Shown here: one piece after another, positions 1-64,000 of the stretch | Numbering within the stretch: the first letter of the stretch is position 1 | How the letters are laid out: every line of letters begins with the position of its first letter | Assembly: GCA_046542845.1 (NCBI GenBank) | Contig: JBKHAN010000001.1 | Span: 3,267 to 67,266, forward strand | Origin: Spirochaetaceae bacterium | Lineage (GTDB): Bacteria; Spirochaetota; Spirochaetia; DSM-27196; SKKC01 | DNA: 64,000 bases | Direction: 5' to 3' | Position numbers and translations under genes: made by a program | Notes under the pieces: model-generated | What the model was told of the DNA's origin: nothing | Seen by the model: only the letters and a program-made list of their open reading frames with translations | The model's database searches: none

Positions 1-1
1 C

Positions 2-1033
2 GTACGCGTAGAGCAGGCTTTGCCGGTCGGCGTGGAACACGTGTCCGGCGATCTGTACTTCGCGGGCCGTCACGATGCGGGGCACGACATAGAACTCACG
101 TATACGATCAGGTGTCCCCGGGGCGTTCACTTGATCCGCTCACCTACGGTCACGGTTTCCAACGCGACCCTGCTTCGGGAGACATCGGTGCAGTCGCCTG
201 ATCGTGTACGCATACACTCGGTTCCACGCGTCCACGGTCCGAGGCGCGTATCGATACGTCCCCCGCAGGTGAACCTCTTTCCCGGCATTATCCCTTCCCG
301 CATAGCGGGAAGCGGAACACAGTTCTTCGACCTTCGCGAGTACCGCCCCGGTGACAGCCTTCGGCGCGTATCGCGGAAATCGCAACTGAGCTCGGGTCGC
401 CTGGCCCGACTACTCGTGACCGAGTACGAGGAAGAACGCGCGGTGGATGTGTGCATCATCCTCGACGTTCGCAGGTCCGTATATGAACACACGGATACCG
501 CGCTGTTCGACGCGGCGTGTAACGGGGCGGCGGGTCTTGCCGAACGGTTCTCTTCGGACGGAAACCGTGTCAGCCTGCTTATGTACGGCGGAGCGTTGCA
601 GTGGGCAGCTCCGGGATACGGGAAACGCCGGAAGGAGGCAATTCTCGATCAACTCGCTGAAGCGCGGTTACAGGAACACGGAGCCTTTCAGGACCTGAGC
701 CGGCTTCCCCTGCACCTTCTTCGGTCCGGGACGCAGCTGATCCTCGTAAGCCCGCTGCACATCGACGACACGAAGGACCTGCATACCCTGCACGCGCGGG
801 GCTTCCGGGTATTTGTCCTTCGTCCGAACTCTCTCGAGTCGTCCCGCAGACAGCTCCCCGACGACGCGTACACGGAGCTTGCGTATCGTCTGGTGAAGCT
901 CGAACACTCCCGTCTCTCCGAGGAACTCGAACGGCACGGTATCCTTGTCGTCGACTGGCGGGATGGTCTGAGCCTCGCGGAGTGCTTCTCCGTGAATCGG
1001 GCGCGGTTCGACGCGTGGAGTCGTCATCGATGA
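2..1033 (+). CDS. DUF58 domain protein (MoxR/Bat-operon type), 5' end probably outside window
   Basis: Track ORF 20..1033 starts at TTG, but the frame stays open back to base 2. Contains the DUF58 signature FFDLREYRPGDSLRRV followed by a vWA-like block VDVCIILDVRRS. Confidence 0.7.
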   Translation, partial: VRVEQALPVGVEHVSGDLYFAGRHDAGHDIELTYTIRCPRGVHLIRSPTVTVSNATLLRETSVQSPDRVRIHSVPRVHGPRRVSIRPPQVNLFPGIIPSRIAGSGTQFFDLREYRPGDSLRRVSRKSQLSSGRLARLLVTEYEEERAVDVCIILDVRRSVYEHTDTALFDAACNGAAGLAERFSSDGNRVSLLMYGGALQWAAPGYGKRRKEAILDQLAEARLQEHGAFQDLSRLPLHLLRSGTQLILVSPLHIDDTKDLHTLHARGFRVFVLRPNSLESSRRQLPDDAYTELAYRLVKLEHSRLSEELERHGILVVDWRDGLSLAECFSVNRARFDAWSRHR

Positions 1034-1500
1034 GCGCGCAGCGTACCGTTCAGTCCGTGTATGCAGTGTCATTCGGCCTCGTAGCCGCTGCTACCGCGCA
1101 TACATACGGGTACGCGGTCCCGGTACTGCTGATTCTCGCCGCATGCGGTGTGGTTCTCCTGCGACGCGTACGTCTGCGGTCGGTTGGAGCCTTCATTCCA
1201 GGAGTTATGCTGATGATGCCGGTCGGAGGTTCGTCGCTGCTTCTGCGGGTCCTCGGTGTCGCCGGAGTACTCCTGATGTTCGAGCTTGAAGCCGTACTGC
1301 TGCGGCAGGGACCGGAGAGTGGCTGGGCGACGTTGAAGCCGGTGGGCATGCATCTTGGCGCCATTGCCCTGAGTTCTGCGCTGGCATACGGACTGTACAC
1401 AGCAGGATTCGTGCTTCCGACCTGGTCAGCCGTCGTGGCGCTCATTTCGCTGTCGGTGCTGTTTCTCAGACTCGGGAGCGACCGTTCCGATACACAGTAA
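1030..1500 (+). CDS. small multi-pass membrane protein, hypothetical
   Basis: ATG at 1030 overlaps the DUF58 stop (ATGA), which suggests translational coupling. The product has 4 hydrophobic helices. The track start at 982 lies inside the DUF58 gene. Confidence 0.5.
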   Translation: MSAQRTVQSVYAVSFGLVAAATAHTYGYAVPVLLILAACGVVLLRRVRLRSVGAFIPGVMLMMPVGGSSLLLRVLGVAGVLLMFELEAVLLRQGPESGWATLKPVGMHLGAIALSSALAYGLYTAGFVLPTWSAVVALISLSVLFLRLGSDRSDTQ

Positions 1501-2187
1501 ACGATCCTCAAGCCGGTACGCCGCGTCGCGCTTCAGTGCGATCATTCTGACTGTTCGCGCGACTCGTGTGTACAGACATCGATTCCCGGCAATTCGCTCG
1601 GCGTAGTCGAGCGTCAGCTCACACGCCTCGGTAAGCTCGGCGACCGAGCATCGCCGTCCGGGAACGAACGCGCAGACGCTCCAGAGCACCGGCATGCGGT
1701 GAGCCGTATCGAGCAGGTCAGCCTGAGTGAACATTTCCCCGTGCGATATTCCGAGCTCAGTGTCTATCATTGCCTTGCACGCGTGAAGCGTACACGCAGG
1801 ACCCGACTCGGGAGTACTCGCTTCGCATTGAACAAAGTCCCACAGAAGCACCGGTGTACCCGGATGCAGAGAGGATAAATAGCGGGAGAATGGCGCCGGG
1901 CCGGCAGCCAGACAATGCAACGCGTCGGCACAAAGAACGAGATCGGGGATCGGACGGTCAAGGCATTCGAGGTCGATGAACTCAGTCAGTGTTCCACGAA
2001 AGCCTGGGGCGTGCTCTGAGAGAAGCGGGTCTACTCCGAAAAAACGCATGGCTTCAAGCCCCGACGCCTCCAGCACCGCTGACGCCGGGAACGGGTCAGA
2101 TTCACCGCATCCGACATCCACCACGCAGCCGACCGATACTGCGCCGAGCGACGCGCGTATGATGTCTGAAAGCTGCGCGCGACTCAC
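1426..2187 (-). CDS. class I SAM-dependent methyltransferase
   Basis: Motif I VVDVGCGES, post-I FFGVDP, motif II LVLCADALHCL. The track start at 2289 would overlap dusA by about 100 nt. An in-frame GTG at 2187 forms a GTGA overlap with the dusA stop. Confidence 0.6.
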   Translation of the reverse strand: MSRAQLSDIIRASLGAVSVGCVVDVGCGESDPFPASAVLEASGLEAMRFFGVDPLLSEHAPGFRGTLTEFIDLECLDRPIPDLVLCADALHCLAAGPAPFSRYLSSLHPGTPVLLWDFVQCEASTPESGPACTLHACKAMIDTELGISHGEMFTQADLLDTAHRMPVLWSVCAFVPGRRCSVAELTEACELTLDYAERIAGNRCLYTRVARTVRMIALKRDAAYRLEDRLLCIGTVAPESEKQHRQRNERHDG

Positions 2188-3185
2188 CCCGGGGATGCCT
2201 CGAGAGCGTCTGTCGGCATACTCTCGACAACGTGCCGCAGACGCGGTGCAGCATTCTCCGGGAGTTTTCCGCTGAGCCCCTGTCGCCACCGGCGCGCACC
2301 GGGCATCCCGGAAAACAGGCCGAGCATGTGGCGCAGTATCTTGCGCGACGGCGTGCCCTGCGCGTGCCAGCGCTCAAGGTAGGGAATCATCCGTTCCGCT
2401 GCCGCCCGGCGGTGCTCCGAGGGGCACGGTGCCCCCGACGTGCGGGGATCCACGCCGCTCATGACCCAGGGCGTCTCATACGCGGCCCTTCCTATCATGA
2501 CCCGATCTACGTGGACCAGATGTGCCTCAGCGGCATCCAGGCTGCGTATACCGCCGTTTATCTCAATATCGAGATCGGGAAAATCGGTCTTGAGGCGATA
2601 GACATCTTCGTACCGCAACGGCGGCACGGTCCGGTTCTCTTTCGGACTGAGTCCCTCAAGCCACGCTATTCGTGCATGGACCGTAAAGCGCTCCGGTCCC
2701 GCCTCGCGCACACGCTTCACAAAGTTGTACATGTCCTCGTATCGGTCGAGATGATCGATTCCGATGCGATGCTTGACGGTAACCGGTTTTCCGGTGTTGC
2801 GCCGCATTGCTTCGACTATGCGCGCAACCAGATCGGGACTTGCCATGAGGCACGCTCCCAGACCCCGCTCCTGAACCCGATCCGACGGACATCCGACGTT
2901 CAGATTCACCTCGTCGTAGTCCCACGGCTCTGCTGCGGCGACCGCCCGCGCAATCTCCTCGGGGTCACTCCCTCCGAGTTGGAGCGCGAGTGGTCGTTCA
3001 ACGGGGTCGAAGTCGAGAAGCCATGCGCGGTCTCCGTGAACTATCGCAGCGGTCGAAATCATTTCCGTATACAGCAGCGCGTCACGCGTAATGCCGCGCA
3101 TAAAGTAGCGGTAATGGCGGTCGGACCAGTCCATCATGGGAGCAACGGAATAGGGAATGTGAGGTAAACGGGCGTTCGTCTGCAT
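2184..3185 (-). CDS. dusA: tRNA dihydrouridine(20/20a) synthase DusA
   Basis: N-terminus YSVAPMMDWSDRHYRYFMR matches the DusA hallmark. Also NLNVGCPS and a TIM-barrel Dus pattern over the full length of 333 aa. Confidence 0.9.
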   Translation of the reverse strand: MQTNARLPHIPYSVAPMMDWSDRHYRYFMRGITRDALLYTEMISTAAIVHGDRAWLLDFDPVERPLALQLGGSDPEEIARAVAAAEPWDYDEVNLNVGCPSDRVQERGLGACLMASPDLVARIVEAMRRNTGKPVTVKHRIGIDHLDRYEDMYNFVKRVREAGPERFTVHARIAWLEGLSPKENRTVPPLRYEDVYRLKTDFPDLDIEINGGIRSLDAAEAHLVHVDRVMIGRAAYETPWVMSGVDPRTSGAPCPSEHRRAAAERMIPYLERWHAQGTPSRKILRHMLGLFSGMPGARRWRQGLSGKLPENAAPRLRHVVESMPTDALEASPG

Positions 3186-3430
3186 CTGTGGTGATAGTGA
3201 CTATGATCTCGAAACAGGGTCAAGGGCGCGGGGGCTATGGAGCTCCGCACCGGTTGTATAGTGTCCGCAACCCTGGTGTTGAATACGGGCTAAATATAGC
3301 TTAGGCAATGGTTTATGTACTCTTTTATGAGAATTGTCCGCCGTTCTTCTATGTTTTTATGCGTAAAACATTTATGGCTGTAAAACACCACGGTCGCGGA
3401 CAGTAAACACCGGTTGAACCGCTGCCGGGC

Positions 3431-3462
3431 ATAAAACGAAGGCCGGGGATTGCCCGGCCTTC
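3431..3462 (-). terminator. intrinsic terminator (minus strand)
   Basis: Perfect 10-bp stem GAAGGCCGGG / CCCGGCCTTC (3438..3447 and 3453..3462) with a 5-nt loop, followed on the minus strand by GTTTTAT. Confidence 0.6.
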
Positions 3463-3617
3463 AAAACAAGGGGAGGATAGGGAAGGTTTCGGTTCGGCCG
3501 CTGTTCAGACTGCCGCTGAAAGCGAATCCCGGTAACACGGAAGGAGGGCCGCGGGAGCCGGTATCGACTCCAAACCACCTCTCAACGGCGAACGTATGCG
3601 ACGTTGCCGAATACCTT
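3463..3617 (-). ncRNA. candidate structured small RNA of unknown family, bounded by two minus-strand terminators
   Basis: No credible ORF. A 10-bp closing helix joins AAGGT.TTCGG near 3620..3610 to CCGAA.ACCTT near 3500..3487. Internal hairpins include GGCAACGT-cgcat-ACGTTcGCC and GGAG-n10-CTCC. The region ends in the terminator at 3431..3462. I could not place it in any known family by eye. Confidence 0.3.
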
Positions 3618-3674
3618 AAAAAAACGCGCCGGTGGGTTATATTCAGGTTGCGCTGTTGAAGTAGCCACCGGCGC
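3618..3674 (-). terminator. terminator-like long hairpin plus T7 run (minus strand)
   Basis: 10-bp stem GCGCCGGTGG / CCACCGGCGC (3665..3674 pairs with 3626..3635) and a 29-nt loop holding an inner TTCA/TGAA helix. It is followed on the minus strand by G and then seven T. Confidence 0.4.
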
Positions 3675-3754
3675 TCGTGACGGATAACATCAACGATGTC
3701 TCTGCCTTACACGATGAAACCTATACCTCGAAGGTCTCACCCGTATTTCGGGGG

Positions 3755-3772
3755 CATTACAGTGCTGTAATG
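3755..3772. promoter_or_regulatory. perfect 8-2-8 palindrome, candidate operator upstream of ABC system #1
   Basis: CATTACAG-TG-CTGTAATG lies about 35 bp upstream of a consensus TATAAT at 3806..3811. Confidence 0.4.
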
Positions 3773-3869
3773 TTCAACGCTTAACGCAATCATAACATTC
3801 GTATGTATAATGGGCGCCGTGAACAGGCCCAATCAGACAAAGAGCAGACCGCACAGAGCACAGCGGGCC

Positions 3870-5033
3870 ATGTCGGCGCGTTTTGAGGGCTATGCGTTTA
3901 TCGCCCCTGCGGTGGTACTGGTCGGACTTTTCGGGATCTGGCCTGTCTTTTACACGGTATACATAAGTTTTCACGCCTGGCGAATACGACGAGGTCCCTT
4001 TGTCGGGCTCGAGAATTACCGGACTATTTTTGGTTCGCTCCCGGTCATGGCGGCCCTTGCCGGAGCCGTGTTTGTGCTTGCCCTTGCCCTTACGCTTCTG
4101 AATCACAGACGGTCCACACACTATGTATACCGTGCAGAGATGGATACGGGGTTGCGAATAGTTCGAATACTCGGCTATGCGACACTTGCTGCTGCCGCCG
4201 CGCTTTTCTTCGTGCTACTTCCGGTCGCATGGAGCGAGGGAGATTCCCGGTTCTGGCAATCGCTGCGGGTTACCGTGTTCTACTCTCTCGGCACCGTACC
4301 TGTACAGCTCGCCCTCGGTATGGGTATTGCCGTTATGCTCGATCAGAGGTTTCGCGGGAAACAGGCCTTCCGCATGATATACCTTCTGCCGTATGTGGCG
4401 CCGAACGTGGCCTCCGCCACGGTGTTCCAGACCCTGTTCAGCCTGCGTCCGGAGAGCTTTGCGAACCAGCTCCTTGTTTCAGCCGGTCAGGAGCCGCTCC
4501 AGTGGATACGGGAGGTGAGCGGCATTTTTCTCATGGCATTCGGCTGGGGAAGCGGTGATCCTGCCGGAATAACGGGGGAGTACTGGCAAGGCTGGATTCA
4601 GGGTCCGGGGCTTAGTCTGGTTACTATCATGATCCTGAGCGTGTGGATCTATACCGGCTACTACGCGCTTATCTACGCCAACGGCCTGGCGAATATTCCG
4701 AAGCAGTTATACGAAGCAGCCGAAGTAGACGGGGCAAGTCGGTTGACGGTCCTGCGATCCATAACCATACCGCTCCTTTCGCCCACCACGTTTTTTCTGA
4801 CCATGCTCGGTGTCATAGGAACCTTCAAGAGTTTCAACACCATATACGTCATGAGAATGCCTGCTGCAGGCGAAGCGGTGGACACGCTGAGCATATACAT
4901 GTTTTTCACGTTCTTCCGACGACAGCGCTACGGGTACGCAGCCGCCATGGCGCTTGTACTGTTCGTTATAATACTGGGACTGACGATCTATCAGCGAAAA
5001 GTCATGGAGCGCAGGGTGCATTATGGAGACTAG
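3870..5033 (+). CDS. carbohydrate ABC transporter permease (CUT1, MalF/UgpA-like)
   Basis: Six-TM permease with an EAA-loop region LYEAAEVDGASRLTVLRSITIPLL. The track start at 3810 sits inside a TATAAT hexamer. The ATG at 3870 (MSARFEGYAFIAP) gives a typical N-terminus. Confidence 0.8.
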   Translation: MSARFEGYAFIAPAVVLVGLFGIWPVFYTVYISFHAWRIRRGPFVGLENYRTIFGSLPVMAALAGAVFVLALALTLLNHRRSTHYVYRAEMDTGLRIVRILGYATLAAAAALFFVLLPVAWSEGDSRFWQSLRVTVFYSLGTVPVQLALGMGIAVMLDQRFRGKQAFRMIYLLPYVAPNVASATVFQTLFSLRPESFANQLLVSAGQEPLQWIREVSGIFLMAFGWGSGDPAGITGEYWQGWIQGPGLSLVTIMILSVWIYTGYYALIYANGLANIPKQLYEAAEVDGASRLTVLRSITIPLLSPTTFFLTMLGVIGTFKSFNTIYVMRMPAAGEAVDTLSIYMFFTFFRRQRYGYAAAMALVLFVIILGLTIYQRKVMERRVHYGD

Positions 5034-5886
5034 GCATCAGTACGAGAAAGCCCTGGTGAAAGTCGTCCTGTGGACCATGCTGCTCGCGGGCGGTTTTCTG
5101 TCTCTCATGCCCTTCCTCTACATGGTCGGCACAAGCCTCAAGACCTTCGGCGAGACGATTACCCGGAACGCCCCCTTTCCGTGGATGTCCGGTTTCTGGC
5201 CTGAACTGGACAACATTCAATGGCAGAACTACGTGGAAGCCTGGATTACCGCCTCGTTCGACCGCTTCTTTTTCAACAGCGTGGCGATTGCAACGGTCAA
5301 CGTGACCGGCACCTTCCTGGTCACCGTCCTCGCCGCTTTTGCGTTTGCAAAACTCGAATTTCCGGGAAGGGACGCTATCTTCACCATCCTTCTTGCGACG
5401 CTCATGATCCCGGACGACGTAAAACTTATTCCGAACTTTCTCACGATCAGCCGCCTCGGTCTCATTGATACGATCTGGGCCATGACCATCCCCTTTATGG
5501 GCAGCGTATTTTTCATCTTCCTGGTACGACAGTTCTTCCGCCAGGTACCAGGCGAGCTCCTCGATTCAGCGCGCATAGACGGTGCGACGCATTTCGGTAT
5601 GTTGTGGCGCATTGTTGTCCCTTTGACGAAAGCCCCCCTGTTCACGATGGTATTTCTGTCGTTTTCCAACGCATGGAACGATCTGCAGTGGCCCCTGATC
5701 GTCAGCAGAAGCGAGCGCTGGCGTCCTATTACGGTGGGGTTAACCCGCTTTGTAGACGAAGCGGCAGCTCAGACTCACCTTCGCATGGCAGGAACACTCA
5801 TAGCCATGGTTCCCATACTGGTTATCTATTTTATCGCTCAGAAGCAGATTACCGAGGCAATTACCAAGACCGGGCTCAAGGGGTAA
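5023..5886 (+). CDS. carbohydrate ABC transporter permease (CUT1, MalG/UgpE-like)
   Basis: EAA loop LLDSARIDGATHFGMLWRIVVPL. Overlaps the upstream permease gene by 11 nt. Confidence 0.85.
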   Translation: METRHQYEKALVKVVLWTMLLAGGFLSLMPFLYMVGTSLKTFGETITRNAPFPWMSGFWPELDNIQWQNYVEAWITASFDRFFFNSVAIATVNVTGTFLVTVLAAFAFAKLEFPGRDAIFTILLATLMIPDDVKLIPNFLTISRLGLIDTIWAMTIPFMGSVFFIFLVRQFFRQVPGELLDSARIDGATHFGMLWRIVVPLTKAPLFTMVFLSFSNAWNDLQWPLIVSRSERWRPITVGLTRFVDEAAAQTHLRMAGTLIAMVPILVIYFIAQKQITEAITKTGLKG

Positions 5887-5998
5887 GTCCGGCATGGGTG
5901 CTGAACGCAATTTGAATCCGGTCATAACAAAAAGTTAACAGAACAGGTAAAAAATAACGGAACATTCTTTTATTGCGATACCGGTAAGGAGGGTATGC

Positions 5999-7345
5999 AT
6001 GCGACCAAATACATTTCTAAGGATCGGCATTATCATTTTGATTGCCGTCATGATTCCAGGGATGCTTTTCGCCGCGGGTGAGACCGAACAACCCGCAACG
6101 GAGGGCATGGACATCGATTCCATTGACCCAAGCGGGCAGACGATCACGTTCTGGCACCAGCATTCCGGCGCTCGGGAAGAGGAACTGCTTTCGCTTATTG
6201 AAGACTTCAACTCAACGAACGAGTGGGACATAGAAGTCGTGGCAAGTTACGAGGGCGGGTACGGTGACATCTACAACCAGATGATTACCGGTATTGCCGC
6301 AGGCGACGTACCCGACCTCGTCGTTGCGTATCAGAATCAGTCGGCTGCCTACCAGGTGGCAGACGGTCTCGTCGACCTGACTCCTTTTGTTGAGCACCCG
6401 GAGTACGGCGTATCGGATCTTGACGACTTTTTCCCCGGTATCCTCGCCGCGGACGTGAACGCCCAGTTCGACAACCAGCGGCTCGGGTTTCCGCCGAATC
6501 GCTCGATAGAAGTCCTGTACTACAATCGAACCTGGCTTGAGGAACTCGGATACGACGACCCGCCAAGCAGCTGGGACGAGTTTGCCGAAATGGTGGAGGC
6601 TGCGACCGACGACGAAGACGACACGTACGGATACGCGATTCGCACCGACGCATCGAATCTCTACGCCATGGCTATCGCCAACGGCTTTGAAATTGCCCGC
6701 GAAGACGGAAGCGGGTATAATTTCGCCGCTCCGGAAGTCGCCATGGGTCCGGAGCTCATGCGGGATCTCCTCGAGGCGGGCCACGCGCGTCTGATCGCAG
6801 AGCGCTTTGCCGACCAGGCTGACTTCGGTAACAGTCGGGTCCTGTTCACCATGGGCTCGAGCAGCGGTATCCCGTTCTACGCCAGCGCCGTCGAAGCCGG
6901 TGCTGAAGGACCGTTCGAGTGGGGAGTTGCACCGATCCCGTATTCGACCTCACGCCCGCAGGCCAACCTCTACGGGGCGAGCGTCAGCGTACCCCGGACG
7001 ACACCCGAGCGCGAGCTCGCCGCGTGGTTGTTCCTTCGCTGGTACACCGAGCCCGAGCAGCAGATACGATGGGCGAGAGCCTCAAACTACTTCAGTCCTC
7101 GGCGGAGCGTAACTGAGGGTGAGGAGCTTGACGACTATATTGAACAGAATCCCGTATACGCAGACGCGCTGGATATTCTGTTGACCGCTGATACCAACGC
7201 TGAGCCTCCATTTTCGGGCTACGACGAGGTTCGGGACCTGATGAATCAGGCTTTCAACGCGATCCTCGACGGCGCCGACGCCATGGAAACGCTTGAAGAC
7301 CTCGAAGACGAAGCGAACGAAGTACATCGCCTTTCGGCGCCCTGA
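5999..7345 (+). CDS. extracellular solute-binding protein (ABC, family 1)
   Basis: Signal peptide MRPNTFLRIGIIILIAVMIPGMLFAAG, strong SD AAGGAGGG upstream, and SBP_bac_1-like length and composition. Confidence 0.8.
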   Translation: MRPNTFLRIGIIILIAVMIPGMLFAAGETEQPATEGMDIDSIDPSGQTITFWHQHSGAREEELLSLIEDFNSTNEWDIEVVASYEGGYGDIYNQMITGIAAGDVPDLVVAYQNQSAAYQVADGLVDLTPFVEHPEYGVSDLDDFFPGILAADVNAQFDNQRLGFPPNRSIEVLYYNRTWLEELGYDDPPSSWDEFAEMVEAATDDEDDTYGYAIRTDASNLYAMAIANGFEIAREDGSGYNFAAPEVAMGPELMRDLLEAGHARLIAERFADQADFGNSRVLFTMGSSSGIPFYASAVEAGAEGPFEWGVAPIPYSTSRPQANLYGASVSVPRTTPERELAAWLFLRWYTEPEQQIRWARASNYFSPRRSVTEGEELDDYIEQNPVYADALDILLTADTNAEPPFSGYDEVRDLMNQAFNAILDGADAMETLEDLEDEANEVHRLSAP

Positions 7346-7372
7346 CGCACGGCTTCCTTCGAAAGCAGGGAC

Positions 7373-7406
7373 GGCTGCCCGCACACCGCGGGCAGCCTTT
7401 TTTTTT
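7373..7406 (+). terminator. intrinsic terminator after ABC system #1
   Basis: GGCTGCCCGC-acacc-GCGGGCAGCC followed by T9. Confidence 0.85.
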
Positions 7407-7461
7407 GTACCGGTCTGGCCGCTTGTGAGGTGCATATCAACGGTATAGACTTCAAGGTGCT

Positions 7462-9927
7462 ATGAAAAGATTTTCTTTACAGACCGTACGCAAGCCCTTC
7501 TTCCTCGCCTGTGCGATTTTCGTCTCCGTTTCCGCTCATGGTGATCCCGGCTTTCTTACATTTTCGGACCGTCGCGGGCTGCTGGACCCGAACCCGGCAT
7601 CCATAGGATACATCGAACGTGCATACGCGGCCGCGGCGTTTCGAACGGGAGCCGGTTTTGGAGAGCTGCATGACGTGGGAGTGTCGTTGAACGCTCCGGG
7701 GCTCGGCTTTACCATACTCGGGACGGAATCCGCACACGGGTCCCTCACCGAGCTGCGATTTCGCAGCGGTGTTGCCGGGCGGCTCTTCAGCGCCGGTATC
7801 GATTACGGATTGTACCGGGGAAGCGGACGCGCTTCCTACGGGCACACGCTCACGTCAGGTCTTATTGTTCGCGGCAACAACTACGCCTCCGCGGGGTTTT
7901 CGGGCACGGTGAGTCTCACCGGTGACGGTATGGAAGGTGTAGCAGGGCTTTCGATTCGCCCCCTTGGCAATCCCCTCCTCGAGCTGCGCGGCAATTACGC
8001 GGTAGACACCGGACACGTGGATCTTCTCGACGGAGACTGGGACATCGCAGCACAGGTGGAACCGCTCCCCGGTATACGGTTCTCGGGTGGCTACAACCCC
8101 GGACGCGGCGCTTCAGCAGGCATACAGTTCAGTACCGGAGCTATCGGAACCGGGTACACGGTAGAAAACCTGGAAGGCGGGGACGCCGGGCGCGGCATTG
8201 AGAACATATGGTCCCTGCGGGCAGGGGGCTACGATCGAAACGTTTTCGATACGATCCTGGCTCGTCCGACACGCTTTCTGGAGCTGGACCTGTCGGGTTT
8301 CGTAACCGAGCGGGGAGCTTCGCTCTTTGACACGTCTCCGCACATGCGGGAGCTCGTGCAGGCCGTGGAAGAGGCAGCCGTCGACCCCACAGTCGGGGGT
8401 ATCGTCCTGGACGCCACGAACACCACCCTCGGCCAGACCCAGGCATTCGAGTTGTACGAACACTTGCAACGGTTCCGTTCTGCCGGGAAACAGCTTGTCG
8501 TGTTCCTTGAGAACGCGTCGATGGACACGCTGTATCTGATCGCGGCGGCGGACCACGTGGTCATGGACCCCTACGGCGGTATGTTCATGCCCGGTTTTTT
8601 CGCGCAGACGACCTATCTGGTCGACCTCCTGGACGGCGCTGGAATTGGTGCCGAGGAGTTCCGTTACGAGGCATATAAATCGGGGTTTGAGTCCTTCGTC
8701 CGCTCCGATATGTCCAGCGCGGAACGCGAACAGCGACGCGATTACGTCGACCATGCCTTCGATACGCTTTCGAACACGATCACCGGTTCGGAACGCATCA
8801 GCGAACAGGAGTTTCTGGAACTCATTGATTACGCACCGCCCGTATCGGCGCGGATGCTTATGGAGTCCGGTCTGGTGGACCGCACCGGGCGCTATCCCGA
8901 CATCGACGAGATTCTGGAAGACTACACCGGCTCGCCTGTCGCGAGGACGGACCCGAGTCGGCTCGTAACGCGCCTTACCCCCGACGACGCACAATGGGAA
9001 GCACCGGCGCGTATTGGAGTCGTGTTCGCGTTCGGAGAGGTCCTGTCCGACGGCGGAATGAACACCAGAGCTCTGGCCCGTGAGATCAGAAGCATGCGAG
9101 ACGACGAATCCATTGAGGCAATCGTACTGCGCGTGAACTCTCCGGGCGGAACAATACTCGCGTCGCAAATGCTGGCGGCTGAGGTACGCGCGGCCGCGGA
9201 GGTGAAACCGGTAACGGTTTCTATGGGCGGAATCGCTGCATCCGGTGGATACTGGATTGCCATGTACGCGGATACCATCTTTGCCGAACCCCTTACCCTT
9301 ACGGGAAGCATCGGGATAATCGGCGGGTGGTTCTCGGACGAAGGTATCAGCGATCGCCTGCTTCTCGAAACGGACGGCGTGCAGCGCGGTCGGTCGGCAG
9401 ATCTCTTCGGCGGCGCGGTGCTACCCCTCGTGGGCCTGCAACTCCCCGGACGCGGACTGACCGAACAGGAGCGGACCGAGTTTCTCGACCAGTCCGAGGA
9501 GCTCTACGACGATTTTGTCTCACGCGTAGCCGAGGCTCGTGATCTCGACCCGGCAGACGCCGGCGCGGTGGCGGAAGGGCGTATCTGGACGGGGCCCCAG
9601 GCTTTTGAGCGCGGACTCGTCGATAACATCGGGACATTCACCGATGCCTTCGAGTACACTGTTCGCGAGGCGGGTATACGCCCGGGGCGGAGAATCGAGC
9701 TCGTCACGGCACCTGAACTGCCGTTTTTTGCCCTGCCCGGGGCGTTCTCCTCGTTACTCGCGAGCGGCGGCAGTCGGGCAGAGACCGCGATACCCACCGT
9801 CTCGTATCTCGAGTTGATGCTCGAGATGAACGGGCACCCGACAGCCCTCGTCCCGTTTGAGGTCGTGCAATGGTATACGCAGACGAAACGAACCGAAAGC
9901 CCGGACGACTGGAGAGGGTATGAGTGA
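7462..9927 (+). CDS. sppA: signal peptide peptidase SppA (67K type, tandem S49 domains) with an extra N-terminal ~270 aa domain
   Basis: Two S49/ClpP-fold halves; the C-terminal half carries GGIAASGGYWIAMYAD with the nucleophile Ser. N-terminal signal peptide, then a Gly/Ser/Tyr-rich region with alternating residues. Confidence 0.8.
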   Translation: MKRFSLQTVRKPFFLACAIFVSVSAHGDPGFLTFSDRRGLLDPNPASIGYIERAYAAAAFRTGAGFGELHDVGVSLNAPGLGFTILGTESAHGSLTELRFRSGVAGRLFSAGIDYGLYRGSGRASYGHTLTSGLIVRGNNYASAGFSGTVSLTGDGMEGVAGLSIRPLGNPLLELRGNYAVDTGHVDLLDGDWDIAAQVEPLPGIRFSGGYNPGRGASAGIQFSTGAIGTGYTVENLEGGDAGRGIENIWSLRAGGYDRNVFDTILARPTRFLELDLSGFVTERGASLFDTSPHMRELVQAVEEAAVDPTVGGIVLDATNTTLGQTQAFELYEHLQRFRSAGKQLVVFLENASMDTLYLIAAADHVVMDPYGGMFMPGFFAQTTYLVDLLDGAGIGAEEFRYEAYKSGFESFVRSDMSSAEREQRRDYVDHAFDTLSNTITGSERISEQEFLELIDYAPPVSARMLMESGLVDRTGRYPDIDEILEDYTGSPVARTDPSRLVTRLTPDDAQWEAPARIGVVFAFGEVLSDGGMNTRALAREIRSMRDDESIEAIVLRVNSPGGTILASQMLAAEVRAAAEVKPVTVSMGGIAASGGYWIAMYADTIFAEPLTLTGSIGIIGGWFSDEGISDRLLLETDGVQRGRSADLFGGAVLPLVGLQLPGRGLTEQERTEFLDQSEELYDDFVSRVAEARDLDPADAGAVAEGRIWTGPQAFERGLVDNIGTFTDAFEYTVREAGIRPGRRIELVTAPELPFFALPGAFSSLLASGGSRAETAIPTVSYLELMLEMNGHPTALVPFEVVQWYTQTKRTESPDDWRGYE

Positions 9928-11608
9928 TCAGTACGAATATATTGTCAATTTTTCGAACGATCTGATTACGCTCATTGATAAAGAGTACCGATACCGGCTG
10001 GTCAATGACGCGTATTGCCGCCAGATCGGTAAACCTCGAGAGGAGATTCTCGGCGCGAGCGTCTCCGATATTTGGGGGGAAGACACCTTCGATCGTGTCA
10101 TCCGGCCCCGCCTTGAACACTGTTTTGCAGGTGAAACAGTCAACTACATAGACACCTTTAACTTCGGTTCAGTACAGCGACATATGCAGGTGTACTTCTA
10201 CCCCTTTCGCCGTTCAGGAGATGAGATTTCTCACGTGCTCGTTATCTCAGAGGATGTAACGGTGCTGACTGAAACGGAAACCAAGCTTGCCGAGTACGAA
10301 TACCGAGACCAGCTCACGGGTCTGTATAACCGGAACACGATGCAGATAACGCTCGAGCAGCAGATCCGGCAGGCACGGCGGAAGACGGAGGATCAGACGC
10401 TGATCCTTCTGTTCGTGAGCATGCACAATTTCAAATCGATCAACCGCACGCATGGCCACCAGATAGGCGACCTTATCCTGTCCAACAGCGCCTTGCGCCT
10501 CAGCGAGTGCGTTCGATCGAGTGACTTTGTGTTCCGCTTCGACAGCGCCAACTTTGTCGTTCTGTTGACACAGATCGAACGGGACGTTGATGCATCCATA
10601 GTCGCCGGGAAGATACACGACACGGTGACGCTTCCCTACCGGCTCGATACCGCCGACATACGCATCGACTGTCGAATCGGAGTGGCCGTATACCCCCGGG
10701 ATGCGGGGAGTGCCGGGCGCCTTGTTCAATGTGCAAACTCAGCCTGTGTCGAAGCGGAAGAACGTGACGAACCCTTTCTGTTCTTTAATGAGGACCTGCA
10801 TCAGCAGGCCGTGTCCCGTACCGAACTCCACACGCAGCTGCAACGCGCGTTTGAGTACCGCGAATTCGAGCTGTTTTTTCAGCCCCTGCTCGAAGTAACA
10901 CACGAAACGGTTCGCTGGGCAGGGGCCGAAGCGCTGATTCGATGGAACCACCCGGCGCACGGCCTGCTCTCGCCTGATCGCTTCATTGCGCTCGCCGAAG
11001 AAACGCGAGTCGTGAAGACCATCGATACCTGGGTGCTGTTCTCCGTCTGCGATCGCCTTGCGGAACTCCGGCAGCATGGCGACTTCTTTCTTTCCGCAAA
11101 TCTGAGTGCCGCGAGCTTCGCCGGCACCGATCTTGTCGACGTTATTGAACGTGCGATCAGCGAAGCAGGCTTACCGGATGCGAAAGGCCTGCGGCTCGAA
11201 CTGACCGAACGCATGTCCATGCCCGAGCCGGTCCTGCTCGCGAGCCGGATCAGCAACCTGCAGGAACTGGGGCTCGAGATCTGGATCGACGACTTCGGGG
11301 TCGGACAGTCGTCGCTTTCGCTCCTGAAGCATATACCCGCCCGCGGAATCAAGATCGATCACAGTTTCCTTGAGGAAAGCTCGGACATCGAGGACGACCA
11401 TGCCTATCTGCAAAGCATCGTCGCAGGCATCGCCGCCCGAAAACGGGACGCGATTGTAGAAGGCGTGTCCGACGCTCAAAGATACGAGATGGCGCGTACC
11501 CTCGGATGCCGCTACCTCCAGGGCTATTATCTCGGTCACCCCATGTCCTTCCACGACGTGTTGCGCCATCTGCAGTCCACCCCGGCATTCGAAGCGCCGG
11601 GCGCGTAA
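9920..11608 (+). CDS. PAS / degenerate GGDEF / EAL domain protein (likely c-di-GMP phosphodiesterase)
   Basis: ATG at 9920 overlaps the sppA stop by 8 nt (ATGAGTGA). The GGDEF position reads RFDSANF and the DxD position reads SMHNFK. EAL motifs are intact: EALIRW, DDFGVGQSSLSLLK, KIDHSFL. Confidence 0.85.
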   Translation: MSDQYEYIVNFSNDLITLIDKEYRYRLVNDAYCRQIGKPREEILGASVSDIWGEDTFDRVIRPRLEHCFAGETVNYIDTFNFGSVQRHMQVYFYPFRRSGDEISHVLVISEDVTVLTETETKLAEYEYRDQLTGLYNRNTMQITLEQQIRQARRKTEDQTLILLFVSMHNFKSINRTHGHQIGDLILSNSALRLSECVRSSDFVFRFDSANFVVLLTQIERDVDASIVAGKIHDTVTLPYRLDTADIRIDCRIGVAVYPRDAGSAGRLVQCANSACVEAEERDEPFLFFNEDLHQQAVSRTELHTQLQRAFEYREFELFFQPLLEVTHETVRWAGAEALIRWNHPAHGLLSPDRFIALAEETRVVKTIDTWVLFSVCDRLAELRQHGDFFLSANLSAASFAGTDLVDVIERAISEAGLPDAKGLRLELTERMSMPEPVLLASRISNLQELGLEIWIDDFGVGQSSLSLLKHIPARGIKIDHSFLEESSDIEDDHAYLQSIVAGIAARKRDAIVEGVSDAQRYEMARTLGCRYLQGYYLGHPMSFHDVLRHLQSTPAFEAPGA

Positions 11609-11616
11609 GAACACAC

Positions 11617-14091
11617 TCAGAGGTCGACTGTGTAATGCCCTGCCCCGGCGGGGATAACTCCTGCCGAAGCTCCCGTCGGGAGTATAACCTCAAAATCACG
11701 AACCGGGCTTCGGTAGTCTCCATCGATGTGCTCAACGGTCAGGCTCCTGCCGTCGATGCGCAGCGACGTTCGGCGAAAGGCATACCCGGGAGCCTGCCGA
11801 GGACTGCGACCGTCGTCTTCGTACAGTTCAAACACCGCGGACGAGCCCTCCGGTGCCGGGTAGCAGTGAAGCTCTATCGTGGACACCTCCTGACCGGTAT
11901 GGGACACCGGACGCTGCATCGGGATGACCGCCGCAGCGCGAACGAACGCCGGAATCTGTTCGATTGGCGTATTGACCACGATGTCGGCGGGGCCCTCTAC
12001 CTGCGCACCTGAGTGAAAGTCGTACCACAGTCCCGCGGGCACGCATACGAGACGTCTTTTCTGGTCGGGGTACAGAACCGGAGCAACCATAATGGACGGG
12101 CCAAACATGAACTGATCCCACAGCGCGTGAAAACGCTCATCGTCAGGCCAGTGGAGCACCATGGGGCTCATAACCGGAAGGCCGGAATCAGCGGTGTGAG
12201 CGAATACCGAATACAGGTACGGCAGCAGCCCGTACCGAAGGTTAATCGCGTCACGAGCACGTTCCTCCACGGTGCTGCCGAAGGACCACGGTTCGTGCGG
12301 GCGGGTATCAACCGCAGAATGCGCGCGCATATAGGGCGTGAATACCGCGTACTGCAGCCAGCGCGTATACAGTTGCGGCGACGCATTCGACTGAAAGCCT
12401 CCGATATCGCTTCCGACGAAGGGTATGCCCGACAGGCCCATATTGAGAAACATGGGGATGGACTGCGCGAGATGATGCCACGAGGAGTCGATGTCGCCGT
12501 TCCAGACGGCGGCGTATTTCTGTATACCCGCGTACCCCGCACGCGTGAGGAGAAACGGACGCTCATCCGGGCGGTATTTCGCAAAGCCCGCGTGAGTAGC
12601 CTCCGCCATCTTCAGGGCGTAGGCGTTGTGATAATGCATATGCCCTTTCGGTCGACCATCCCCCTCAAGAACAATGTCCAGCGGCGGCGTAAACATTGTC
12701 CGGTCCAGTTCGTTTCCCTCGAAATCTGCAGGTTCGTTCATGTCATTCCAGATGCCTGATACTCCGGCGCCCAAAAGCGCTTTGTGATGGTCGGCCCAGA
12801 ACTCCCTCGCGCGGTCGGTGGTAAAATCCGGAAACACCGCCCGGCCGGGCCAGACCGCCCCGTGATAGACCTCGCCCGAAGAACGTCGCGCAAAGACGTC
12901 CCGTGCAAGCCCGTCGCGGTATACGTGATAGTCGTTATCTGCTTTCACACCGGGGTCGACGATGGTAACGACGCGGACACCCTCCTCGGCCAGACGCGCC
13001 GTCATGGCCGCCGGATCGGGAAACGACTCGCGATTCCAGGTGAAGACCCGGTACCCTTCCATATAGTGAATATCGAGATACACCGCATCCAACGGTATTC
13101 TACGGGTACGAAAAGTCGATACGAGATCCCAGACTTCCGACTCGTTCATGTAGCTGTAGCGACTCTGATGAAACCCGAGCGCCCACTTCGGCGGGAGCTC
13201 CATGGTGCCGGTGAGACCGCTATACTGGCGGACGACCTCCGACAGGTCGGGGCCCGGACAGAGAAACAGCGACAGTCGATTGTCTGCCTGATGAAGCCGA
13301 ATCCGACCCTCTGAAGTCGAATCGAAATCCATCCACGAGACGCCGGGATAATCGTGAAAATACCCCGTGCTGCGCCCGCCCCTGCGCCAGCGCGTAAAGA
13401 ACGGAACAGTCTGGTATAGGGGGTCGGTTGTCTCGCGAATGGCCGGGTCGTCCGTATTCCAGTTCAGATAGCGCTTTCCGCGTTTATCCAGAAAGCCCAT
13501 ACGCTCGCCGGCGCCAAAGACACGCTCCTCTTCCCCGATCTCGAATTCGATACCAATGCGACTCCGCCCGAAGGTAAATACATCGGCTCCAGTCTGGAGG
13601 AGCACCGCGTTATCGCGGGTGTCAATAACGCGCAAAGCTGTCTGTGCATCCCCCGCGATAACCCGATATACGCCCGCGCTCACGACGTACCCGCCTTCAT
13701 CGCTCGCGTCAACGTACATGTCGCCCACCGGGTCGTACGAGTCGCTGTAGGCATACGAGGGCTCGTGCGTCGGGTCGGCAACCATAGCACGTTCCCAGGG
13801 CTCACCGCTGTACTCCAGGTCGGAATCGGATACGCAGACGAGATGCAGAAGCCCGGAACTCAGATGGGTTATGGTCACGATTCCGGCTTCGTAGGTCAGA
13901 CCAACGCTAATACATTTTGCGTCCGCGTCCGCGCGGCCGGTCGCGGAATTCACGGGGATTTCGTCTGATCCGGAGAAGCGCACAGGCCCGCGTTCGGTAA
14001 CTCCGAAGCAATGCAGGAGGCGTCCGGGCGAAATCACCGGAAACGGATCGTCGCGACGAATGGTCATGTCGTCTCGTATGTCTTCACTCAA
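11617..14091 (-). CDS. GH31 alpha-glucosidase
   Basis: KWALGFHQSRYSY and the catalytic-region motif GIWNDMNEP. TTG start at 14091 preceded by GAGGAG. No signal peptide. Confidence 0.85.
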   Translation of the reverse strand: MSEDIRDDMTIRRDDPFPVISPGRLLHCFGVTERGPVRFSGSDEIPVNSATGRADADAKCISVGLTYEAGIVTITHLSSGLLHLVCVSDSDLEYSGEPWERAMVADPTHEPSYAYSDSYDPVGDMYVDASDEGGYVVSAGVYRVIAGDAQTALRVIDTRDNAVLLQTGADVFTFGRSRIGIEFEIGEEERVFGAGERMGFLDKRGKRYLNWNTDDPAIRETTDPLYQTVPFFTRWRRGGRSTGYFHDYPGVSWMDFDSTSEGRIRLHQADNRLSLFLCPGPDLSEVVRQYSGLTGTMELPPKWALGFHQSRYSYMNESEVWDLVSTFRTRRIPLDAVYLDIHYMEGYRVFTWNRESFPDPAAMTARLAEEGVRVVTIVDPGVKADNDYHVYRDGLARDVFARRSSGEVYHGAVWPGRAVFPDFTTDRAREFWADHHKALLGAGVSGIWNDMNEPADFEGNELDRTMFTPPLDIVLEGDGRPKGHMHYHNAYALKMAEATHAGFAKYRPDERPFLLTRAGYAGIQKYAAVWNGDIDSSWHHLAQSIPMFLNMGLSGIPFVGSDIGGFQSNASPQLYTRWLQYAVFTPYMRAHSAVDTRPHEPWSFGSTVEERARDAINLRYGLLPYLYSVFAHTADSGLPVMSPMVLHWPDDERFHALWDQFMFGPSIMVAPVLYPDQKRRLVCVPAGLWYDFHSGAQVEGPADIVVNTPIEQIPAFVRAAAVIPMQRPVSHTGQEVSTIELHCYPAPEGSSAVFELYEDDGRSPRQAPGYAFRRTSLRIDGRSLTVEHIDGDYRSPVRDFEVILPTGASAGVIPAGAGHYTVDL

Positions 14092-14178
14092 AAATGGGCT
14101 CCTCTCAGGAAAATGATCCGGTGGGCAGGAAGTTTTCGTTTACAGGCAAACAATCGTAAGATACAGTTAGCGCAGTTG

Positions 14179-14190
14179 TAAACCGGTTTA
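14179..14190. promoter_or_regulatory. LacI-type operator TAAACCGGTTTA in the GH31/GH13 divergent region
   Basis: Perfect 12-bp palindrome sharing the AAACCGGTTT core of the sites at 19642 and 27604. It overlaps a minus-strand TTTACA-17-TTACGA promoter-like element. Confidence 0.5.
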
Positions 14191-14236
14191 GTATCGGTCT
14201 GGAGGGACCGACGATCCCGGTGTCAGGGGGTATACT

Positions 14237-16006
14237 ATGACAGATCGGCGCAATGGCACAGACCGAAGCAGGCTGCCGGGTGGTAATTTTCGACGGTCTC
14301 AACGCAGTGTGGTGAACCTCGCGCACATCTGTACACTCAGCTTATGCCCCACGCCCAATGTCGTTGATCCGGTGGCTGCTCCTACGAGAACAGGCGTCGC
14401 TGTGAGACGATTTGCCGCTGCCTTGACGTTGTCGGTTATCCTTGCAGGAGCGCTCCTCGGGTGTCGGGACTCAAGCGTATCGTTATCTCCGTCCACCTTC
14501 CGCGAGCCTGTAGAGGTGTCGCCTGACCCGGTGCTCAGCATGGGCGCTGAATCTGCTGACTGGTATCGCGACGCTATCGTGTACCACGTCTGGATTAACG
14601 CGTTTAACGACTCGAACGGAGACGGCATTGGCGACATTCCGGGCATAACCGAACGCCTCGACTACCTGAAAGAGCTGGGTGTGGACACGCTGTGGCTGTC
14701 GCCCTTTTTCGAGTCGGCGAGCACGTCCATTAACCTCCACATGTACGACACGGTGAACCACTACCGGGTTGACCCGCGCTTTGGAACGCGTGACGACGTT
14801 GTAGAGCTGCTGGCCGAGGCCCACGAACGCGACATGCGCCTTCTCTTCGACTGGGTCCCGAACCACGTGTCAATTGAACACCAATGGTTCCGCGAAAACC
14901 CTGACTGGTTTGTCTGGCGTGATGAGCCCGGCTCGCAGAGCGGACCATGGGGGCAGACGGTGTGGCACCAGGCACCCGACGGCCGCTGGTACTACGGAGT
15001 CTTCTGGGAAGGCATGCCCGACATCAATTTCCGCAACCAGCACGCAAAAGATGCCATCACGAATACCGCGATCCACTGGCTCAACATGGGGTTCGACGGC
15101 ATGCGCATAGACGCGGTCAAGTATCTCTTTGAGGGAGATGAGGAAGACGGGCGCGGCTACCAGGACCACCCCGACACATACGAGTACTTCGCAGCGCTCA
15201 GGAACACCATCCTCGCCGGATTCGCCGAACACACCGACAGCGACGGCAACCCCTTTCACAAGGTTATAATTGCGGAAAACTGGACCGACAACCGAACACG
15301 GCTTCTTTCCTACCTCAGGCAGGATGATGTTGCCCTTTTTCACATGACGCTGGACTTCCCCTTCGCGACGCACGCCGGCGGCCGCGATCGCACCTCAATT
15401 GACCGCCACTGGCGCTGGACGACCGACACGGTTCACACGGGCAATGGGTGGATGGCGACATTTCTTTCCAATCACGACGATGCGGCACTGCGCCCGGCGA
15501 CCATGCACGGCGACGTCGGAAGCGCCGCCATGCGTGCCATGCAGATATTCGGCCCAGGTACACCCATTATCTACTATGGGAACGAAATCGGTATGCAGGA
15601 CGCCTCACAGTTCGGCGGCGGTGACCACGCCGACCGTCGCCACCGCCAGCCTTTCGAGTGGGAACGTGCAGCCGAGCAGGAACAGTACGAAGACAGCCTG
15701 CTCAACGTTCACCGCAGACTCACCCGGCTTCGCCACGACCGAATAAGCCTCCGCCGCGGTGACTACACGCTCGTCAGTAACTCCAGCGGCGTCATGGTGT
15801 TTACTCGACGGTACGAAGGCGAAACGACCCTGGCCGTCGTCGGCACCAATCGCCTCGAAGTCGATCTCGAAATCGCACTCCCGGCAGGCGTCAGCTCCGG
15901 TGAATCCCTTCTGTCGCACGCCTCGGAGCTGCAGGTCGCTGACGGGGTCCTTCGCGGCAGCGTTGAACCTTTCGGATTCGCTGCGTTCAACCTGATCGGG
16001 GATTAG
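14237..16006 (+). CDS. GH13 alpha-glucosidase/oligo-1,6-glucosidase-type enzyme, probable lipoprotein
   Basis: YHVWINAFNDSNGDGIGDIPGITERLDYLKELGVDTLWLSPFF, GFDGMRIDAVKYL, FLSNHDD. The lipobox ILAGALLGC lies about 75 aa in. ATG 14237 has an AGGGGG SD; an alternative GTG at 14402 sits just before the signal peptide. Confidence 0.8.
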   Translation: MTDRRNGTDRSRLPGGNFRRSQRSVVNLAHICTLSLCPTPNVVDPVAAPTRTGVAVRRFAAALTLSVILAGALLGCRDSSVSLSPSTFREPVEVSPDPVLSMGAESADWYRDAIVYHVWINAFNDSNGDGIGDIPGITERLDYLKELGVDTLWLSPFFESASTSINLHMYDTVNHYRVDPRFGTRDDVVELLAEAHERDMRLLFDWVPNHVSIEHQWFRENPDWFVWRDEPGSQSGPWGQTVWHQAPDGRWYYGVFWEGMPDINFRNQHAKDAITNTAIHWLNMGFDGMRIDAVKYLFEGDEEDGRGYQDHPDTYEYFAALRNTILAGFAEHTDSDGNPFHKVIIAENWTDNRTRLLSYLRQDDVALFHMTLDFPFATHAGGRDRTSIDRHWRWTTDTVHTGNGWMATFLSNHDDAALRPATMHGDVGSAAMRAMQIFGPGTPIIYYGNEIGMQDASQFGGGDHADRRHRQPFEWERAAEQEQYEDSLLNVHRRLTRLRHDRISLRRGDYTLVSNSSGVMVFTRRYEGETTLAVVGTNRLEVDLEIALPAGVSSGESLLSHASELQVADGVLRGSVEPFGFAAFNLIGD

Positions 16007-16010
16007 GAAC

Positions 16011-16032
16011 CCGGCAACGCCTTCGTTGCCGG
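16011..16032. other. 9-bp hairpin between convergent GH13 and pullulanase genes
   Basis: CCGGCAACG-cctt-CGTTGCCGG. There is no flanking T-run on either strand, so terminator function is uncertain. Confidence 0.3.
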
Positions 16033-16041
16033 CTGCCCGCG

Positions 16042-18423
16042 TTACATCCTCACAACGGCAACGGTAAGCGCCTCAATGGATACTCCGAGAGCGTCACGCG
16101 TGAACCCGGACGGCGACTGAATCGCATCAGTACCCGCCTGGTGTTTGTCTACGAGGACGTCGCCTGAGCGAAGGTCAACGGGTAGCGAGAACCGGCGCTG
16201 CTCGGTGTCGGCGTTCACGAGCACGTAATAGGTCTCGCCACTGGTTGAGGTCGCGGAGTACACAATGGCGAGGTCGGTTTCCTCTATCTCGGGAACATCT
16301 ATGCGCGCGACGTTCGCGGTGACCAGATCGTAACTGCCGAGGCGGAACGCGTCGGTGCTTCGTCGAAGGGCAACGAGGCCAGCGGTGTAGTCGCGGGTGC
16401 GAACAGACTCGGGGTGACGCTCGCGGTCGCGCACGCGTGCCCAGTCGAACATGTTGATTGCGTCGCTTGAATCATACGAGTCGTGTACGAACCAGGGGTA
16501 CATGAAGGGTTCGCCGTCGGCGTCCACCGCGTACGTTCCCTTGTGCTCGGGCTCTCCGGCCGCCCGCCACTGCTTGGTGCGGCCGTATTCCTGCCCGGCG
16601 TGCAGAAAGGCCACACCCTGGCTTGTAAGGACCATAGCGGTGCCTATACGGATGCGCCGCTGTATCGCACGCTGGTTTTCCGGGATATCCGGGCACAAAC
16701 GAGTGGACTGGGCAATAACGTCGTGAAGCGTCAGGTTGTCGTGCGCCGCAATGTACTGAACGACATCCGCAGGGCTTGTTGTTACAAAGTTGTGCGGGCG
16801 GCCGCGGACGTTATCAAAGATATGCTCGATATCGCGGGGACCACCGGTAATGAACATGGGCTCGCCTTCGCTTCCGAAGCCGGATTTGAGTTCGTTCCGG
16901 AAGTCGTCCGAAAAGACTGCAACGCTGTCGGTGTGCTGCATCCAGTCCTGATCGGCCGGCATGCGCGGGTCCCCTTCGTCCCCCACAAAGGTACGCCACC
17001 CTTCGCCTATCATGATACTATTCGGATTGATGCTCCTCGCCCGGTCGTACGCGATCTGTATTGACTCCGCGTCGTGGTCGCCCATCATGTCAAAGCGAAA
17101 TCCGTCCACCTTGAACTCGCGCGTCCAGTAACTAATGGAGTCCACGAGAATGCGCCGCGCCATAGCGTGTGTCGTTCCAGGACGACCGCCGCCGAAACTC
17201 GTTCGCGGCGTTCCGTCGGCATCCATGAAGTGGTAGTAGCCCGGGGCAAGGTCTTCAAGGATATGCACCGCGGCGGTGTGGTTAAACACCACGTCAAGAA
17301 TGACGCCCATACTCCGCTCGTGAATCGCGGCAATGAGGTTCTTCAGCTCCTCTATACGGCGTTCGGGGTCGGCGGGGTTATCGGAATACATGCCACTTAC
17401 CGAGAAGTAGCTGTGCGGATCGTAACCCCAGTTATAATTGTTCCCTTTTGCCGAGAAATGCATTTCCCGATCGCGGCTAGAAAGTTCATCGCCGCACATG
17501 TAGCTCATGACCGGTAGCAGCTGCACGTGCGTCACGCCAAGCGACGCAACATAGTCGAGTATATCGATGAAGGCTTCAAACGTACCGAACGGCGCGTTCA
17601 GTTCGTGCTCAAGTGATGGGTCCACAGTAAGATCGCGCGCGTGCGCTTCCCAGATAACGGCGTCAGTTCTGTGCTCATAGGCGGGTATGTCGGCAAACGA
17701 GAGCGTCGGCCCTATGCTCGACACGTCAATAATCGCACCCTTGCCTATGGTGTGTATCGCGTCGTTGAACGGCGCCATGGACGGCGCGTAGGGGTCAAGC
17801 GCGAGGCGGTAGCCACCCGTACCGGCGGCGTCCACCCGGTACTGGTAGAAGTACCCCCGCAGGCTTGGAAGCCCCGTGTTCGACGAATCAAGCCGTACCG
17901 ACCAGACGCCGTTATCGCCACGGCTCATAGGAATGCGGTCTTTGACAATCACATCCGGGTCCGCAGCGTCGTACAGAACAACTTCCACATTCGCGACCGT
18001 GGGCGACCACATTGTAAGCTCTGCGCTTCCGTCGGCATACAGGCGGGGACCGAGCCGGTCCTCGCAGGCGTACCGTGCATCTATATACTGCCAGCCGACC
18101 CGGGCACGTACCTCGCGCCCGTCAAGACGCACCATGCAGGGCACCGAATCAATGTCCACATCCACGGTGACTTCGACCGTCCGTCTGTCGCGGAGCAGGC
18201 GCACGCCCGAAAACGCGACACTTTTCCCCTGTGCGTCTGTGATCTCGAGGCGTTGATCGAGGTCTTGGCGCGTGTAGCCCTCTGTCGTGCCGAACGTCAA
18301 TGTAATGGTGCTGTCGCTCGCCACAACGGCAGAACGAAGCTGCCGGTCGCTCGTGTGCGCGGGGTTCGTGTATATCTGATCATCTCCCTGTCTGATCCAA
18401 ACTCTGTTCACTCTATCTCTCAT
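16042..18423 (-). CDS. pulA: type I pullulanase (GH13_14-like)
   Basis: YNWGYDP, VILDVVFNHT, VDGFRFDMMGDH, IGEGW, YIAAHDN. No signal peptide. Confidence 0.85.
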   Translation of the reverse strand: MRDRVNRVWIRQGDDQIYTNPAHTSDRQLRSAVVASDSTITLTFGTTEGYTRQDLDQRLEITDAQGKSVAFSGVRLLRDRRTVEVTVDVDIDSVPCMVRLDGREVRARVGWQYIDARYACEDRLGPRLYADGSAELTMWSPTVANVEVVLYDAADPDVIVKDRIPMSRGDNGVWSVRLDSSNTGLPSLRGYFYQYRVDAAGTGGYRLALDPYAPSMAPFNDAIHTIGKGAIIDVSSIGPTLSFADIPAYEHRTDAVIWEAHARDLTVDPSLEHELNAPFGTFEAFIDILDYVASLGVTHVQLLPVMSYMCGDELSSRDREMHFSAKGNNYNWGYDPHSYFSVSGMYSDNPADPERRIEELKNLIAAIHERSMGVILDVVFNHTAAVHILEDLAPGYYHFMDADGTPRTSFGGGRPGTTHAMARRILVDSISYWTREFKVDGFRFDMMGDHDAESIQIAYDRARSINPNSIMIGEGWRTFVGDEGDPRMPADQDWMQHTDSVAVFSDDFRNELKSGFGSEGEPMFITGGPRDIEHIFDNVRGRPHNFVTTSPADVVQYIAAHDNLTLHDVIAQSTRLCPDIPENQRAIQRRIRIGTAMVLTSQGVAFLHAGQEYGRTKQWRAAGEPEHKGTYAVDADGEPFMYPWFVHDSYDSSDAINMFDWARVRDRERHPESVRTRDYTAGLVALRRSTDAFRLGSYDLVTANVARIDVPEIEETDLAIVYSATSTSGETYYVLVNADTEQRRFSLPVDLRSGDVLVDKHQAGTDAIQSPSGFTRDALGVSIEALTVAVVRM

Positions 18424-18474
18424 CTCAAAATCCTTGTCCCCACCGTCCCTGCCCGAGGCGGAAAAGCCGATGTA

Positions 18475-19539
18475 CTACTTACTTCCCGGTGGCATGGTCG
18501 ACCCGCCGACCCTGAGACGGGTTTCAATGACCATGGGGCGTGTCGAGAAGGCCTTTCCGTGGATTGCCGAGAGCAGTAGTCGTCCGGCGTGTTCACCCTT
18601 CTCGTATCCCGGTTGAACGATTGTCGTAAGCGGTGGCGTCAGTAAGGTCCCTTCCGGAATTCCGTCGAAACCGGCTATCGAGACATCCTGGGGGATTCGG
18701 ATATTACATTCGTTTGCTGCCTGGTATACCCCGAGCGCAACCTCATCGCACATGGTTACGACGGCGGTCGGTCGATCAGATCCAAATCCGAACAGGAGTC
18801 TACCAGCCCGGACGCCGGCGTCGAAGGTCGACTCTGTCGGAATACACTGGACGGACGGCGAACGGGTTGACAGGCCTTCTTCATGGAACGCGTCTTCTAT
18901 ACCCTTCATTCTTCGAACGCCTGCTCCCGAAAAATACATTTCCGGTTCTGAGTCGTCGTCCCGTATCGGATCCTGATCGAGCGAACCGAGCAGGAGGACC
19001 GCGATTCGACGATGTCCGAGGTCCAGCACATATCGCATGAGCGTATACGCCGCACGCTCGTCGTCTATACACACCGACGGAATACCCAGATCGTCCGGGA
19101 TATCTATGGCTACGAAGGGAATATGCCTCTGCCGTATGGTTGCCGCTGCGTTTGTACTCGGAAGCAGACCAAGCGTGACCAGCCCGTCGACCGGAGCGAC
19201 GCGTACGCTGCTGTCCAGAGACCCCTGTATAGGTGGAATAAGGGTAAGCGAGTACTGTTCGGTCTCGCACGCAGCGCCGAGTCCCCGAAGAATCTGTGCA
19301 AGATAGCGGTTACCGAATGCAAGCTGTATGCTCTGGGGCAATAGCAGTCCGATCGTCCCAATACGTTTGGAGCTCATGGTGCGAGCAACCGGATCGGGAA
19401 CGTAACCGTGTTGTCGTGCTATCGAAAGCACTTTCTCCCGAGTGTCCACCGAAATTCGTGACGGCTCATTAAACGCAAAAGAAACAGTCGTCTTCGAGAC
19501 GCCGGCTAACTCCGCGATGTCCTTTATGGTAACCCTCAT
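18475..19539 (-). CDS. LacI family transcriptional regulator
   Basis: N-terminal HTH MRVTIKDIAELAGVSKTTVSFAFN followed by a periplasmic-binding-fold body. It lies 51 nt upstream of pulA on the same strand. Confidence 0.9.
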   Translation of the reverse strand: MRVTIKDIAELAGVSKTTVSFAFNEPSRISVDTREKVLSIARQHGYVPDPVARTMSSKRIGTIGLLLPQSIQLAFGNRYLAQILRGLGAACETEQYSLTLIPPIQGSLDSSVRVAPVDGLVTLGLLPSTNAAATIRQRHIPFVAIDIPDDLGIPSVCIDDERAAYTLMRYVLDLGHRRIAVLLLGSLDQDPIRDDDSEPEMYFSGAGVRRMKGIEDAFHEEGLSTRSPSVQCIPTESTFDAGVRAGRLLFGFGSDRPTAVVTMCDEVALGVYQAANECNIRIPQDVSIAGFDGIPEGTLLTPPLTTIVQPGYEKGEHAGRLLLSAIHGKAFSTRPMVIETRLRVGGSTMPPGSK

Positions 19540-19641
19540 GCTTATAACTCGTCCCTTGTTACACGACCGCTGCCACTACAGTAGTGAGCGCCGTTCTCGC
19601 ACCGTGCGCTCTTCCACGTAAAACAGGAGAGAACAACAAAG

Positions 19642-19667
19642 AAAACCGGTTTGCTAAACCGTTTTAC
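19642..19667. promoter_or_regulatory. LacI-type operator (tandem AAACCGGTTT / AAACCGTTT)
   Basis: AAAACCGGTTTGCTAAACCGTTTTAC. It is identical to the 27604 site apart from a 1-nt deletion in the right half. Confidence 0.6.
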
Positions 19668-19680
19668 ATGCGCTGAAGAC

Positions 19681-19709
19681 AGCCTATGATCACTCATTTG
19701 ATCTGTCAA
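19681..19709 (-). promoter_or_regulatory. sigma70-like promoter of the lacI-pulA operon
   Basis: Minus strand reads TTGACA (19709..19704), a 17-nt spacer, then TAGGCT (19686..19681). The operator lies 14-40 nt downstream of the -10. Confidence 0.5.
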
Positions 19710-19840
19710 CGTTTATTTGCGTGTGAGCGTGAGCTTTTTGCGTATAAAACACCCGGGACGTCAAAACCGAAAAAATGCAAAGGCGGCCGCATACGGCTTG
19801 CTTGACACGACACATCTGAAACGTCAGTTTCTTAGTCGCC

Positions 19841-21574
19841 ATGAAACGAGAAGCTGTTTTACACATAGCAAACATGCTTGACGCATACGGATTATCAGAC
19901 AACAGAGTTGTGATACGTTTACGAACAGCGAAAGATGATTGCCGGGCGGTACGGTTGTTTTACGTTGACAAATATCTGTTCGAACGGACGGGTACGTACC
20001 ACGATACCGGAATGAACAAGGTCGCAAGCTGCGATCTGTTTGACTACTACGAGGCCGAGATAAGCTTTCGGTTTATAAGCATGCAGTACTTTTTTTCCCT
20101 TGAGCAGGGTGACCAAAGTCTGTTCTACGGAAAGGATACGTTTCAGAATACGATGCCGGTTTCGATTGGTGCGATGTATAACTTTCCCGTTCTCGCCGAG
20201 TCAGGCGAACTCGCCGTCCCGCCGTGGGCCCAGGATGCGATCGCATACCAGATATTTCCCGAACGTTTTTCCCGCGATAATGACAATGCATCGGAGGCGG
20301 GTCAGGACGATTGGTATGGCCCGATAGCACACCGAAGTTTTCTCGGTGGAACCATACGGGGTATTATTGATAAACTGGATTATCTCGCAGACCTCGGGAT
20401 CAATCTGATATATCTCAACCCGATTTTTCCTTCCCGCTCGAATCATAAATACGATACACGAGATTATTTTGATATTGATCCCGCTTTTGGTACGAAAGAC
20501 GATTTTCGCGATCTCGTGAACGCGTGTCATGACCGCGGAATGCGCATCATTCTGGACGGTGTTTTTAATCACAGTGGTAAGGATTTCTTCGCATTTCAGG
20601 ATGTGCTCGAAAAAGGAGAGACATCCGAGTACGCCGACTGGTTCGTGTGCGATTCGTTTCCACTGGATCCACAGATCACCCATGGCCCGCAACTGCAGTA
20701 TAAGTCCTTTGGATATTTTCACGCGATGCCCAAGTTTAATCACGCGAATCCCGCCGTCATCGACTACATTTGCAAGGTAGGATGCTATTGGGTGGAAGAG
20801 TTTGGGATAGACGGATGGCGTATGGATGTCGCCGACGAAGTGCCGTTCGATGTATGGCGCACGTTTCGAAAACGAGTGCATAAGGTAAACCCGAATGTTC
20901 TGCTACTTGCGGAAATCTGGTACGATTCACGCCCATGGCTGCAGGGTGACCAGTTCGACTCTGTTATGAATTACCTTTTCTTCGATGCGGTGATTGACTT
21001 TGTTGCTGAGAAATCGATTCAGGCCTCAGAGTTTTCGCACAGACTCGGTTTCATCCGGGGCCTGTATAAAAAGCCGGTTTTTGATGTGTTGTGGAATCTT
21101 ATAGACAGTCACGATACGCCACGGTTTCTGCATCGAGCACAAGAGGACACATTGAAGCTGGAAATGGCCGCTCTCCTGCAAATGACCTTTCCAGGAATTC
21201 CCTGTGTGTATTACGGTGACGAGCTCGCGATGACCGGAGGAGCCGATCCTGATTGCCGACGAGGGATGCGATGGAACCGAATTGAATCGCATGGGCACAT
21301 ACGTTCATACTACAAACGTCTTATTCAGGCACGGAAAAACATACCTGCTCTGCGCTATGGTGACTTCGTGCAGGGACAAACCGATGATACGGCGAACGTA
21401 TGTATATTCAGACGAATCTACGGCGAAGAAGAGTGTGTGATTATACTGAACAACGGCACCGCACCCTACACGCATGAAACCGATCGGAGTGCGCGCAACG
21501 TGTTAGCGGAGACTGCCGCAACGGTGTCTCACACGGTTGCGGCGGGTTCAAGCGCGATTCTGCAGCTTGTCTGA
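19841..21574 (+). CDS. GH13 neopullulanase / cyclomaltodextrinase / maltogenic-amylase-like enzyme
   Basis: YQIFPERFS, DKLDYLADLGINLIYLNPIF, ILDGVFNHSG, GIDGWRMDVADEV, LAEIW, DSHDTPRF. Has an N-terminal extra domain and no signal peptide. Confidence 0.85.
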   Translation: MKREAVLHIANMLDAYGLSDNRVVIRLRTAKDDCRAVRLFYVDKYLFERTGTYHDTGMNKVASCDLFDYYEAEISFRFISMQYFFSLEQGDQSLFYGKDTFQNTMPVSIGAMYNFPVLAESGELAVPPWAQDAIAYQIFPERFSRDNDNASEAGQDDWYGPIAHRSFLGGTIRGIIDKLDYLADLGINLIYLNPIFPSRSNHKYDTRDYFDIDPAFGTKDDFRDLVNACHDRGMRIILDGVFNHSGKDFFAFQDVLEKGETSEYADWFVCDSFPLDPQITHGPQLQYKSFGYFHAMPKFNHANPAVIDYICKVGCYWVEEFGIDGWRMDVADEVPFDVWRTFRKRVHKVNPNVLLLAEIWYDSRPWLQGDQFDSVMNYLFFDAVIDFVAEKSIQASEFSHRLGFIRGLYKKPVFDVLWNLIDSHDTPRFLHRAQEDTLKLEMAALLQMTFPGIPCVYYGDELAMTGGADPDCRRGMRWNRIESHGHIRSYYKRLIQARKNIPALRYGDFVQGQTDDTANVCIFRRIYGEEECVIILNNGTAPYTHETDRSARNVLAETAATVSHTVAAGSSAILQLV

Positions 21575-21575
21575 G

Positions 21576-22691
21576 CTACTTGTTGATCCTCAGACCCGTT
21601 TCAGTATCGAAGTAGTGTATGGCATCCAGCTCGAATCCGATATCGTACGTTCTGTCTTCTTCAAATGTGTAGTGTCCCGGGGTAGATATTATCATTTCGG
21701 ACCCATCGCTCAGTCGAACATACAGAATTTTCTCTTTACCGAGCATTTCGACGTTCAGAACTTGTGCCTGGAAGGTATCTTTCGACTTTATTTTCTGACT
21801 GTCGAAACGTTCCGGACGTATACCTACGGTAACAGCTTTGCCCTCATATTCCTTCAATACCGCAGCATCTTTCGTGTCAGGCGTAATAACGATCAGCTTG
21901 CTGTCTGAGACAAATTTTCCGTTTTGCATTGAGCCGCTAACCATATTTATGCTGGGAGATCCGATAAATCTCGCAACAAAAATATTCGCGGGTTTATCGT
22001 AGAACTCCTCTGGTGCACCAATCTGCTGAATACTGCCGTCATGCATGAGTATGATCATATCTGCCATAGTCATGGCCTCGATCTGGTCATGTGTTACGTA
22101 AACCGAGGTCGTTCCGAGCTGCTTGTGAAGTCGAACAAGTTCTACTCTCATACGTTCACGCAGCTTCGCATCAAGGTTAGAGAGGGGTTCGTCCATCAGA
22201 AACACCTTCGGGTTTCGCACCATAGCTCGCCCGAGTGCAACGCGTTGCCGCTGACCCCCCGAAATGTCGGAGGGTTTTGCGTACAGCTGGTTTTCGACCT
22301 GAAGTACCCTGGCCGCTTCGCGAACCCGATCGTCTATGAGCTTTTTTGGCTCTTTTCTCATCGTAAGCGAAAACGCCATGTTTTCGTACACGGTCATATG
22401 CGGGTACAAGGCATAGGACTGAAACACCATCGCAATGTCTCGATCTTTCGAGGGGATCTTGTTCATTCGCTTCCCGTCGAATAACAGGTCGCCCTCGGTT
22501 ATCGAGTTCAGACCCGCAAGCATGCGCAAAAGCGTGGTTTTTCCACAGCCGGACGGACCAAGAATTACACAAAAATCCTTGGACGCAATCTCAAGACTGA
22601 TGTTACGGAGGGTCCAGGCCTCGTTCCCTTCGTATTTTTTTCCTATGTTTTGCAAGGTAACTTTCATGTGTGATCTCCAATGATTTGACAA
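21576..22691 (-). CDS. sugar ABC transporter ATP-binding protein (MsmK/MalK/UgpC type)
   Basis: Walker A GPSGCGKTT, signature LSGGQRQRVALGRA, Walker B FLMDEPLSNLD, and a C-terminal TOBE-like domain. Confidence 0.9.
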   Translation of the reverse strand: MSNHWRSHMKVTLQNIGKKYEGNEAWTLRNISLEIASKDFCVILGPSGCGKTTLLRMLAGLNSITEGDLLFDGKRMNKIPSKDRDIAMVFQSYALYPHMTVYENMAFSLTMRKEPKKLIDDRVREAARVLQVENQLYAKPSDISGGQRQRVALGRAMVRNPKVFLMDEPLSNLDAKLRERMRVELVRLHKQLGTTSVYVTHDQIEAMTMADMIILMHDGSIQQIGAPEEFYDKPANIFVARFIGSPSINMVSGSMQNGKFVSDSKLIVITPDTKDAAVLKEYEGKAVTVGIRPERFDSQKIKSKDTFQAQVLNVEMLGKEKILYVRLSDGSEMIISTPGHYTFEEDRTYDIGFELDAIHYFDTETGLRINK

Positions 22692-22724
22692 CTGTCTGGT
22701 CTTGAACAGGTTAAATGCATACTC

Positions 22725-23618
22725 CTATCCCTTTACCGCACCACTGGCGAGACCAGAGACAAGCTGCCTGTTCAGTGCGATAAACAGCAGTGCGATCGGT
22801 ACAGCTATCAGCAGACCCCCTGCAGCAAACGCAGGCTGGTTAAGGGTTCGTTCGTCTGCTATGAGGGTGAACAGACCGGCAGCAAGCGTGTAGTCCTCTC
22901 TGCTCCTGAGCAATACCGCCGGGAGCAGGTAGTCCTGAAAGGGGCCAATAAAGGACCACAGACCAATAAGCGCGAGCATGGGTTTCGCAATGGGCATGAG
23001 GATGAGTTTGTATACTTTAATGTTGTTACACCCATCTATTCGGGCTGCGTCGTCGAGCTCAGTTGAGATGGAATCCAGATACATTTTCATTACAAAGGTA
23101 TTCATTGCGATTGCACCGCTGGAGTAAATAAAAACCAGCATCATCTGGCGACTAAACCACGGGGCAACCGATGCGACCACCGAATGAAGGGTAAAGAATA
23201 CCGGGATCGCGGTAAAGTTGGGGATGGTCTGTATGAGCATTACCGTCATGAGCGACTGCTTTCGACCGGTAAAACGGAACCTCGAAAACGCATAACTGGT
23301 CAACGAAGTGAAAATAACCGTAATAATCGCGGTCGCACCTGCAATGAACAAGGTATTCATAACCCAGCGTAAATACAGCGTCTCCTGAAAGAGGTGCTCA
23401 TAGTGACTGGTCGAAAAGATGAAATTATCGTTGGTCATGAGATAGGTGCTCTGCCGGCCGTTAAACGCCGATATTACCATCTGGAACAGCGGCCAGATTA
23501 TACCCCACGCCCAGGCGATGAGAACGACGTACATAAAAAGGACACCAATGAACCCTACCACCGTAAGCGGCTGCTTGTCGGAGAGATAAAGGTTTTCTTT
23601 TTTCCGAAAGACATTCAT
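22725..23618 (-). CDS. maltodextrin-type ABC permease (MalG-like)
   Basis: EAA loop LDDAARIDGCNNIKVYKLILMPIAKP. Its start shares 1 nt with the upstream stop (TAATG). Confidence 0.85.
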   Translation of the reverse strand: MNVFRKKENLYLSDKQPLTVVGFIGVLFMYVVLIAWAWGIIWPLFQMVISAFNGRQSTYLMTNDNFIFSTSHYEHLFQETLYLRWVMNTLFIAGATAIITVIFTSLTSYAFSRFRFTGRKQSLMTVMLIQTIPNFTAIPVFFTLHSVVASVAPWFSRQMMLVFIYSSGAIAMNTFVMKMYLDSISTELDDAARIDGCNNIKVYKLILMPIAKPMLALIGLWSFIGPFQDYLLPAVLLRSREDYTLAAGLFTLIADERTLNQPAFAAGGLLIAVPIALLFIALNRQLVSGLASGAVKG

Positions 23619-25714
23619 TACAGTCTCTCCTCTTTAAAGGCTTTGGAGTTTTTGAAGCCTAAGTACGCGAAGAACATCAGTCCAAGTGCCACTACGATCG
23701 AAATGGCAGCCCCTATCGACTGAAACTGATTCTGCATGACCAGCTTGAAGATGTAAGAAGCCAGGATGTCGGTGCCGCCCGCGAGGTTTCCATACACGCT
23801 GGGTCTGAATGGTCCTCCTTCGTTGAACAACCAGATAATGCTGAAGTTGTTGAAGTTAAACGTGTACTGCCCAACCAGCAACGGTGCCGTCTGAAAAAGC
23901 ACGATCGGTACGGTAATCCTGCGCAGCTTCTGCCACGCCGTCGCTCCGTCAATCTGGGCTGCCTCGTACAGATCGCCCGGAATAGCCTGGAGAACTCCAG
24001 TGAACAAAAGGAATATGTAAGAACTACCGAGCCAGGTCTGCAACAGTATAAGCGTGATACGCGATAGCAACACGTCAGTTCTGACGAGAATTCTTGTATT
24101 GAACGTGTTGCTCAGAATCTGTGTGAGGGCGCCTGTCGGGGAGAACATGATCGCAAAGAACATTATGGTAATGAACGCAGGAACCGCCCAGGGCAATATG
24201 TATATAGTGCGGAAGATGCCCTTGGCCTTTATACGATCGTGATTGACAAAGATAGCCAGAAAAAAGCCCACGACTATCGGCAGTGTAGACGATGCAATGG
24301 TCCAGACAACCGTCCACCCTAATACGAGCCAGAAAACCGACCCTGCAAGTCCCTGTCCAGTGACCAGCAAGGTGTAATTGTGAAACCCTACCCACGGGAA
24401 CTTTGACTGGGCATTGGGATCCATTCCGGTAAACGACAGCAGTATGGTCGTGGCAATTGGCACCATGACAATAAACATGATAATGAGCAGCGCAGGTGTG
24501 GACACCAGTATAGGAAAGCCCTCCTGCTCCAGAGTAGAAGTGGATTCAAACCAGTTTTTCTCCCGTATGCCCTTTATCATTCCTTTTTCGGTTAAGAACA
24601 CATCACGAAAACTGAAGAACAGAATGGCAAAGGCAATAACCAGAAGAAAAACGGCGATGACACCTTCGATCATGAAGATCAGAGATCGATCGATTCTGCG
24701 AGCGCCCTCCGCCAGGGTAATGAGTCCAGATATTCCCGTTCCCTGATAGTTTCCGTAACCAAGTGCGTACGGAATCGCGATTCCGTAGATAAACAAGGAC
24801 AGGACCGCAAAAATGCCCGCTTTGATGTGCTGACCATTCAGAGCCTGTCCAAGACCCGGAAGCAGCATTCCTGCAAACGCGTTACGGGGAGTCTGTTTTT
24901 CAATTTCAACCGGGGTGCTGCGACGGATATCGGAAATGCTCGAGTTCATGACCCATATTTTCCGTCGTGTGCCTACACGTAACTGATACTTCTTGGCTAC
25001 TGCAACTTCCCTGAGATCTTTCTCGTCAACCGCATACGACTTCAGAATGTTTGCTTCGAGCATTCGTTTCTTGAGTTCGACTATGCCACGACGCAGCGCT
25101 CGATCCGAAATGAGCCCATCACGTTTTTTTTGTCTTAGTTCTTTTTTTCGATCCTTGTACCGTTTATGCTCTTGTTTCTTTGCCTCCCGGAACTCATTTC
25201 TGGCTTTCTTCTGTTTCTTCCTGTCTATCGCGGAGAGATCCGACAAAACTCTGTTTCGTTCGTCCTGGGTCGTCTTGTAGTGCTGAATGATTCCTGGCAG
25301 GTGGTCGGAAACGGTGGTGTGTTCCTTATATGCCATTTCCGCGTCGTAGCATAATGCAGTGTACCGGCTGTAGAAAATCGCCTTCTTTTCGCTTTCGAAG
25401 AGGCGCTTGTAAAACCGCCGTATGCGAAAGCTGTTACCCCTGTCGATTTCCTGCATGTGCTTTTTCGTCGCCGGCCGAAGGTCTCTCAGGAACTGCTTTT
25501 CTTCTCGTTGGTAAGTTTCAAGCTCTTTATTATAGGGATGTGACCGCTTGCTTTTCTTTAGTTGTGTAATCTTCTGTCGTATTGCTGCAGCTGAGCCCGA
25601 ATCTGATTCGGACAGTTGCTGATACAGACTATACAACTCGTACAAGTATCGATTCTTCCGCTCGTAACGGCGCCCAATTTCATCGTAGAGGTAGATGCGG
25701 TCTTCTGGTTTCAA
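23618..25714 (-). CDS. maltodextrin-type ABC permease (MalF-like) with a ~280 aa K/R/E-rich N-terminal extension
   Basis: The C-terminal ~400 aa form a MalF-like permease (LYEAAQIDGATAWQKLRRITVPI). The first ~280 aa are highly charged, for example RKKQKKARNEFREAKKQEHKRYKDRKKELRQKKRD, with no TM segment. Confidence 0.8.
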   Translation of the reverse strand: MKPEDRIYLYDEIGRRYERKNRYLYELYSLYQQLSESDSGSAAAIRQKITQLKKSKRSHPYNKELETYQREEKQFLRDLRPATKKHMQEIDRGNSFRIRRFYKRLFESEKKAIFYSRYTALCYDAEMAYKEHTTVSDHLPGIIQHYKTTQDERNRVLSDLSAIDRKKQKKARNEFREAKKQEHKRYKDRKKELRQKKRDGLISDRALRRGIVELKKRMLEANILKSYAVDEKDLREVAVAKKYQLRVGTRRKIWVMNSSISDIRRSTPVEIEKQTPRNAFAGMLLPGLGQALNGQHIKAGIFAVLSLFIYGIAIPYALGYGNYQGTGISGLITLAEGARRIDRSLIFMIEGVIAVFLLVIAFAILFFSFRDVFLTEKGMIKGIREKNWFESTSTLEQEGFPILVSTPALLIIMFIVMVPIATTILLSFTGMDPNAQSKFPWVGFHNYTLLVTGQGLAGSVFWLVLGWTVVWTIASSTLPIVVGFFLAIFVNHDRIKAKGIFRTIYILPWAVPAFITIMFFAIMFSPTGALTQILSNTFNTRILVRTDVLLSRITLILLQTWLGSSYIFLLFTGVLQAIPGDLYEAAQIDGATAWQKLRRITVPIVLFQTAPLLVGQYTFNFNNFSIIWLFNEGGPFRPSVYGNLAGGTDILASYIFKLVMQNQFQSIGAAISIVVALGLMFFAYLGFKNSKAFKEERL

Positions 25715-25732
25715 AATTTTCCTGCCTTTCCT

Positions 25733-26176
25733 TTACTCACTGGTGCTTTCACGAATCACGAACATCAGTGACAGAATCGCAAGTAGCAGTATCCCGTGAA
25801 GCACGATATATGCTGGAAAGAAAAACGCTCGCATTTCCAGTCCAACAAGATTGTACGCCAGTCCGCCGGATATCAACACCGTCCACATGAACACGAAAAG
25901 CGCATTGATTCTCACAAACCTGTACGATGCATACGCGTACATCGCAAATGCTGCAGGAATCGTAATTCTCATAGCATACTGGCTAAGCCTGGCCGTAACG
26001 TACATGTCAAGACTGCCTCCATGCATTAATCCGTCAGCGGTGCCCATCCAGGACTCGAAAAAACGTACATCTCTTACATAAAACAAGACTTCAATAGAAT
26101 TCAGAAAAACAATACCGGCTGTGGTTACAAGAAAAACATAAAGATGCTTGAGCGGCAGCTTTGTGGTGGAGTTCAG
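25733..26176 (-). CDS. small 4-TM membrane protein inside the mal operon, probable non-ATG start
   Basis: Track ORF starts at TTG 26086, which has no SD. The frame is open upstream to 26197 and encodes another hydrophobic helix, HLYVFLVTTAGIVFL. CTG at 26176 sits 5 nt after AAGGGAGGA. Confidence 0.45.
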   Translation of the reverse strand: MNSTTKLPLKHLYVFLVTTAGIVFLNSIEVLFYVRDVRFFESWMGTADGLMHGGSLDMYVTARLSQYAMRITIPAAFAMYAYASYRFVRINALFVFMWTVLISGGLAYNLVGLEMRAFFFPAYIVLHGILLLAILSLMFVIRESTSE

Positions 26177-26220
26177 GCTGTCCTCCCTTCCGTTACGTCA
26201 ATACATGCCGTCGTTCCGAT

Positions 26221-26252
26221 AGCGAGAGAGAAGCCAAGGCTTCTCTCTCGCT
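26221..26252 (-). other. perfect 15-bp stem-loop immediately downstream of the SBP gene
   Basis: AGCGAGAGAGAAGCC-aa-GGCTTCTCTCTCGCT with no T-run. Probably an intercistronic mRNA-stabilising or partial termination element. Confidence 0.5.
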
Positions 26253-26265
26253 TATTGAAACAGTC

Positions 26266-27558
26266 TTACAGGTTGTCCATGAGAGCACGAAATGCAGACT
26301 GAACTTCCGAATAGGCAGCTTCTGCATTCTCAGGTCGAACCGAAGCCCAGGACAACAATCCGTTTTCCCAGGTCGACCATACCTGCCCCCATTCTGTGAA
26401 GAGCGGACGGGTCGGAGCCTCCTCGTAGGATTCAATTACGGCAGATATAACGGTTTTGTCGGCATCGCTCAGATCCGAGTTCAGGTAGACGGATGCCGGA
26501 ACATTTTCCATGATCTTTCCGGTATCGGTGAAGAATTCAACCGCGTACTCGGTGTTCAGCAGTTCTTCGATAAACGCGACAGCCAGATCAAACTGAGCAC
26601 CGGTCCCTTCGAGGCGAGCATTCACGCCTATGCCCCAGCCACCTCTCCAGTGGAGCAAGGGATTGCCGTTAAGGGTAACCTGGTTAATCGGCAGGATAGC
26701 AATGTTGTCTGTGCCTGCACGTTCTGTGAGAGCACCGGTCGACCACGGCCCCTCCAGTCGAAGCGCTGTCGCGCCACCCGGCTCAAATTCGCTGTCCATG
26801 TAGCCCCACGCCGAACTCGCGTCCCATAGTGGAGTCCCTGCAGCTTCGTGTGCCTCCCAGTACTCGTACAGGACGGTGAATGCATCGCGCTTCTCGGCAG
26901 GAAGGTCAGCCCAGTCGGCCGTCAGATCGGACGCAAACCCTGAGCCGTCCTGTTCAAGAAATTCGATATCTGCCGAGTTTGTTAACGCCACACCGAACCA
27001 TGCGTTGAACACGGGCACCAGCATCGCATCATACGCAATATTGGAAAATTCTATGGTGGAAGCGATGTCTATGCCGGCAGCGTCGGCGTTCTCGGTGTTG
27101 ACGAAGTTTATGAGCGTTTCGATGTTCATCGGGAAGGCGAAATAATCGCCATCGATATTGAACGCTCCACCCAACCCCGCATCATAGTCGGCAAACCCGC
27201 CGACCCGTTCTGCCATTGCAGGGCCGTCGATCGGCGCCAGCGCATCGTTGTTCACAAGACCGTAGATACGGTCAGCCGGCAGTGCAAAGACGTCGGCAAC
27301 ATCGGAGTTACCCGCACCGGTCGAATCGAGAACATCGAGCATGTCAAACGATCCCGACTCGATAATCTCGATCTCTGCACCCGGGTTTGCTTCCTGCACG
27401 CGAGCTGCAGCAGCTTCGTAATACGGAATCCAGTCAGTCTCTGCCTGCACAGTAATGCGCGCATCCATTTCCGCTACTTCATCTTCACCACATGCGGTGA
27501 GAAAAACGAGCGAAAAGGCAGCCGCGAGTATCAGTGCCAGGCGTATTATACGATTCAT
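26266..27558 (-). CDS. maltose/maltodextrin-binding lipoprotein (MalE-like SBP)
   Basis: Lipoprotein signal MNRIIRLALILAAAFSLVFLTAC. SBP family 1 size. First gene of the operon. Confidence 0.8.
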   Translation of the reverse strand: MNRIIRLALILAAAFSLVFLTACGEDEVAEMDARITVQAETDWIPYYEAAAARVQEANPGAEIEIIESGSFDMLDVLDSTGAGNSDVADVFALPADRIYGLVNNDALAPIDGPAMAERVGGFADYDAGLGGAFNIDGDYFAFPMNIETLINFVNTENADAAGIDIASTIEFSNIAYDAMLVPVFNAWFGVALTNSADIEFLEQDGSGFASDLTADWADLPAEKRDAFTVLYEYWEAHEAAGTPLWDASSAWGYMDSEFEPGGATALRLEGPWSTGALTERAGTDNIAILPINQVTLNGNPLLHWRGGWGIGVNARLEGTGAQFDLAVAFIEELLNTEYAVEFFTDTGKIMENVPASVYLNSDLSDADKTVISAVIESYEEAPTRPLFTEWGQVWSTWENGLLSWASVRPENAEAAYSEVQSAFRALMDNL

Positions 27559-27603
27559 ATGCCTACCTCCTTGGTAGCAAATACAATTGGGTGTATCGAC
27601 ATG

Positions 27604-27636
27604 CCGTAAAACCGGTTTGCTAAACCGGTTTTACGG
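27604..27636. promoter_or_regulatory. 33-bp perfect palindromic LacI-type operator
   Basis: CCGTAAAACCGGTTT-GCT-AAACCGGTTTTACGG, with 15-bp perfect arms. It contains two self-palindromic AAACCGGTTT decamers. Confidence 0.65.
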
Positions 27637-27648
27637 ACATCTCAGGCC

Positions 27649-27677
27649 AGATTATGACCACTATATGTATCTGTCAA
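27649..27677 (-). promoter_or_regulatory. sigma70-like promoter of the malE-like operon
   Basis: Minus strand reads TTGACA (27677..27672), a 17-nt spacer, then TAATCT (27654..27649). Its layout matches the lacI promoter at 19681..19709. Confidence 0.55.
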
Positions 27678-27888
27678 CGATTAAATATTGTGCACGGCAA
27701 CATTTTTTCGATTTTGCCTGAAAGGCGGCTCGCGTTCAGACCGGCGGAATAAGCCGGAGCGACCTGTCCGGTGTTGCAGAGACGTTGCCCATGTGAAGAG
27801 CCCGGGGGGTGACGGCGCTCTACCTGAACCCGATTTTCCGGTTGGCGTCGGAACATGCGCTTATCCGGAGTCGACGTGTGGCGGGACT

Positions 27889-29739
27889 TCACGGTATACG
27901 GGTGGCCTCTTCCCGTATACCTTCGAGCTCCTGCCAGCGCTCGTACAAAGCGTCGGTATCATTCTCGAGCGTCGCAAGCCGTGCGCTCAGACGCTGAACG
28001 GCTTCGCCGTTGTCCTCTCGGTACAGCGCAGGGCTTGCAAGCTTCTCGTGAATCTGCCGTATCTCGGCTTCAAAGACCGCGATGCGTTCGGGAAGACCTT
28101 CCAGTTCCTGCGTTTCACGATAGCTGAGCTTGCGAGCCCGCTGTACCGGTTTTTCGTTTCTGGTCGTCGACCCTGCCTCCCCGGAGCGCGGACAGGTCTT
28201 CGCCTCTACCGCTGCAGCGGCCCGCGATGCACGTCGTTCGCGCCAGTCCGAATAGCCGCCGACGTGTTCGGTAATGGTGGCGGTACCCGTAAAAATGAGA
28301 CACGCGGTAACTACATTGTCCAGAAAGTCACGGTCATGACTTACGAGCAGGATCGTCCCGTCGTATTCGATAAGCAGTTCTTCCAGAAGATCGAGTGTAT
28401 CGACATCCAGATCGTTACTCGGCTCGTCGAGGACGAGCAGATTGGAGGGACGAGCGAAGAGCTTGGCCAGAAGCAGGCGGTTTGTCTCCCCGCCGGACAA
28501 GACTCCTGCCGGTTTCTGCAGGTCGGTCTCGGAAAACAGATAGTCTTTCGCGTAGGCAATGACGTGTCGACTACCGCCACCGACCTGTACCGTGTCGTAC
28601 CCCTCGCCTATGTTATCGAAGACCGTTCGTTCCGGCTCAAGGAGTCCCCGCATCTGGTCAAAATACGCAACCTGCAGATTCGTACCACGATACACCGACC
28701 CGGACTGAGGCTTGAGGTCTCCGAGCAACAGACGCAGGAGGGTCGTCTTTCCGCAGCCGTTTGGACCAACGAGTCCTATGCGGTCGCCGGCCATGACGGT
28801 CGTCGTGAGCCCGGAGACAACCGGCTCGGTATCGTAGGCAAACGACAGATCGTTCGTCTCAAGCACGAGGTCACCGCTTCGCGAGCCGTTGCCGGCCTGA
28901 AAACGAACGAGCGCCGATTCTTCTCGCCGCGTGCGGTAGGCTTCGCGCATCTCCTCCAGCCGCTTCACCCGGCCTTCGTTCCGCCTCCGTCGAGCCTTGA
29001 TGCCCTTTCTGAGCCACGCTTCTTCCTCAGCCAGCTTGCGATCGAACTCCCGGTTCAGAGCGCGCTCCTGCTCGAGCATGGCCTCACGACGCGCCTGAAA
29101 CTCGTCTATCCCGCACTCGGCGGTGTGGAGTACACCCCGATCGAGTTCGGCAACACGTGTTGTGATCGATCGGGCGAACGCCCGGTCGTGCGTAACAACG
29201 ATAATCGCGGTGCGGTCGCGGTTCGAGCATCGCTTCAGGTACTCCTCAAGCCAGAGCACCGTATCGATATCGAGGTGATTAGTGGGTTCGTCGAGTAAGA
29301 GCACGTCCGCCCGCGAGGCGAGCACCCGGGCAAGCATGACGCGTCGGCGAACGCCACCGGAAGCGGACGACAGATCGGTCTCGAAGGGTACTCCGAGCCT
29401 GGTCAGCGATTCTTCGGCTGCCTGGAGGCGAAGCGCATTCAGCTCCGGATCCGCCGGAGTGTCACCCTCCATCCACGAGGCGTAGGCGAGCGCCGTCCCG
29501 TTCATGCGTGAGTCGAACTCCTGCGCCAGAAAAGAGACGCCGGCGCCCGTTTCCACGGTCACCGTGCCGCGATCGGGAACGAGGGAACCTGCAGCAAGTT
29601 TGAGAAGGGTCGACTTTCCGGTACCATTTCGACCGGTCAGACTCAATCGGTCGCCCGGATGAAGGTGCAGCGATACTCCGGACAAAAGGGGGCTCGAGCC
29701 AATCGAGTAGTCAACGTTATGAAGGGAAAGTACTGCCAC
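27889..29739 (-). CDS. uup: ABC-F family ATPase (Uup-like)
   Basis: Two ABC cassettes (GRNGTGKSTLLK and GPNGCGKTTLLR) and no TM domain. Charged linker and a C-terminal coiled-coil tail. Confidence 0.85.
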   Translation of the reverse strand: MAVLSLHNVDYSIGSSPLLSGVSLHLHPGDRLSLTGRNGTGKSTLLKLAAGSLVPDRGTVTVETGAGVSFLAQEFDSRMNGTALAYASWMEGDTPADPELNALRLQAAEESLTRLGVPFETDLSSASGGVRRRVMLARVLASRADVLLLDEPTNHLDIDTVLWLEEYLKRCSNRDRTAIIVVTHDRAFARSITTRVAELDRGVLHTAECGIDEFQARREAMLEQERALNREFDRKLAEEEAWLRKGIKARRRRNEGRVKRLEEMREAYRTRREESALVRFQAGNGSRSGDLVLETNDLSFAYDTEPVVSGLTTTVMAGDRIGLVGPNGCGKTTLLRLLLGDLKPQSGSVYRGTNLQVAYFDQMRGLLEPERTVFDNIGEGYDTVQVGGGSRHVIAYAKDYLFSETDLQKPAGVLSGGETNRLLLAKLFARPSNLLVLDEPSNDLDVDTLDLLEELLIEYDGTILLVSHDRDFLDNVVTACLIFTGTATITEHVGGYSDWRERRASRAAAAVEAKTCPRSGEAGSTTRNEKPVQRARKLSYRETQELEGLPERIAVFEAEIRQIHEKLASPALYREDNGEAVQRLSARLATLENDTDALYERWQELEGIREEATRIP

Positions 29740-29807
29740 GCCGGCAGCCTATCATACAACCGAGGCGTGTGTGGACGTTTGCGTTCGGAGCGGTATATCG
29801 TGCCGGT

Positions 29808-30626
29808 ATGAAACTGCATCTTCTGGGCTCGGGCTCAGCTGAGGGCTGGCCGGCTCCATTCTGCGACTGTGCCGCGTGCACCCGATCGCGAGAGGCAGGC
29901 GGGCGAAACATCCGCACGCGAAGCAACGCGATTATCGACTCTGATCTGAAAATAGACTGGAGCGCCGACACGCTCATGCAGTTACAGCGTGATGGTGTCA
30001 GCCTCAGCGGCCTTCGGACCATCCTGTTTACGCACGAGCACGCCGATCACGTCGTGCCAAGTGAGCTTGCCTGGATGATGCCGCCATTCTCGCAGACTCC
30101 ACCCCGGGCTCCAGTATCCGTATACGCGAACGACGTCGTCTGCGCGCTGCTCCGGGATGCAGCAGGTGGCGAGCTCCCGGAAGAGATGGAACTGCACGAG
30201 CTTCAACCATTTACGACCGTGCGTATCGATGCGGCAACGCTCCTGACCCCGCTTCCGGCCAATCACACCGAGAAAGCGCTCGTGTTTCGCATCGAACGGA
30301 GCGGGACGGTGTTGTTCTACGGTCACGACTCCGGGATATATCCGGAAGCCACAATCGAGGCCCTGTCTGCGGGACGGTCCCTTGATGTGGCCCTGTTTGA
30401 CTGTAATAATGGACCGGGGCCGTCGTCCAATACGGGACATATGGACATCGCGGGAATGACGGAGGTTGTCGAGCGGCTACGTCGCCGGGAGGTTATTCAC
30501 TCCCGCAGCAGGATCGTTGCAACCCACTTCTCGCACAATTGTGGGGCGCTGCACCATGAGCTGGAGGCCTTACTGACACCGTCGGGAATTGAAGCCGCAT
30601 ACGACGGGATGACCATCGTTGCGTGA
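29808..30626 (+). CDS. MBL-fold metallo-hydrolase, PhnP-like
   Basis: MKLHLLGSGSAEGWPAPFCDCAACTRSRE resembles the PhnP N-terminal Cys cluster. HxHxDH motif FTHEHADH. The track start at 29769 is an upstream GTG. Confidence 0.65.
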   Translation: MKLHLLGSGSAEGWPAPFCDCAACTRSREAGGRNIRTRSNAIIDSDLKIDWSADTLMQLQRDGVSLSGLRTILFTHEHADHVVPSELAWMMPPFSQTPPRAPVSVYANDVVCALLRDAAGGELPEEMELHELQPFTTVRIDAATLLTPLPANHTEKALVFRIERSGTVLFYGHDSGIYPEATIEALSAGRSLDVALFDCNNGPGPSSNTGHMDIAGMTEVVERLRRREVIHSRSRIVATHFSHNCGALHHELEALLTPSGIEAAYDGMTIVA

Positions 30627-30696
30627 CCGCCCCGTCGACATGTGGTCAGATTTGTGGTGTTTGACGAAAAAACGCGAACCGGTGTATCACTGCGTC

Positions 30697-30725
30697 TTGA
30701 CGTTCGCATGAGCCAACTTTATTAT
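30697..30725 (+). promoter_or_regulatory. sigma70-like promoter
   Basis: TTGACG, a 17-nt spacer, then TATTAT. It lies about 50 nt upstream of the lipoprotein ATG, which is preceded by AAAGGAGA. Confidence 0.55.
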
Positions 30726-30775
30726 GACCTACATCACATATACGTGAATCTGGTAACAGAAAAGGAGATTTTTGT

Positions 30776-31567
30776 ATGAGAAAAGCATTGCTAGTCGCAA
30801 TAACGTTTGCGCTCGTACTTGCCGGGTGTGACAATGGTAGCACCGAGGCTGCCGGTCCCGAATTCGCGCCGGATCAGACCGCTGAAGCGTACATATACAT
30901 TCACGGCGGATACGTCGGGCAGGCGATCGCGAGCACCAATTCCGACGGCGAGATCAGCGTAGAGCTCGACGAGGCGTTTCTCCCCCACACCCTCGCGGCC
31001 GTAGATCTTGAAGAAGACGAGTGGAATGAAGATAACACTGTGTCGTACGTCGTTCGCGGGAGCGAAAATTTCGTTGCGAAGTACATCGAGTACAACGGCA
31101 CGAATTACGTTGGAACGACCGTCGGAACGTCGGTCACTTACGTCGAAGCAGACGAAGACGGCGAACCTGCCGGTCAGCAGGATCTTGAGCTCCTGATCAT
31201 TCGCGACCAGGGTTCGATGGCCGAGTATTTCGACGTTATTCAGGACGAAGGATTCGGCATTATGACCGAGTTTGGCGGTAGCGTAGAACCTGTGACGACA
31301 ACAAGCTATGGACAGGTCACCAAGCGCGGTTCAAGCTACTGGAACTTTGGTCTCGGATGGCAGGGCAATATCGACGCGATCGAATCGTTTATCGCCGAAA
31401 ACGGCTTCAACTATAATCTCGATGACGTATCTCGCGCAGAGGAACCGAATGACGAGGACCTGCGACCATGGTCGGTTGCGGACACCGTTACCGGTGCAAC
31501 GCTTTCGGACTTCACCGACTATTTTGCACTCGCGCAGATGGCTCTCGCGCAGCTTGAGCGGAACTAA
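30776..31567 (+). CDS. acidic lipoprotein with a C-terminal FMN-binding (flavinylation) type motif
   Basis: Lipobox LVLAGC. C-terminal VADTVTGATLSDFTDYFALAQMALAQL fits D-x-x-[ST]-G-A-[ST] and the end of FMN_bind domains. Confidence 0.5.
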   Translation: MRKALLVAITFALVLAGCDNGSTEAAGPEFAPDQTAEAYIYIHGGYVGQAIASTNSDGEISVELDEAFLPHTLAAVDLEEDEWNEDNTVSYVVRGSENFVAKYIEYNGTNYVGTTVGTSVTYVEADEDGEPAGQQDLELLIIRDQGSMAEYFDVIQDEGFGIMTEFGGSVEPVTTTSYGQVTKRGSSYWNFGLGWQGNIDAIESFIAENGFNYNLDDVSRAEEPNDEDLRPWSVADTVTGATLSDFTDYFALAQMALAQLERN

Positions 31568-31600
31568 ATACGGCCTGACCGGAACAATCGGTCACGCAGG

Positions 31601-31637
31601 AGCGTACGGCGAATTATCGCCGTACGCTTTTTTTTTG
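31601..31637 (+). terminator. intrinsic terminator
   Basis: AGCGTACGGCGA-atta-TCGCCGTACGCT followed by T9. It sits between convergent genes. Confidence 0.85.
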
Positions 31638-31638
31638 C

Positions 31639-32109
31639 TCAGTTGCGAATGAGGGCCTGAATCCCGGGGGGTGCGTCCTCGACGAGAATCAGAACAGCAG
31701 GCCACGTCAATGCCTGCGTGACCATCGCGTCGGGGGGTGGACTCAACTCGCGGATATGGATGGTTATGAACTCGGATCCGCGCTCGATATCTGCGATTTC
31801 CAGACCGTAGCCGCCTGTCCGGCGACGCCCGAGAAACGCAGCTACGACAACCTGCCTGTCGAAATCGACGTTCGCGAGCGAAGATCCGCGACGCAGGAGA
31901 TCGGTTCGGTCCATTTCTCTGAGTACTGCCTCAAGCTCTTCCGGTGTCCGTATTGTCTGCGCACCGGGACTCGGTCGCTCAAGGGTCCCCTCGGCGACAA
32001 TCCGAACGCCGTTCACCTCCTCCTCTTCGCTCATCTCCGAAGAAGGAGCCCCTGAAGTCGAACAGGCGACCATTACGCCGAGTACAAGTAAAAAAACCGA
32101 TGATTTCAT
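31639..32109 (-). CDS. PrcB-family (PrcB_C domain) lipoprotein
   Basis: MKSSVFLLVLGVMVAC signal. VVVAAFLGRRRTGGYGLEI ... DAMVTQALTWPAVLILV matches the PrcB C-terminal domain pattern. The track start at 32178 is over-extended. Confidence 0.55.
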   Translation of the reverse strand: MKSSVFLLVLGVMVACSTSGAPSSEMSEEEEVNGVRIVAEGTLERPSPGAQTIRTPEELEAVLREMDRTDLLRRGSSLANVDFDRQVVVAAFLGRRRTGGYGLEIADIERGSEFITIHIRELSPPPDAMVTQALTWPAVLILVEDAPPGIQALIRN

Positions 32110-32213
32110 GAGAAAGAGCATTAGCGCAGCGCGGCGGGGAAATCCAGCTGCCACACAGGGCGTCGTATCCGCGCGCACTTGACGGGGGTCGTGTATCGTT
32201 CAATAGTATGTAA

Positions 32214-32231
32214 GTACTATATCTATAGTAC
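32214..32231. promoter_or_regulatory. perfect 8-2-8 palindrome, candidate operator of the ABC-2 exporter operon
   Basis: GTACTATA-TC-TATAGTAC ends 13 nt before the ATG at 32244. A TTGACG hexamer lies at 32179. Confidence 0.45.
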
Positions 32232-32243
32232 ATCGAGAGTACC

Positions 32244-33119
32244 ATGAAAGAACAGAATGGAGTCGAAGCGCTGCGGGTACACGACATCGCGTATTCCTAC
32301 GGTAATACGAAGGCAGTCCGGGGGATCTCATTCTCGGTGGCACGGGGTGAGGTATTCGGTTTTCTCGGTCCGAACGGTGCAGGCAAGTCTACGACCATAA
32401 AAATGCTCACCGGGCAGCTTGTTCCACAGAACGGAAGCATTCACATTCTCGGAACGCCGGTGCGCGGTCATTCAGCTGAGGTGCATCAGAAGATCGGGGT
32501 CTGTTTCGAGGAAAAAAATCTGTATCTGCACATGTCCGCAGAAGAAAACCTGAAGTTCTTTGCATCGTTGTTCGGAATCCGGAAACCGGATGTGGAAGGC
32601 CTGCTTGAGCGGGTTAACCTTTCCTCCCGCGGGCGGGACCGGGTCAGCACGTATTCGAAAGGAATGCGGCAACGCCTCATGATTGCGCGTGCCCTGATCA
32701 ACGACCCCGCTGTACTCTTTCTCGACGAACCGACAGACGGACTCGACCCGGTGTCGGCCCGCGAAATCAGGGCAATTATTCGCGAGCGTGCAGAACAGGG
32801 AACGGCTGTCATCCTGACCACTCACGACATGCACGAGGCGGACACTCTTTCCGACCGTGTTGCTTTCATTACCGAAGGCACGCTGCACGCGATCGATACA
32901 CCGGAGAATCTGAAACTCATGTACGGTTCACGCAGCGTGACGGTGCGCCGAAGAAACGACGACTCGAGCATCGAGGAGATACAGCTCGCCCTGGACACCG
33001 ACACGACAGCGTCTCAACTGGCACAGACGCTATCGTCGGGGTCGGTTCTTACCATACACACTGAAGAAGCAAGCCTCGAAGATATCTTTGTCGAAGTCAC
33101 CGGACGAGGACTCAGGTAA
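32244..33119 (+). CDS. ABC transporter ATP-binding protein (ABC-2/DrrA type)
   Basis: Walker A GPNGAGKSTT, signature variant YSKGMRQRLMIARAL, Walker B VLFLDEPTDGLD. Confidence 0.9.
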   Translation: MKEQNGVEALRVHDIAYSYGNTKAVRGISFSVARGEVFGFLGPNGAGKSTTIKMLTGQLVPQNGSIHILGTPVRGHSAEVHQKIGVCFEEKNLYLHMSAEENLKFFASLFGIRKPDVEGLLERVNLSSRGRDRVSTYSKGMRQRLMIARALINDPAVLFLDEPTDGLDPVSAREIRAIIRERAEQGTAVILTTHDMHEADTLSDRVAFITEGTLHAIDTPENLKLMYGSRSVTVRRRNDDSSIEEIQLALDTDTTASQLAQTLSSGSVLTIHTEEASLEDIFVEVTGRGLR

Positions 33120-34273
33120 TGAGACTCATTCTGACGATTCTCCGCAAGGACCTCATTGAGTTCTCGCGCGAAAAGGTCTACCTCGTCCTTTCTATTGTCG
33201 GTCTCGTGATGTTCGTGGCTGTTTTCTGGATCATGCCGGAAACTGCAGGCGAACAGACGACCATCGGAATCTATGCGGGAGAGAATCCGGAACTGATACA
33301 AGCGCTCGATCAGGTTGACCGCGACGACGGCCTCGAAATCATCCGATTCACCAGGGCCGATGATCTTCAACACGTGATAGCGGGAGACCTCGAATCCTGG
33401 GTTCGGGAAGACGGTCGGCTCGTGCTTCGCGATAGGGAGTCGGGCGACGACAGACCAGATCACGCACGGAGAGTCAGGCCGGTCGTTGGCGTTGCATTTC
33501 CGGAATCCTGGAATACGCGGGATCAGGCGACCGCGCTCCTGTACGTTAACAACGATACGCCAACAGAGATTCGCAACGCAATGGAGAGCATGGTGCGCGA
33601 ACTCGCCCTCGCGGTTTCGGGAGCACCGCTTCCGATCTCCCAGCCTCCCGAGGACGAGATTATTCTCGGAACCGACCGGCTCGGAAATCGGATCACCCCG
33701 CGCGAGCGCATAAGACCACTGCTCGCGTATTTTGTTCTCATGATGGAGACCTTCGCACTCGCATCACTCATTGCCGCAGAGATATCACAGCGGACGGTCC
33801 TTGCCGTCATTGCAAGCCCCGCGAAGCTCTCGGACGTCCTCGCCGCCAAGGCCATACACGGCGTTGCGCTTGCGAGTGTGCAGGCACTGATTTTACTCGC
33901 CGCTGTCGGGTCGTTCACCGCGACGAACTGGTTTTCACTCATCGTGGCCGCCGTGCTTGGAGCCGGCATGTTTACCGGAATCGCAATGCTCGTCGGTTCT
34001 GCAGGTCGGGATTTCATAGAAAACCTGTTCCTGACGACCGCTCTGGTCATTCCGCTCGCGATCCCCGCATTCTCGGTACTGTTTCCCGGCATGAGCGCTG
34101 AATGGGTCCGCTTCGTGCCGAGTTACGGAATCATGAACATACTGACAGAGGTCACGAACAATGGGGCGGCGTTCGAAGGTGTCGCCCCGACCATGCTGGC
34201 ATCGCTGGCGTGGGTTGCCGCAATCTTCGGGCTCGGATTGCTCGTTCTGACACGGAAGGTTCGATCTCTATGA
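33119..34273 (+). CDS. ABC-2 type transporter permease
   Basis: TAATG overlap with the ATPase gene. One N-terminal TM, a large extracytoplasmic loop, then a C-terminal cluster of 5 TM segments. Confidence 0.7.
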   Translation: MRLILTILRKDLIEFSREKVYLVLSIVGLVMFVAVFWIMPETAGEQTTIGIYAGENPELIQALDQVDRDDGLEIIRFTRADDLQHVIAGDLESWVREDGRLVLRDRESGDDRPDHARRVRPVVGVAFPESWNTRDQATALLYVNNDTPTEIRNAMESMVRELALAVSGAPLPISQPPEDEIILGTDRLGNRITPRERIRPLLAYFVLMMETFALASLIAAEISQRTVLAVIASPAKLSDVLAAKAIHGVALASVQALILLAAVGSFTATNWFSLIVAAVLGAGMFTGIAMLVGSAGRDFIENLFLTTALVIPLAIPAFSVLFPGMSAEWVRFVPSYGIMNILTEVTNNGAAFEGVAPTMLASLAWVAAIFGLGLLVLTRKVRSL

Positions 34274-35334
34274 ACACGAAACGAGTGCTGAGCATCCTGA
34301 AAAAAGACGTGCAGGTCAGTCCCCGATCACCCCTTGTATTGTTCGCGCTGGTTCTCCCCGTCGCGTTGACCGGTGTACTGCACCTCGTTTTCGGGAGCTC
34401 TTTCAACGCCCCTCCGGATCTCGCGTACGTAGACCGTGGTTCCTCACAGATGGTTCAGGCGCTTCGCGACTCCGAAGCCGTCGGGCTTCACGAGCTCGAC
34501 GACGAAGCCGAGCTGCGCGAGCGCGTAGGCTCAGGCAGTTTCGACGCCGGACTTATGCTTCCGGAAGACTTTGACGAGCAGGTACGCTCGGGCGAACGCC
34601 CGCAGCTTCAGCTGTACATCAGCGGAGAGAGTTACGCAACGGATCGCCTCGTCGTGTCGGTCAGCACCATAGATGCGGTCAGAGAGATTTCCGGGAGCAA
34701 TCCACCGCTGTCCGTAGAGACCGTCGATCTCGGGAACGACGACCACGTGCCGCTCGCCACCCGATTCGTGCCCGTCGTCGCGATGTATGCGTTTCTGATA
34801 GCAGGGCTCTTTGTACCCGCGGCAAGCATTGTCGACGAACGTGAACGCGGCACCCTGACCGCAGTAACCGTAACTCCGGCGAGTCTGAGCGACCTGCTCG
34901 CAGCAAAACTGCTGTTCGGTATGGTTCTGACGATTATCATGACGCTGGTCACGCTGGGATTGAACGACGCGTTCGGATCGAGCCTGTCGACCATGGTGCT
35001 CGTAATTGTTCTGACGTCGGCATTCTGGTCACTGCTCGGGCTGATCGTCGGCCTGCTTTCGAAAAATTCGCAGACCCTGTTTGCCGTTGTAAAAGGATCG
35101 GGAGCCCTGCTTATGGCGCCGGTCGTCTTCTATCTGTTCCCCGACTGGCCGCAGTGGATCGCCTCGCTGTTTCCCACATACTGGGCAATCGACCCCCTGT
35201 GGCAAATCATGGCGAACGATGCAGGCTTTGCCGATGTTCGTGCTTCACTCGCGGTGGTGCTCGGCCTGAGTGCAGCGCTCGCACTTGTTGTAGCGGCGCT
35301 CGCGAGGAAATTGGGTGCCGGTGGGCGGGTGTAG
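34270..35334 (+). CDS. ABC-2 type transporter permease (second subunit)
   Basis: ATG at 34270 forms an ATGA overlap. Same topology as the preceding permease. The track start at 34102 lies inside the previous gene. Confidence 0.7.
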   Translation: MNTKRVLSILKKDVQVSPRSPLVLFALVLPVALTGVLHLVFGSSFNAPPDLAYVDRGSSQMVQALRDSEAVGLHELDDEAELRERVGSGSFDAGLMLPEDFDEQVRSGERPQLQLYISGESYATDRLVVSVSTIDAVREISGSNPPLSVETVDLGNDDHVPLATRFVPVVAMYAFLIAGLFVPAASIVDERERGTLTAVTVTPASLSDLLAAKLLFGMVLTIIMTLVTLGLNDAFGSSLSTMVLVIVLTSAFWSLLGLIVGLLSKNSQTLFAVVKGSGALLMAPVVFYLFPDWPQWIASLFPTYWAIDPLWQIMANDAGFADVRASLAVVLGLSAALALVVAALARKLGAGGRV

Positions 35335-35349
35335 AGCGTTTGAACCGAG

Positions 35350-36525
35350 TCAGCCGAGATCGATCACCTGTATCACAGCGCGCTTTCCGTTGATTCGCCA
35401 ACTTTGGTCTTCGGCGTCAAGTGCTGACACTGTTTCCTGATCGAGCCCCCATATAACATCGCTTTTCATACCGCGCAGAAGGATCATCGGTGGCAGCCCG
35501 CTCGTGCCAACCGCCGCGCGAACGTCCGTGCCAATCGGCCAGATCGTGTCCTGAAACACGCGGCGGTAGTTCAGGTCTCCTTTTACGATAAGAAGGTCCG
35601 CCGTCTCGAGCACGCGGCGCATCCGCAGCGGGAGGTCGGGGAAAAACAGCGTCGAACACCAGTACGGATCGGGCTGCAGGTGTATACGCTCATCATCAAA
35701 GCCTGTCTGTATATCCCTCGCGATTGCACGAACGGCGTCCGACCCGGCCGAACCGGCGCGTTCGAGAAAATAGTGCACATCGCGTACCGTGGTATCGCTT
35801 ACATAGGTAGGATGGTACTTCACATGACACACAACATCCGCCCCCGACAGCAGAAGCTCCCGAATCAGTAACAGGTCACCCGCAAGTTCTGCGCCCGCGT
35901 TGTCGGTCACGATGTGTACGCGTCTCGCTGTTCTCAGCAGCTTGAGCGCTTCAGTCTCGTCGTGTACCACCAGCAGATCTGCGGTTCCATGGCCGCGCTC
36001 GGGAGACGTCCCTGCAGAGAAGCTCAGGTCGGCACGGTTTCCCCATGTGGCAAACTCCATGGCCCGAAGCAACCTTGCCCCCGGATCATTGTCAGGGGTC
36101 TCCGCACTGCTGAAAAGCCGTACCGGCGCGAAAGCGTGCGCATTGTCCAGATCCGCCTTTTTTGTGTACCAGAACGGATCGCGTCCATGCTCGAAGAAAC
36201 GAGACGCGTCCAGTATGAGTCTGAAGGCGTAGGTTTCCGCGAAGAACCACGGTGCGTCGTGCCAGTGTTCATCGCGGTGCGGTTCAAATTGCCTCATCCA
36301 CCATTCGTAGTCGTACCATGTGGCGCCCGGTTCAGGTATACGCGAGCCGACTTCGATTGCTTCGGCGAGTTCCAGAAGGCGGGCACGCTCAGGATCGGTA
36401 AAGTCGGGGTTCGTGCGCGCGGTGTAGCGTATATTCCCGGGAAGGCGTTTCTGCATGGTGTTCCACGCGAACCAGTTGCCTTCGTTCGTACGTATCGGGT
36501 CGATTGACCCGGATGCGGGTGTCAT
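35350..36525 (-). CDS. DUF89 / ARMT1-like damage-control phosphatase family protein
   Basis: VTDNAGAELAGDLLL (DNxGxE metal site) and KGDLNYRRV, both DUF89 hallmarks. Confidence 0.7.
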   Translation of the reverse strand: MTPASGSIDPIRTNEGNWFAWNTMQKRLPGNIRYTARTNPDFTDPERARLLELAEAIEVGSRIPEPGATWYDYEWWMRQFEPHRDEHWHDAPWFFAETYAFRLILDASRFFEHGRDPFWYTKKADLDNAHAFAPVRLFSSAETPDNDPGARLLRAMEFATWGNRADLSFSAGTSPERGHGTADLLVVHDETEALKLLRTARRVHIVTDNAGAELAGDLLLIRELLLSGADVVCHVKYHPTYVSDTTVRDVHYFLERAGSAGSDAVRAIARDIQTGFDDERIHLQPDPYWCSTLFFPDLPLRMRRVLETADLLIVKGDLNYRRVFQDTIWPIGTDVRAAVGTSGLPPMILLRGMKSDVIWGLDQETVSALDAEDQSWRINGKRAVIQVIDLG

Positions 36526-36558
36526 AGCTCGCGAGTATATCAGAGTTTTCGCACAGGC

Positions 36559-37455
36559 TCAGTGGCGTTCGATAAACCGTCGGCGCGTTTTCTCCGTAAG
36601 CCCGTTGACCGGTACGTGTATGGCGATCTCGAACGCCCGGCCGAAATCCTCGTCGAACGCGATGTCGAACACCTCAAGCCGGGGACAGGCTTTCAGATAC
36701 GAGACAAGTATTGCGGGAATCTGCCACCCGTCGCGCGACGCACACCCGGTCAATGCTTCAAGCGTTGCCGTACACTCAGGGTCGGCGTGGTCTGCTGCGT
36801 CAAGCATTTCCTTCACGACGGCGCGGTCTCTCGCGCACACATCGCCCGATGCCGCCCGGTAGTGCGTATCGAGAAAGGTCCACAGGGTTCGAATCGCGGA
36901 CGATGGCATGGTCGGGTAGACGGTGACGTTGCCAAAATACCCGGTCATGTCGGGCCAGATGCGGGTCAGAGCGCCGAGCCCCGACCAGACCGAAAACAGC
37001 CCCTGCACCGCGCGATGCGCGCGGCGGTTTACGACCGACCGCCCGAGTTCGACAAGGTGCGGGAGCGTGCCGTTCACAAAGGCACGGGAAAAATCGAACA
37101 GACCGGCAGTGCGAAGACTCACAGCGGACAGTTGGTGCGATTCAAGCATGCGGCCGCAGTGCATCGCGCGGTACATGGCCACGAGCTCCCCGTGCTCGCG
37201 GTCGAAGGATACGATCTGCAGATAGCGAGGGATACCGGTATCGTGTCTGTCGAGGTCGCGGGGCAGGTTTCGGCCGGCACCTTCCGCCCGGTACTCGGCT
37301 TCCCTGATCCGTCCGATCTCGTTAAGGACCTCCGGACAGTCCGGACCGTCAAAGATGTGTATTTCCAGATCGTGAAACCTCGTCAACTCAGTATCGCTAC
37401 CCAGCTCGCGTCGCAACTGCTCCGGGTCACTTGGTGGCGCGACCGTCTCTATCAT
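36559..37455 (-). CDS. GNAT-fold N-acyltransferase, OlsB/GlsB (hemolysin-like, COG3176) type
   Basis: IREAEYRAEGAGRNLPRDLDRHDT...LQIVSFDREHGELVAMYR fits the Acetyltransf_5 pattern. Length of about 300 aa matches OlsB. ATGA overlap with the upstream gene. Confidence 0.5.
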   Translation of the reverse strand: MIETVAPPSDPEQLRRELGSDTELTRFHDLEIHIFDGPDCPEVLNEIGRIREAEYRAEGAGRNLPRDLDRHDTGIPRYLQIVSFDREHGELVAMYRAMHCGRMLESHQLSAVSLRTAGLFDFSRAFVNGTLPHLVELGRSVVNRRAHRAVQGLFSVWSGLGALTRIWPDMTGYFGNVTVYPTMPSSAIRTLWTFLDTHYRAASGDVCARDRAVVKEMLDAADHADPECTATLEALTGCASRDGWQIPAILVSYLKACPRLEVFDIAFDEDFGRAFEIAIHVPVNGLTEKTRRRFIERH

Positions 37456-39065
37456 GAATCACGCCCCCCCTGTATCACGATACGGCTGGATGATGTACGC
37501 ACAGCCAGTGTTCGCTCCACGAGGTCCTGAAACCTTCGTGCGGTGAGCGCGTCCTCGGCCGCGCCGGGGTCGGAAGCGGGCACAGGGTGTCCGGGTGCGC
37601 CAAAAACCAGATCCACGGTATCGCCGCGGCGTCCGAAAAGCTCTCGTACAAGGAGAAACATTTCGATATTGGGCACGCTCTGAAAGCGCTTTCGCAGCGT
37701 ATACATTCCGTTAAACAGCCATGAATTACGTCCGGAGACCCAGACCGGGAGGACACGACGCCCGTAGCGCCGGGCGCGTGTCACAAAAGACTTCTGCCAG
37801 GGAAACTCTCGAAGACGCCCGCCTTCAACGCGGGCGGTACGCCCGGCGGGAAAAATCAGAACCGGCCGGTGACCCTTATACAGCTCATCGTAACGGGATA
37901 GAACCGACGCGTTTCCACGGTAGCGGTCAATCGGGACGATCAGCGACGCGAGCGATGGAATGCGTGCGAGCATTTCGTTCGCCGGTACCGCGACGTCGCC
38001 GTACATCCGGAGAAGCTCGCGCATGAGCACGAGCCCCTCGACTCCACCGGACGGATGATTGGACGCGACAACGGGACGGTCCGTCTCGACGAGATGATGT
38101 CTGCCGTGAACGCTGACCGAAATTTCGAGTTCCTCAAGCACAGCGTCACAGAATTCGAGCGCGCTTGCGTCAGCGTACCGCAGGACCAGCCGGTTGACGC
38201 GCTTTTCGCAAAGCAGCCACCGGAGAAACGCGAACCCGAATCCGGGCACCCGCATTGCCATTCCCGGAGCGCGCTCCAGGAAAGCCTGACGGCAATCGAG
38301 GGGTTTCTCCGACACGAGTCCCTGCGGGCGCAGCGTCGCAAGCGCCGGCGGATCAGGCAGACTGCACGGGGGTCCGTCGAAATACCCGATATGTACTGAT
38401 CGATCCGCGCTGTATACCACCCGGGTACAGCTGACCGTCCGTGCGTCGGCGCGCGACATGCAGACACCGAAAGCCGCATCCCCCGGGTTTACACGGCGAT
38501 GAAATTTCCAGAGCTTTTGCCCGTGCGGAGCATCTGTCGGCCCCACGATGCGGTGATACTCCGCACTGCGCCAGTCTTCCACATCGTTCGACCGGTAGCT
38601 TGAAGTCGTGAGCGGAGGTCGAAGCGCGTCCTCCCGAACGAGCTTTCGCCCGGTCCAGGTGAACGAAGCCGTGCGCAGCGGCAACCCGGAACCACCAGGG
38701 AAAAACCCGGCGAGAATAAACGGGGGATAGTCCTCAAGTTCAAGCGCCGACAGGAGGGCGTGCGTATGATCGGGATCAGTCGAAGACTGAACCCGTCGGA
38801 CGATTTCACCACGGCTTCGGGCGGAACCCGAGGCCGGCCCGAGTCCATGCCGGTAGGAGTTCAGAATACAGTGTGTTACGCCGTATTCGTTTACGCCTAA
38901 CCAGGTACCCCCACGGTCCCGGTCCGTCGGAGCTGCGTAGCGAACACCGTCCGTGAGCGCCGTCTCCGGTGCGAGCGCACGGCGTCGCGTTCGAAGCTCA
39001 TCCCGGTTAAAGAGGAGTTCATACCCCCCGCTGCCGGAACCCGTGGTCCAGGTAAGCGTGCACAC
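37452..39065 (-). CDS. fusion protein: N-terminal NRDE (TANGO2) domain plus C-terminal PlsC-superfamily acyltransferase domain
   Basis: Starts MCTLTWTT...LLFNRDELRTRR, with Cys2 and a literal NRDE motif. The C-terminal half carries VVASNHPSGGVEGLVL and VLIFPAGRTARV acyltransferase blocks. Confidence 0.6.
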   Translation of the reverse strand: MCTLTWTTGSGSGGYELLFNRDELRTRRRALAPETALTDGVRYAAPTDRDRGGTWLGVNEYGVTHCILNSYRHGLGPASGSARSRGEIVRRVQSSTDPDHTHALLSALELEDYPPFILAGFFPGGSGLPLRTASFTWTGRKLVREDALRPPLTTSSYRSNDVEDWRSAEYHRIVGPTDAPHGQKLWKFHRRVNPGDAAFGVCMSRADARTVSCTRVVYSADRSVHIGYFDGPPCSLPDPPALATLRPQGLVSEKPLDCRQAFLERAPGMAMRVPGFGFAFLRWLLCEKRVNRLVLRYADASALEFCDAVLEELEISVSVHGRHHLVETDRPVVASNHPSGGVEGLVLMRELLRMYGDVAVPANEMLARIPSLASLIVPIDRYRGNASVLSRYDELYKGHRPVLIFPAGRTARVEGGRLREFPWQKSFVTRARRYGRRVLPVWVSGRNSWLFNGMYTLRKRFQSVPNIEMFLLVRELFGRRGDTVDLVFGAPGHPVPASDPGAAEDALTARRFQDLVERTLAVRTSSSRIVIQGGRDS

Positions 39066-39071
39066 GGAGGT

Positions 39072-39581
39072 CTATCTGCTCCCCGCCTCGAAGCGCAGTG
39101 TCGAGAAGGCTACACCGAAATCCTGTGGTACCGGAGAATCCATGGAGCTAAGAATGAAGGAAATAAGCGCCATGTGATGCACCGTATGCGAGGACAGAAA
39201 GTGGAGCTCCCGGCCTGGACTCGTTTCCATGTCGCACGCTCCGGTGCCCCAGGTATACCTGACACTGCCGACGGATATGGGACTGCCGTAGTCCGATAAT
39301 ATCGAACACACCCGCGAGCACGCGTCGGCCGCTACAATGGGATCGGTTTCCAGATCGAGATCCCGCACTCGTGACTCGTAGTCGACTGCCGCATCGGTAG
39401 ATTCAAGACATGCGGTGTAGTGGTCAAGCACGTGCCTGACATGCTTTCCTATTCCGCCCCGCTCAAACGGCTGTCGGGCATACTGGTACTGCTCCGGCGT
39501 AAGCGTGTTCAGCAACGCTCGAAGCTGTTCGAGCAGATCGACGTTTTCACGACGCAGGGCAATCAGACATTCGGTACTCAT
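39072..39581 (-). CDS. DinB-fold (DinB_2-like) metal-binding protein
   Basis: His triad context IGKHVRHVLDHY ... SSHTVHHMALI. The ATG at 39581 (MSTECL) is preferred over the track start at 39809, which runs into the coaBC promoter. Confidence 0.5.
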   Translation of the reverse strand: MSTECLIALRRENVDLLEQLRALLNTLTPEQYQYARQPFERGGIGKHVRHVLDHYTACLESTDAAVDYESRVRDLDLETDPIVAADACSRVCSILSDYGSPISVGSVRYTWGTGACDMETSPGRELHFLSSHTVHHMALISFILSSMDSPVPQDFGVAFSTLRFEAGSR

Positions 39582-39690
39582 AGCGTCTACCTTACCACCT
39601 GGATTCACGCTTTGCAATCTTTTTGTATCTACATTTATTGTAGTACGTAATTTTTTTGTAGTGACAGACTGCGCTGTGTACGTATACGGT

Positions 39691-40953
39691 ATGTTCGATA
39701 TGGAAATCAGACGCGACAGCATTACCGGAAGTGACAGCTCGATACTCACAGGCAGAACCATTATTCTGGCGCTGTGCGGAAGCGTCGCAATCCTCCGATC
39801 GATAGACATTGCGCGAGCCCTTATGCGTCACGGCGCGACCGTCGTTCCCGTTATGTCGGCTTCCGCGACCCGGCTCGTCGGACCCGATCTTGTACACTGG
39901 GCAACGGGGGTACCGCCGATAACCGGACTCACCGGCGCAAACGAACACGTCGCTCTCGCCGGAAACGAAGGTACACCGGCAGACCTCTTACTTGTTGCCC
40001 CCGCAACCGCGAACACAGTCGGCAAGATCGTTCACGGGATAGACGACACGCCGGTCACAACCGTCGCGGCGACTGCCCTCGGGCAGGGGCTGCCGATTCT
40101 TCTCGCACCCGCAATGCACGAGCCCATGTACACGAATCCGGCGATACAGCGAAACCTCGAGACCGCACGTTCACTGGGAATCGGAGTGGTAGAGTCCAAG
40201 GTTGTCGAAGGCAAAGCTAAAATGGCGGATGTGCAGCACATTGTGGACGCAAGTATCCGCGCCATCCGGTCGCGCACGTCCGCGTTTGCAGGACGAACGG
40301 TCCTGGTGACCGCAGGGAGAACGGTGGAATATCTTGATCCGGTCCGTGTCGTTACCAATAATTCCAGCGGTAAAATGGGGGTGGCGCTCGCCCGGGCGGC
40401 GTATCATGAGGGCGCGAACGTCACGCTGGTATACGGCAAAGGCACTGCGGTCCCCCCGGAGGGCGTTCGCGTTGTCCAGGTGGAAACAGCGGAACAGATG
40501 CTTCGTGAAGTGCTCGAGTGTCTCAGCCAGGACAGACCGTTGGTGGACGTAATGATTGCTGCGGCAGCCGTCGGTGACTGGAAGGCCCGCCACCCGGCCG
40601 CGAAAAAGACGGCCACACACGGAGTCGAGGAATTACAGGTCGATCTTCTTCCAACACCCAAAATTATTGATGAAGTTCGCCGACAGAACCCGAACCTCCG
40701 TCTTGTGGCGTTTCGTGCCCAACACGATCTTGAGCACTCCGAACTCATGAGAGACGGCCGGGCGAGGATGGAACGAGCAGGGGCCGATATGATCGCCATA
40801 AATGATGTTTCGAAACCCGGTCGGGGATTTGAGTCGGAAACAAACGAAATGACGCTCCTGTTTCCCGATGGAACTGAGGTCCTCGTTCCGATGGCGGATA
40901 AATACGCTGTTGCACGGCGAATCCTGGACGTTATTGCGACACGGATTCTGTAA
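39691..40953 (+). CDS. coaBC: bifunctional phosphopantothenoylcysteine decarboxylase / phosphopantothenate-cysteine ligase
   Basis: Flavoprotein half: ILALCGSVAILRSIDIARAL, PATANTVGKIVHGIDDTPV. CoaB half: VTAGRTVEYLDPVRVVTNNSSGKMG. The track start at 39505 is over-extended. Confidence 0.9.
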   Translation: MFDMEIRRDSITGSDSSILTGRTIILALCGSVAILRSIDIARALMRHGATVVPVMSASATRLVGPDLVHWATGVPPITGLTGANEHVALAGNEGTPADLLLVAPATANTVGKIVHGIDDTPVTTVAATALGQGLPILLAPAMHEPMYTNPAIQRNLETARSLGIGVVESKVVEGKAKMADVQHIVDASIRAIRSRTSAFAGRTVLVTAGRTVEYLDPVRVVTNNSSGKMGVALARAAYHEGANVTLVYGKGTAVPPEGVRVVQVETAEQMLREVLECLSQDRPLVDVMIAAAAVGDWKARHPAAKKTATHGVEELQVDLLPTPKIIDEVRRQNPNLRLVAFRAQHDLEHSELMRDGRARMERAGADMIAINDVSKPGRGFESETNEMTLLFPDGTEVLVPMADKYAVARRILDVIATRIL

Positions 40954-40975
40954 CCGCGGTACGATTCGACGCGCT

Positions 40976-41857
40976 TCAGGGCTCGTTCAGGTTCCAGTCG
41001 TAGGAATACGCGATTCGTCCGCGATATCCTCCATCGGCGAAGGAGCGCAGCTGCTCCGCCAGACTGTCCTCTGCGTACTCGAGCAGGTGACCGACAATGA
41101 CCGCAATGTCGTCGTCCCAGTCCTCCGAGTACCAGTTGAAGATCTCCGACAAGTGCAGTCGGTTCCCCTCGAAACGGGCTCCCCTCGGGTGGTTTATATA
41201 CTCTCCGGCGGCTATATCGAACAGATCCCGGTAATTTGCTCCGGTAAACGGCTCCGGTTGCAGGTTCGGGCAGCCTATGCTCGCACAGTTTACTGCGTAG
41301 TGGATTCGCGGGTCCTGCCATATCGGCCGTATAATCCGGTGTTCAATATCGTTGAGCGTCAGATCCTCTCCTTCAACCTCAACGAGCACTGCATCCCAGG
41401 GATGCCGGTTGAACGCGGAACCCGATATGGTAATGTCGCGAATGCTGTCGACCGGATAATGTTCGAGTATGAGTTCCACCGTCACCGCGTTGTACAGATT
41501 CAACCAGTACGCAATCTGCTCGTCACGGTTGAGACGTGAAACCTCCACCTCGGACAGCCGATCAATGTACGCCTGAAGCGCTGAGCGATCCGTATCGCTC
41601 ACATCGGCATAGCGAAAGAGGTTCACTCCGGATTCTGTTCCAGTGACCAGATAACGGTCGATAATCCGCCCCCACTCCGAGTGGTCTATAATTGTGGTGC
41701 TCTGTGCATCGTGCGCTTCCCACCGTGGCCAGAGCTCTGCCTGTGGCGCAGCGGCGACGCCCTGAACAGTACATACCGATGCCAGGAACACAAACAGTAG
41801 AAGCGGTACCGAATGACCGACCGCTCGTATTGATGAGGCGCGGAACATTAAATGCAT
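40976..41857 (-). CDS. DUF547 domain protein, secreted
   Basis: Signal peptide, then QIAYWLNLYNAVTVELILEHYPVDSIRDI and DPRIHYAVNCASIGCPNL, typical of DUF547. Confidence 0.75.
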   Translation of the reverse strand: MHLMFRASSIRAVGHSVPLLLFVFLASVCTVQGVAAAPQAELWPRWEAHDAQSTTIIDHSEWGRIIDRYLVTGTESGVNLFRYADVSDTDRSALQAYIDRLSEVEVSRLNRDEQIAYWLNLYNAVTVELILEHYPVDSIRDITISGSAFNRHPWDAVLVEVEGEDLTLNDIEHRIIRPIWQDPRIHYAVNCASIGCPNLQPEPFTGANYRDLFDIAAGEYINHPRGARFEGNRLHLSEIFNWYSEDWDDDIAVIVGHLLEYAEDSLAEQLRSFADGGYRGRIAYSYDWNLNEP

Positions 41858-41890
41858 TGGCTTTCTCCTTTCAGGGTGGACAACTCCGCT

Positions 41891-41929
41891 ATACTTATAG
41901 TATTGATGATACTATCATTTGTATCTACA
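41891..41929. promoter_or_regulatory. AT-rich repeat cluster in the DUF547 / reductase divergent promoter region
   Basis: ATACT-tat-AGTAT, then ATAGTAT-tgatg-ATACTAT (7-5-7 inverted repeat), then TTTGTATCTACA. The same 12-mer occurs at 39622..39633. Confidence 0.4.
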
Positions 41930-41956
41930 AATTACAACGGAGCGGGAGATATCTTC

Positions 41957-43420
41957 ATGAAATATACACACGATATCCTGGTTATAGGGGGTGGCTCCGG
42001 TGGCCTTTCCGTTGCCTCAGGATGTGGGCAGCTCGGAATGAAAACGGCCCTGATCGAACGCGAGCATATGGGAGGCGACTGTCTGCATTTCGGTTGTGTG
42101 CCAAGTAAGGCTCTCCTGCACGCTGCCGAACGCTTCTCCGGTTATCGTGATGCACGATCGTTTGCCTCGGATACGGTGCCCGACATCAACGCGGACATCG
42201 GCAAGGTGAACGCCTTTATTGCATCGGTCATTCAATCGATTATGTATCACGACTCCCCGGAACGCTTTCGATCCCTTGGCGTCGACGTCCATCTGCGCAC
42301 CGGTCGGTTCCGGTCACCTCACGAGGTATCGATCGGGGAAACCGTTCTATCGGCTCCGAAGATCGTCATTTCCACGGGCAGCCGGGCTGCGGTCCCACCG
42401 GTGCCGGGACTTGCAGACACACCATTCCTGACGAATCGTGACGTATTCTCGCTTCGCTCGCTTCCAGAGTCCATGACTGTTCTCGGCGGCGGTCCCATAG
42501 GGATCGAACTGAGTCAGGCCTTTGCCCACCTGGGTTGTTCGGTGACCATCGTAGAAATGGCGCCTCGGATCCTTCCGCGTGATGACGAAGAACTCGCATC
42601 CATTATCGCACACAGACTCGCGTCGGACGGAATTACCGTCCTTACCGGAACGAAAGCGTCGTCTGTTGCCTACGACGCACGCAACGGCTTTGTCGTAGGC
42701 ATAGAGGGTGACGGTCAGACGCGAAGCATACAATCCGAGGCGCTTCTCGTGGCTGCCGGGCGTCAGGCGAATACGGACGATCTCGGTCTCGAAGCAGCCG
42801 GCATCGAAGCCGGTCCGGGTGGATTCATTGCCGTCGATTCCCGCCTCCGGACCCGGCAGAAGCACATCTACGCGATCGGGGACGTAAACGGATCGTTCCC
42901 GTTTACGCATGTGGCAGGAGCAGAGGCGGCTGTCGTCGTGCGACGCGTTGCGCTGCACGCCGGCGGTACCATCGACTACCGAACCGTACCCTGGGTAACC
43001 TATACAGACCCTGAACTCGCGGCAGTCGGCTATACCGAAGCTGCCGCGGAGGCGGAGAATATCCCGCATACCGTTGTGCGTCAGTCCTTCAGGAGCGTGG
43101 ACCGTGCCCAGGCGGAAGAGGCGGCAGACGGCCTGCTGAAGATTGTCCTCGACAAGCGCGATCGTGTGATCGGCGTCCAGGTCGCAGCGAAGGGAGCCGG
43201 GGAACTGCTCTCCCCGGGCCTTACCGCCGTCCGCCGTAGGGCCCGATTCGCGTCGCTACGATCCGGGATGATTCCCTACCCGACTATGACCGAGGTGTAT
43301 CCCCGCGCTGTCTCGTCGATGCTCGCTCCGAAACTGTTCAATCCGACGATCCGGTCTATCCTTCGACTCCTGTTTCGCTACCGGGGTACAGGACCGGTAC
43401 CCCAGGGGGATAACCAATGA
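41957..43420 (+). CDS. class I pyridine nucleotide-disulfide oxidoreductase (dihydrolipoamide dehydrogenase / mercuric reductase-like)
   Basis: ILVIGGGSGG FAD site, redox-active GGDCLHFGCVPSK, second Rossmann motif VLGGGPIGIE, C-terminal dimerisation PYPTMTE. Start MKYTHD at 41957. Confidence 0.85.
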   Translation: MKYTHDILVIGGGSGGLSVASGCGQLGMKTALIEREHMGGDCLHFGCVPSKALLHAAERFSGYRDARSFASDTVPDINADIGKVNAFIASVIQSIMYHDSPERFRSLGVDVHLRTGRFRSPHEVSIGETVLSAPKIVISTGSRAAVPPVPGLADTPFLTNRDVFSLRSLPESMTVLGGGPIGIELSQAFAHLGCSVTIVEMAPRILPRDDEELASIIAHRLASDGITVLTGTKASSVAYDARNGFVVGIEGDGQTRSIQSEALLVAAGRQANTDDLGLEAAGIEAGPGGFIAVDSRLRTRQKHIYAIGDVNGSFPFTHVAGAEAAVVVRRVALHAGGTIDYRTVPWVTYTDPELAAVGYTEAAAEAENIPHTVVRQSFRSVDRAQAEEAADGLLKIVLDKRDRVIGVQVAAKGAGELLSPGLTAVRRRARFASLRSGMIPYPTMTEVYPRAVSSMLAPKLFNPTIRSILRLLFRYRGTGPVPQGDNQ

Positions 43421-44148
43421 AACGCGTCAGGACGATGCTGAAACTGCTCGCCGCGGTGCTTCTGCTCACGACGATTCTGATCGCGGCGGTCGTTCTGGAC
43501 GCCGGGACGTATCTTCGGAACGCTCTGAACTGGATCGATTCGATAGGGTTCTGGGGCCCCTTCGTGTACAGCGGTCTCTATATCGCGGTGTGCGTCTTTC
43601 TGATACCGGGATCAATCCTGACGCTCGGGGCAGGCGCGGTCTTCGGGCTGATTCGTGGGACACTGTATACGTCGGTGGCAGCGACACTCGGCGCGACTGT
43701 CGCGTTTATTCTCGGGCGGACGCTGTTGCGGGACTGGGTTTCCCGCACCATCGAGAAGAGGCCGACACTCAGAGCGGTCGACCGTGCGGTAGAAAAAGAA
43801 GGCGGGCGGGTCGTATTTCTCCTGCGACTGTCTCCGCTGATCCCCTTCAGCATTTCCAACTACGTCTACGGACTCACGAGGGTGTCGCTTGGAGCCTATG
43901 TACTCGCTTCCTTCGTCGGGATGCTTCCTGGTGTTTTCGTGTATACATATATTGGAAGCCTCGCGCGGCGCATAGCGGAGCTCGGAACCGGAGGGTCGGG
44001 CACATCGGCTCTCGAATGGGCGCTGTACGTGCTCGGGCTCATTGCCACCGTGTACGCAACCTACCGGATCACGATCGTGGCTCGACGCGCGTTGTCCGAG
44101 ACGGTCGATCCCGCAGAAGATTCAGACGCCGTCGTGGCCGAACCGTGA
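43417..44148 (+). CDS. TVP38/TMEM64 (DedA-related) family membrane protein
   Basis: ATGA overlap with the reductase gene. IPGSILTLGAGAVFG ... LRLSPLIPFSISNYVYGLT. Confidence 0.8.
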   Translation: MKRVRTMLKLLAAVLLLTTILIAAVVLDAGTYLRNALNWIDSIGFWGPFVYSGLYIAVCVFLIPGSILTLGAGAVFGLIRGTLYTSVAATLGATVAFILGRTLLRDWVSRTIEKRPTLRAVDRAVEKEGGRVVFLLRLSPLIPFSISNYVYGLTRVSLGAYVLASFVGMLPGVFVYTYIGSLARRIAELGTGGSGTSALEWALYVLGLIATVYATYRITIVARRALSETVDPAEDSDAVVAEP

Positions 44149-45020
44149 ATACGTTGATTGCCGTGGCGATCGGAATTCTCGGGTCTTCGGTTATCCACAT
44201 ATCGAAGGGCCTCATGAAACTCGGCATACAACGCCTCGGCGGCCGGGATACGCAGTCGCCGAGGCATGTGCGACAGACCCGCACTCGGCTCGTGTATCTG
44301 ACCGGGGTGCTTCTGAACTTCTCGGCGCCTTTGTGGGTCATGGCTGCAAACCTCTTTGCAGAGCCCGTTGTCTACGCGAGTATGTACGCGTCCGGGCTTC
44401 TGTCGCTTTTACTGTTCTCCCGGATCGTGCTTCACGAGCGCCTCACAGCGGCGCAGATGGCAGGTGCTGCGATCATAGCCGCCGGCACCGCTGTTCTCGC
44501 CGTTGCCGAATTCTCGCAACAGTCCCCGGTGCTGACTCTGGATCGTCTGACGACTGTTCTGATAATTGTTGGCGCCTGGCTCTCCGGATCGGTGCTGATC
44601 GCGCGTACCAGCAAACGTGTGCGAGTCTCAGTACAGGAGGTGTGGTTTGGTATCGCAGCCGGTGGCTTCGCCGCCCTCGACGCCGTGCTGAAAGGCATGG
44701 CCCAGCGCTCCGGTGGCACTGCTCTGCTCGTACCATCTGATAGTACCGCGCTTGTCGTGCTTATCGGGAGCTTCGGCGTCGCCGCCATGGCCTTTGTGTT
44801 TATACAGTGGTCGTATATTCGCCACTGCCGCGCATCCATGATGGGTATCGCCTACGACCTGAGTTTCGTCGTCGTGCCGGTGCTGGTCTTTGCGCTCGCC
44901 GTTCCCGGGTATCGGATCAGCGTCCGGACGGCGGGAGGTCTGAGCCTGCTGCTCCTGGGAGTTCTTGTACTCGCATCGCCGGGATTTCGTCCCCATCCTG
45001 TCGCGGAAACAGGGATCTGA
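44145..45020 (+). CDS. NIPA-like / DMT-superfamily membrane transporter
   Basis: GTG at 44145 forms a GTGA overlap. VNTLIAVAIGILGSSVIHISKGLMKLGIQRL plus about 9 TM segments. The upstream part of track ORF 43590..45020 is out-of-frame overlap with the TVP38 gene. Confidence 0.5.
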   Translation: MNTLIAVAIGILGSSVIHISKGLMKLGIQRLGGRDTQSPRHVRQTRTRLVYLTGVLLNFSAPLWVMAANLFAEPVVYASMYASGLLSLLLFSRIVLHERLTAAQMAGAAIIAAGTAVLAVAEFSQQSPVLTLDRLTTVLIIVGAWLSGSVLIARTSKRVRVSVQEVWFGIAAGGFAALDAVLKGMAQRSGGTALLVPSDSTALVVLIGSFGVAAMAFVFIQWSYIRHCRASMMGIAYDLSFVVVPVLVFALAVPGYRISVRTAGGLSLLLLGVLVLASPGFRPHPVAETGI

Positions 45021-45186
45021 AGGGACAATGCCGCGTACACGCGCCATGTCATGCCGGGTTTTCCCGAAAAACCGGGGAATGAATCGACGCCGATCGGGAT
45101 GTTAGTCACGCACAGCAGGGGACATTTAACACAGTCATAGTCGAATTCTCACGCTCGTCTAACACGCCAGGGTACATGTTCTTCTC

Positions 45187-46320
45187 ATGGACAAACGTAG
45201 CGACGACTACGGCGAGCGCGCGCTTGAGCGAGTGTACGCGTCGTCCGAGGAAATACCGATCGACGATTCGAGCCGTATCGTCATCTTCAGCGACCTGCAC
45301 ATGGGCAACGGCAGCTGGACCGACGACTTTCTTCATAACAGTGACATGTTCCGGGAAGTCCTTGCACGACGATACTTCGACGACGATTCCACCCTCATCC
45401 TTAACGGCGATGTCGAAGAACTGCAACGCTTTTCTCGCCGATCCATAGCAGATCGATGGCAAAGTCTGTACGCGCTCTTCCGCGCCTTTCACGTCGACGG
45501 TCGTCTCTACCGCATCGTCGGGAATCACGACCTCGCAAACCTTGGTGACATGGACCACTTTGGAGACGAGCGGCCGCGCGAGGGTCTGATACTCACATAC
45601 AAAAAGCAGAAACTGTTCGTCCTGCACGGACATCAGCCTCTGTGGAAGTACGAGCGGTTTAACAGGTGGATAGGATACTTACTGAAATATCTGCTGAACC
45701 CGCTGAAGATTAAGAACCGAACGGTAGCACACAACAGCAGAAAACGATTTACCACGGAGATTCGCGTTCACGAGTTTGCTCGGAAACGCGGATTGCTCAC
45801 GATCATCGGGCACACGCACAGACCTCTGTTCGAGTCGCTGTCGAAGGTCGACGTCCTGCGCTTTGAAATTGAAGGATATTGTCAGGAGTTTCCGACGGCG
45901 CATCCTGCCCGCCGCACTGAAATCCGAAACAGGATTGGCAGGCTGCAGCAGGAGCTGATGCACACGAACCGCGACTCCCGGAACAGAGGCACGCAACCCA
46001 GCCTGTATAATGCCGACTTTGTTGTGCCCTGCCTGTTCAATTCCGGCTGTGTCCTCGGCAAGCGCGGAATGACCGCACTCGAGATACATAACGGCCGCAT
46101 ACACCTCGTACACTGGTTTGACGGAGCACGGGACCGTCGCGCGCTCCGGAAACATCCCGCAGCCAAACGCCTCGAGGGCACACCGTATTACCGGGTTGTA
46201 TTGAAGGAAGACAGTCTGGACTACGTGTTCAGCCGCATAGGACTGCTCGGGGGGTTCCGACAGACCATCGATCTGGTACCGGGCGAGAAGGTACTCGAAT
46301 CAGGGAGCGACGTCGCATGA
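45187..46320 (+). CDS. calcineurin-like metallophosphoesterase
   Basis: IVIFSDLHMGNG, LNGDVEE, VGNHD, IIGHTHRP. Confidence 0.8.
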   Translation: MDKRSDDYGERALERVYASSEEIPIDDSSRIVIFSDLHMGNGSWTDDFLHNSDMFREVLARRYFDDDSTLILNGDVEELQRFSRRSIADRWQSLYALFRAFHVDGRLYRIVGNHDLANLGDMDHFGDERPREGLILTYKKQKLFVLHGHQPLWKYERFNRWIGYLLKYLLNPLKIKNRTVAHNSRKRFTTEIRVHEFARKRGLLTIIGHTHRPLFESLSKVDVLRFEIEGYCQEFPTAHPARRTEIRNRIGRLQQELMHTNRDSRNRGTQPSLYNADFVVPCLFNSGCVLGKRGMTALEIHNGRIHLVHWFDGARDRRALRKHPAAKRLEGTPYYRVVLKEDSLDYVFSRIGLLGGFRQTIDLVPGEKVLESGSDVA

Positions 46321-47348
46321 AAATTGCATTAGCGGTCAACGGCGAAGGGTTTGGTCACGCTGCGCGTTCAGCCTGTCTTGCGAGAGAACTCGGTAAAGAG
46401 CACGAAGTGGTCATCTGGGCACCCCGGACTGTACTTTCGTTTCTGAGGAGCGAACTTCCGGGCCACTCGTTTCACCATATTCCGGTGCTGAGTATGGTTA
46501 AGAAACATCACAGAATCCTCTACGGGCGAACGCTTCTGAAAAATCTCCGCATTATCGCGGCCACACCCTATATTGTACGGCGTACGCGACGGCAGTTTCA
46601 GAGCGAGGGAATCGAGGCGGTCGTATCCGACTACGAGCCATACTCCTCGCGCGCCGGGGTCCGATGCGGCCTCCCGGTCGTTTCGTTCTGCCATCAGACT
46701 GTACTCGACCGCATACCCGATTTTTCGTTTCCGGGTATCGTAGCGCGGCTGTTGAACCGACTCATGATCCCCCGCGGTGTCGAGCATGTGCTGTCCTGCA
46801 GTTTCTTTGACGGTGACGTTGGTCCGTTGATCCGACCCGAGCTGCGAACACCTGCCGAAGTTTCAGGACGTCATGTGCTGGTGTACGGGTCCGCTTCGAT
46901 CCGGCCCCAACTCGAAGAAGCACTGAAATCCTTTACGGACTGTGATTTCCGCATCTACCCGCGAAAGGACGGAAATTACCTGGAGGATTTCCGGTCGGCA
47001 CGAGCGGTGATCGGGCCTTCGGGGCATCAGATGCTCAGTGAAGCTCTCTGCCTCGGAAAACCGGTGCTTACCTTTCCCCAACCGGGACAAAACGAACAGG
47101 AGCTCAATGCACGTATGGCCGAGGAAACCGGTCTTGCCCGTGTCGGCAGCCTTGATGCAGTGGTACGCGACATAGATCAGTTCCTGTCGCAGGTCGACCA
47201 GCTTCACTTTAATCCTTCCGGGAGCAGACATTCGTTCAAACTGAAGGATGAGTCTGCCGTCGCCGCGGGGCGTATCAGCACGCTGCTTGCGCAGATTTCC
47301 GGCCGGAAATCCGGCCCCGGTCGCACGCACGATCTCGTCCCGGCCTGA
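46317..47348 (+). CDS. GT-B glycosyltransferase (MJ1255 / Glyco_trans_1_3-like)
   Basis: MKIALAVNGEGFGHAARSACLAREL N-terminus and C-terminal GHQMLSEALCLGKPVLTFP. ATGA overlap with the phosphoesterase gene. Confidence 0.65.
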   Translation: MKIALAVNGEGFGHAARSACLARELGKEHEVVIWAPRTVLSFLRSELPGHSFHHIPVLSMVKKHHRILYGRTLLKNLRIIAATPYIVRRTRRQFQSEGIEAVVSDYEPYSSRAGVRCGLPVVSFCHQTVLDRIPDFSFPGIVARLLNRLMIPRGVEHVLSCSFFDGDVGPLIRPELRTPAEVSGRHVLVYGSASIRPQLEEALKSFTDCDFRIYPRKDGNYLEDFRSARAVIGPSGHQMLSEALCLGKPVLTFPQPGQNEQELNARMAEETGLARVGSLDAVVRDIDQFLSQVDQLHFNPSGSRHSFKLKDESAVAAGRISTLLAQISGRKSGPGRTHDLVPA

Positions 47349-47376
47349 CGGTCGCATATGCTGCGAGCGGATCGCT

Positions 47377-47405
47377 TTGACAACACCGCCTGTGGAGGGT
47401 ACGCT
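47377..47405 (+). promoter_or_regulatory. sigma70-like promoter giving a near-leaderless transcript
   Basis: TTGACA, a 17-nt spacer, then TACGCT. The -10 ends 9 nt before the ATG at 47415. Confidence 0.4.
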
Positions 47406-47414
47406 GAATAGCAT

Positions 47415-47897
47415 ATGCAGTACTTGTGGTACGCGCTCGCTGGATTCGCAGTCGCGGGAATCTCTTTTGGAGTTTCACAGAACTTCCGCTCGGTCGCCGG
47501 AGGTGTTGTTCAGGATGGTGAAGTGACCAGGCTCGCAGCCTGTCCGGGTTCGCCGAACTGTGTGTCGTCGTACTCAGGAAGCGGATACGCGTCGCTTGAT
47601 CCCTGGCATTACGGAAACGCCGGACAGTCAGTCGCGCACGACGCGTTGCTGACAGTCCTCGGACGGCAGTCGCGAGTGACCATTGAAACCGACGAGGAAC
47701 ACTACGTCCACACAGTGTGGCGCTCAGAGCTATTTCGTTTTCGGGACGACGTGGAGTTCTATTTTCCGGAAGACGAACCGGTCGTTCATTTCAGGTCGGC
47801 GAGCCGCGTCGGCCAGGGCGACATGGGCGTGAACGAGCGCCGCATGCGCACCCTCGGTCAGGACTTTCAACACACACTCGAGGCCCAGGCGGACTGA
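47415..47897 (+). CDS. DUF1499 domain protein
   Basis: N-terminal TM, then the CPGSPNCVSS hallmark and RFRDDVEFYF. Confidence 0.75.
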   Translation: MQYLWYALAGFAVAGISFGVSQNFRSVAGGVVQDGEVTRLAACPGSPNCVSSYSGSGYASLDPWHYGNAGQSVAHDALLTVLGRQSRVTIETDEEHYVHTVWRSELFRFRDDVEFYFPEDEPVVHFRSASRVGQGDMGVNERRMRTLGQDFQHTLEAQAD

Positions 47898-47903
47898 TTC
47901 CCC

Positions 47904-48356
47904 GTGAAAGCCGCAGGCTTACTGACCCTGTTGACCGTTCTGTGCACCCTCCCCGCCCCGGCTTCCGAACTCCAGGGCACGGCGAGGCCGGGCGCACCGG
48001 GGAACGCCGAACTGCACGTTGCGGCCGGCATTTCCGTTGCCCTTGTCGCAGGCGGTGTACACACCAATCTACACGACAATCGCGCGTCGTCGGCTCTCAC
48101 CGGTGCCGCGCTTGCGCTTACAATCGGCATTGCGAAGGAAGTGGCGGACGCGCTCGGTTTTGGTACGCCGTCGATCGCGGACGCTCTTCTGACCGCGGTC
48201 GGAGGTGCGGCCGGAGCCGGCGCGCTGTACTTGAGCGGCCGTCACGCGGCTTCGGTCGCTTCGAGGCGCACGACCGGGACGGGCGCCGCGCTCTCAGGAC
48301 TCACGTTCTCCGTTCCCGTGCTGCAGGAGCTCATTGACCGAATCCAGCGGATGTAA
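47904..48356 (+). CDS. hypothetical secreted/membrane Gly-Ala-rich protein
   Basis: GTG start 7 nt after the previous stop, a signal-like N-terminus and Gly-zipper-like segments. No family recognised. Confidence 0.4.
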   Translation: MKAAGLLTLLTVLCTLPAPASELQGTARPGAPGNAELHVAAGISVALVAGGVHTNLHDNRASSALTGAALALTIGIAKEVADALGFGTPSIADALLTAVGGAAGAGALYLSGRHAASVASRRTTGTGAALSGLTFSVPVLQELIDRIQRM

Positions 48357-48572
48357 ACACGGTCATGCTCAGGAGGACCTCTTTTGCCCGCACGGAAGGA
48401 AACAGCGAGCGGCCCGTGACGTATCGCGTTTTGCCTGTTAAACCGTTTTCTCATAAAAATCCGGAAACACGCGATAGTAACACACCGCACGTTAGTATAA
48501 ACTACTCAGCATGCGGTGTTCTATCGTATATTTATGCGATGACAGACACGGCACGGTGTCAATCGAATCGCT

Positions 48573-48601
48573 CTGACAGTCGTCCACGGGTATGCTATGC
48601 T
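48573..48601 (+). promoter_or_regulatory. sigma70-like promoter for ABC system #3
   Basis: CTGACA, a 17-nt spacer, then TATGCT. It lies about 35 nt upstream of GGAGG and the ATG at 48638. Confidence 0.4.
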
Positions 48602-48637
48602 CGTGTATCGAACGTAATCCTAATCCGGAGGATACTA

Positions 48638-49906
48638 ATGGACACAAGACGCACATTCCTTGCTTTCATATCGGCCACACTGCTTTTCACGTTGTTTTCG
48701 TTTTTCACGGCGTGCTCAAGCGAAGGTTCCGAGGAGATCGTCCTTACCTGGCCGAGTATATGGGTGGGACAGGACTCAAAATCGGACGTAATGGAAGAAA
48801 TCGTGGCGGAGTTTAACGAAATGCACGAAGGCAGCATTCGTGTCGTTGTAGAACCACAGCCCGATTACGACGGCTACGAGGATACGATCCGCACCAGGCT
48901 CGCATCAGGCGAGGCACCGGATATCTTCACCTTCAAGTTGAGCCCGACGACTGCAGCGTACTACGAAAGCGATCTTCTCATGGACTTTACGGATGAGCTC
49001 GACGACGGTTGGGGAGACGCGTTTAACGAAGGAAATCTGCAGGCGTCAACGATCGACGGCCATACCCGATCGCTTCCCTACGAAATCGGTTTTACGCCAA
49101 TCTGGTATAACCAGGATCTGTTTGACGAAGCTGGTATCGAACGGTTTCCCGAAACCATGGAGGAATTCTGGGACGCAGCCGAGCGCCTCAAGGAAATCGA
49201 CGTGGTCCCGACGAGTCAAATGACCGGAGGAACAAACGCGTGGACGTCGATGCTGTGGTACACGCATTTTGTCGGAAGTTATGGCGGCCCCGACGTGTGG
49301 GAGCGCGGGCTCGACGACCCGGCGTTTGAGCAGGCTGCTGTGATTCTCGAACGGTTGTTCACTGACAACAATACCACCCAGGATGCTATTGGCGCCGATG
49401 CCGGTGTGTCAGGTGGTCACTATCAGGCGGGACGCACGGCCATGTTCATAAACGGTGCCTGGTACATAGGAAACATCCGTGAGAACGCACCAGAGGTATA
49501 CGAGGCAACACGACTCGCTCCAGCTCCGCGGGCGGGTGATTATCACGGGCATCAGGTCGGCTGGCTTCACACCAACCTCGCCGCTGCGAACACGGACGAT
49601 CCGGCGCGACGCGACGCAGTCGTAGCCTTTATGCAGCATCTTACCAGTCCCGAGAACGCTCGGCGGGTGTCGCTCGAATCCGGGTCATTGCTTGCGATCG
49701 AGTTTGACATTCCTTCAGACGAAGAACTTGACCCGCTGCAACAGCGTTTCATAGAAGCGGGTAACGAAGCCGCTTTTCTCATCGATCATCTCGAAGCTTC
49801 GATGCCGGTAGATGTCGTCTACGAGTTCGGACAGGCAATCGGGGCCATGGTGCTCCAGGATGCGTCTGCGGAAGAGTTCGTTACCATGCTGCGGGAGGCC
49901 CAGTAG
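48638..49906 (+). CDS. extracellular solute-binding lipoprotein (ABC, family 1)
   Basis: GGAGG SD, then MDTRRTFLAFISATLLFTLFSFFTAC lipoprotein signal. The track start at 48365 is over-extended. Confidence 0.8.
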   Translation: MDTRRTFLAFISATLLFTLFSFFTACSSEGSEEIVLTWPSIWVGQDSKSDVMEEIVAEFNEMHEGSIRVVVEPQPDYDGYEDTIRTRLASGEAPDIFTFKLSPTTAAYYESDLLMDFTDELDDGWGDAFNEGNLQASTIDGHTRSLPYEIGFTPIWYNQDLFDEAGIERFPETMEEFWDAAERLKEIDVVPTSQMTGGTNAWTSMLWYTHFVGSYGGPDVWERGLDDPAFEQAAVILERLFTDNNTTQDAIGADAGVSGGHYQAGRTAMFINGAWYIGNIRENAPEVYEATRLAPAPRAGDYHGHQVGWLHTNLAAANTDDPARRDAVVAFMQHLTSPENARRVSLESGSLLAIEFDIPSDEELDPLQQRFIEAGNEAAFLIDHLEASMPVDVVYEFGQAIGAMVLQDASAEEFVTMLREAQ

Positions 49907-49912
49907 GGCGAA

Positions 49913-49937
49913 ACGGCCCCTGCACGACAGGGGCCGT
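49913..49937 (+). other. perfect 10-bp stem-loop between SBP and permease genes
   Basis: ACGGCCCCTG-cacga-CAGGGGCCGT with no T-run. Confidence 0.5.
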
Positions 49938-49961
49938 CTGTCGATACGGGTCCGAGGAACT

Positions 49962-50861
49962 ATGAGCATTCAATCGTTTAAGAATAATCGCAACAAAAAG
50001 TGGATCATTCTGTTTCTTGCTCCGGTTATCATTCTGATCGTGACCTTTTTCGCCTACCCGATTGGTTTTCTGCTTGTACTGAGTTTGATGGAGTGGAACG
50101 GAATACAAGCGCCGGTCTTCGTCGGTATCGGAAATTTCCTCAGCGTTTTCTCCGAGTCGGTATTTCAGATTTCCATGCGAAACAATCTTATCTGGGCGCT
50201 GTCCGCTGCCTTCATTCAGATTCCCCTGGCGCTCGTGCTGGCTCTGGTTCTTACGCGTACGCCGCGTGGGTGGAGGTTTTTCAGGACCGCGTATTTTCTG
50301 CCGAATGTAATTTCCCTTGTCGCGCTCGCCATGATGTGGTCGGCACTGTACAACCCGGAGTTTGGACTCATTAACTATCTTCTGGAAGCAGTCGGCGCCG
50401 GGCACCTGACGCGCAACTGGCTCGGCGAGGTTAACACGGCGCTTCCCGCGGTTATTTTCTCGTACCAGATTTATGTCGGCTACTTCATGATCATAATTCT
50501 CGCCGGGAAGCTGTCCATTCCCCGAGAGTTCTACGAGGCGGCGGTTATAGACGGTGCGAACGTGCTGCAACAGGAAATCTATATTACGCTGTATTCGATA
50601 CGCGGAATCATAGTCACGGCGGGGACGCTCGCGGTCGCCTTCGCACTTCGGCAGTTCGAGACGACATTTCTGATGACCGCCGGGGGACCGGCAAACCAGA
50701 CTCCGGTTATGGGGCTGTTCATGTACCGAAGAATGAGTGCACTCGATTACGGGCAGGCAGCCGCGACCGGAGTAATGCTGATCCTCCTCGGCGTTATCAT
50801 CCTGAGCGGACTTCAGGTAATATTCGGGAAGTCAGACGCGGTGGCTGAAAGCCGTCAGTAA
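49962..50861 (+). CDS. carbohydrate ABC transporter permease
   Basis: MSIQSFKNNRNKKWIILFLAP start and EAA loop FYEAAVIDGANVLQQEIYITL. The track start at 49812 overlaps the SBP gene. Confidence 0.8.
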   Translation: MSIQSFKNNRNKKWIILFLAPVIILIVTFFAYPIGFLLVLSLMEWNGIQAPVFVGIGNFLSVFSESVFQISMRNNLIWALSAAFIQIPLALVLALVLTRTPRGWRFFRTAYFLPNVISLVALAMMWSALYNPEFGLINYLLEAVGAGHLTRNWLGEVNTALPAVIFSYQIYVGYFMIIILAGKLSIPREFYEAAVIDGANVLQQEIYITLYSIRGIIVTAGTLAVAFALRQFETTFLMTAGGPANQTPVMGLFMYRRMSALDYGQAAATGVMLILLGVIILSGLQVIFGKSDAVAESRQ

Positions 50862-50881
50862 ACTACACGGGAGAACACGCC

Positions 50882-51748
50882 ATGAATCCGGCTTTCAGCA
50901 CATCGTTGAGAACAACGCCGACACCCCTTACCGTAGTGGTGGGCAGTACGAAGTGGCTGCTTCTGATCGTGTACCTGACCATAGCGCTGTTTCCCCTCGT
51001 CTGGCTCGGTATTTCCTCGTTCAAAACGAATTTCGAGATCGAGACAGCTCCGTTTTCGCTCCCTGCGGTCTGGCAGTTTGAGAACTACCTGAATGCAATT
51101 TCGGTATCCGGGCTTCCACAGTTTTTTCTCAACTCCGTGGTGGTCGCCGCCGTAGCCACAACGGTTAATCTGCTTGTCACGTCCATGGGATCGTTCGTCA
51201 TCGCGCGCGAGCGATTCCCTTTACAAGGCTTCATTTTTTCTTTCATTACCGCGGGTGTGCTGGTTCCCATTGTCTCGTTCATGGTCCCCTATTACGCCCT
51301 GGTAACGGCCCTCGGCATCTACGATACCCTGTTTGCGCTCATTATCACCTACGCGGCGATCAACATCCCGATTTCCACCTTTCTCGTAAGCAGCTTCATG
51401 AAGACGATCCCGCGCGAACTCGAAGATTCGGCAGCGATCGACGGCTGCAGTTTCGTGCAACGGTTCTGGAAAATCATTATGCCGCTTTCTCGCGCGGGCC
51501 TCGTAACCGCGGGTACCTTCGGTTTTATTTACGCCTGGAACGAGTTTATCTACGCGCTGCTGCTCACCTCGTCGCAGAGCGCCCGGACGGTTCAGCTTGC
51601 GATTCGATTTTTTACGAGCCAGTTCCGCACCGACTACGCGGGGCTCTTCGCCGCAATTATCCTCACTATGGTACCAACGGTCCTGGTGTACGTGTTCCTG
51701 CATGACAGAATAATATCGGGCTTGACCGCGGGTGCCGTAAAAGGCTGA
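50882..51748 (+). CDS. carbohydrate ABC transporter permease
   Basis: EAA loop LEDSAAIDGCSFVQRFWKIIMPL. Confidence 0.85.
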   Translation: MNPAFSTSLRTTPTPLTVVVGSTKWLLLIVYLTIALFPLVWLGISSFKTNFEIETAPFSLPAVWQFENYLNAISVSGLPQFFLNSVVVAAVATTVNLLVTSMGSFVIARERFPLQGFIFSFITAGVLVPIVSFMVPYYALVTALGIYDTLFALIITYAAINIPISTFLVSSFMKTIPRELEDSAAIDGCSFVQRFWKIIMPLSRAGLVTAGTFGFIYAWNEFIYALLLTSSQSARTVQLAIRFFTSQFRTDYAGLFAAIILTMVPTVLVYVFLHDRIISGLTAGAVKG

Positions 51749-51829
51749 GCACATGAATAGGTCCGTCGTACACATACTCGTAACCCGAATGACGGAACAC
51801 GGTACCCGCCTGGCTTGGCAGGCATCAGA

Positions 51830-53080
51830 ATGAAGATCCTCCACACTGCCGACTGGCACATCGGACGGACATTGTACGGAAAGAAACGCTACGACGAAAC
51901 GTCCGCCTTCCTCGACTGGCTCGTCAACACGATACGCGATCGTCGCGTCGACGTACTGCTTGTAGCAGGCGACGTATTCGATACGACGACCCCGAGCAAT
52001 CGTGCACAGGCGCTGTATTACGAAACGCTTCCGCGAGTGGCTGAGGCCGGCTGTCGGCACGTCGTGGTGACCGCCGGGAATCACGACTCGCCATCGTTTC
52101 TCACCGCTCCCCGTGACCTGCTGAAAGCGTTGAATGTTCACGTTGTCGGAAGTGCTTCAACCGATCCCGCCGACGAGGTAATCGTGCTTTCGGATACGGC
52201 GGGGCACGCAGAGCTTATTGTCTGCGCAGTTCCCTACCTTCGTGACCGCGATATCCGGGTGGTCGAGGCGGGTGAACGTATAGAAGACAAGGAACACAAA
52301 CTCCTCGCGGGCATCCGTGAGCACTACGCGCTGGTGGGTGCATACGCGGAACAGGTTCGCGAGCGCCTCGCCCGTCCGGTACCTGTCGTCGGGATGGGGC
52401 ACCTCTTTACCGCCGGCGGTCAGACGGTTACCGGAGATGGGGTTCGTGAGCTGTACGTGGGCTCCCTTGCTCACGTTACATCGTCGGTCTTCCCTGCGTG
52501 CTTCTCCTACACGGCCCTCGGTCACCTCCACGTTCCCCAGACAGTCGGCGGCAGCGACGTGATACGCTACAGCGGGTCTCCCATACCCATGGGGTTCGGC
52601 GAAGCAGGGCAGACAAAGACGGTATGCCTTATTGAGTACGAACCGGATGCGGGGACCGACGAAGCTGCATCACCGACGGTACACAGCGTCAATATCCCGG
52701 TCTTCCAGGCGATTGCAGAGATCACCGGCGACTGGAAGCACATATCACAGCGAATAGATGAGTACCGCCGACAGGGTACCGCCGTGTGGCTTGAGATTAC
52801 CTACGAGGGAACGGAGATTACCGGGGACCTTCGCGATCGACTCGAGCAGGCGATCGCAGGGACGCGGCTTGAGATACTGCGGGTGAGAAACACCAGAATT
52901 ACAGACCGCGTCCTCGGCGCAATGCGCGAAGACGAACACCTCGAAGAGCTTGACCTCTACGACGTCTTCGAGCGCTGCATGGCAGTACACGGTGTACCCG
53001 AGGATCAGCAGGTAGAGCTTCGTAGCGTCTACCGGACCGCTGTTCGGTCTCTCGACGAACTGGACGCACGAGCGGAATGA
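51830..53080 (+). CDS. sbcD: exonuclease SbcCD, nuclease subunit D
   Basis: MKILHTADWHIGR, LLVAGDVFD, TAGNHDS, LGHLH. Confidence 0.9.
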   Translation: MKILHTADWHIGRTLYGKKRYDETSAFLDWLVNTIRDRRVDVLLVAGDVFDTTTPSNRAQALYYETLPRVAEAGCRHVVVTAGNHDSPSFLTAPRDLLKALNVHVVGSASTDPADEVIVLSDTAGHAELIVCAVPYLRDRDIRVVEAGERIEDKEHKLLAGIREHYALVGAYAEQVRERLARPVPVVGMGHLFTAGGQTVTGDGVRELYVGSLAHVTSSVFPACFSYTALGHLHVPQTVGGSDVIRYSGSPIPMGFGEAGQTKTVCLIEYEPDAGTDEAASPTVHSVNIPVFQAIAEITGDWKHISQRIDEYRRQGTAVWLEITYEGTEITGDLRDRLEQAIAGTRLEILRVRNTRITDRVLGAMREDEHLEELDLYDVFERCMAVHGVPEDQQVELRSVYRTAVRSLDELDARAE

Positions 53081-56000
53081 GAGTACAGACGCTTCACTTC
53101 AAGAACCTGAACTCGCTCGCGGGCGAGTGGCTCATTGACCTTGACCACCAGGACTATCGTGCAGACGGTATCTTCGCGATAACAGGACCCACCGGTGCGG
53201 GTAAGTCGACCATACTCGACGCGCTGTGCCTCGCCCTCTACGGCCGTACACCTCGACTTTCGAAGATCTCCAAGAACACGAACGAAATAATGTCGCGGCA
53301 CACTGGCGAATGCTTTGCCGAAGTTACCTTTGCGACACAATCCGGCTCCTACCGTTGCCAGTGGAGTCAGCACCGGTCGCACAAGTCGCCGGAGGGAGAA
53401 CTCCAGCAGCCGCGGCATGAACTCTCGCACGCCGACTCGGGCACGATCATAGACGACACGATAAAGGGTGTTGCAGAACAGATCGCCCTCGTGACGGGAA
53501 TGGATTTCCATCGCTTCACCCGCTCTATGCTTCTCGCACAGGGAGGCTTTGCCGCCTTCCTTCAGGCGTCCCCCGACGAACGAGCGCCCATACTCGAGCA
53601 GATCACGGGAACAGAGATCTACTCGCGAATCTCGGTGCATGTCCACGAGCTCTGGAAACAGGAATCCGAGACGCTGTCGATGCTTCGTGCGGAGGTCGCC
53701 GGAATATCGGTGCTGAGCGAGGCCGACGAAGATACGCTCCGGGTTGAGCTTGAGGATGCACGTGCCCGTGAAACAGACCTCAACGCGTCGATTACTCACA
53801 TCCTGGAGCGCATGAACTGGCTCCGAAGAATCGATGAACTGCAGGACGAGATCCAGCACATCATCGATCAGGAAGCGCAGGTCCAGCTCCAGCTTGATGC
53901 CTTTGCGCCCGACCGCGAACGCCTGCGCGTTGCCGACGCTGCCGCGACCCTCGCCGGAGAGTACGCTGAACTTTCTGCGACGCGCAGGCAACAGACAGTC
54001 GACGAGGATGCCCTTGCGAAAGAACAGGCTTCAATCTCCGAACGCACCCGGGCAGCCGAACTCGCGCAGCACGCGTACGAAGAGGCTACAAATACTACAA
54101 CAGACGCCCGCGCAGAGCTTGAGGAAAAGCAGGCGCTTTTTGGCACGGTGCGCCGTATCGACCAGACACTCGGTGAACGGGAAAAAGATCTGCAGGCGCT
54201 GATCGAGCGGGCAGCGGCCGAAACCACACGCATCGAAGAGCTTGAAGCGCAGCTGAATGCGCTTCAGACCCAACAGGACGAGGCGAAGGCCGAACTGGCT
54301 CGGGCACAGGAGTATCTGAGTGCCAACGCGGCAGACGAGTGGCTCGTTGCAAACCGTGCGGGCGTAGACGAACAGCTTCACGCCTATGACGCCGCGAAGA
54401 CGCAGCTCGCTGAAACGAAGGCGCGTTTGCGGGAGCTCGGTGAGATGTGCGAGCAGAGTGCCGAACACCACCGCAACGGGGAGACGAAGCTGTCCGAAGC
54501 GCAGCGGGAACTGAATGAGCGTGCACGTGACGTTCAAACCGCAACCGACGAGCTGAATCAGCTGCTCGGTGACCGCATGCTTCGCGAACACCGCGCCGAA
54601 CACGAGGGCCTGCTTCGTGAGCAGGCCCTCGCCATGCGGATTCGCGACCTCGAGGAGGAGCGAAAAAGCCTCGAAGACGGAAAACCCTGCCCGCTGTGCG
54701 GCGCTACCGAACACCCCTACGCACACGATACCCCGCGGGTACCGAGCGATATCGAACAGCGGATCTCCGCGTGCGCGGAACGTATACAGGCGGCCGAGGA
54801 GCAGGAGGCAAAGCTACGGTCGCTGTCGGAAACCGAAGCAGCCGCGAAGCAGCACCTGCTCGAAGTCCGGACGGCAGTACATTCCGCGGCCCGCGAGGTT
54901 GAGCATGCCCGGGAACGCTTCGGCGAGTGCGAGGCGCGTATACACGATATCGGGAAAGACGTGTCGGCACGGGAAAAGCGGATCAAGGCCAGCCTTTCAA
55001 AGATCGGCGTCGACGGTCTGTCCGAGACGCCTGTAGAGGAACTCCGCGAAGCTCTGGCGCGGCGCCTTGACACATGGCAGGAAAAATCGCGTGCGCGAAG
55101 CAGCGCAGAGAACGCCTTCGCCGAGACCGAACGTCAGGTCCTCGAACGGCAAACGAAACGCGACCTGCAGACAGAGTCCTTACGAGAGTTGGAAGAGCGA
55201 ATAGCGTCGCTCACCCGGGAAACGGATTCGGCCCGCGAAGAGCGCCGGCGCATATTCGGTGACGCCGACCCGGACACCGAGGAAGCGCTCCTGAAGGCAG
55301 CGATCGTACGGGCGGAGAACGCGGAGAAGCTCGCCGCGGACCGTTTCAGGGACGCGCGGGATGCGGTACAGCACTCCAAATCGCGCGCGGAGGCGCTGTC
55401 GGACGCCATAGAGCGCCGCGCGGGTGAACTCGAAGAGCAGGAACGGACCTTCGCCACGGGACGTGCGGCCGCAGGGTTTCCGACCGAGAAAGCGTACACG
55501 AGTGCATGTCTGAGCACAACCGCTCGAGACGATCTCAGGAAAACGGCGCAACGTCTCGACACGCTGGTAACGCAGCTGTCAGCTACACGAGCCGACCGGG
55601 AAGGAAAACGTAATGAACTCCTGAAGCAAGCCCTGACCACCCGATCGCTTGAAGCGCTCACACAGGATCACCGGGAACAAAGCCAGGCGCTGAATGCGGT
55701 AAAAGACGAGATCGCGACAAAACGCCACGTACTCCGTGAAAATGAAGCTGCCCGGGGCCGCCTGCAGGACAAAGAGGGCGAAGTGCGAGCACAGGAAGCA
55801 GTCGTGGAACAGTGGGACGCCTTGCACACGCTCATTGGTTCGGCCGACGGGAAAAAATACCGGAACTTTGCGCAAGGTCTGACATTCGAGCTTGTTATTA
55901 CGCATGCGAACCGCCGGCTGCTCAAGCTCACCGACCGATATCTGCTCACCCGGGAAGCAGGCAACGAGCTGGAGCTCAGCGTCATTGATACGTACCAGGC

Positions 56001-56325
56001 CGGCGAAATCCGGTCTGCCAAAAACCTTTCCGGTGGCGAAAGCTTTCTCGTGAGTCTCGCACTCGCGCTTGGCCTTTCTCAGATGGCCGGAAAACACGTA
56101 CGCGTCGACAGCCTGTTTCTCGACGAAGGATTCGGTACCCTCGACGAAGAAGCGCTCGACACGGCGCTCGAAACGCTCTCCGGCTTGCAGCGCGACGGCA
56201 CGGTCATAGGCGTCATTTCACACGTCTCGGCGCTGAAGGAGCGCATACCGACCCAGATACAAGTCATCCCCGACAGCGGCGGGAAGAGCCGCGTATCGGG
56301 GCCAGGGTGTCGACGGGTATCGTAA
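53077..56325 (+). CDS. sbcC: exonuclease SbcCD, ATPase subunit C
   Basis: ATGA overlap with sbcD. Walker A GPTGAGKST, long coiled coil, zinc hook CPLCG, signature LSGGESF, Walker B LFLDEGFGTLD. Confidence 0.9.
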   Translation: MRVQTLHFKNLNSLAGEWLIDLDHQDYRADGIFAITGPTGAGKSTILDALCLALYGRTPRLSKISKNTNEIMSRHTGECFAEVTFATQSGSYRCQWSQHRSHKSPEGELQQPRHELSHADSGTIIDDTIKGVAEQIALVTGMDFHRFTRSMLLAQGGFAAFLQASPDERAPILEQITGTEIYSRISVHVHELWKQESETLSMLRAEVAGISVLSEADEDTLRVELEDARARETDLNASITHILERMNWLRRIDELQDEIQHIIDQEAQVQLQLDAFAPDRERLRVADAAATLAGEYAELSATRRQQTVDEDALAKEQASISERTRAAELAQHAYEEATNTTTDARAELEEKQALFGTVRRIDQTLGEREKDLQALIERAAAETTRIEELEAQLNALQTQQDEAKAELARAQEYLSANAADEWLVANRAGVDEQLHAYDAAKTQLAETKARLRELGEMCEQSAEHHRNGETKLSEAQRELNERARDVQTATDELNQLLGDRMLREHRAEHEGLLREQALAMRIRDLEEERKSLEDGKPCPLCGATEHPYAHDTPRVPSDIEQRISACAERIQAAEEQEAKLRSLSETEAAAKQHLLEVRTAVHSAAREVEHARERFGECEARIHDIGKDVSAREKRIKASLSKIGVDGLSETPVEELREALARRLDTWQEKSRARSSAENAFAETERQVLERQTKRDLQTESLRELEERIASLTRETDSAREERRRIFGDADPDTEEALLKAAIVRAENAEKLAADRFRDARDAVQHSKSRAEALSDAIERRAGELEEQERTFATGRAAAGFPTEKAYTSACLSTTARDDLRKTAQRLDTLVTQLSATRADREGKRNELLKQALTTRSLEALTQDHREQSQALNAVKDEIATKRHVLRENEAARGRLQDKEGEVRAQEAVVEQWDALHTLIGSADGKKYRNFAQGLTFELVITHANRRLLKLTDRYLLTREAGNELELSVIDTYQAGEIRSAKNLSGGESFLVSLALALGLSQMAGKHVRVDSLFLDEGFGTLDEEALDTALETLSGLQRDGTVIGVISHVSALKERIPTQIQVIPDSGGKSRVSGPGCRRVS

Positions 56326-56338
56326 ACCGACAGCGAGC

Positions 56339-56557
56339 TTACACGAACAGTCCTGCAACGCTCACCATGGCGACCATGTAGATGAACGCGGCGATAATCG
56401 CGTATTTCTTTGCCGCAAGTTTTGCCTGCTTTTTTGCAGCCGCCTCGTCCACACCCTTTTTTTTCAGACGCGAGAGGCCTATGGGATACCAGCCGAAGCC
56501 GACGATAACCATGACACCCAATACGAACAGGAATCGAACAAATGAACTTCCAAGCAT
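56339..56557 (-). CDS. small 2-TM membrane protein with a Lys-rich loop
   Basis: 72 aa, two hydrophobic helices flanking KKKGVDEAAAKKQAKLAAKK. It lies 36 nt downstream of the rnfD-like gene. Confidence 0.4.
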   Translation of the reverse strand: MLGSSFVRFLFVLGVMVIVGFGWYPIGLSRLKKKGVDEAAAKKQAKLAAKKYAIIAAFIYMVAMVSVAGLFV

Positions 56558-56593
56558 GCGTACACCTCCAGATAAACCGTGCTCGACAAAGAT

Positions 56594-57469
56594 CTATTTC
56601 TTCGGAGCCGGCTTGAATTTTCTGTTCAGGACCGGTGTGAAAAGATTCATGGTCAGAACCGCAAAGGTCGTGCCTTCGGTAAACTCATACACTCCGGGCG
56701 TCTGCCATCCCCACCATCGCATTCCCATAATTATGAGTCCGATGCCGATTCCGAAAACAATCTGTCCTTTCGGGAAACGAGGAGACGTCATTGGATCGGT
56801 TGCCATGAAGCATGCACCCAGCACCAGACTGCCGGCGAAGAAATAGAACAGCGGATTATGTCCGGCGATAAGCGCAAGCACCAGAACAACGGAAAACGCA
56901 GCCGCCGGTATGCGCCATCGGACGAACTTCCTGTATACCAGATATGAAAACCCGATCAGCAGCAGAAGGCTCGAGATTTCGCCGATTGTTCCTGGAATGC
57001 GCCCGAGAAACATGTCAAGAATCGGGACACCTGCTGCCTCGCCGGTCTCGCGAAGGATCTCAAGCGGTGTCGCGGTAGTCGTCAGGTCGAAAGGTCTTCT
57101 CCAGGGAAGAATGCTGTCCGGAAACACATACAGATAAAAGAGCCGGCCGAACATTGCAGGATTGAACAGATTTTTACCGACACCACCTAACAGCTGCTTA
57201 CCGGCGATAATCCCGAAGGCAGCCGATGCGGACACCGCATACCACGGGGTGGAAACAGACACCGCCATGCCAAGCAGAAGTCCGGTAACTGCTGCGCTCC
57301 CATCTTTCACGGTAATTTTCTGTTTCGTCAGTGCCTGAAATAACGCCTCTGCTGCGACCGCTGAAACAACACTCGCCAGGATGTTGATTAACGCCGCTGT
57401 ACCAAACGCATATACGCCCCAGACCGCCGCGGGTAAGAGCGCCGTGAGCATTCCATACATCATTTTCAT
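56594..57469 (-). CDS. RnfD/NqrB-family membrane protein (orphan)
   Basis: Alignable by eye to E. coli RsxD: SAAVTGLLLGMAVS, IAGKQLLGGVGKNLFNPAMFGR, TTTATPLE at the flavinylated-Thr position, ATDPMTSP. Start MKMMYG at 57469. Confidence 0.75.
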   Translation of the reverse strand: MKMMYGMLTALLPAAVWGVYAFGTAALINILASVVSAVAAEALFQALTKQKITVKDGSAAVTGLLLGMAVSVSTPWYAVSASAAFGIIAGKQLLGGVGKNLFNPAMFGRLFYLYVFPDSILPWRRPFDLTTTATPLEILRETGEAAGVPILDMFLGRIPGTIGEISSLLLLIGFSYLVYRKFVRWRIPAAAFSVVLVLALIAGHNPLFYFFAGSLVLGACFMATDPMTSPRFPKGQIVFGIGIGLIIMGMRWWGWQTPGVYEFTEGTTFAVLTMNLFTPVLNRKFKPAPKK

Positions 57470-57667
57470 GCTGAAAACCCCCCGTATCTGACTCTCAGGA
57501 TTCGGAATGTGAACAGTATAGGGGCGGGTGCTCCTGCAGTACAGAATAGAAACCGTTATCGATAGGTATTTTTTTAGACCCGATCCGTACAACGCGACGG
57601 GGTGAGGTCCGGGCCTCACGCCGGTATCGGGACAGCCTCCGGAAGCAGGCTGTGCGCCAGGCCGCCG

Positions 57668-58252
57668 TTAGGATCGAATGCTGTCGAGAAACGCCTCATG
57701 CATCCTGAGGTCACCGGTGAGTTCGGGATGAAAGGTAGCTGCCCATATCGCACCATGACGGACGAATACCGGCTCGTCTCCGAGGGTAGCTTCTACAACC
57801 ACTGCCTCGGAATCGAGCGATACGATGCGCGGGGCACGAATGAACACACCCGTCAGCGGTGGCGAGAGCTCACGGAAGTCGGGTCCAGAGAGCGTGACCT
57901 CCCGTTCAAAACTCTCCCGCTGTCGCCCGTATGCGTTTCGCTCCACAGTAATGTCGAGCACACCGATACGCGGTTGATCGCTGCCGGATATCGTCTTCGC
58001 AAGCAGTATCGCGCCGGCGCACGTGCCGAATACCGGCATACCGTGGTCTACCCTCTCGCGGATCGCCGCCAGTAGCCCGAATCGTTCGCAGAGCATGCCG
58101 ATTGTCGTACTTTCCCCCCCGGGTATTACGAGGCCGTCGACCTTCGAAAGATCCTCGGGCGTCCGGACACCCGGGGCGGCAACCCCGAGCGTTTCAAGCG
58201 CGGCGATGTGCCGCGCAAAATCACCCTGAAACGAGAGAACACCAATGATCAT
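57668..58252 (-). CDS. pdxT: pyridoxal 5'-phosphate synthase glutaminase subunit PdxT
   Basis: MIIGVLSFQGDF, LVIPGGESTT, GTCAG, FHPE. Confidence 0.9.
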   Translation of the reverse strand: MIIGVLSFQGDFARHIAALETLGVAAPGVRTPEDLSKVDGLVIPGGESTTIGMLCERFGLLAAIRERVDHGMPVFGTCAGAILLAKTISGSDQPRIGVLDITVERNAYGRQRESFEREVTLSGPDFRELSPPLTGVFIRAPRIVSLDSEAVVVEATLGDEPVFVRHGAIWAATFHPELTGDLRMHEAFLDSIRS

Positions 58253-58263
58253 TGGACCAGTAT

Positions 58264-59169
58264 TTACCAGCCGCGAACCGCGAGCTTGTCGTGTTCGGGC
58301 ATGGCCGCGGCGCTTATACCGCTCATGGCTTCGCCGAGATTTTCGCTGATTTTTGCCAGTTTGTCAGGATCGTTGTAGAATGCCACCGCATCCACAATTG
58401 CGCGTGCACGCCGGGCGGGATCACCGCTCTTGAAGATACCGCTTCCGACAAATACGGCTTCGGCACCAAGCTGCATCATGTACGCCGCGTCTGCAGGAGT
58501 CGCTACACCGCCGGCGGAAAAGTTTGGTACCGGAAGCGAGCGGCGCTCGGCTACTTCGAGCACCAGATCGTAGGGGGCGCCCAGATCGCGCGCCACGGTC
58601 ATGAGCTCCTCGCGGGGAAGCACTGAAATGCGACGAATCTCGTCGGTGACGGTGCGCAAGTGACGCACGGCTTCCACGACGTCGCCCGTGCCTGCCTCGC
58701 CTTTGGTGCGGATCATCGCGGCACCTTCGCCGATGCGCCGAAGCGCCTCGCCGAGATTGCGGCACCCGCAGACAAAGGGGATCTTGAAGGGATGCTTATC
58801 TATGTGATACTGGTCGTCGGCCGGCGTCAGGACCTCGCTCTCGTCGATAAAATCGACCCCGATAGCTTCGAGAATCTGGGCCTCGACAAAGTGGCCGATG
58901 CGTGCTTTCGCCATGACCGGGATGGACACGACTTCCTGTATCTCGCGTATCATTTTCGGGTCGCTCATACGTGCAACGCCACCCTGTGCACGGATGTCGG
59001 CGGGTACGCGCTCGAGCGCCATAACCGCTTGTGCGCCTGCGTCCGCGGCGATTTTCGCCTGCTCCGTGTTTGCCACGTCCATGATTACGCCGCCCTTGAG
59101 CATCTCTGCCAGGCCGACCTTCGTTCGCCAATCGTTACTCTGTCGTTGTGACCACATTATTTCGCTCAT
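58264..59169 (-). CDS. pdxS: pyridoxal 5'-phosphate synthase lyase subunit PdxS
   Basis: [42 protein letters not shown]. Confidence 0.95.
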
Positions 59170-59225
59170 TGTGAATGTAAGCTATGCAACCCGGCAGTGC
59201 TTTGTCAATCAAAATCGAACCCTGC

Positions 59226-59768
59226 TTACTGCCCGACCGGCCAGTTTCGCGCGTCTGCATACACCGATGAACGCATATCCATAACACGCTGATCGATCGT
59301 GTCAGACGTTGCAACGCGGTCCTGTATCCGGGAGTTCTCCCGACCGTAGAGAACAGCGGCCGCGAGCCTCGTGAGCGGTGATCCAAAGCGTCGCATGTAG
59401 TCGACAACAGCCTGATCTGCCGTTACCGTGGGGTCGTTGGTCTTCAGAAAAAACCAGTGATCGGAAATCCGCATATGCAGCGTATCCCGGTCGGTTCTCG
59501 GAAAGAAAAAACCGGTATTATACTGACGCATCGCGTCGAAAATCGGACCGAACACGTTCAACTTCCACGAGCTGGCGCCTTCATCCGACGACACCGGCCG
59601 TCCGGTATCCTGACCCAGGAAAAAACGGTGCACCTGTACGTGCTCCTGTGCGGTCGCCCAGGCTTCTTCATGCGAAAAGTCGACACCCTGCCTGCGCAGT
59701 CCAGTGATCATCGCTTCGTCGCGGGGCGCGTGGTGTGTCTGTGTATTTTCTTGTATGTGTGTGCTCAT
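59226..59768 (-). CDS. hypothetical protein with two tandem H-[RW]-[FW]-FL helix motifs (possibly DUF4032-like)
   Basis: VQVHRFFLGQDTGRPVS and ISDHWFFLKTNDPTVT resemble the EHxWYLSE repeat of DUF4032. The ATG at 59768 is preferred over the track start at 59897. Confidence 0.3.
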   Translation of the reverse strand: MSTHIQENTQTHHAPRDEAMITGLRRQGVDFSHEEAWATAQEHVQVHRFFLGQDTGRPVSSDEGASSWKLNVFGPIFDAMRQYNTGFFFPRTDRDTLHMRISDHWFFLKTNDPTVTADQAVVDYMRRFGSPLTRLAAAVLYGRENSRIQDRVATSDTIDQRVMDMRSSVYADARNWPVGQ

Positions 59769-59891
59769 ACGGGAAATATACTCCTTCGATAAAGAAAATA
59801 AAATTTTTTCTTGACAATTCGGCTGTTTACCCCATCTATTTACGAAATACCGGACCGCACAGCGCTGGAAACCCAGTATATACTGCAGATC

Positions 59892-61169
59892 ATGCACCCT
59901 TCGGCACGCACCGCAATAAGCCGGGACGGTTTCTCACGCTCTGTACGGCACCTGCTCGATCGGGAGCTTCTGACACGGGATCGGACCTTCTTTGACTACG
60001 GCTGCGGCCGCGGCGACGACGTTGCAGGGCTTACCGCGCTCGGGTTTGAGGCGGCAGGCTGGGACCCGAATCACCGGCCGCACGTCGACCGATCCGAGGC
60101 GGACATCGTGAACCTGGGGTACGTTCTGAACGTCATCGATAACCCGACGGACCGTACTCGTGCTCTGCGCGACGCGTGGAAGCTCACCCGCGGCGTGCTT
60201 GCCGTACGCGTGCTCAGTAGCGCTGACCGCACCGCGGAGACGCTTACACCCTGGAGCGACGGCTACCGTACAAGCAGGGGGACGTTTCAGAAGTATTTCG
60301 AGGATGATGAACTACCCGCCTTCGTCGACCGCACCCTTGGCGTGCAGTGTGTACCCGTCGATCCCGCGCATGTTCTGGTGTTTCGCGACGCGCAGCTGGA
60401 ACAGACCTACCTCGCATACTCGCCCGACACCGGACCCGATCTGCTTAGCAGGAGCCTTGAGCACCCCGAACGCGTAATAAAGCGCCGCGCCGAGTTCGAG
60501 CGCGTCCGCACCGAGACACCCGACGCCGCGGCGGCTGTCGGCCGGCATCTTCTGCGCTACGGCACGGTACCGACGGAGTCGGATGTACCGGATGTTGCGA
60601 CTCTCGTCGGACACGGCCTGCGCGTTCGCGAGTTCTGCTCCGCGCTTATCGAGACCATCGGTGAGGAAGCCTGGGAAGCACAGCTTGCACGCATTCGCGC
60701 TCGCACGCTCAAGTCGATTGCACTTGCACATTTCAGACGCCGCCCCAAAGCCTCTGATTTTGCCCCTTCGACACAGCGAGCGATCCGCGTACACTTCGGA
60801 TCCTTTCGTGAGGCGGTGGAACTGTCACTGCGCGAACTTCATGCGGTGGGACAAGCGGATCGCGTTGAGCAGGCGTGTGAGCACTACGGAGGTGGCCTTC
60901 TTGACGAACAGGCGCTCTACGTCACCCAGGAAGACCGCCCCCACCTTCCCCTCATCCTGCAGCTCTATATAGAACTCGGTCGCCTGTTTTACGGCGAGCT
61001 CGACGACGTGGATATGTTCAAGATTCACAAGCGGTCCGGCAAGCTGACGCTACTGTTCTATGAAAGCTTCGAGACTTGGGGGCCCGAGAAACTGCAGCAG
61101 AGGGTCAAGATCGATTTCAGGGCGAGAAGAATGCGGGTGTTCGACCATCGTTCGGACGAGATCGGGTAA
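59892..61169 (+). CDS. DNA phosphorothioation-associated putative methyltransferase family (TIGR04096-like)
   Basis: RTAISRDGFSRSVRHLLDRELL...FFDYGCGRGDDVAGLTALGFEAAGWDPNHRP...ADIVNLGYVLNVIDNP and C-terminal KIHKRSGKLTLLFYESF match my recollection of this family. The track start at 59811 is the TTG of a TTGACA hexamer. Confidence 0.55.
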   Translation: MHPSARTAISRDGFSRSVRHLLDRELLTRDRTFFDYGCGRGDDVAGLTALGFEAAGWDPNHRPHVDRSEADIVNLGYVLNVIDNPTDRTRALRDAWKLTRGVLAVRVLSSADRTAETLTPWSDGYRTSRGTFQKYFEDDELPAFVDRTLGVQCVPVDPAHVLVFRDAQLEQTYLAYSPDTGPDLLSRSLEHPERVIKRRAEFERVRTETPDAAAAVGRHLLRYGTVPTESDVPDVATLVGHGLRVREFCSALIETIGEEAWEAQLARIRARTLKSIALAHFRRRPKASDFAPSTQRAIRVHFGSFREAVELSLRELHAVGQADRVEQACEHYGGGLLDEQALYVTQEDRPHLPLILQLYIELGRLFYGELDDVDMFKIHKRSGKLTLLFYESFETWGPEKLQQRVKIDFRARRMRVFDHRSDEIG

Positions 61170-61314
61170 TACGGCACGGCTACCGTTGTCAAGACTCGTG
61201 TCGTTTAGGGGACATGTCGGGTTTCATCGTCGCATATACCTGTATCGCTGACTGAAGTAAATCTTTAGTATATCAAGGGCATGGGACGCAAACGCGAACG
61301 ACGAGTTATCGCTC

Positions 61315-61860
61315 TCATGGCTGCACGTGCCGACTCCGGATATCCCGCTCTCCGGACTCGGCACCTGCATTCGACTGGATCACGTCTCGGGCGAGTTCCA
61401 CCATGTCGTGCACTGGTTCCTTCATACCGTTTTCGAGCCACATCAGTGCCATCGCATCGAGCCCGGCGAACACAAACGCTCGCCGATAGAGCGCGCCGGC
61501 ATCACTCGCTTCGGGAAGAATCTCAGGCGATCGGCGCCAGCGGTAATCCCTGAAAATCTCACGTGCTTCAGGGTCTGACAGGAGGAGGCGCAGCGTGGGA
61601 TGCTCCTGCAGTATTTCAAAACGCCTGCGCAGACTCGACGTCAAATCAACTGCACTCATGCCGACTGAAAGTCGTTCAAGCAGAGAAATCAGTACATCGC
61701 GCTTGTTCCTGAAGTGCCGGTAGAAGGTCATGCGCGAAACCCCGGCGGCTTTTGCGATCTGTGTGTTGGAAACCTGGCTGTATGTCGCGTGATTCGCCGA
61801 CACGAGAAGACCCTGTTCGATGCGTTCGCGACTATCCTGAACTTGTGCCTGCCGCTTCAC
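61315..61860 (-). CDS. TetR/AcrR family transcriptional regulator
   Basis: HTH TQIAKAAGVSRMTFYRHFRNKRDVL. Confidence 0.85.
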   Translation of the reverse strand: MKRQAQVQDSRERIEQGLLVSANHATYSQVSNTQIAKAAGVSRMTFYRHFRNKRDVLISLLERLSVGMSAVDLTSSLRRRFEILQEHPTLRLLLSDPEAREIFRDYRWRRSPEILPEASDAGALYRRAFVFAGLDAMALMWLENGMKEPVHDMVELARDVIQSNAGAESGERDIRSRHVQP

Positions 61861-61936
61861 GATACAATCTCCGGCTATACTGTCTCAGTTTACCGCTATA
61901 GCTTGTCTTCCGACAGCCACGGGCCTATGGTAACAC

Positions 61937-61965
61937 GATAAACGTTACAATCGTAACAGTTTATC
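61937..61965. promoter_or_regulatory. near-perfect palindrome, candidate TetR operator
   Basis: GATAAACGTTAC-aatc-GTAACaGTTTATC, with one extra base in the right arm. It ends 16 nt before the ATG at 61981. Confidence 0.5.
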
Positions 61966-61980
61966 CGCAAGGAGATTATC

Positions 61981-62397
61981 ATGGACAAGTCAACACAAGA
62001 GCGAGCTATTGGCGTATCGAGAAACGTGCTTTTCGTTCTGGCGGGGGTGGACCTTATACGCGGAATTGCGCACACCTTCCTCCTGAACTGGGCGGCAATG
62101 AATGTTGCCCGCATTGAGCCACACCCGGATGCGCTCATGTTACGTGGAGTCTTCGGGAACTCGAATTTTTTGACCGCGGGTGTATTTCTACTTGTGGCGT
62201 GGAAGGCAAAAGAGCTCGCAGGCTACGTGCTCGGAATCATTCCGCTGGCGTATTTCGTTGGCATCACAGGCATCCGGCTTAACGGTGTGTCCATGCAATC
62301 AGAGTTCAACGGTCAATACATGATGATGATCTACTTCGCAGTCTGCGTCGTCACGTTTCTGTACTTTATTCGAACACAACGCGTCGGCCGAAGCTGA
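61981..62397 (+). CDS. small 4-TM membrane protein, hypothetical
   Basis: GGAG SD. Divergent from the TetR gene. 138 aa with four hydrophobic helices. Confidence 0.55.
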   Translation: MDKSTQERAIGVSRNVLFVLAGVDLIRGIAHTFLLNWAAMNVARIEPHPDALMLRGVFGNSNFLTAGVFLLVAWKAKELAGYVLGIIPLAYFVGITGIRLNGVSMQSEFNGQYMMMIYFAVCVVTFLYFIRTQRVGRS

Positions 62398-62782
62398 GGT
62401 CAGCAAGGCGGCGGTACGGGGCTACCCATATCCCCGCGAAGGCATCAGTCGAGGACTGATAAAGCGCCCGAACATGTCCGCCTGATCTGCGACAAACTCG
62501 ATAGTCGGCTCGTTCTCGATGGAGTCACATGTATCTTCGTTACGCCGCGTTCCGGCTCTTGACTGGCAGTTGGTAATACACGCGGTATTCACCGTAGAAC
62601 CGAGCGCCAGTCCCATAAGCGCCATGAGCAGCGCCGGTAGACAGACCCCAGGGAAGGCAGCGCCCGGCGACTTCTGTGTGTCGGCGCCTTCGCGTTTTCG
62701 GTTTTTCACGGTGTGTCGGTCATTGGGGTGATTACTGCGGCAACATTCGCCTGACCTGGATCGGCGGCCATATATTGCACGC

Positions 62783-64000
62783 ATGCATGCCCGACTTGGA
62801 AAGGTTCGTTCGCTTTTGCGCTACAGTTTCTGGTTTATACCCGCGATCATATCACTCGCTTTCGCAATACTCTCGCTTGTTCTCACAGAGACGGAGTTCG
62901 CCGGTAGCCTTCCCCGCGTCGAGTGGGTCTCTTCGCTCGGCCGGCAGGGAATCCGGGATCTCCTGGTGATGATCGCAAGCTCCATGATCACGGTCGCGAC
63001 GACGGCGTTCTCGATCATCATCGTCGCGTTGCAGCTCGCGTCCGGACAGCTTGGTCCGCGTCTGTTGCGAAACTTCATAAAGGACCGCGGAAACCAGCTG
63101 GTGTTTGGAGCGTTTCTGGGAACCTTCGTGTATTCGGTGCTTCTCCTTCGAAGGATCGGCGAAGAAGGTGGCACATCGCCGGGAAACCAGGTGCCGCATA
63201 GTGCTGTACTCCTCGCGGTCGTGTTTGGCCTGTCGGCTGTCGGGGTGCTCATCTATTTTATTCACCACGCCGCTTCGTCCATACAAAAAGACAACGTCAT
63301 TTCGCGGGTAAGCGATGAACTCGTGAATTCGCTCGAAAAACTGTATCCGAAAACGATAGGACAGGAGCCTCCTTTCGTGTCGGACGGGACTGCGCAGCAG
63401 CTTCCCCGGCGCGCTATTGACTCCTGGGAAAACGGCTGCGAAGTATCCCTGTCCGGAGGGGGATACGTGCAGGCTGTCGACGCGGCTAAACTCATGAAGA
63501 CCGCGGTGACACACGATCTGTGCATTTATCTGGCAAGGGGTCCGGGAGAGTTTATATATCACGATGCAGTTGTCGCGCGGGTTGTCCCCGCCGACGCGGT
63601 AACGCCAAAGGTTGAGCGCTCACTCCGGGACGTCTTTATCCTTGGAACCGAGCGAACCGCGCAGCAGGACGTCGCTTTCGTGTTCGAGCAACTTGTGGAG
63701 ATCGCGCTCCGCGCACTCTCTCCCGGAACGGTCGATTCTTTCACCGCCATACGGTGCATTGATCGTCTCGCAGACGCCCTGGCGCTTGTGGCACGCACGC
63801 CGGTGCCATCACCCTATCGTTTCGATTCAAGCGGCCTTCTTCGCGTTGTAACGCAGCCGGTAAACTTCAACGCGCTCGTAACGCTCGCGCTCTACCCGGT
63901 CGCCGAAGCCGCAGCGCACCATACCAACGTCATGGTCCGGCTGTTCGAGTCCGCACGGCAGATAGGCGTCTCCTGCGCGCAGACACACGAACGCGAGGTG
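62783..64000 (+). CDS. DUF2254 domain membrane protein, 3' end outside window
   Basis: Not in the ORF track because there is no stop in the window. I translated this frame by hand from ATG 62783 to 64000 and found no stop. IIVALQLASGQLGPRLLRNFIKDRGNQLVFGAFLGTFVYS and ERTAQQDVAFVFEQLVEIALRALSPGTVDSFTAIRCIDRL are DUF2254 hallmarks. Confidence 0.75.
   Translation, partial: MHARLGKVRSLLRYSFWFIPAIISLAFAILSLVLTETEFAGSLPRVEWVSSLGRQGIRDLLVMIASSMITVATTAFSIIIVALQLASGQLGPRLLRNFIKDRGNQLVFGAFLGTFVYSVLLLRRIGEEGGTSPGNQVPHSAVLLAVVFGLSAVGVLIYFIHHAASSIQKDNVISRVSDELVNSLEKLYPKTIGQEPPFVSDGTAQQLPRRAIDSWENGCEVSLSGGGYVQAVDAAKLMKTAVTHDLCIYLARGPGEFIYHDAVVARVVPADAVTPKVERSLRDVFILGTERTAQQDVAFVFEQLVEIALRALSPGTVDSFTAIRCIDRLADALALVARTPVPSPYRFDSSGLLRVVTQPVNFNALVTLALYPVAEAAAHHTNVMVRLFESARQIGVSCAQTHEREV

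Follow-up and report, generated by a model that had tools for sequence, protein, structure and literature searches.

Two genes, encoding a DinB-like protein (DinBl) and then a protein of the NRDE/TANGO2 family, form a conserved unit that is far more widespread than the gene fusion in which the second is found here, and that the original prediction for this DNA had missed. In the window, i.e. the whole stretch of 64,000 nucleotides that was analysed (Spirochaetaceae bacterium, GCA_046542845.1 JBKHAN010000001.1:3267-67266), the NRDE domain is fused to a putative lysolipid O-acyltransferase and the operon, as read from its sequence, is most likely one for the synthesis of an acyloxyacyl amino-acid lipid. 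Deficiency of TANGO2 gives rise to a severe metabolic disease in humans, and the activity of the protein is disputed, a haem chaperone, an acyl-CoA binder and an Ntn hydrolase having all been proposed. To our knowledge, no activity has been demonstrated for any NRDE protein, and HtpA is the sole bacterial homologue that has been studied experimentally. A bacterial fusion of NRDE to a lysolipid O-acyltransferase represents independent evidence on TANGO2, of the Rosetta-stone type.

The four genes of the minus-strand block, which spans 35350-39581, are spaced as originally described (6 nt, a 4-nt overlap and 33 nt), which the ORF calls reproduced; position 39690, given as the end of the operon, is the end of the intergenic spacer and no gene ends there (Table 1). 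From its first possible start the DinBl ORF would extend over 39072-39809 (245 aa), and the ATG at 39581, which gives 169 aa, was preferred because homologues measure 169-170 aa. The start of coaBC is most likely 39691, giving 420 aa, equal to coaBC of L173 (the 77% relative). The spacer between the two (39% GC versus 60% in the operon) is presumed to be the promoter region of both the operon and coaBC, a prediction for which a sigma-70 consensus scan of 39582-39690 gave no match. The same four-gene block was found in four other spirochaete assemblies (L004 = L009, L008 = L011, L010 and L173), with fusion proteins 53-78% identical to that of the window, and the arrangement is therefore not due to chance.

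Table 1. Features of the operon and its surroundings (positions counted from the first nucleotide of the window).
Feature	Positions	Strand	Remarks
DUF89/ARMT1-type metal-dependent phosphatase gene	35350..36525	-	391 aa; Pfam ARMT1-like_dom
GlsB/OlsF-C-type amino acid N-acyltransferase gene	36559..37455	-	298 aa; Pfam Acetyltransf_5
NRDE-acyltransferase fusion gene	37452..39065	-	537 aa; GTG start; continuous ORF
NRDE/TANGO2 domain of fusion protein	38301..39065	-	~aa 1-255; Pfam TANGO2
GlsA/OlsF-N-type lysolipid O-acyltransferase domain of fusion	37593..38279	-	~aa 263-491; Pfam Acyltransf_2
DinB-like gene (DinBl), first gene of the operon	39072..39581	-	169 aa; fold model and homologues
Divergent intergenic spacer	39582..39690		109 bp, 39% GC; putative promoter region
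coaBC (Flavoprotein and DFP domains), divergent	39691..40953	+	context; same position in spirochaete loci
DUF547 protein gene	40976..41857	-	Pfam DUF547, 85 bits; signal-peptide-like N-terminus

The lipid assignment comes from the two adjacent acyltransferase genes that overlap by 4 nt, in which PF13444, PF19576 and PF01553 are all above Pfam cut-offs. As proposed, a GlsB/OlsB-type N-acyltransferase is here paired with a GlsA/OlsA-type O-acyltransferase, GlsB and GlsA being the best NCBIfam matches. The O-acyltransferase domain (Acyltransf_2, 4.7e-40) matches GlsA (NF053697) over residues 257-491 with 171.6 bits (1.8e-50), short of the cut-off of 260. The N-acyltransferase (Acetyltransf_5, 30.9 bits, 4.7e-07) is aligned end to end with the GlsB model (NF053696; 6-296 of 298) with 155.2 bits (2.1e-45), short of the cut-off of 300, and by its sequence is a GlsB relative, orthologue status not being demonstrated. 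The OlsF model (NF052615) matches the O-acyltransferase with its N-terminal half (124.3 bits) and the N-acyltransferase with its C-terminal half (116.7 bits), its cut-off of 620 not being reached. Two motifs, N336-H337-P338-x-G340-x-x-E/D-G344 (NHPxGGxEG) and F405-P-A-G-R-T-A-R412, do not vary among 14 fusion proteins and the modelled domain matches the fold of PlsC (5kym); sequence and model place it in the PlsC/LPLAT superfamily.

The glycine-lipid (and flavolipin) pathway of Bacteroides is likewise encoded by two adjacent genes, GlsB being an Acetyltransf_5 N-acyltransferase and GlsA an Acyltransf_2 O-acyltransferase. However, the window proteins score only about half of the NCBIfam equivalog cut-offs, so that neither GlsBA orthology nor a glycine head group is established and the aminolipid is a prediction, its class and head group being unproven. 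The window also differs in gene order (O-acyltransferase, then N-acyltransferase), in the additional 260-aa NRDE domain borne by the O-acyltransferase and in the DinB-like gene ahead, and no such DinB-like or NRDE partners are described for GlsBA (PMC12971839). The order of the window matches that of the O- and N-acyltransferase domains in the bifunctional ornithine lipid synthase OlsF, but here the domains are on two polypeptides and the break is shifted, [NRDE-AT][GlsB] rather than [NRDE][AT-GlsB].

The fusion of NRDE to the O-acyltransferase is genuine, since it is a continuous ORF and fused loci exist elsewhere (16 loci on 13 distinct contigs among the first 88 loci examined), with NRDE N-terminal in every fusion observed. 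A protein 100% identical to it is annotated as 'NRDE family protein [Spirochaetaceae bacterium]'. It starts with Met-Cys (MCTLTW), carries the eponymous motif at N20 R21 D22 E23 (FNRDE) and matches Pfam TANGO2 (PF05742) with 40.1 bits (cut-off 22.6, 6.1e-10), residues 1-118 alone being aligned; a family profile search matched TANGO2 in the PDB at 1.4e-08. In the structural model of the fusion protein (pLDDT 84, pTM 0.77), the NRDE domain displays a four-layer alpha-beta-beta-alpha Ntn fold over its full length. By Foldseek, human TANGO2 (8sv7, E 5.5e-08) ranks first in the PDB, ahead of the C45-family protein 3gvz, bile salt hydrolases, penicillin V acylase and NAAA, and the alignments with 8sv7 and 9bwa extend over 260-285 columns with a TM of 0.56-0.59 relative to the target. 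C2, R21, D22 and E23 are kept in fused and free homologues alike, the last three being invariant, and 114 of the 116 NRDE genes start with Met-Cys. Although fold, Met-Cys start and NRDE motif are common to the window domain and human TANGO2, the two are only ~15% identical, and the former, joined to an acyltransferase and paired with a DinB-like protein (of which we know no eukaryotic counterpart), belongs to a bacterial subfamily with an invariant residue set of its own (R27, D48, T54-W55, N69, S155, R166, H189, R205, T210 and S212).

The constant N-terminal place of NRDE, its nearly universal Met-Cys start and the folds that it resembles (TANGO2, C45 and Cys-Ntn amidases) are the reasons to suspect Ntn-type catalysis. 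This is in line with the crystal structure of TANGO2, which suggests a Cys2 Ntn enzyme akin to isopenicillin N acyltransferase (PMC13044924). Cys-Ntn enzymes of the isopenicillin N acyltransferase/peptidase C45/cholylglycine hydrolase group act on acyl-CoA or acyl amides by way of an acyl-enzyme thioester (PMC13044924); they mature by autoproteolysis or Met removal alone and, unlike the window protein, are not fused to PlsC-type enzymes. In Natronospiraceae fusions the N-terminal domain has neither Cys2 nor the NRDE motif and in Wenzhouxiangella the domain is absent (L068, L084 and L087), and O-acylation in these bacteria therefore cannot need NRDE catalysis.

The link between DinBl and NRDE was examined in a reverse test, in which neighbourhoods were seeded on a distant NRDE clade in metagenome loci. 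DinBl was found directly upstream of NRDE in 55 of 59 assessable loci (93%) and in all four contig look-ups, and a 13-nt overlap between DinBl stop and NRDE start recurs in 56 loci; we regard the pair as an ancient two-gene module, usually translationally coupled. It adjoins relatives of each of the four synthase systems known for aminolipids (GlsBA, OlsF, OlsBA and OlsHI), which are of non-homologous types. DinBl, fusion and GlsB are kept together in Spirochaetota and several Gammaproteobacteria, GlsB coming directly after the fusion gene in both, and cultured Alkalimonas species that bear the fused operon offer tractable experimental systems. In Pseudomonadales/Cellvibrionales (L045, L054 and L064), a free NRDE is directly followed by an OlsF-like AT-GlsB protein, which leaves the domain order NRDE-AT-GlsB unchanged. 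OlsB-like and OlsA-like genes accompany DinBl in Balneolaceae, Woeseiaceae, Calditrichota and Planctomycetota, while OlsH-like GH3 and OlsI-like genes adjoin the pair in one locus (L092). The originally suggested tie between NRDE and lipid acyltransferases is thus recurrent across the loci surveyed, and its partners are indeed new to these pathways: DinB, NRDE, TANGO2 and DUF89 are unmentioned in the two aminolipid reviews consulted and in the OlsH paper, and we found no published report of a tie between DinBl-NRDE and aminolipid synthesis. Aminolipid pathways of four synthase types would gain two uncharacterised accessory proteins, and the pairing, which spans many phyla, provides a testable clue to the function of TANGO2-type proteins.

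The company kept by the pair is not restricted to these synthases. Its commonest partner in soil and mat metagenomes (20 of 24 loci) is a large uncharacterised alpha/beta-hydrolase/DedA/ATP-grasp-like protein, a possible new lipid enzyme, so that the aminolipid link may apply to no more than part of the family. Some spirochaetes, e.g. that of L015, have DinBl-NRDE with no acyltransferase nearby, and in 38 loci of Halomonadaceae, Marinobacter and Ectothiorhodospiraceae DinBl occurs without NRDE, adjoining a TTL-type ATP-grasp protein.

DinBl itself is recognized by its fold. Its scores with Pfam DinB (PF05163) and DinB_2 (PF12867), 18.3 and 17.3 bits, are under the cut-offs of 23 and 24.8, and precomputed PF12867/PF05163 matches exist for about 20 of 53 homologues. 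The AF2 model (pLDDT 95) displays the four-helix bundle of the DinB fold, and its top 30 PDB matches all belong to the DinB superfamily (YfiT, mycothiol S-transferase and the EgtB N-domain), at a TM of 0.44-0.63 relative to the query (mostly 0.5-0.6), E values of only 0.01-0.5 and 12-18% identity. The five domain assignments originally made are thus borne out by Pfam, NCBIfam and structural models, that of DinB by fold, its sequence being under Pfam cut-offs. G45, R49, H50, Y68, R71, R73, E78, R124, E125, H132, H135 and H136 are invariant across 38 homologues, H47 is nearly so, and GTDB species genomes contain at least 560 relatives. With the thiol S-transferases of the DinB/YfiT type (bacillithiol, mycothiol) and the EgtB N-domain, DinBl has in common the bundle and conserved histidines, in DinBl a candidate metal site; it is set apart by marginal sequence similarity, by the invariant arginines R49, R71, R73 and R124, and by its genomic pairing with NRDE, which is not described for these transferases.

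A scheme that accounts for these observations, and that we hold to be probable, if only just, is that of an acyloxyacyl amino-acid lipid operon with NRDE handling acyl groups and DinBl as its partner. The operon of this uncultured haloalkaliphilic soda-lake spirochaete would produce a lipid of the glycine- or ornithine-lipid type, aminolipid synthesis being inferred from homology. The GlsB-like enzyme would attach a 3-hydroxy fatty acid to the nitrogen of an amino acid, and the GlsA-like domain would then esterify a second fatty acid onto the 3-hydroxyl. In the more hypothetical part of the scheme, NRDE would be an active Cys N-terminal-nucleophile enzyme that accepts a fatty acyl group on Cys2 from a thioester donor (acyl-CoA or acyl-ACP) for use in lysolipid O-acylation, and DinBl a metal-dependent partner that might deal with the leaving thiol. 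The pair itself travels with several unrelated lipid acyltransferase families and in the window has merged with one of them. In favour of the scheme, TANGO2 binds acyl-CoA through its NRDE motif (PMC11867700), and when TANGO2 is lost lysophosphatidic acid goes up and phosphatidic acid goes down (PMC10042531). Against it, purified human TANGO2 showed no lysophospholipid acyltransferase activity (PMC11867700), and PlsC-type enzymes normally need no helper. A bolder version, which we consider rather improbable, is that DinBl and NRDE constitute a two-component acyl-thioester transacylase, loaded on Cys2 and donating to lysolipid O-acyltransferases, and that this is the ancestral activity of the TANGO2 family. 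Such an activity, if real, would explain the lysolipid build-up that follows loss of human TANGO2 as well as the benefit of extra CoA precursor. If the transacylase exists, the trio of DinBl, NRDE and the hydrolase/DedA/ATP-grasp protein would be an undescribed system of membrane-lipid synthesis or remodelling, widespread in soil bacteria.

NRDE might instead break bonds. As a Cys-Ntn amidase or transamidase acting on the amide of the aminolipid, it would remove or exchange the head group or the N-acyl chain, and the operon would combine synthesis with remodelling. The nearest folds after TANGO2 are those of enzymes that cleave acyl amides (bile salt hydrolases, penicillin V acylase and NAAA), in several cases at acyl-glycine or acyl-taurine bonds; the proposed action can be likened to that of bile salt hydrolase, NAAA and acid ceramidase on amides, an N-acyl amino acid is exactly such a type of substrate, and the conserved Met-Cys start fits equally well. 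Bile salt hydrolase is in addition an amine N-acyltransferase, as cited in the TANGO2 crystal study (PMC13044924). Yet it is to the O-acyltransferase that NRDE is fused, and NRDE still precedes AT where AT and GlsB are fused to each other, which points to the ester step; moreover, a hydrolase coupled to the synthase of the same lipid would seem futile unless regulated. An amidase is thus fairly unlikely, and a non-catalytic NRDE, binding acyl-CoA and raising the local concentration of donor for the fused acyltransferase while DinBl does something unrelated, is distinctly less likely still. TANGO2 does bind C16:0-CoA and C18:1-CoA via the NRDE motif, mutation of which abolishes binding (PMC11867700), the bacterial family shows no variation at R21, D22 or E23, and degenerate domains persist in some fusions as a scaffold role predicts, but the near-universal Cys2, the constant N-terminal place, the pairing with DinBl and their conserved overlap would be left unexplained.

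In mycothiol and bacillithiol conjugate pathways a transferase is paired with an amidase, and since mycothiol S-transferase and YfiT-type bacillithiol transferases are among the nearest characterised DinB folds, DinBl and NRDE could be a similar pair for thiol-dependent detoxification (S-transferase plus amidase, cf. mycothiol S-transferase and Mca), near membrane genes for regulatory reasons only. We think this very unlikely: the fold matches are weak (E of 0.01 or above), and the acyltransferase fusion and the recurrence beside four types of aminolipid synthase are not explained. Least credible is haem trafficking with a merely positional relation to lipid genes. Shewanella HtpA (SO0126) has been reported as a haem-binding protein that promotes cytochrome c maturation (PMC10470608), but the haem role of eukaryotic TANGO2 is contested (PMC12782551), the haem binding seen in the crystal study lacked specificity (PMC13044924), cytochrome c maturation genes are not recurrent neighbours in the 116 NRDE loci examined (DinBl, acyltransferases and the hydrolase/DedA protein are), and a covalent acyltransferase fusion is poorly compatible with haem delivery. 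The fusion, the Met-Cys start and the nearly obligate DinBl favour membrane-lipid acyl chemistry over a haem role.

Of the remaining neighbours, DUF89 and coaBC are lineage-specific and lie outside the core. The DUF89 protein matches ARMT1-like_dom (PF01937) with 153.1 bits (cut-off 25, 1.3e-44), and among solved structures it is nearest to S. pombe Duf89 and Duf8901, the 6umq protein and yeast YMR027W (PDB 7t7n, 7t7k, 6umq and 3pt1), which we take to be of the subfamily III type. Subfamily II, i.e. the pantothenate-kinase-associated 4'-phosphopantetheine phosphatase PanK4/At2g17340, was rejected, the best solved relatives being all of the former type, and the thresholds of the archaeal DUF89 equivalogs in NCBIfam were not reached. 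DUF89 occurs in five of the first 88 loci (three distinct contigs) and in L173, all in a close spirochaete clade, and is absent from the core in Alkalimonas, Bacterioplanes, Ectothiorhodospiraceae and other lineages; of the four genes first thought to be conserved together, DinBl, the fusion and GlsB are so outside the clade and DUF89 is not. Proximity to CoA biosynthesis, once seen as a functional clue, has lost most of its weight: divergent coaBC adjoins fused or free NRDE in 10 spirochaete loci (eight distinct contigs) and in no other phylum among the loci examined, and probably lies outside the system. DUF547 lies inside a same-strand cluster GlsB-DUF547-(DinBl)-fusion in L002 and L005 and no more than 2 kb from DinBl in the Bacteroidota loci L079 and L085, a recurrent neighbour that is possibly accessory.

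The operon reads, from the sequence of its products, as one for aminolipid synthesis of a known system type, accompanied by an undescribed accessory module. ORF calling reproduced the four minus-strand genes and the tight spacing reported in the original prediction, i.e. 33 nt between the DUF89 and GlsB-like genes, a 4-nt overlap between the latter and the NRDE-acyltransferase fusion, and 6 nt between the fusion and the DinB-like gene. The DinB-like ORF could start as early as 39809 but, because its homologues are 169-170 aa long, the ATG at 39581, which yields a 169-aa protein, is almost certainly its real start. On the opposite strand, coaBC begins at about 39691 (420 aa, as in L173, a spirochaete locus that is a 77% relative), leaving a divergent spacer of 109 bp with 39% GC, against 60% in the operon. 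Scans uninformative for a spirochaete gave no sigma-70-like site in this spacer and no convincing terminator downstream of the DUF89 gene, and co-transcription from one putative promoter is thus plausible.

Most of the predicted domains were recovered in Pfam. The DUF89 protein matches ARMT1-like_dom (153 bits), the 298-aa protein Acetyltransf_5 (30.9 bits), and the 537-aa fusion both Acyltransf_2 (137.6 bits) and Acyltransferase (31 bits), as well as TANGO2 over residues 1-118 (40.1 bits). Matches of the DinB-like protein to DinB and DinB_2 are sub-threshold, and here it is the predicted fold that backs the assignment: its model (pLDDT 95) has among its top 30 matches solely DinB/YfiT proteins, mycothiol S-transferase and the EgtB N-domain, at TM ~0.6 and with weak E-values. 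The family has invariant histidines and four invariant arginines. In NCBIfam, the top matches are GlsB for the 298-aa protein (155 bits) and GlsA for residues 257-491 of the fusion (172 bits), followed by the two halves of OlsF, all these scores being well under the equivalog cut-offs. Modelled with AlphaFold2 (pLDDT 84, pTM 0.77), the fusion has human TANGO2 (8sv7) as its best structural match (E 5.5e-08), followed by a C45-family protein, PlsC, bile salt hydrolases, penicillin V acylase and NAAA. Profile and pairwise sequence searches aligned just the first ~100-125 residues of the domain, too short a stretch for placing equivalents of TANGO2 Asn157 and Lys166.

How much of the operon is conserved? 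The four-gene block recurs in four more spirochaete assemblies, which also share divergent coaBC, DUF547, the pyridine-nucleotide disulfide oxidoreductase and a DedA/VTT protein. The window organism, which a protein with 100% identity assigns to an uncultured Spirochaetaceae bacterium, has relatives among MAGs from soda-lake and hypersaline sediment. Beyond this close clade the DUF89 gene is absent, while the DinB-like, fusion and GlsB-like genes remain together, so that the proposed co-conservation holds for these three but fails for the fourth. The operon core is therefore three genes, not four, with DUF89 and coaBC peripheral. Remoter spirochaetes (L002, L005) have the order GlsB-DUF547-(DinB-like)-fusion and a divergent PlsC-type gene. 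The suggestion that proximity to CoA biosynthesis is a functional clue proved weak, and a CoA theme uniting coaBC, DUF89 and NRDE was abandoned as a core argument, because both DUF89 and the coaBC adjacency are restricted to spirochaetes. The closest proteins to DUF89 are S. pombe Duf89/Duf8901 and yeast YMR027W, which we take to be of subfamily-III type; since the solved relatives are of that type, a role as PanK4-type 4'-phosphopantetheine phosphatase was rejected.

Within the core, the conserved unit is the DinB-like gene with NRDE. An alignment of the former, scanned against one genome per GTDB species, gave at least 560 relatives, the best 80 of which were analysed by ORF calling and iterated HMMs. 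NRDE adjoins the DinB-like gene in 24 of these 80 loci (12 fused, 12 free), aminolipid-type acyltransferases are found in 26, a large alpha/beta-hydrolase and VTT/DedA protein in 17; another set of 38 (Halomonadaceae, Marinobacter, Ectothiorhodospiraceae) instead has an ATP-grasp protein of TTL type that includes a PqqD-like domain, and only two have none of these. Such 80-locus samples are best-scoring matches rather than random ones and, several loci coming from related MAGs, the counts are not independent events. The reverse test, seeded with NRDE, found a DinB-like gene directly upstream in all four distant loci with free NRDE (27-36% identity to the window domain, alignment A4). A metagenome scan with a 12-sequence alignment from a distant NRDE clade placed it no more than 100 nt upstream of NRDE in 55 of the 59 loci whose upstream flank was long enough. 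In 56 loci spread over different phyla, the DinB-like stop overlaps the Met-Cys start of NRDE by exactly 13 nt, which may reflect translational coupling or constraints acting at the ends of the two proteins. Fusions are rare, with about 18 clusters in a collection of 5.8 billion proteins. Fused and free forms are interleaved in a neighbour-joining tree of NRDE domains, too crude for counting fusion events, from which we conclude only that the fusion state is labile.

The DinB-like gene, with NRDE or alone, adjoins relatives of every known aminolipid synthase type, i.e. GlsBA, OlsF and OlsBA (PMC12971839) and OlsHI (PMC12493201). GlsB/GlsA-like genes accompany the pair in the window. An OlsF-like acyltransferase-GlsB fusion, with OlsF as top NCBIfam match (389 bits), directly follows free NRDE in L045, L054 and L064, and OlsB-like and OlsA-like genes directly precede the DinB-like gene in eight loci (L037, L039, L050, L056, L060, L061, L071, L080). 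In L092, an OlsH-like GH3 protein (358 bits) and an OlsI-like hydrolase lie beside the pair. OlsF has the O- and N-acyltransferase domains in one protein, whereas the window has NRDE-acyltransferase and GlsB-like in two, yet both follow the order NRDE, O-acyltransferase, N-acyltransferase and differ only in where the gene boundary falls.

Other partners recur. In soil and mat metagenomes, 20 of the 24 loci with enough flank have, downstream of the pair, an 850-900-aa protein that combines alpha/beta-hydrolase and DedA/VTT membrane domains with a C-terminal region weakly similar to ATP-grasp, for which no description was found. Its domains are compatible with lipid chemistry, and one possibility is an enzyme that modifies lipids and carries its own flippase; it is not proposed as an aminolipid O-acyltransferase, OlsI being absent from its top NCBIfam matches. 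Preceding the pair in L092, on the same strand, are the OlsI-like hydrolase, the OlsH-like amido synthetase, a small ORF, a ferric-reductase/Rieske fusion and a 266-aa protein, which may represent an extended OlsHI-type cluster with an oxygenase. Halomonadaceae, Marinobacter and Ectothiorhodospiraceae loci (L016, L025, L028, L069, L074 and about 33 others) have no NRDE neighbour. There the DinB-like gene comes after the TTL-type protein (~770 aa) and a small protein ending in an acidic tail of EAEG repeats, often with a DUF302 protein next, in what looks like a peptide-modification system involving the same DinB-like family. A DsbD_TM protein and a thioredoxin lie near the three-gene core in Alkalimonas and an unassigned metagenome contig, a proximity that may reflect shared ancestry rather than function.

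By homology, the GlsB-like enzyme would make an N-(3-hydroxyacyl) amino acid, whose head group is unreadable from sequence, and the GlsA-like domain would esterify a second fatty acid. NRDE is proposed to be an active Cys-Ntn enzyme handling the acyl group for this O-acylation step. Its Met-Cys start is near-universal (114 of 116 NRDE genes across all loci) and it is always N-terminal in fusions, a position demanded by an N-terminal nucleophile but not by a simple binding domain; its fold resembles Cys-Ntn enzymes that use acyl-CoA or cleave acyl amides (PMC13044924). Fusion or adjacency falls on the O-acyltransferase side, which points to O-acylation, as does human TANGO2, which binds acyl-CoA via the NRDE motif (PMC11867700) and whose loss leads to more lysophosphatidic acid and less phosphatidic acid (PMC10042531), by analogy a defect at the corresponding lysolipid acylation step. 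The DinB-like protein would be a metal-dependent partner of NRDE, and we speculate that its histidines and arginines would suit a metal site beside an anionic ligand such as CoA phosphates.

Several observations speak against an acyl-handling NRDE. Purified TANGO2 has no lysophospholipid acyltransferase activity (PMC11867700), and some spirochaetes (L015) have the DinB-like + NRDE pair with no acyltransferase nearby. Natronospirillum/Natronospiraceae fusions have what looks like a decayed NRDE domain that has lost both the Met-Cys start and the motif, Wenzhouxiangella has no such domain at all, and the DinB-like and GlsB-like genes are kept in all three loci. Among bacterial NRDE proteins only Shewanella HtpA has been studied; it was given a role in haem trafficking (PMC10470608), but this role is contested (PMC12782551, PMC13044924) and no haem-related neighbours recur at the loci examined here. 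The interest of the accessory module, chiefly its implications for TANGO2, merits experimental follow-up. A literature search found no paper joining DinB with ornithine lipids or TANGO2, neither of two TANGO2 structure papers takes up fusions or operons in bacteria, and DinB, NRDE, TANGO2 and DUF89 are all missing from two aminolipid reviews and from the OlsH paper, in agreement with the earlier view that such partners are foreign to characterised aminolipid pathways.

Positions of the features discussed (L numbers are fetched comparison loci)
Feature	Sequence	Positions	Strand	Method
DUF89/ARMT1 protein, 391 aa	window	35350-36525	minus	ORF calling
298-aa protein (GlsB-like)	window	36559-37455	minus	ORF calling
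537-aa NRDE-acyltransferase fusion, GTG start, N-terminus MCTLTW	window	37452-39065	minus	ORF calling
Four-gene block, spirochaetes	L004 (= L009), L008 (= L011), L010, L173
Three-gene core without DUF89, Alkalimonas	L001, L073, L082
Three-gene core without DUF89, Bacterioplanes	L077
Three-gene core without DUF89, Ectothiorhodospiraceae MAG	L034
Three-gene core without DUF89, unassigned metagenome contig	L007
13-nt overlap (53 further loci)	L089; L090; L091	5492-6717; 5462-6783; 5465-6765
850-900-aa hydrolase/DedA protein	L037; L089; L090; L092	7525-10125; 6727-9282; 6784-9339; 6786-9506
OlsHI-like genes and neighbours	L092	596-5364
NRDE-less loci	L074; L028	4244-6553; 6450-6881
DsbD_TM protein and thioredoxin	L001; L007	3616-4694; 5882-7030
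Apparently decayed, or missing, NRDE	L068; L084; L087	7574-9067; 7576-9009; 7444-8403
DUF547 protein	window; L005; L002; L079; L085	40976-41857; 6488-7360; 6910-7860; 9149-9898; 9245-9949
Oxidoreductase, DedA/VTT protein and genes just beyond	window	41852-44148; 45187-47348
sbcD and sbcC	window	51815-56325
Maltodextrin utilisation cluster	window	18475-27558

Another recurrent neighbour of the DinB-like system is a DUF547 protein whose N-terminus resembles a signal peptide. In two spirochaete lineages its gene is part of the same-strand cluster, and in two Bacteroidota genomes it lies no more than 2 kb from the DinB-like gene. In the window, the pyridine-nucleotide disulfide oxidoreductase and DedA/VTT genes, with a 4-nt overlap, are followed just beyond by a metallophosphoesterase and a Glyco_trans_1_3 glycosyltransferase. 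All close relatives keep the oxidoreductase and DedA/VTT genes in synteny with the operon, whose surroundings are therefore rich in membrane-lipid-type genes. Two compositional anomalies were set aside as unrelated to the finding. The gene sbcC, which encodes a 1082-aa coiled-coil protein and is preceded by sbcD, accounts for the strong AT skew (0.32) at 54-56 kb; tandem repeats are absent from this region, which is ordinary. The other is a stretch of lower GC (48-50%, the window as a whole having 57%) occupied by a maltodextrin utilisation cluster that may have been acquired horizontally and that encodes a LacI regulator, an alpha-amylase, a MalK-like ATPase, a solute-binding protein and two permeases, one of them from an unusually long ORF (698 aa).

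Follow-up and report, generated by a model that had tools for sequence, protein, structure and literature searches.

How a domain of the NRDE/TANGO2 family comes to share a polypeptide chain with a lyso-lipid acyltransferase, and what the two halves may do together, is the question raised by one locus of a Spirochaetaceae bacterium. The window, i.e. the whole stretch of 64,000 nucleotides that was analysed, encodes a protein in which an N-terminal NRDE domain precedes such an acyltransferase (Table 1). Deficiency of TANGO2 is a lethal metabolic disease of humans, and what the human protein does is disputed; the proposed functions include those of a heme chaperone, a binder of acyl-CoA and a Cys-Ntn hydrolase (PMC11867700, PMC13044924, PMC12782551, PMC10470608). 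The answer favoured here, to which an even chance is given, is that the frame encodes a real two-domain enzyme and belongs to a three-gene operon for an acyloxyacyl aminolipid, with an NRDE domain that would handle the acyl chain used for O-acylation.

The fused reading frame

The frame opens with GTG-TGC, which gives a protein with the N terminus MCTLTW. No in-frame start is present between the upstream stop codon and this GTG, the start of the fusion. The initial annotation had given the correct extent, length and first residues of the frame but no strand, and it had placed the NRDE motif one residue too far downstream, at residues 21-24. The two sequence blocks that it had reported from the C-terminal half, NHPSGGVEG and FPAGRTAR, are both located there. 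The AlphaFold2 (AF2) model of the full-length protein has a pLDDT of 90.9 and a pTM of 0.73. Within the acyltransferase region, amphipathic helices (residues 258-312) are followed by the catalytic core (residues 316-490) and a C-terminal helix (residues 502-532).

Table 1. Features of the fusion locus, in window positions.
Feature	Position	Strand	Residues or length	Remarks
Fusion, NRDE/TANGO2 + linker + GlsA/OlsF-type O-acyltransferase	37452..39065	minus	537 aa	GTG start
NRDE/TANGO2 domain (Cys-Ntn-hydrolase fold)	38370..39065	minus	1-232	
Cys2 codon	39060-39062	minus	2	
NRDE motif	38997-39008	minus	20-23	
Inter-domain linker	38295..38369	minus	233-257	PCSLPDPPALATLRPQGLVSEKPLD; pLDDT dip 68-77
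Acyltransferase region	37455..38294	minus	258-537	PF19576, PF01553, fold
H-block NHPSGGVEG	38034-38060	minus	336-344	
FPAGRTAR block	37830-37853	minus	405-412	
DinB/YfiT-like gene	39072..39581	minus	169 aa	directly upstream of fusion; weak Pfam, AF2/Foldseek
GlsB/OlsB-like N-acyltransferase gene	36559..37455	minus	298 aa	PF13444, NCBIfam GlsB
ARMT1/DUF89 damage-control-phosphatase-like gene	35350..36525	minus		33 nt downstream; PF01937, E 1.3e-44
CoaBC (phosphopantothenoylcysteine synthetase/decarboxylase)	39691..40953, start approximate	plus		divergent; PF04127, PF02441

The NRDE/TANGO2 domain

Residues 1-232 belong to the TANGO2/NRDE family (PF05742), as shown by the profile match, the Met-Cys N terminus, the NRDE motif and the fold. 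The Pfam model matches residues 1-118 (E 6.1e-10, 40.1 bits versus a cut-off of 22.6), a match that covers only model positions 1-121 of 257, and a profile of 64 N-domain sequences searched against the PDB leads to TANGO2 (E 8e-9). In Foldseek, the best PDB matches of the fusion model are human TANGO2 structures (8sv7 and 9bwa, E 1e-8), whose chains occupy the first four places (TM 0.57-0.61 on the target), followed by bile-salt hydrolases (BSH), penicillin V acylase and the NRDE protein CV2077 (3gvz, TM 0.62). The pLDDT exceeds 90 across the domain, and the Ntn-type alpha-beta-beta-alpha fold extends over its entire length. Pfam, profile and predicted fold agree with the earlier assignment of this half, so that searches by sequence and by structure, named in the initial annotation as able to overturn it, did not do so. 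The fold comparison of each half, which the initial annotation had proposed as a check, returns TANGO2 for the N-terminal half and PlsC/GPAT for the C-terminal half.

Human TANGO2 and CV2077 share the Met-Cys N terminus and the NRDE motif with the fusion, and Cys2, Arg21, Asp22, Arg27, Asn69 and Arg85 of the fusion align with Cys2, Arg26, Asp27, Arg32, Asn75 and Arg88 of TANGO2. Alignments with 57-64 members show that R21, D22, E23, R27, P46, D48, G53, W55, R85, S155, R166 and R205 are invariant in the subfamily, while C2, N69, S84 and G86 are kept in at least 90% of its members. The NRDE domain is N-terminal in every case. In 37 related loci, Cys is the first residue after the start codon of the NRDE frame, which is exactly the arrangement that an N-terminal nucleophile needs.

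The human protein is nevertheless a distant relative, with approximately 16% identity to the NRDE domain and only the N-terminal ~120 residues aligning by sequence. When human TANGO2 is aligned to the subfamily profile with hmmalign, only residues ~18-130 align; of the human sequence used, residues 18-130 were checked against the profile-versus-PDB alignment. The stretch that contains Asn157 and Lys166 of TANGO2 does not align by sequence, and S155 and R166 are candidates for their counterparts by position only. TANGO2 and CV2077 are single-domain proteins, whereas the subfamily of the fusion has second-half invariants of its own, namely S155, R166 and R205.

The acyltransferase domain

The C-terminal half belongs to PF19576 and is of the type represented by GlsA and the N-terminal domain of OlsF, according to profile matches, the H-block and the FPAG block. 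PF19576 (Acyltransf_2) matches residues 263-491 (E 4.7e-40, 137.6 bits versus a cut-off of 27), PF01553 is matched with 31 bits (cut-off 23), and Foldseek aligns this half with GPAT (1k30/1iuq) and PlsC (5kym). Its earlier assignment to the PlsC superfamily is consistent with PF01553 and with the PlsC-like fold, but the generic label does not hold for a domain of the aminolipid GlsA/OlsF type. The NCBIfam model of GlsA (NF053697) yields 171.6 bits, below the equivalog cut-off of 260, and the domain is a GlsA homologue whose substrate may differ from the lyso-glycine lipid of GlsA.

The histidine block of the fusion reads H-x5-E instead of the canonical H-x4-D of PlsC/LPLAT enzymes. The initial annotation had described this spacing correctly but had taken it as a peculiarity. 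All of the approximately 120 OlsF/GlsA-type homologues examined contain H-x5-[DE] (NHPxGxx[DE][GA]), and the spacing is thus a subfamily signature and not a defect; as the norm among the PF19576 homologues, the H-block was rejected as a special feature of this protein. H337 and F405-R412 are among the invariant acyltransferase residues.

Recurrence of the fusion

A database search for the same architecture, suggested earlier, retrieves it in 18 protein clusters and in 24 GTDB species-representative genomes of three phyla (8 Spirochaetota, 14 Gammaproteobacteria and 2 Balneolales), the gammaproteobacterial carriers including Alkalimonas, Arsukibacterium and Alishewanella. The linker differs in length between homologues, the frame is unbroken in every one of them, and residue conservation continues through the domain junction. 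A sequencing frameshift, which the initial annotation had named among the findings that would overturn the fusion, or a misassembly that joined two genes is rejected because the architecture recurs across genomes. Although both halves exist unfused in closely related organisms, one continuous frame in 24 independent genomes and 18 clusters, a conserved linker, a confident two-domain model, best scores with GlsA/OlsF models and the coupling to a GlsB-like gene leave a vanishingly small probability for an artefact or for an ordinary phospholipid PlsC in the C-terminal half. In NJ trees of both domains, calculated without support values, the fused forms split into the same two separate clades, which would be compatible with two independent fusion events, although these are not claimed here.

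The operon

The fusion is part of a tightly coupled operon with the order DinB-like, fusion, GlsB-like, which represents a predicted synthesis cluster for an amino-acid lipid (aminolipid). The stop codon of the DinB-like gene is located 6 nt ahead of the fusion GTG, and the ATG of the GlsB-like gene overlaps the TGA of the fusion (ATGA), indicating translational coupling of the latter two. Among the 24 genomes, a GlsB-like gene adjoins the fusion in nearly all fused loci, and a DinB-like gene is found upstream of the NRDE frame in 22.

The 298-residue protein matches GlsB (NF053696) at model positions 3-302 of 303 with 155.2 bits (cut-off 300) and the C-half of the OlsF model with 117 bits. 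Both the GlsA and the GlsB score are under the equivalog cut-offs (171.6 versus 260 and 155 versus 300), and the head group can therefore not be called as glycine.

The Pfam matches of the 169-residue protein to DinB and DinB_2 are weak and below the cut-offs. In 53 homologues of 163-221 residues, H50, H132, H135, H136, R49, R71, R73, E78, R124 and E125 are invariant. Its AF2 model (pLDDT 94.9) has DinB/YfiT proteins, mycothiol S-transferase and the N-domain of EgtB as top Foldseek matches with TM values of ~0.6; the E-values are weak, as the lowest is 9.8e-3 and no match reaches 1e-3. The model points to a member of the DinB/YfiT superfamily, with a predicted four-helix bundle and a putative His metal triad (H50, H132 and H136).

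Among the loci compared, the ARMT1/DUF89 gene occupies the same position in L004, L005 and L011-L013, and CoaBC retains its divergent position in L004, L006 and L011-L013. This synteny is mainly a property of the Spirochaete clade, with CoaBC also being matched in a few metagenome loci. Both genes are absent from the gammaproteobacterial loci and were set aside as components of the system; their position possibly reflects lineage synteny.

Standalone NRDE genes

The link between NRDE genes and aminolipid genes is general and not limited to the fusion, as approximately 80-90% of the standalone relatives are located beside lipid genes. Metagenome loci were retrieved with an 18-sequence alignment and genome loci with the full-length fusion alignment; 80 metagenome loci were selected by the NRDE motif alone, of which 47 were left after redundancy removal at 90% identity. 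A DinB-like gene is present directly upstream of the standalone NRDE gene in 38 of these 47 loci, and the two genes often overlap by 13 nt. Flanks of 3 kb or more are available on each side in 22 loci, and 18 of these contain same-strand OlsB/OlsA-like or OlsF-like genes no more than 4.5 kb away; the number increases to 20 when a gene for an 850-residue hydrolase-VTT protein is included. If each genome is assumed to have about one cluster of this kind, a random stretch of 9 kb would, by a rough estimate, be positive in well under 1% of cases. The commonest neighbour of NRDE is an O-acylating enzyme, i.e. a fused GlsA-like domain, OlsF or an alpha/beta-hydrolase. In the third ornithine-lipid pathway, O-acylation is catalysed by OlsI, which is also an alpha/beta-hydrolase but a different one (PMC12493201).

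Neither an NRDE nor a DinB gene was found within 7 kb of close unfused GlsA-like/GlsB-like loci in Spirochaetes and Bacteroidota, and GlsB and GlsA alone produce glycine lipid in E. coli (review PMC12971839). These observations indicate that the NRDE module is accessory to the core chemistry. Literature searches for TANGO2 or NRDE in combination with aminolipids, OlsF, GlsA or DinB, for gene-neighbourhood analyses and for polar-lipid reports on Alkalimonas, Arsukibacterium and Alishewanella revealed nothing relevant.

Comparison with known systems

OlsF, the bifunctional ornithine-lipid synthase of Serratia and Flavobacterium, shares the PF19576 domain, the NHPxGxx[DE] and FPAG blocks and the pathway logic with the operon in the window, and is likewise a fusion protein. 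However, OlsF joins its O-acyltransferase, the N-terminal half, to a GNAT N-acyltransferase, whereas the window contains a separate N-acyltransferase gene and an NRDE/TANGO2 domain as N-terminal partner of the O-acyltransferase. Block III differs as well (FPAGRTAR versus FPAGEVSR in OlsF), and the C-terminal half of the fusion matches the N-half of the OlsF model with only 124 bits, far below the OlsF cut-off of 620. In the glycine-lipid system of Bacteroides, the acyltransferases GlsB and GlsA correspond by homology to the two halves of OlsF and are encoded by one gene each, and they are the best NCBIfam matches, over the full length, for both window proteins; the glsA-glsB loci of Bacteroidota, unlike the operon in the window, lack an NRDE or DinB gene.

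The Cys-Ntn enzymes BSH (a hydrolase/transferase), penicillin V acylase, acid ceramidase and NAAA, which are amidases for lipid-like amides, have no detectable sequence similarity to the NRDE domain and are standalone or self-processed proteins. None of them is known to be fused to a PlsC-type acyltransferase. The E. coli protein Aas (2-acyl-GPE acyltransferase/acyl-ACP synthetase) combines a lyso-lipid acyltransferase of the PlsC superfamily with a second domain responsible for preparing the acyl donor, and is the closest functional analogy for the mechanism proposed below. However, the donor-preparing domain of Aas is a synthetase of the adenylate-forming type that bears no relation to NRDE, and its acceptor is a lysophospholipid.

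Possible roles of the NRDE domain

The following sequence of events is proposed; it concerns the substrate, the way in which acyl chains are handled, the direction in which they are transferred and the part played by the DinB-like protein. By homology to GlsB/GlsA and OlsF, the GlsB-like enzyme would N-acylate an amino acid with a 3-hydroxy fatty acid, and the C-terminal GlsA/OlsF-type domain of the fusion would then esterify a second fatty acid onto the hydroxyl group of the resulting lyso-lipid. Removal of the initiator Met would expose Cys2, the nucleophile candidate of the NRDE domain. The domain may bind an acyl thioester (acyl-CoA or acyl-ACP), probably loads the acyl group onto Cys2 and would pass it on, or edit it, for the adjacent O-acyltransferase. 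The DinB-like protein, as a putative His-triad metal protein of a thiol-activating family, probably services the thiol/thioester chemistry. The idea that both halves may act on one acyl or lyso-lipid substrate, already put forward in the initial annotation, is strengthened by the operon context, which that annotation had not noticed.

The accessory status of the module, which is not needed for the core chemistry, counts against a supply of acyl groups by the NRDE domain, and the link of the domain to acyl-CoA leans on a human protein that is only ~16% identical. OlsB and OlsA are also generally held to take acyl-ACP directly.

Alternatively, the NRDE domain could be a Cys-Ntn amidase or transamidase that acts on the N-acyl amide of the lyso- or the mature aminolipid, for proofreading, turnover or head-group exchange. 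This is considered possible but rather unlikely. The nearest folds after TANGO2 are indeed amide-cleaving Cys-Ntn enzymes, BSH and penicillin V acylase, the aligned catalytic set Cys2, Arg21, Asp22 and Asn69 is conserved, and the predicted product of the operon contains an N-acyl-amino-acid amide, precisely the sort of bond targeted by enzymes related to BSH. Cleavage as well as re-formation of N-acyl glycine/taurine amides is carried out by BSH, and amine N-acyltransferase activity has also been described for it (cited in PMC13044924); the accessory status of the module would suit an editing enzyme. However, a degradative amidase coupled to biosynthetic enzymes would cause a futile cycle unless it acted as a transferase, and the fusion partner and preferred neighbour is an O-acyltransferase and not the amide-forming N-acyltransferase. 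Furthermore, the oxyanion candidate of the subfamily may be Ser rather than Asn.

It is less probable still that the DinB-like/NRDE pair catalyses a step of different chemistry, such as a thiol-dependent modification of the lipid or of its head group, in which case the fusion would reflect pathway membership only. A parallel is provided by ergothioneine synthesis, which employs the DinB-domain protein EgtB together with the Cys-Ntn amidohydrolase EgtC. No other gene accompanies NRDE as constantly as the DinB-like gene (38 of 47 loci), the genes downstream vary, and the DinB-like fold matches thiol-transferases and the EgtB N-domain, albeit with weak E-values. Yet the DinB-like protein lacks the extra domains behind EgtB activity, sulfur-metabolism genes do not recur in the loci examined, and known aminolipid modifications need no such chemistry (review PMC12971839).

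A heme-binding or trafficking module, as reported for the Shewanella TANGO2 homologue HtpA, is very improbable: bacterial TANGO2 homologues are reported to aid cytochrome c maturation (PMC10470608) and human TANGO2 to bind heme in vitro, but heme or cytochrome-maturation genes are beside NRDE in none of ~100 loci, where the neighbours are lipid acyltransferases, heme binding by TANGO2 was non-specific in a crystal study (PMC13044924), its heme role is contested (PMC12782551), and HtpA may be a member of another NRDE subfamily.

Implications for TANGO2 and aminolipid synthesis

Handling of acyl chains by the NRDE domain, the preferred reading, can be compared with data on the human protein. Human TANGO2 binds acyl-CoA via its NRDE pocket, and its loss raises lysophospholipid levels (PMC11867700, PMC10042531); crystal structures suggest a Cys-Ntn hydrolase whose substrates are fatty-acyl derivatives and which works upstream of LPLATs (PMC13044924, PMC12359130). 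That a TANGO2-family domain is covalently joined to a lyso-lipid acyltransferase provides independent comparative evidence for an acyl-lipid role, and the 80-90% co-location of standalone NRDE genes with aminolipid acyltransferase genes adds further evidence of this kind. The subfamily is distant from human TANGO2, and the transfer of this conclusion to the human protein is therefore suggestive only.

A more speculative generalisation, held with low confidence, is that NRDE/TANGO2 proteins and their DinB-like partner are acyl-donor or acyl-editing enzymes that serve lyso-lipid O-acyltransferases via an S-acyl-Cys2 intermediate. The bacterial fusion and operons would then represent the ancestral and tractable form of a partnership that is lost in human TANGO2 deficiency, with its accumulation of lysophospholipids, and an unrecognised fourth and fifth component of bacterial aminolipid synthesis would be added. 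The DinB-like/NRDE module is absent from the 2026 review of the aminolipid field (PMC12971839), and aminolipid clusters of all acyltransferase types seen here gain it as a conserved element. Cultured carriers of the fusion that would allow simple tests are Alkalimonas amylolytica, Alishewanella agri, Salinispirillum marinum and Arsukibacterium ikkense.

Domain Architecture of the Fusion Protein

The initial annotation described a 537-residue ORF beginning with MCTLTW, in which an NRDE domain is joined to an acyltransferase of the PlsC superfamily. This ORF is confirmed (Table); it starts with GTG, has no in-frame start further upstream, and carries the NRDE motif at residues 20–23, one residue ahead of the reported 21–24. 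Pfam assigns PF05742 (TANGO2) to residues 1–118 (E 6e-10, above the gathering score) and PF19576 (Acyltransf_2) to residues 263–491 (E 5e-40), with a weaker match to PF01553 in the C half. In NCBIfam, the C half comes closest to the lyso-glycine-lipid O-acyltransferase GlsA and the OlsF N-terminal half, at scores below the equivalog cut-offs. Both acyltransferase blocks noticed initially are found here, NHPSGGVEG at residues 336–344 and FPAGRTAR at 405–412.

An AlphaFold2 model built from an alignment of 104 sequences is confident (pLDDT 90.9, pTM 0.73). In a Foldseek search against the PDB, its four top matches are human TANGO2 (8sv7, 9bwa), followed by bile-salt hydrolases, penicillin V acylase and the bacterial NRDE protein CV2077, while the C half is matched by GPAT and PlsC. 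A profile of 64 N-domains also matches TANGO2 (E 8e-9), and the N half is NRDE-like as proposed, belonging to a subfamily distant from human TANGO2. From its crystal structure, TANGO2 was proposed to use Cys2, Arg26, Asp27 and Asn75 for catalysis and Arg32 and Arg88 for anion binding (PMC13044924). By alignment, their likely counterparts are Cys2, Arg21, Asp22 and Asn69, and Arg27 and Arg85, all invariant or nearly so across the subfamily; none could be assigned to Asn157 and Lys166, because the second half of the N-domain is too divergent for sequence alignment.

The histidine block was accurately read as H-x5-E, but it is no oddity relative to the canonical H-x4-D, since all OlsF/GlsA-type homologues examined share the pattern NHPxGxx[DE][GA]. 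Judged from these sequences, H-x5-acid is the PF19576 signature, with the glutamate as a conservative variant seen in the Spirochaete clade. The GlsA-like branch is set apart by block III, FPAGRTAR in the fusion versus FPAGEVSR in OlsF.

An identical protein from a Spirochaetaceae MAG is present in NCBI under the automatic label "NRDE family protein", and the full-length architecture recurs in another 17 protein clusters and in 24 species genomes. This recurrence, and sequence conservation that continues through the NRDE/acyltransferase junction, rule out an artificial joining of two genes.

Features of the fusion protein, its operon and related loci
Feature	Position	Strand	Remark
NRDE–acyltransferase fusion	37452..39065	minus	537 aa
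Beta-sandwich N domain	residues 1–232		AlphaFold2 model
Linker	residues 233–257		lower confidence
Helical segment	residues 258–312		AlphaFold2 model
Alpha/beta acyltransferase core, long C-terminal helix	after residue 312		AlphaFold2 model
GlsB/OlsB-like N-acyltransferase	36559–37455	minus	full-length (Pfam, NCBIfam); downstream of fusion
DinB/YfiT-fold protein	39072–39581	minus	169 aa; upstream of fusion
ARMT1/DUF89 phosphatase	35350–36525	minus	after GlsB-like gene
CoaBC (CoA biosynthesis)	39691–40953	plus	divergent, adjoins DinB-NRDE genes
DUF547 gene	40976–41857	minus	two genes from cluster
Pyridine-nucleotide-disulfide oxidoreductase (522 aa), small VTT/DedA protein (243 aa)	41852–44148	plus	pair also in L004
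Alpha-amylase and maltodextrin-type ABC transporter operon	19841–27558		GC 0.48–0.50
SbcC/Rad50-like gene	53077–56325		1082 aa
DUF547 gene, locus L002	4910–5860		between GlsB-like gene and fusion; likewise L014
Region with standalone NRDE, locus L006	2676–3992		GCA_007120265.1, SKOC01000366.1
Hydrolase-VTT, locus L009	1076–3640
Hydrolase-VTT, locus L091	5727–8282
Hydrolase-VTT, locus L093	5784–8339

An NRDE-DinB Module Linked to Aminolipid Genes

Within a compact operon, the fusion occupies the middle position: 6 nt separate its GTG from the end of the DinB-like gene, and its stop codon TGA shares nucleotides with the ATG of the GlsB-like gene (ATGA). Acyloxyacyl aminolipids are made by an established two-step route, via GlsB and GlsA, OlsB and OlsA, or OlsF (PMC12971839), which identifies the operon as an aminolipid cluster that has NRDE and the DinB-like gene as additional components. 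The DinB-like protein has weak Pfam matches, an invariant His50/His132/His136 triad across 53 homologues, and a model (pLDDT 94.9) whose best folds are DinB/YfiT proteins, mycothiol S-transferase and the EgtB N-domain (TM ~0.6, weak Foldseek E-values). Its ORF can be over-extended through 39582–39809 to 245 aa, as in P0181; homologues have ~169 aa.

Among fused loci, the DinB-like gene lies directly upstream in 22 of 24, and a GlsB-like gene adjoins the fusion wherever the sequence reaches. About 55 unfused GlsA-like/GlsB-like loci from other Spirochaetes and Bacteroidota show no NRDE or DinB gene over a distance of 7 kb, and the pair therefore constitutes an add-on module. All seven standalone NRDE genes inspected singly are preceded by a DinB-like gene (~170–196 aa), and several are followed by OlsB/OlsA-like or OlsF-like genes or by an 850-aa alpha/beta-hydrolase–VTT(DedA) gene.

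For an unbiased sample, metagenome contigs were scanned by NRDE motif alone; the best 80 loci formed 66 clusters at 90% identity, spanning only relatives 33–41% identical to the query N-domain. Of the 47 clusters with enough sequence, 38 have a DinB-like gene immediately upstream. Where at least 3 kb is available on both sides (n = 22), OlsB/OlsA-like or OlsF-like genes occur on the same strand within 4.5 kb in 18, the hydrolase-VTT gene directly 3' of DinB-NRDE in 13, and either kind in 20. Recurring orders are DinB-NRDE-OlsB-OlsA, DinB-NRDE-OlsF, OlsB-OlsA-DinB-NRDE-hydrolaseVTT and DinB-NRDE-hydrolaseVTT-OlsF. The NRDE start codon is directly followed by Cys in 37 loci, and in ~20 of these the DinB-like stop overlaps it by 13 nt. 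The hydrolase-VTT protein (~850 aa), conserved also in many of the loci L095–L174, could be a further O-acyltransferase or else a flippase; in the third ornithine-lipid pathway, O-acylation is carried out by OlsI, a different alpha/beta-hydrolase (PMC12493201).

The domains and the pathway are already known; new are the domain architecture and a previously undescribed conserved accessory module. In the library searched, no paper was found tying TANGO2/NRDE to aminolipid genes, acyltransferase fusions or DinB, and a 2026 aminolipid review mentions neither NRDE nor such a fusion (PMC12971839).

Distribution of the Fusion

With one genome per GTDB species, the 24 carriers comprise eight Spirochaetota, mostly soda-lake MAGs, two Balneolales and 14 Gammaproteobacteria (Alkalimonas, four; Arsukibacterium, three; Natronospirillum, two; Alishewanella agri, Bacterioplanes, Saccharospirillum, Salinispirillum marinum and Aliidiomarina, one each). 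In the homologues P0008 and P0009, public annotation drops the first ~27 residues by overlooking a GTG start (e.g. L002, 5926–6000); the DNA 5' of these gene calls encodes VCTVSW...NRDE. The fused form is rare and the family large: a profile search over 1.84 billion representatives gave 3000 matches with E below 1e-30, of which the best 150 are all standalone (236–304 aa), nearly all aligning from residue 1.

NJ trees of both domains split the fused proteins into the same two clades, Spirochaetes versus Gammaproteobacteria plus Balneolales; lacking support values, they are compatible with two fusions and one fission. The standalone NRDE of L006, a Spirochaete MAG that keeps the CoaBC-DinB-NRDE synteny, has 251 aa and 46–48% identity to the window N-domain, with no acyltransferase downstream within the 5.4-kb contig. 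Its nesting within the Spirochaete fused clade suggests secondary fission or loss.

According to record titles (L011–L057), nearly all carriers come from soda lakes or alkaline saline habitats, including Cock Soda Lake, Bitter-1 and Cariboo lake MAGs, Alkalimonas, Arsukibacterium, Natronospirillum and Cyclonatronaceae. This strikingly haloalkaliphilic impression may be inflated by sampling around a soda-lake query; the pattern may reflect high-pH adaptation, or horizontal transfer in a shared habitat plus sampling bias.

Proposed Role of the NRDE Domain

Work on homologues has established that GlsB/OlsB produce an N-(3-hydroxyacyl) amino acid, and that GlsA, OlsA or the OlsF N-domain esterifies the second chain. 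The NRDE domain would serve this O-acylation step, because it is fused to, or most often adjoins, the O-acylating enzyme, because its obligatory N-terminal position fits a free Cys alpha-amine, and because of the biology of human TANGO2, which binds acyl-CoA in its NRDE pocket, whose loss blocks lyso-lipid re-acylation, and which was proposed to act upstream of LPLATs (PMC11867700, PMC10042531, PMC12359130). We favour, at about an even chance, acyl-thioester handling or a donor role, possibly via S-acyl-Cys2. The main rival, in which the domain attacks the lipid's amide bond as an amidase or transamidase, seems rather unlikely, and a distinct thiol-dependent modification by NRDE with its DinB-like partner is more improbable still. 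For a heme role (PMC10470608), no locus examined offers support.

In E. coli, GlsB and GlsA suffice alone (PMC12971839), and close unfused loci lack the module; the module is thus dispensable for the core chemistry and its role therefore modulatory or condition-specific. Architecture and module have an indirect but testable bearing on the TANGO2 question.

Other Neighbouring Genes

The CoaBC/DUF89 arrangement occurs throughout the Spirochaete clade, and CoaBC also adjoins some standalone NRDE genes; the loci concerned are L004, L006, L011–L013 and L123. Gammaproteobacterial loci contain neither gene, and the arrangement may therefore be lineage synteny. It is intriguing, as PANK4 contains a DUF89 domain. 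In addition, a CoA precursor reportedly rescues TANGO2-deficiency defects (preprint, 10.1101/2022.11.04.514597). The oxidoreductase and VTT/DedA pair is probably unrelated to the operon. Elsewhere in the window, the low-GC stretch is an ordinary operon, and a strong AT-skew peak at 54–56 kb lies within the SbcC/Rad50-like gene and looks ordinary.
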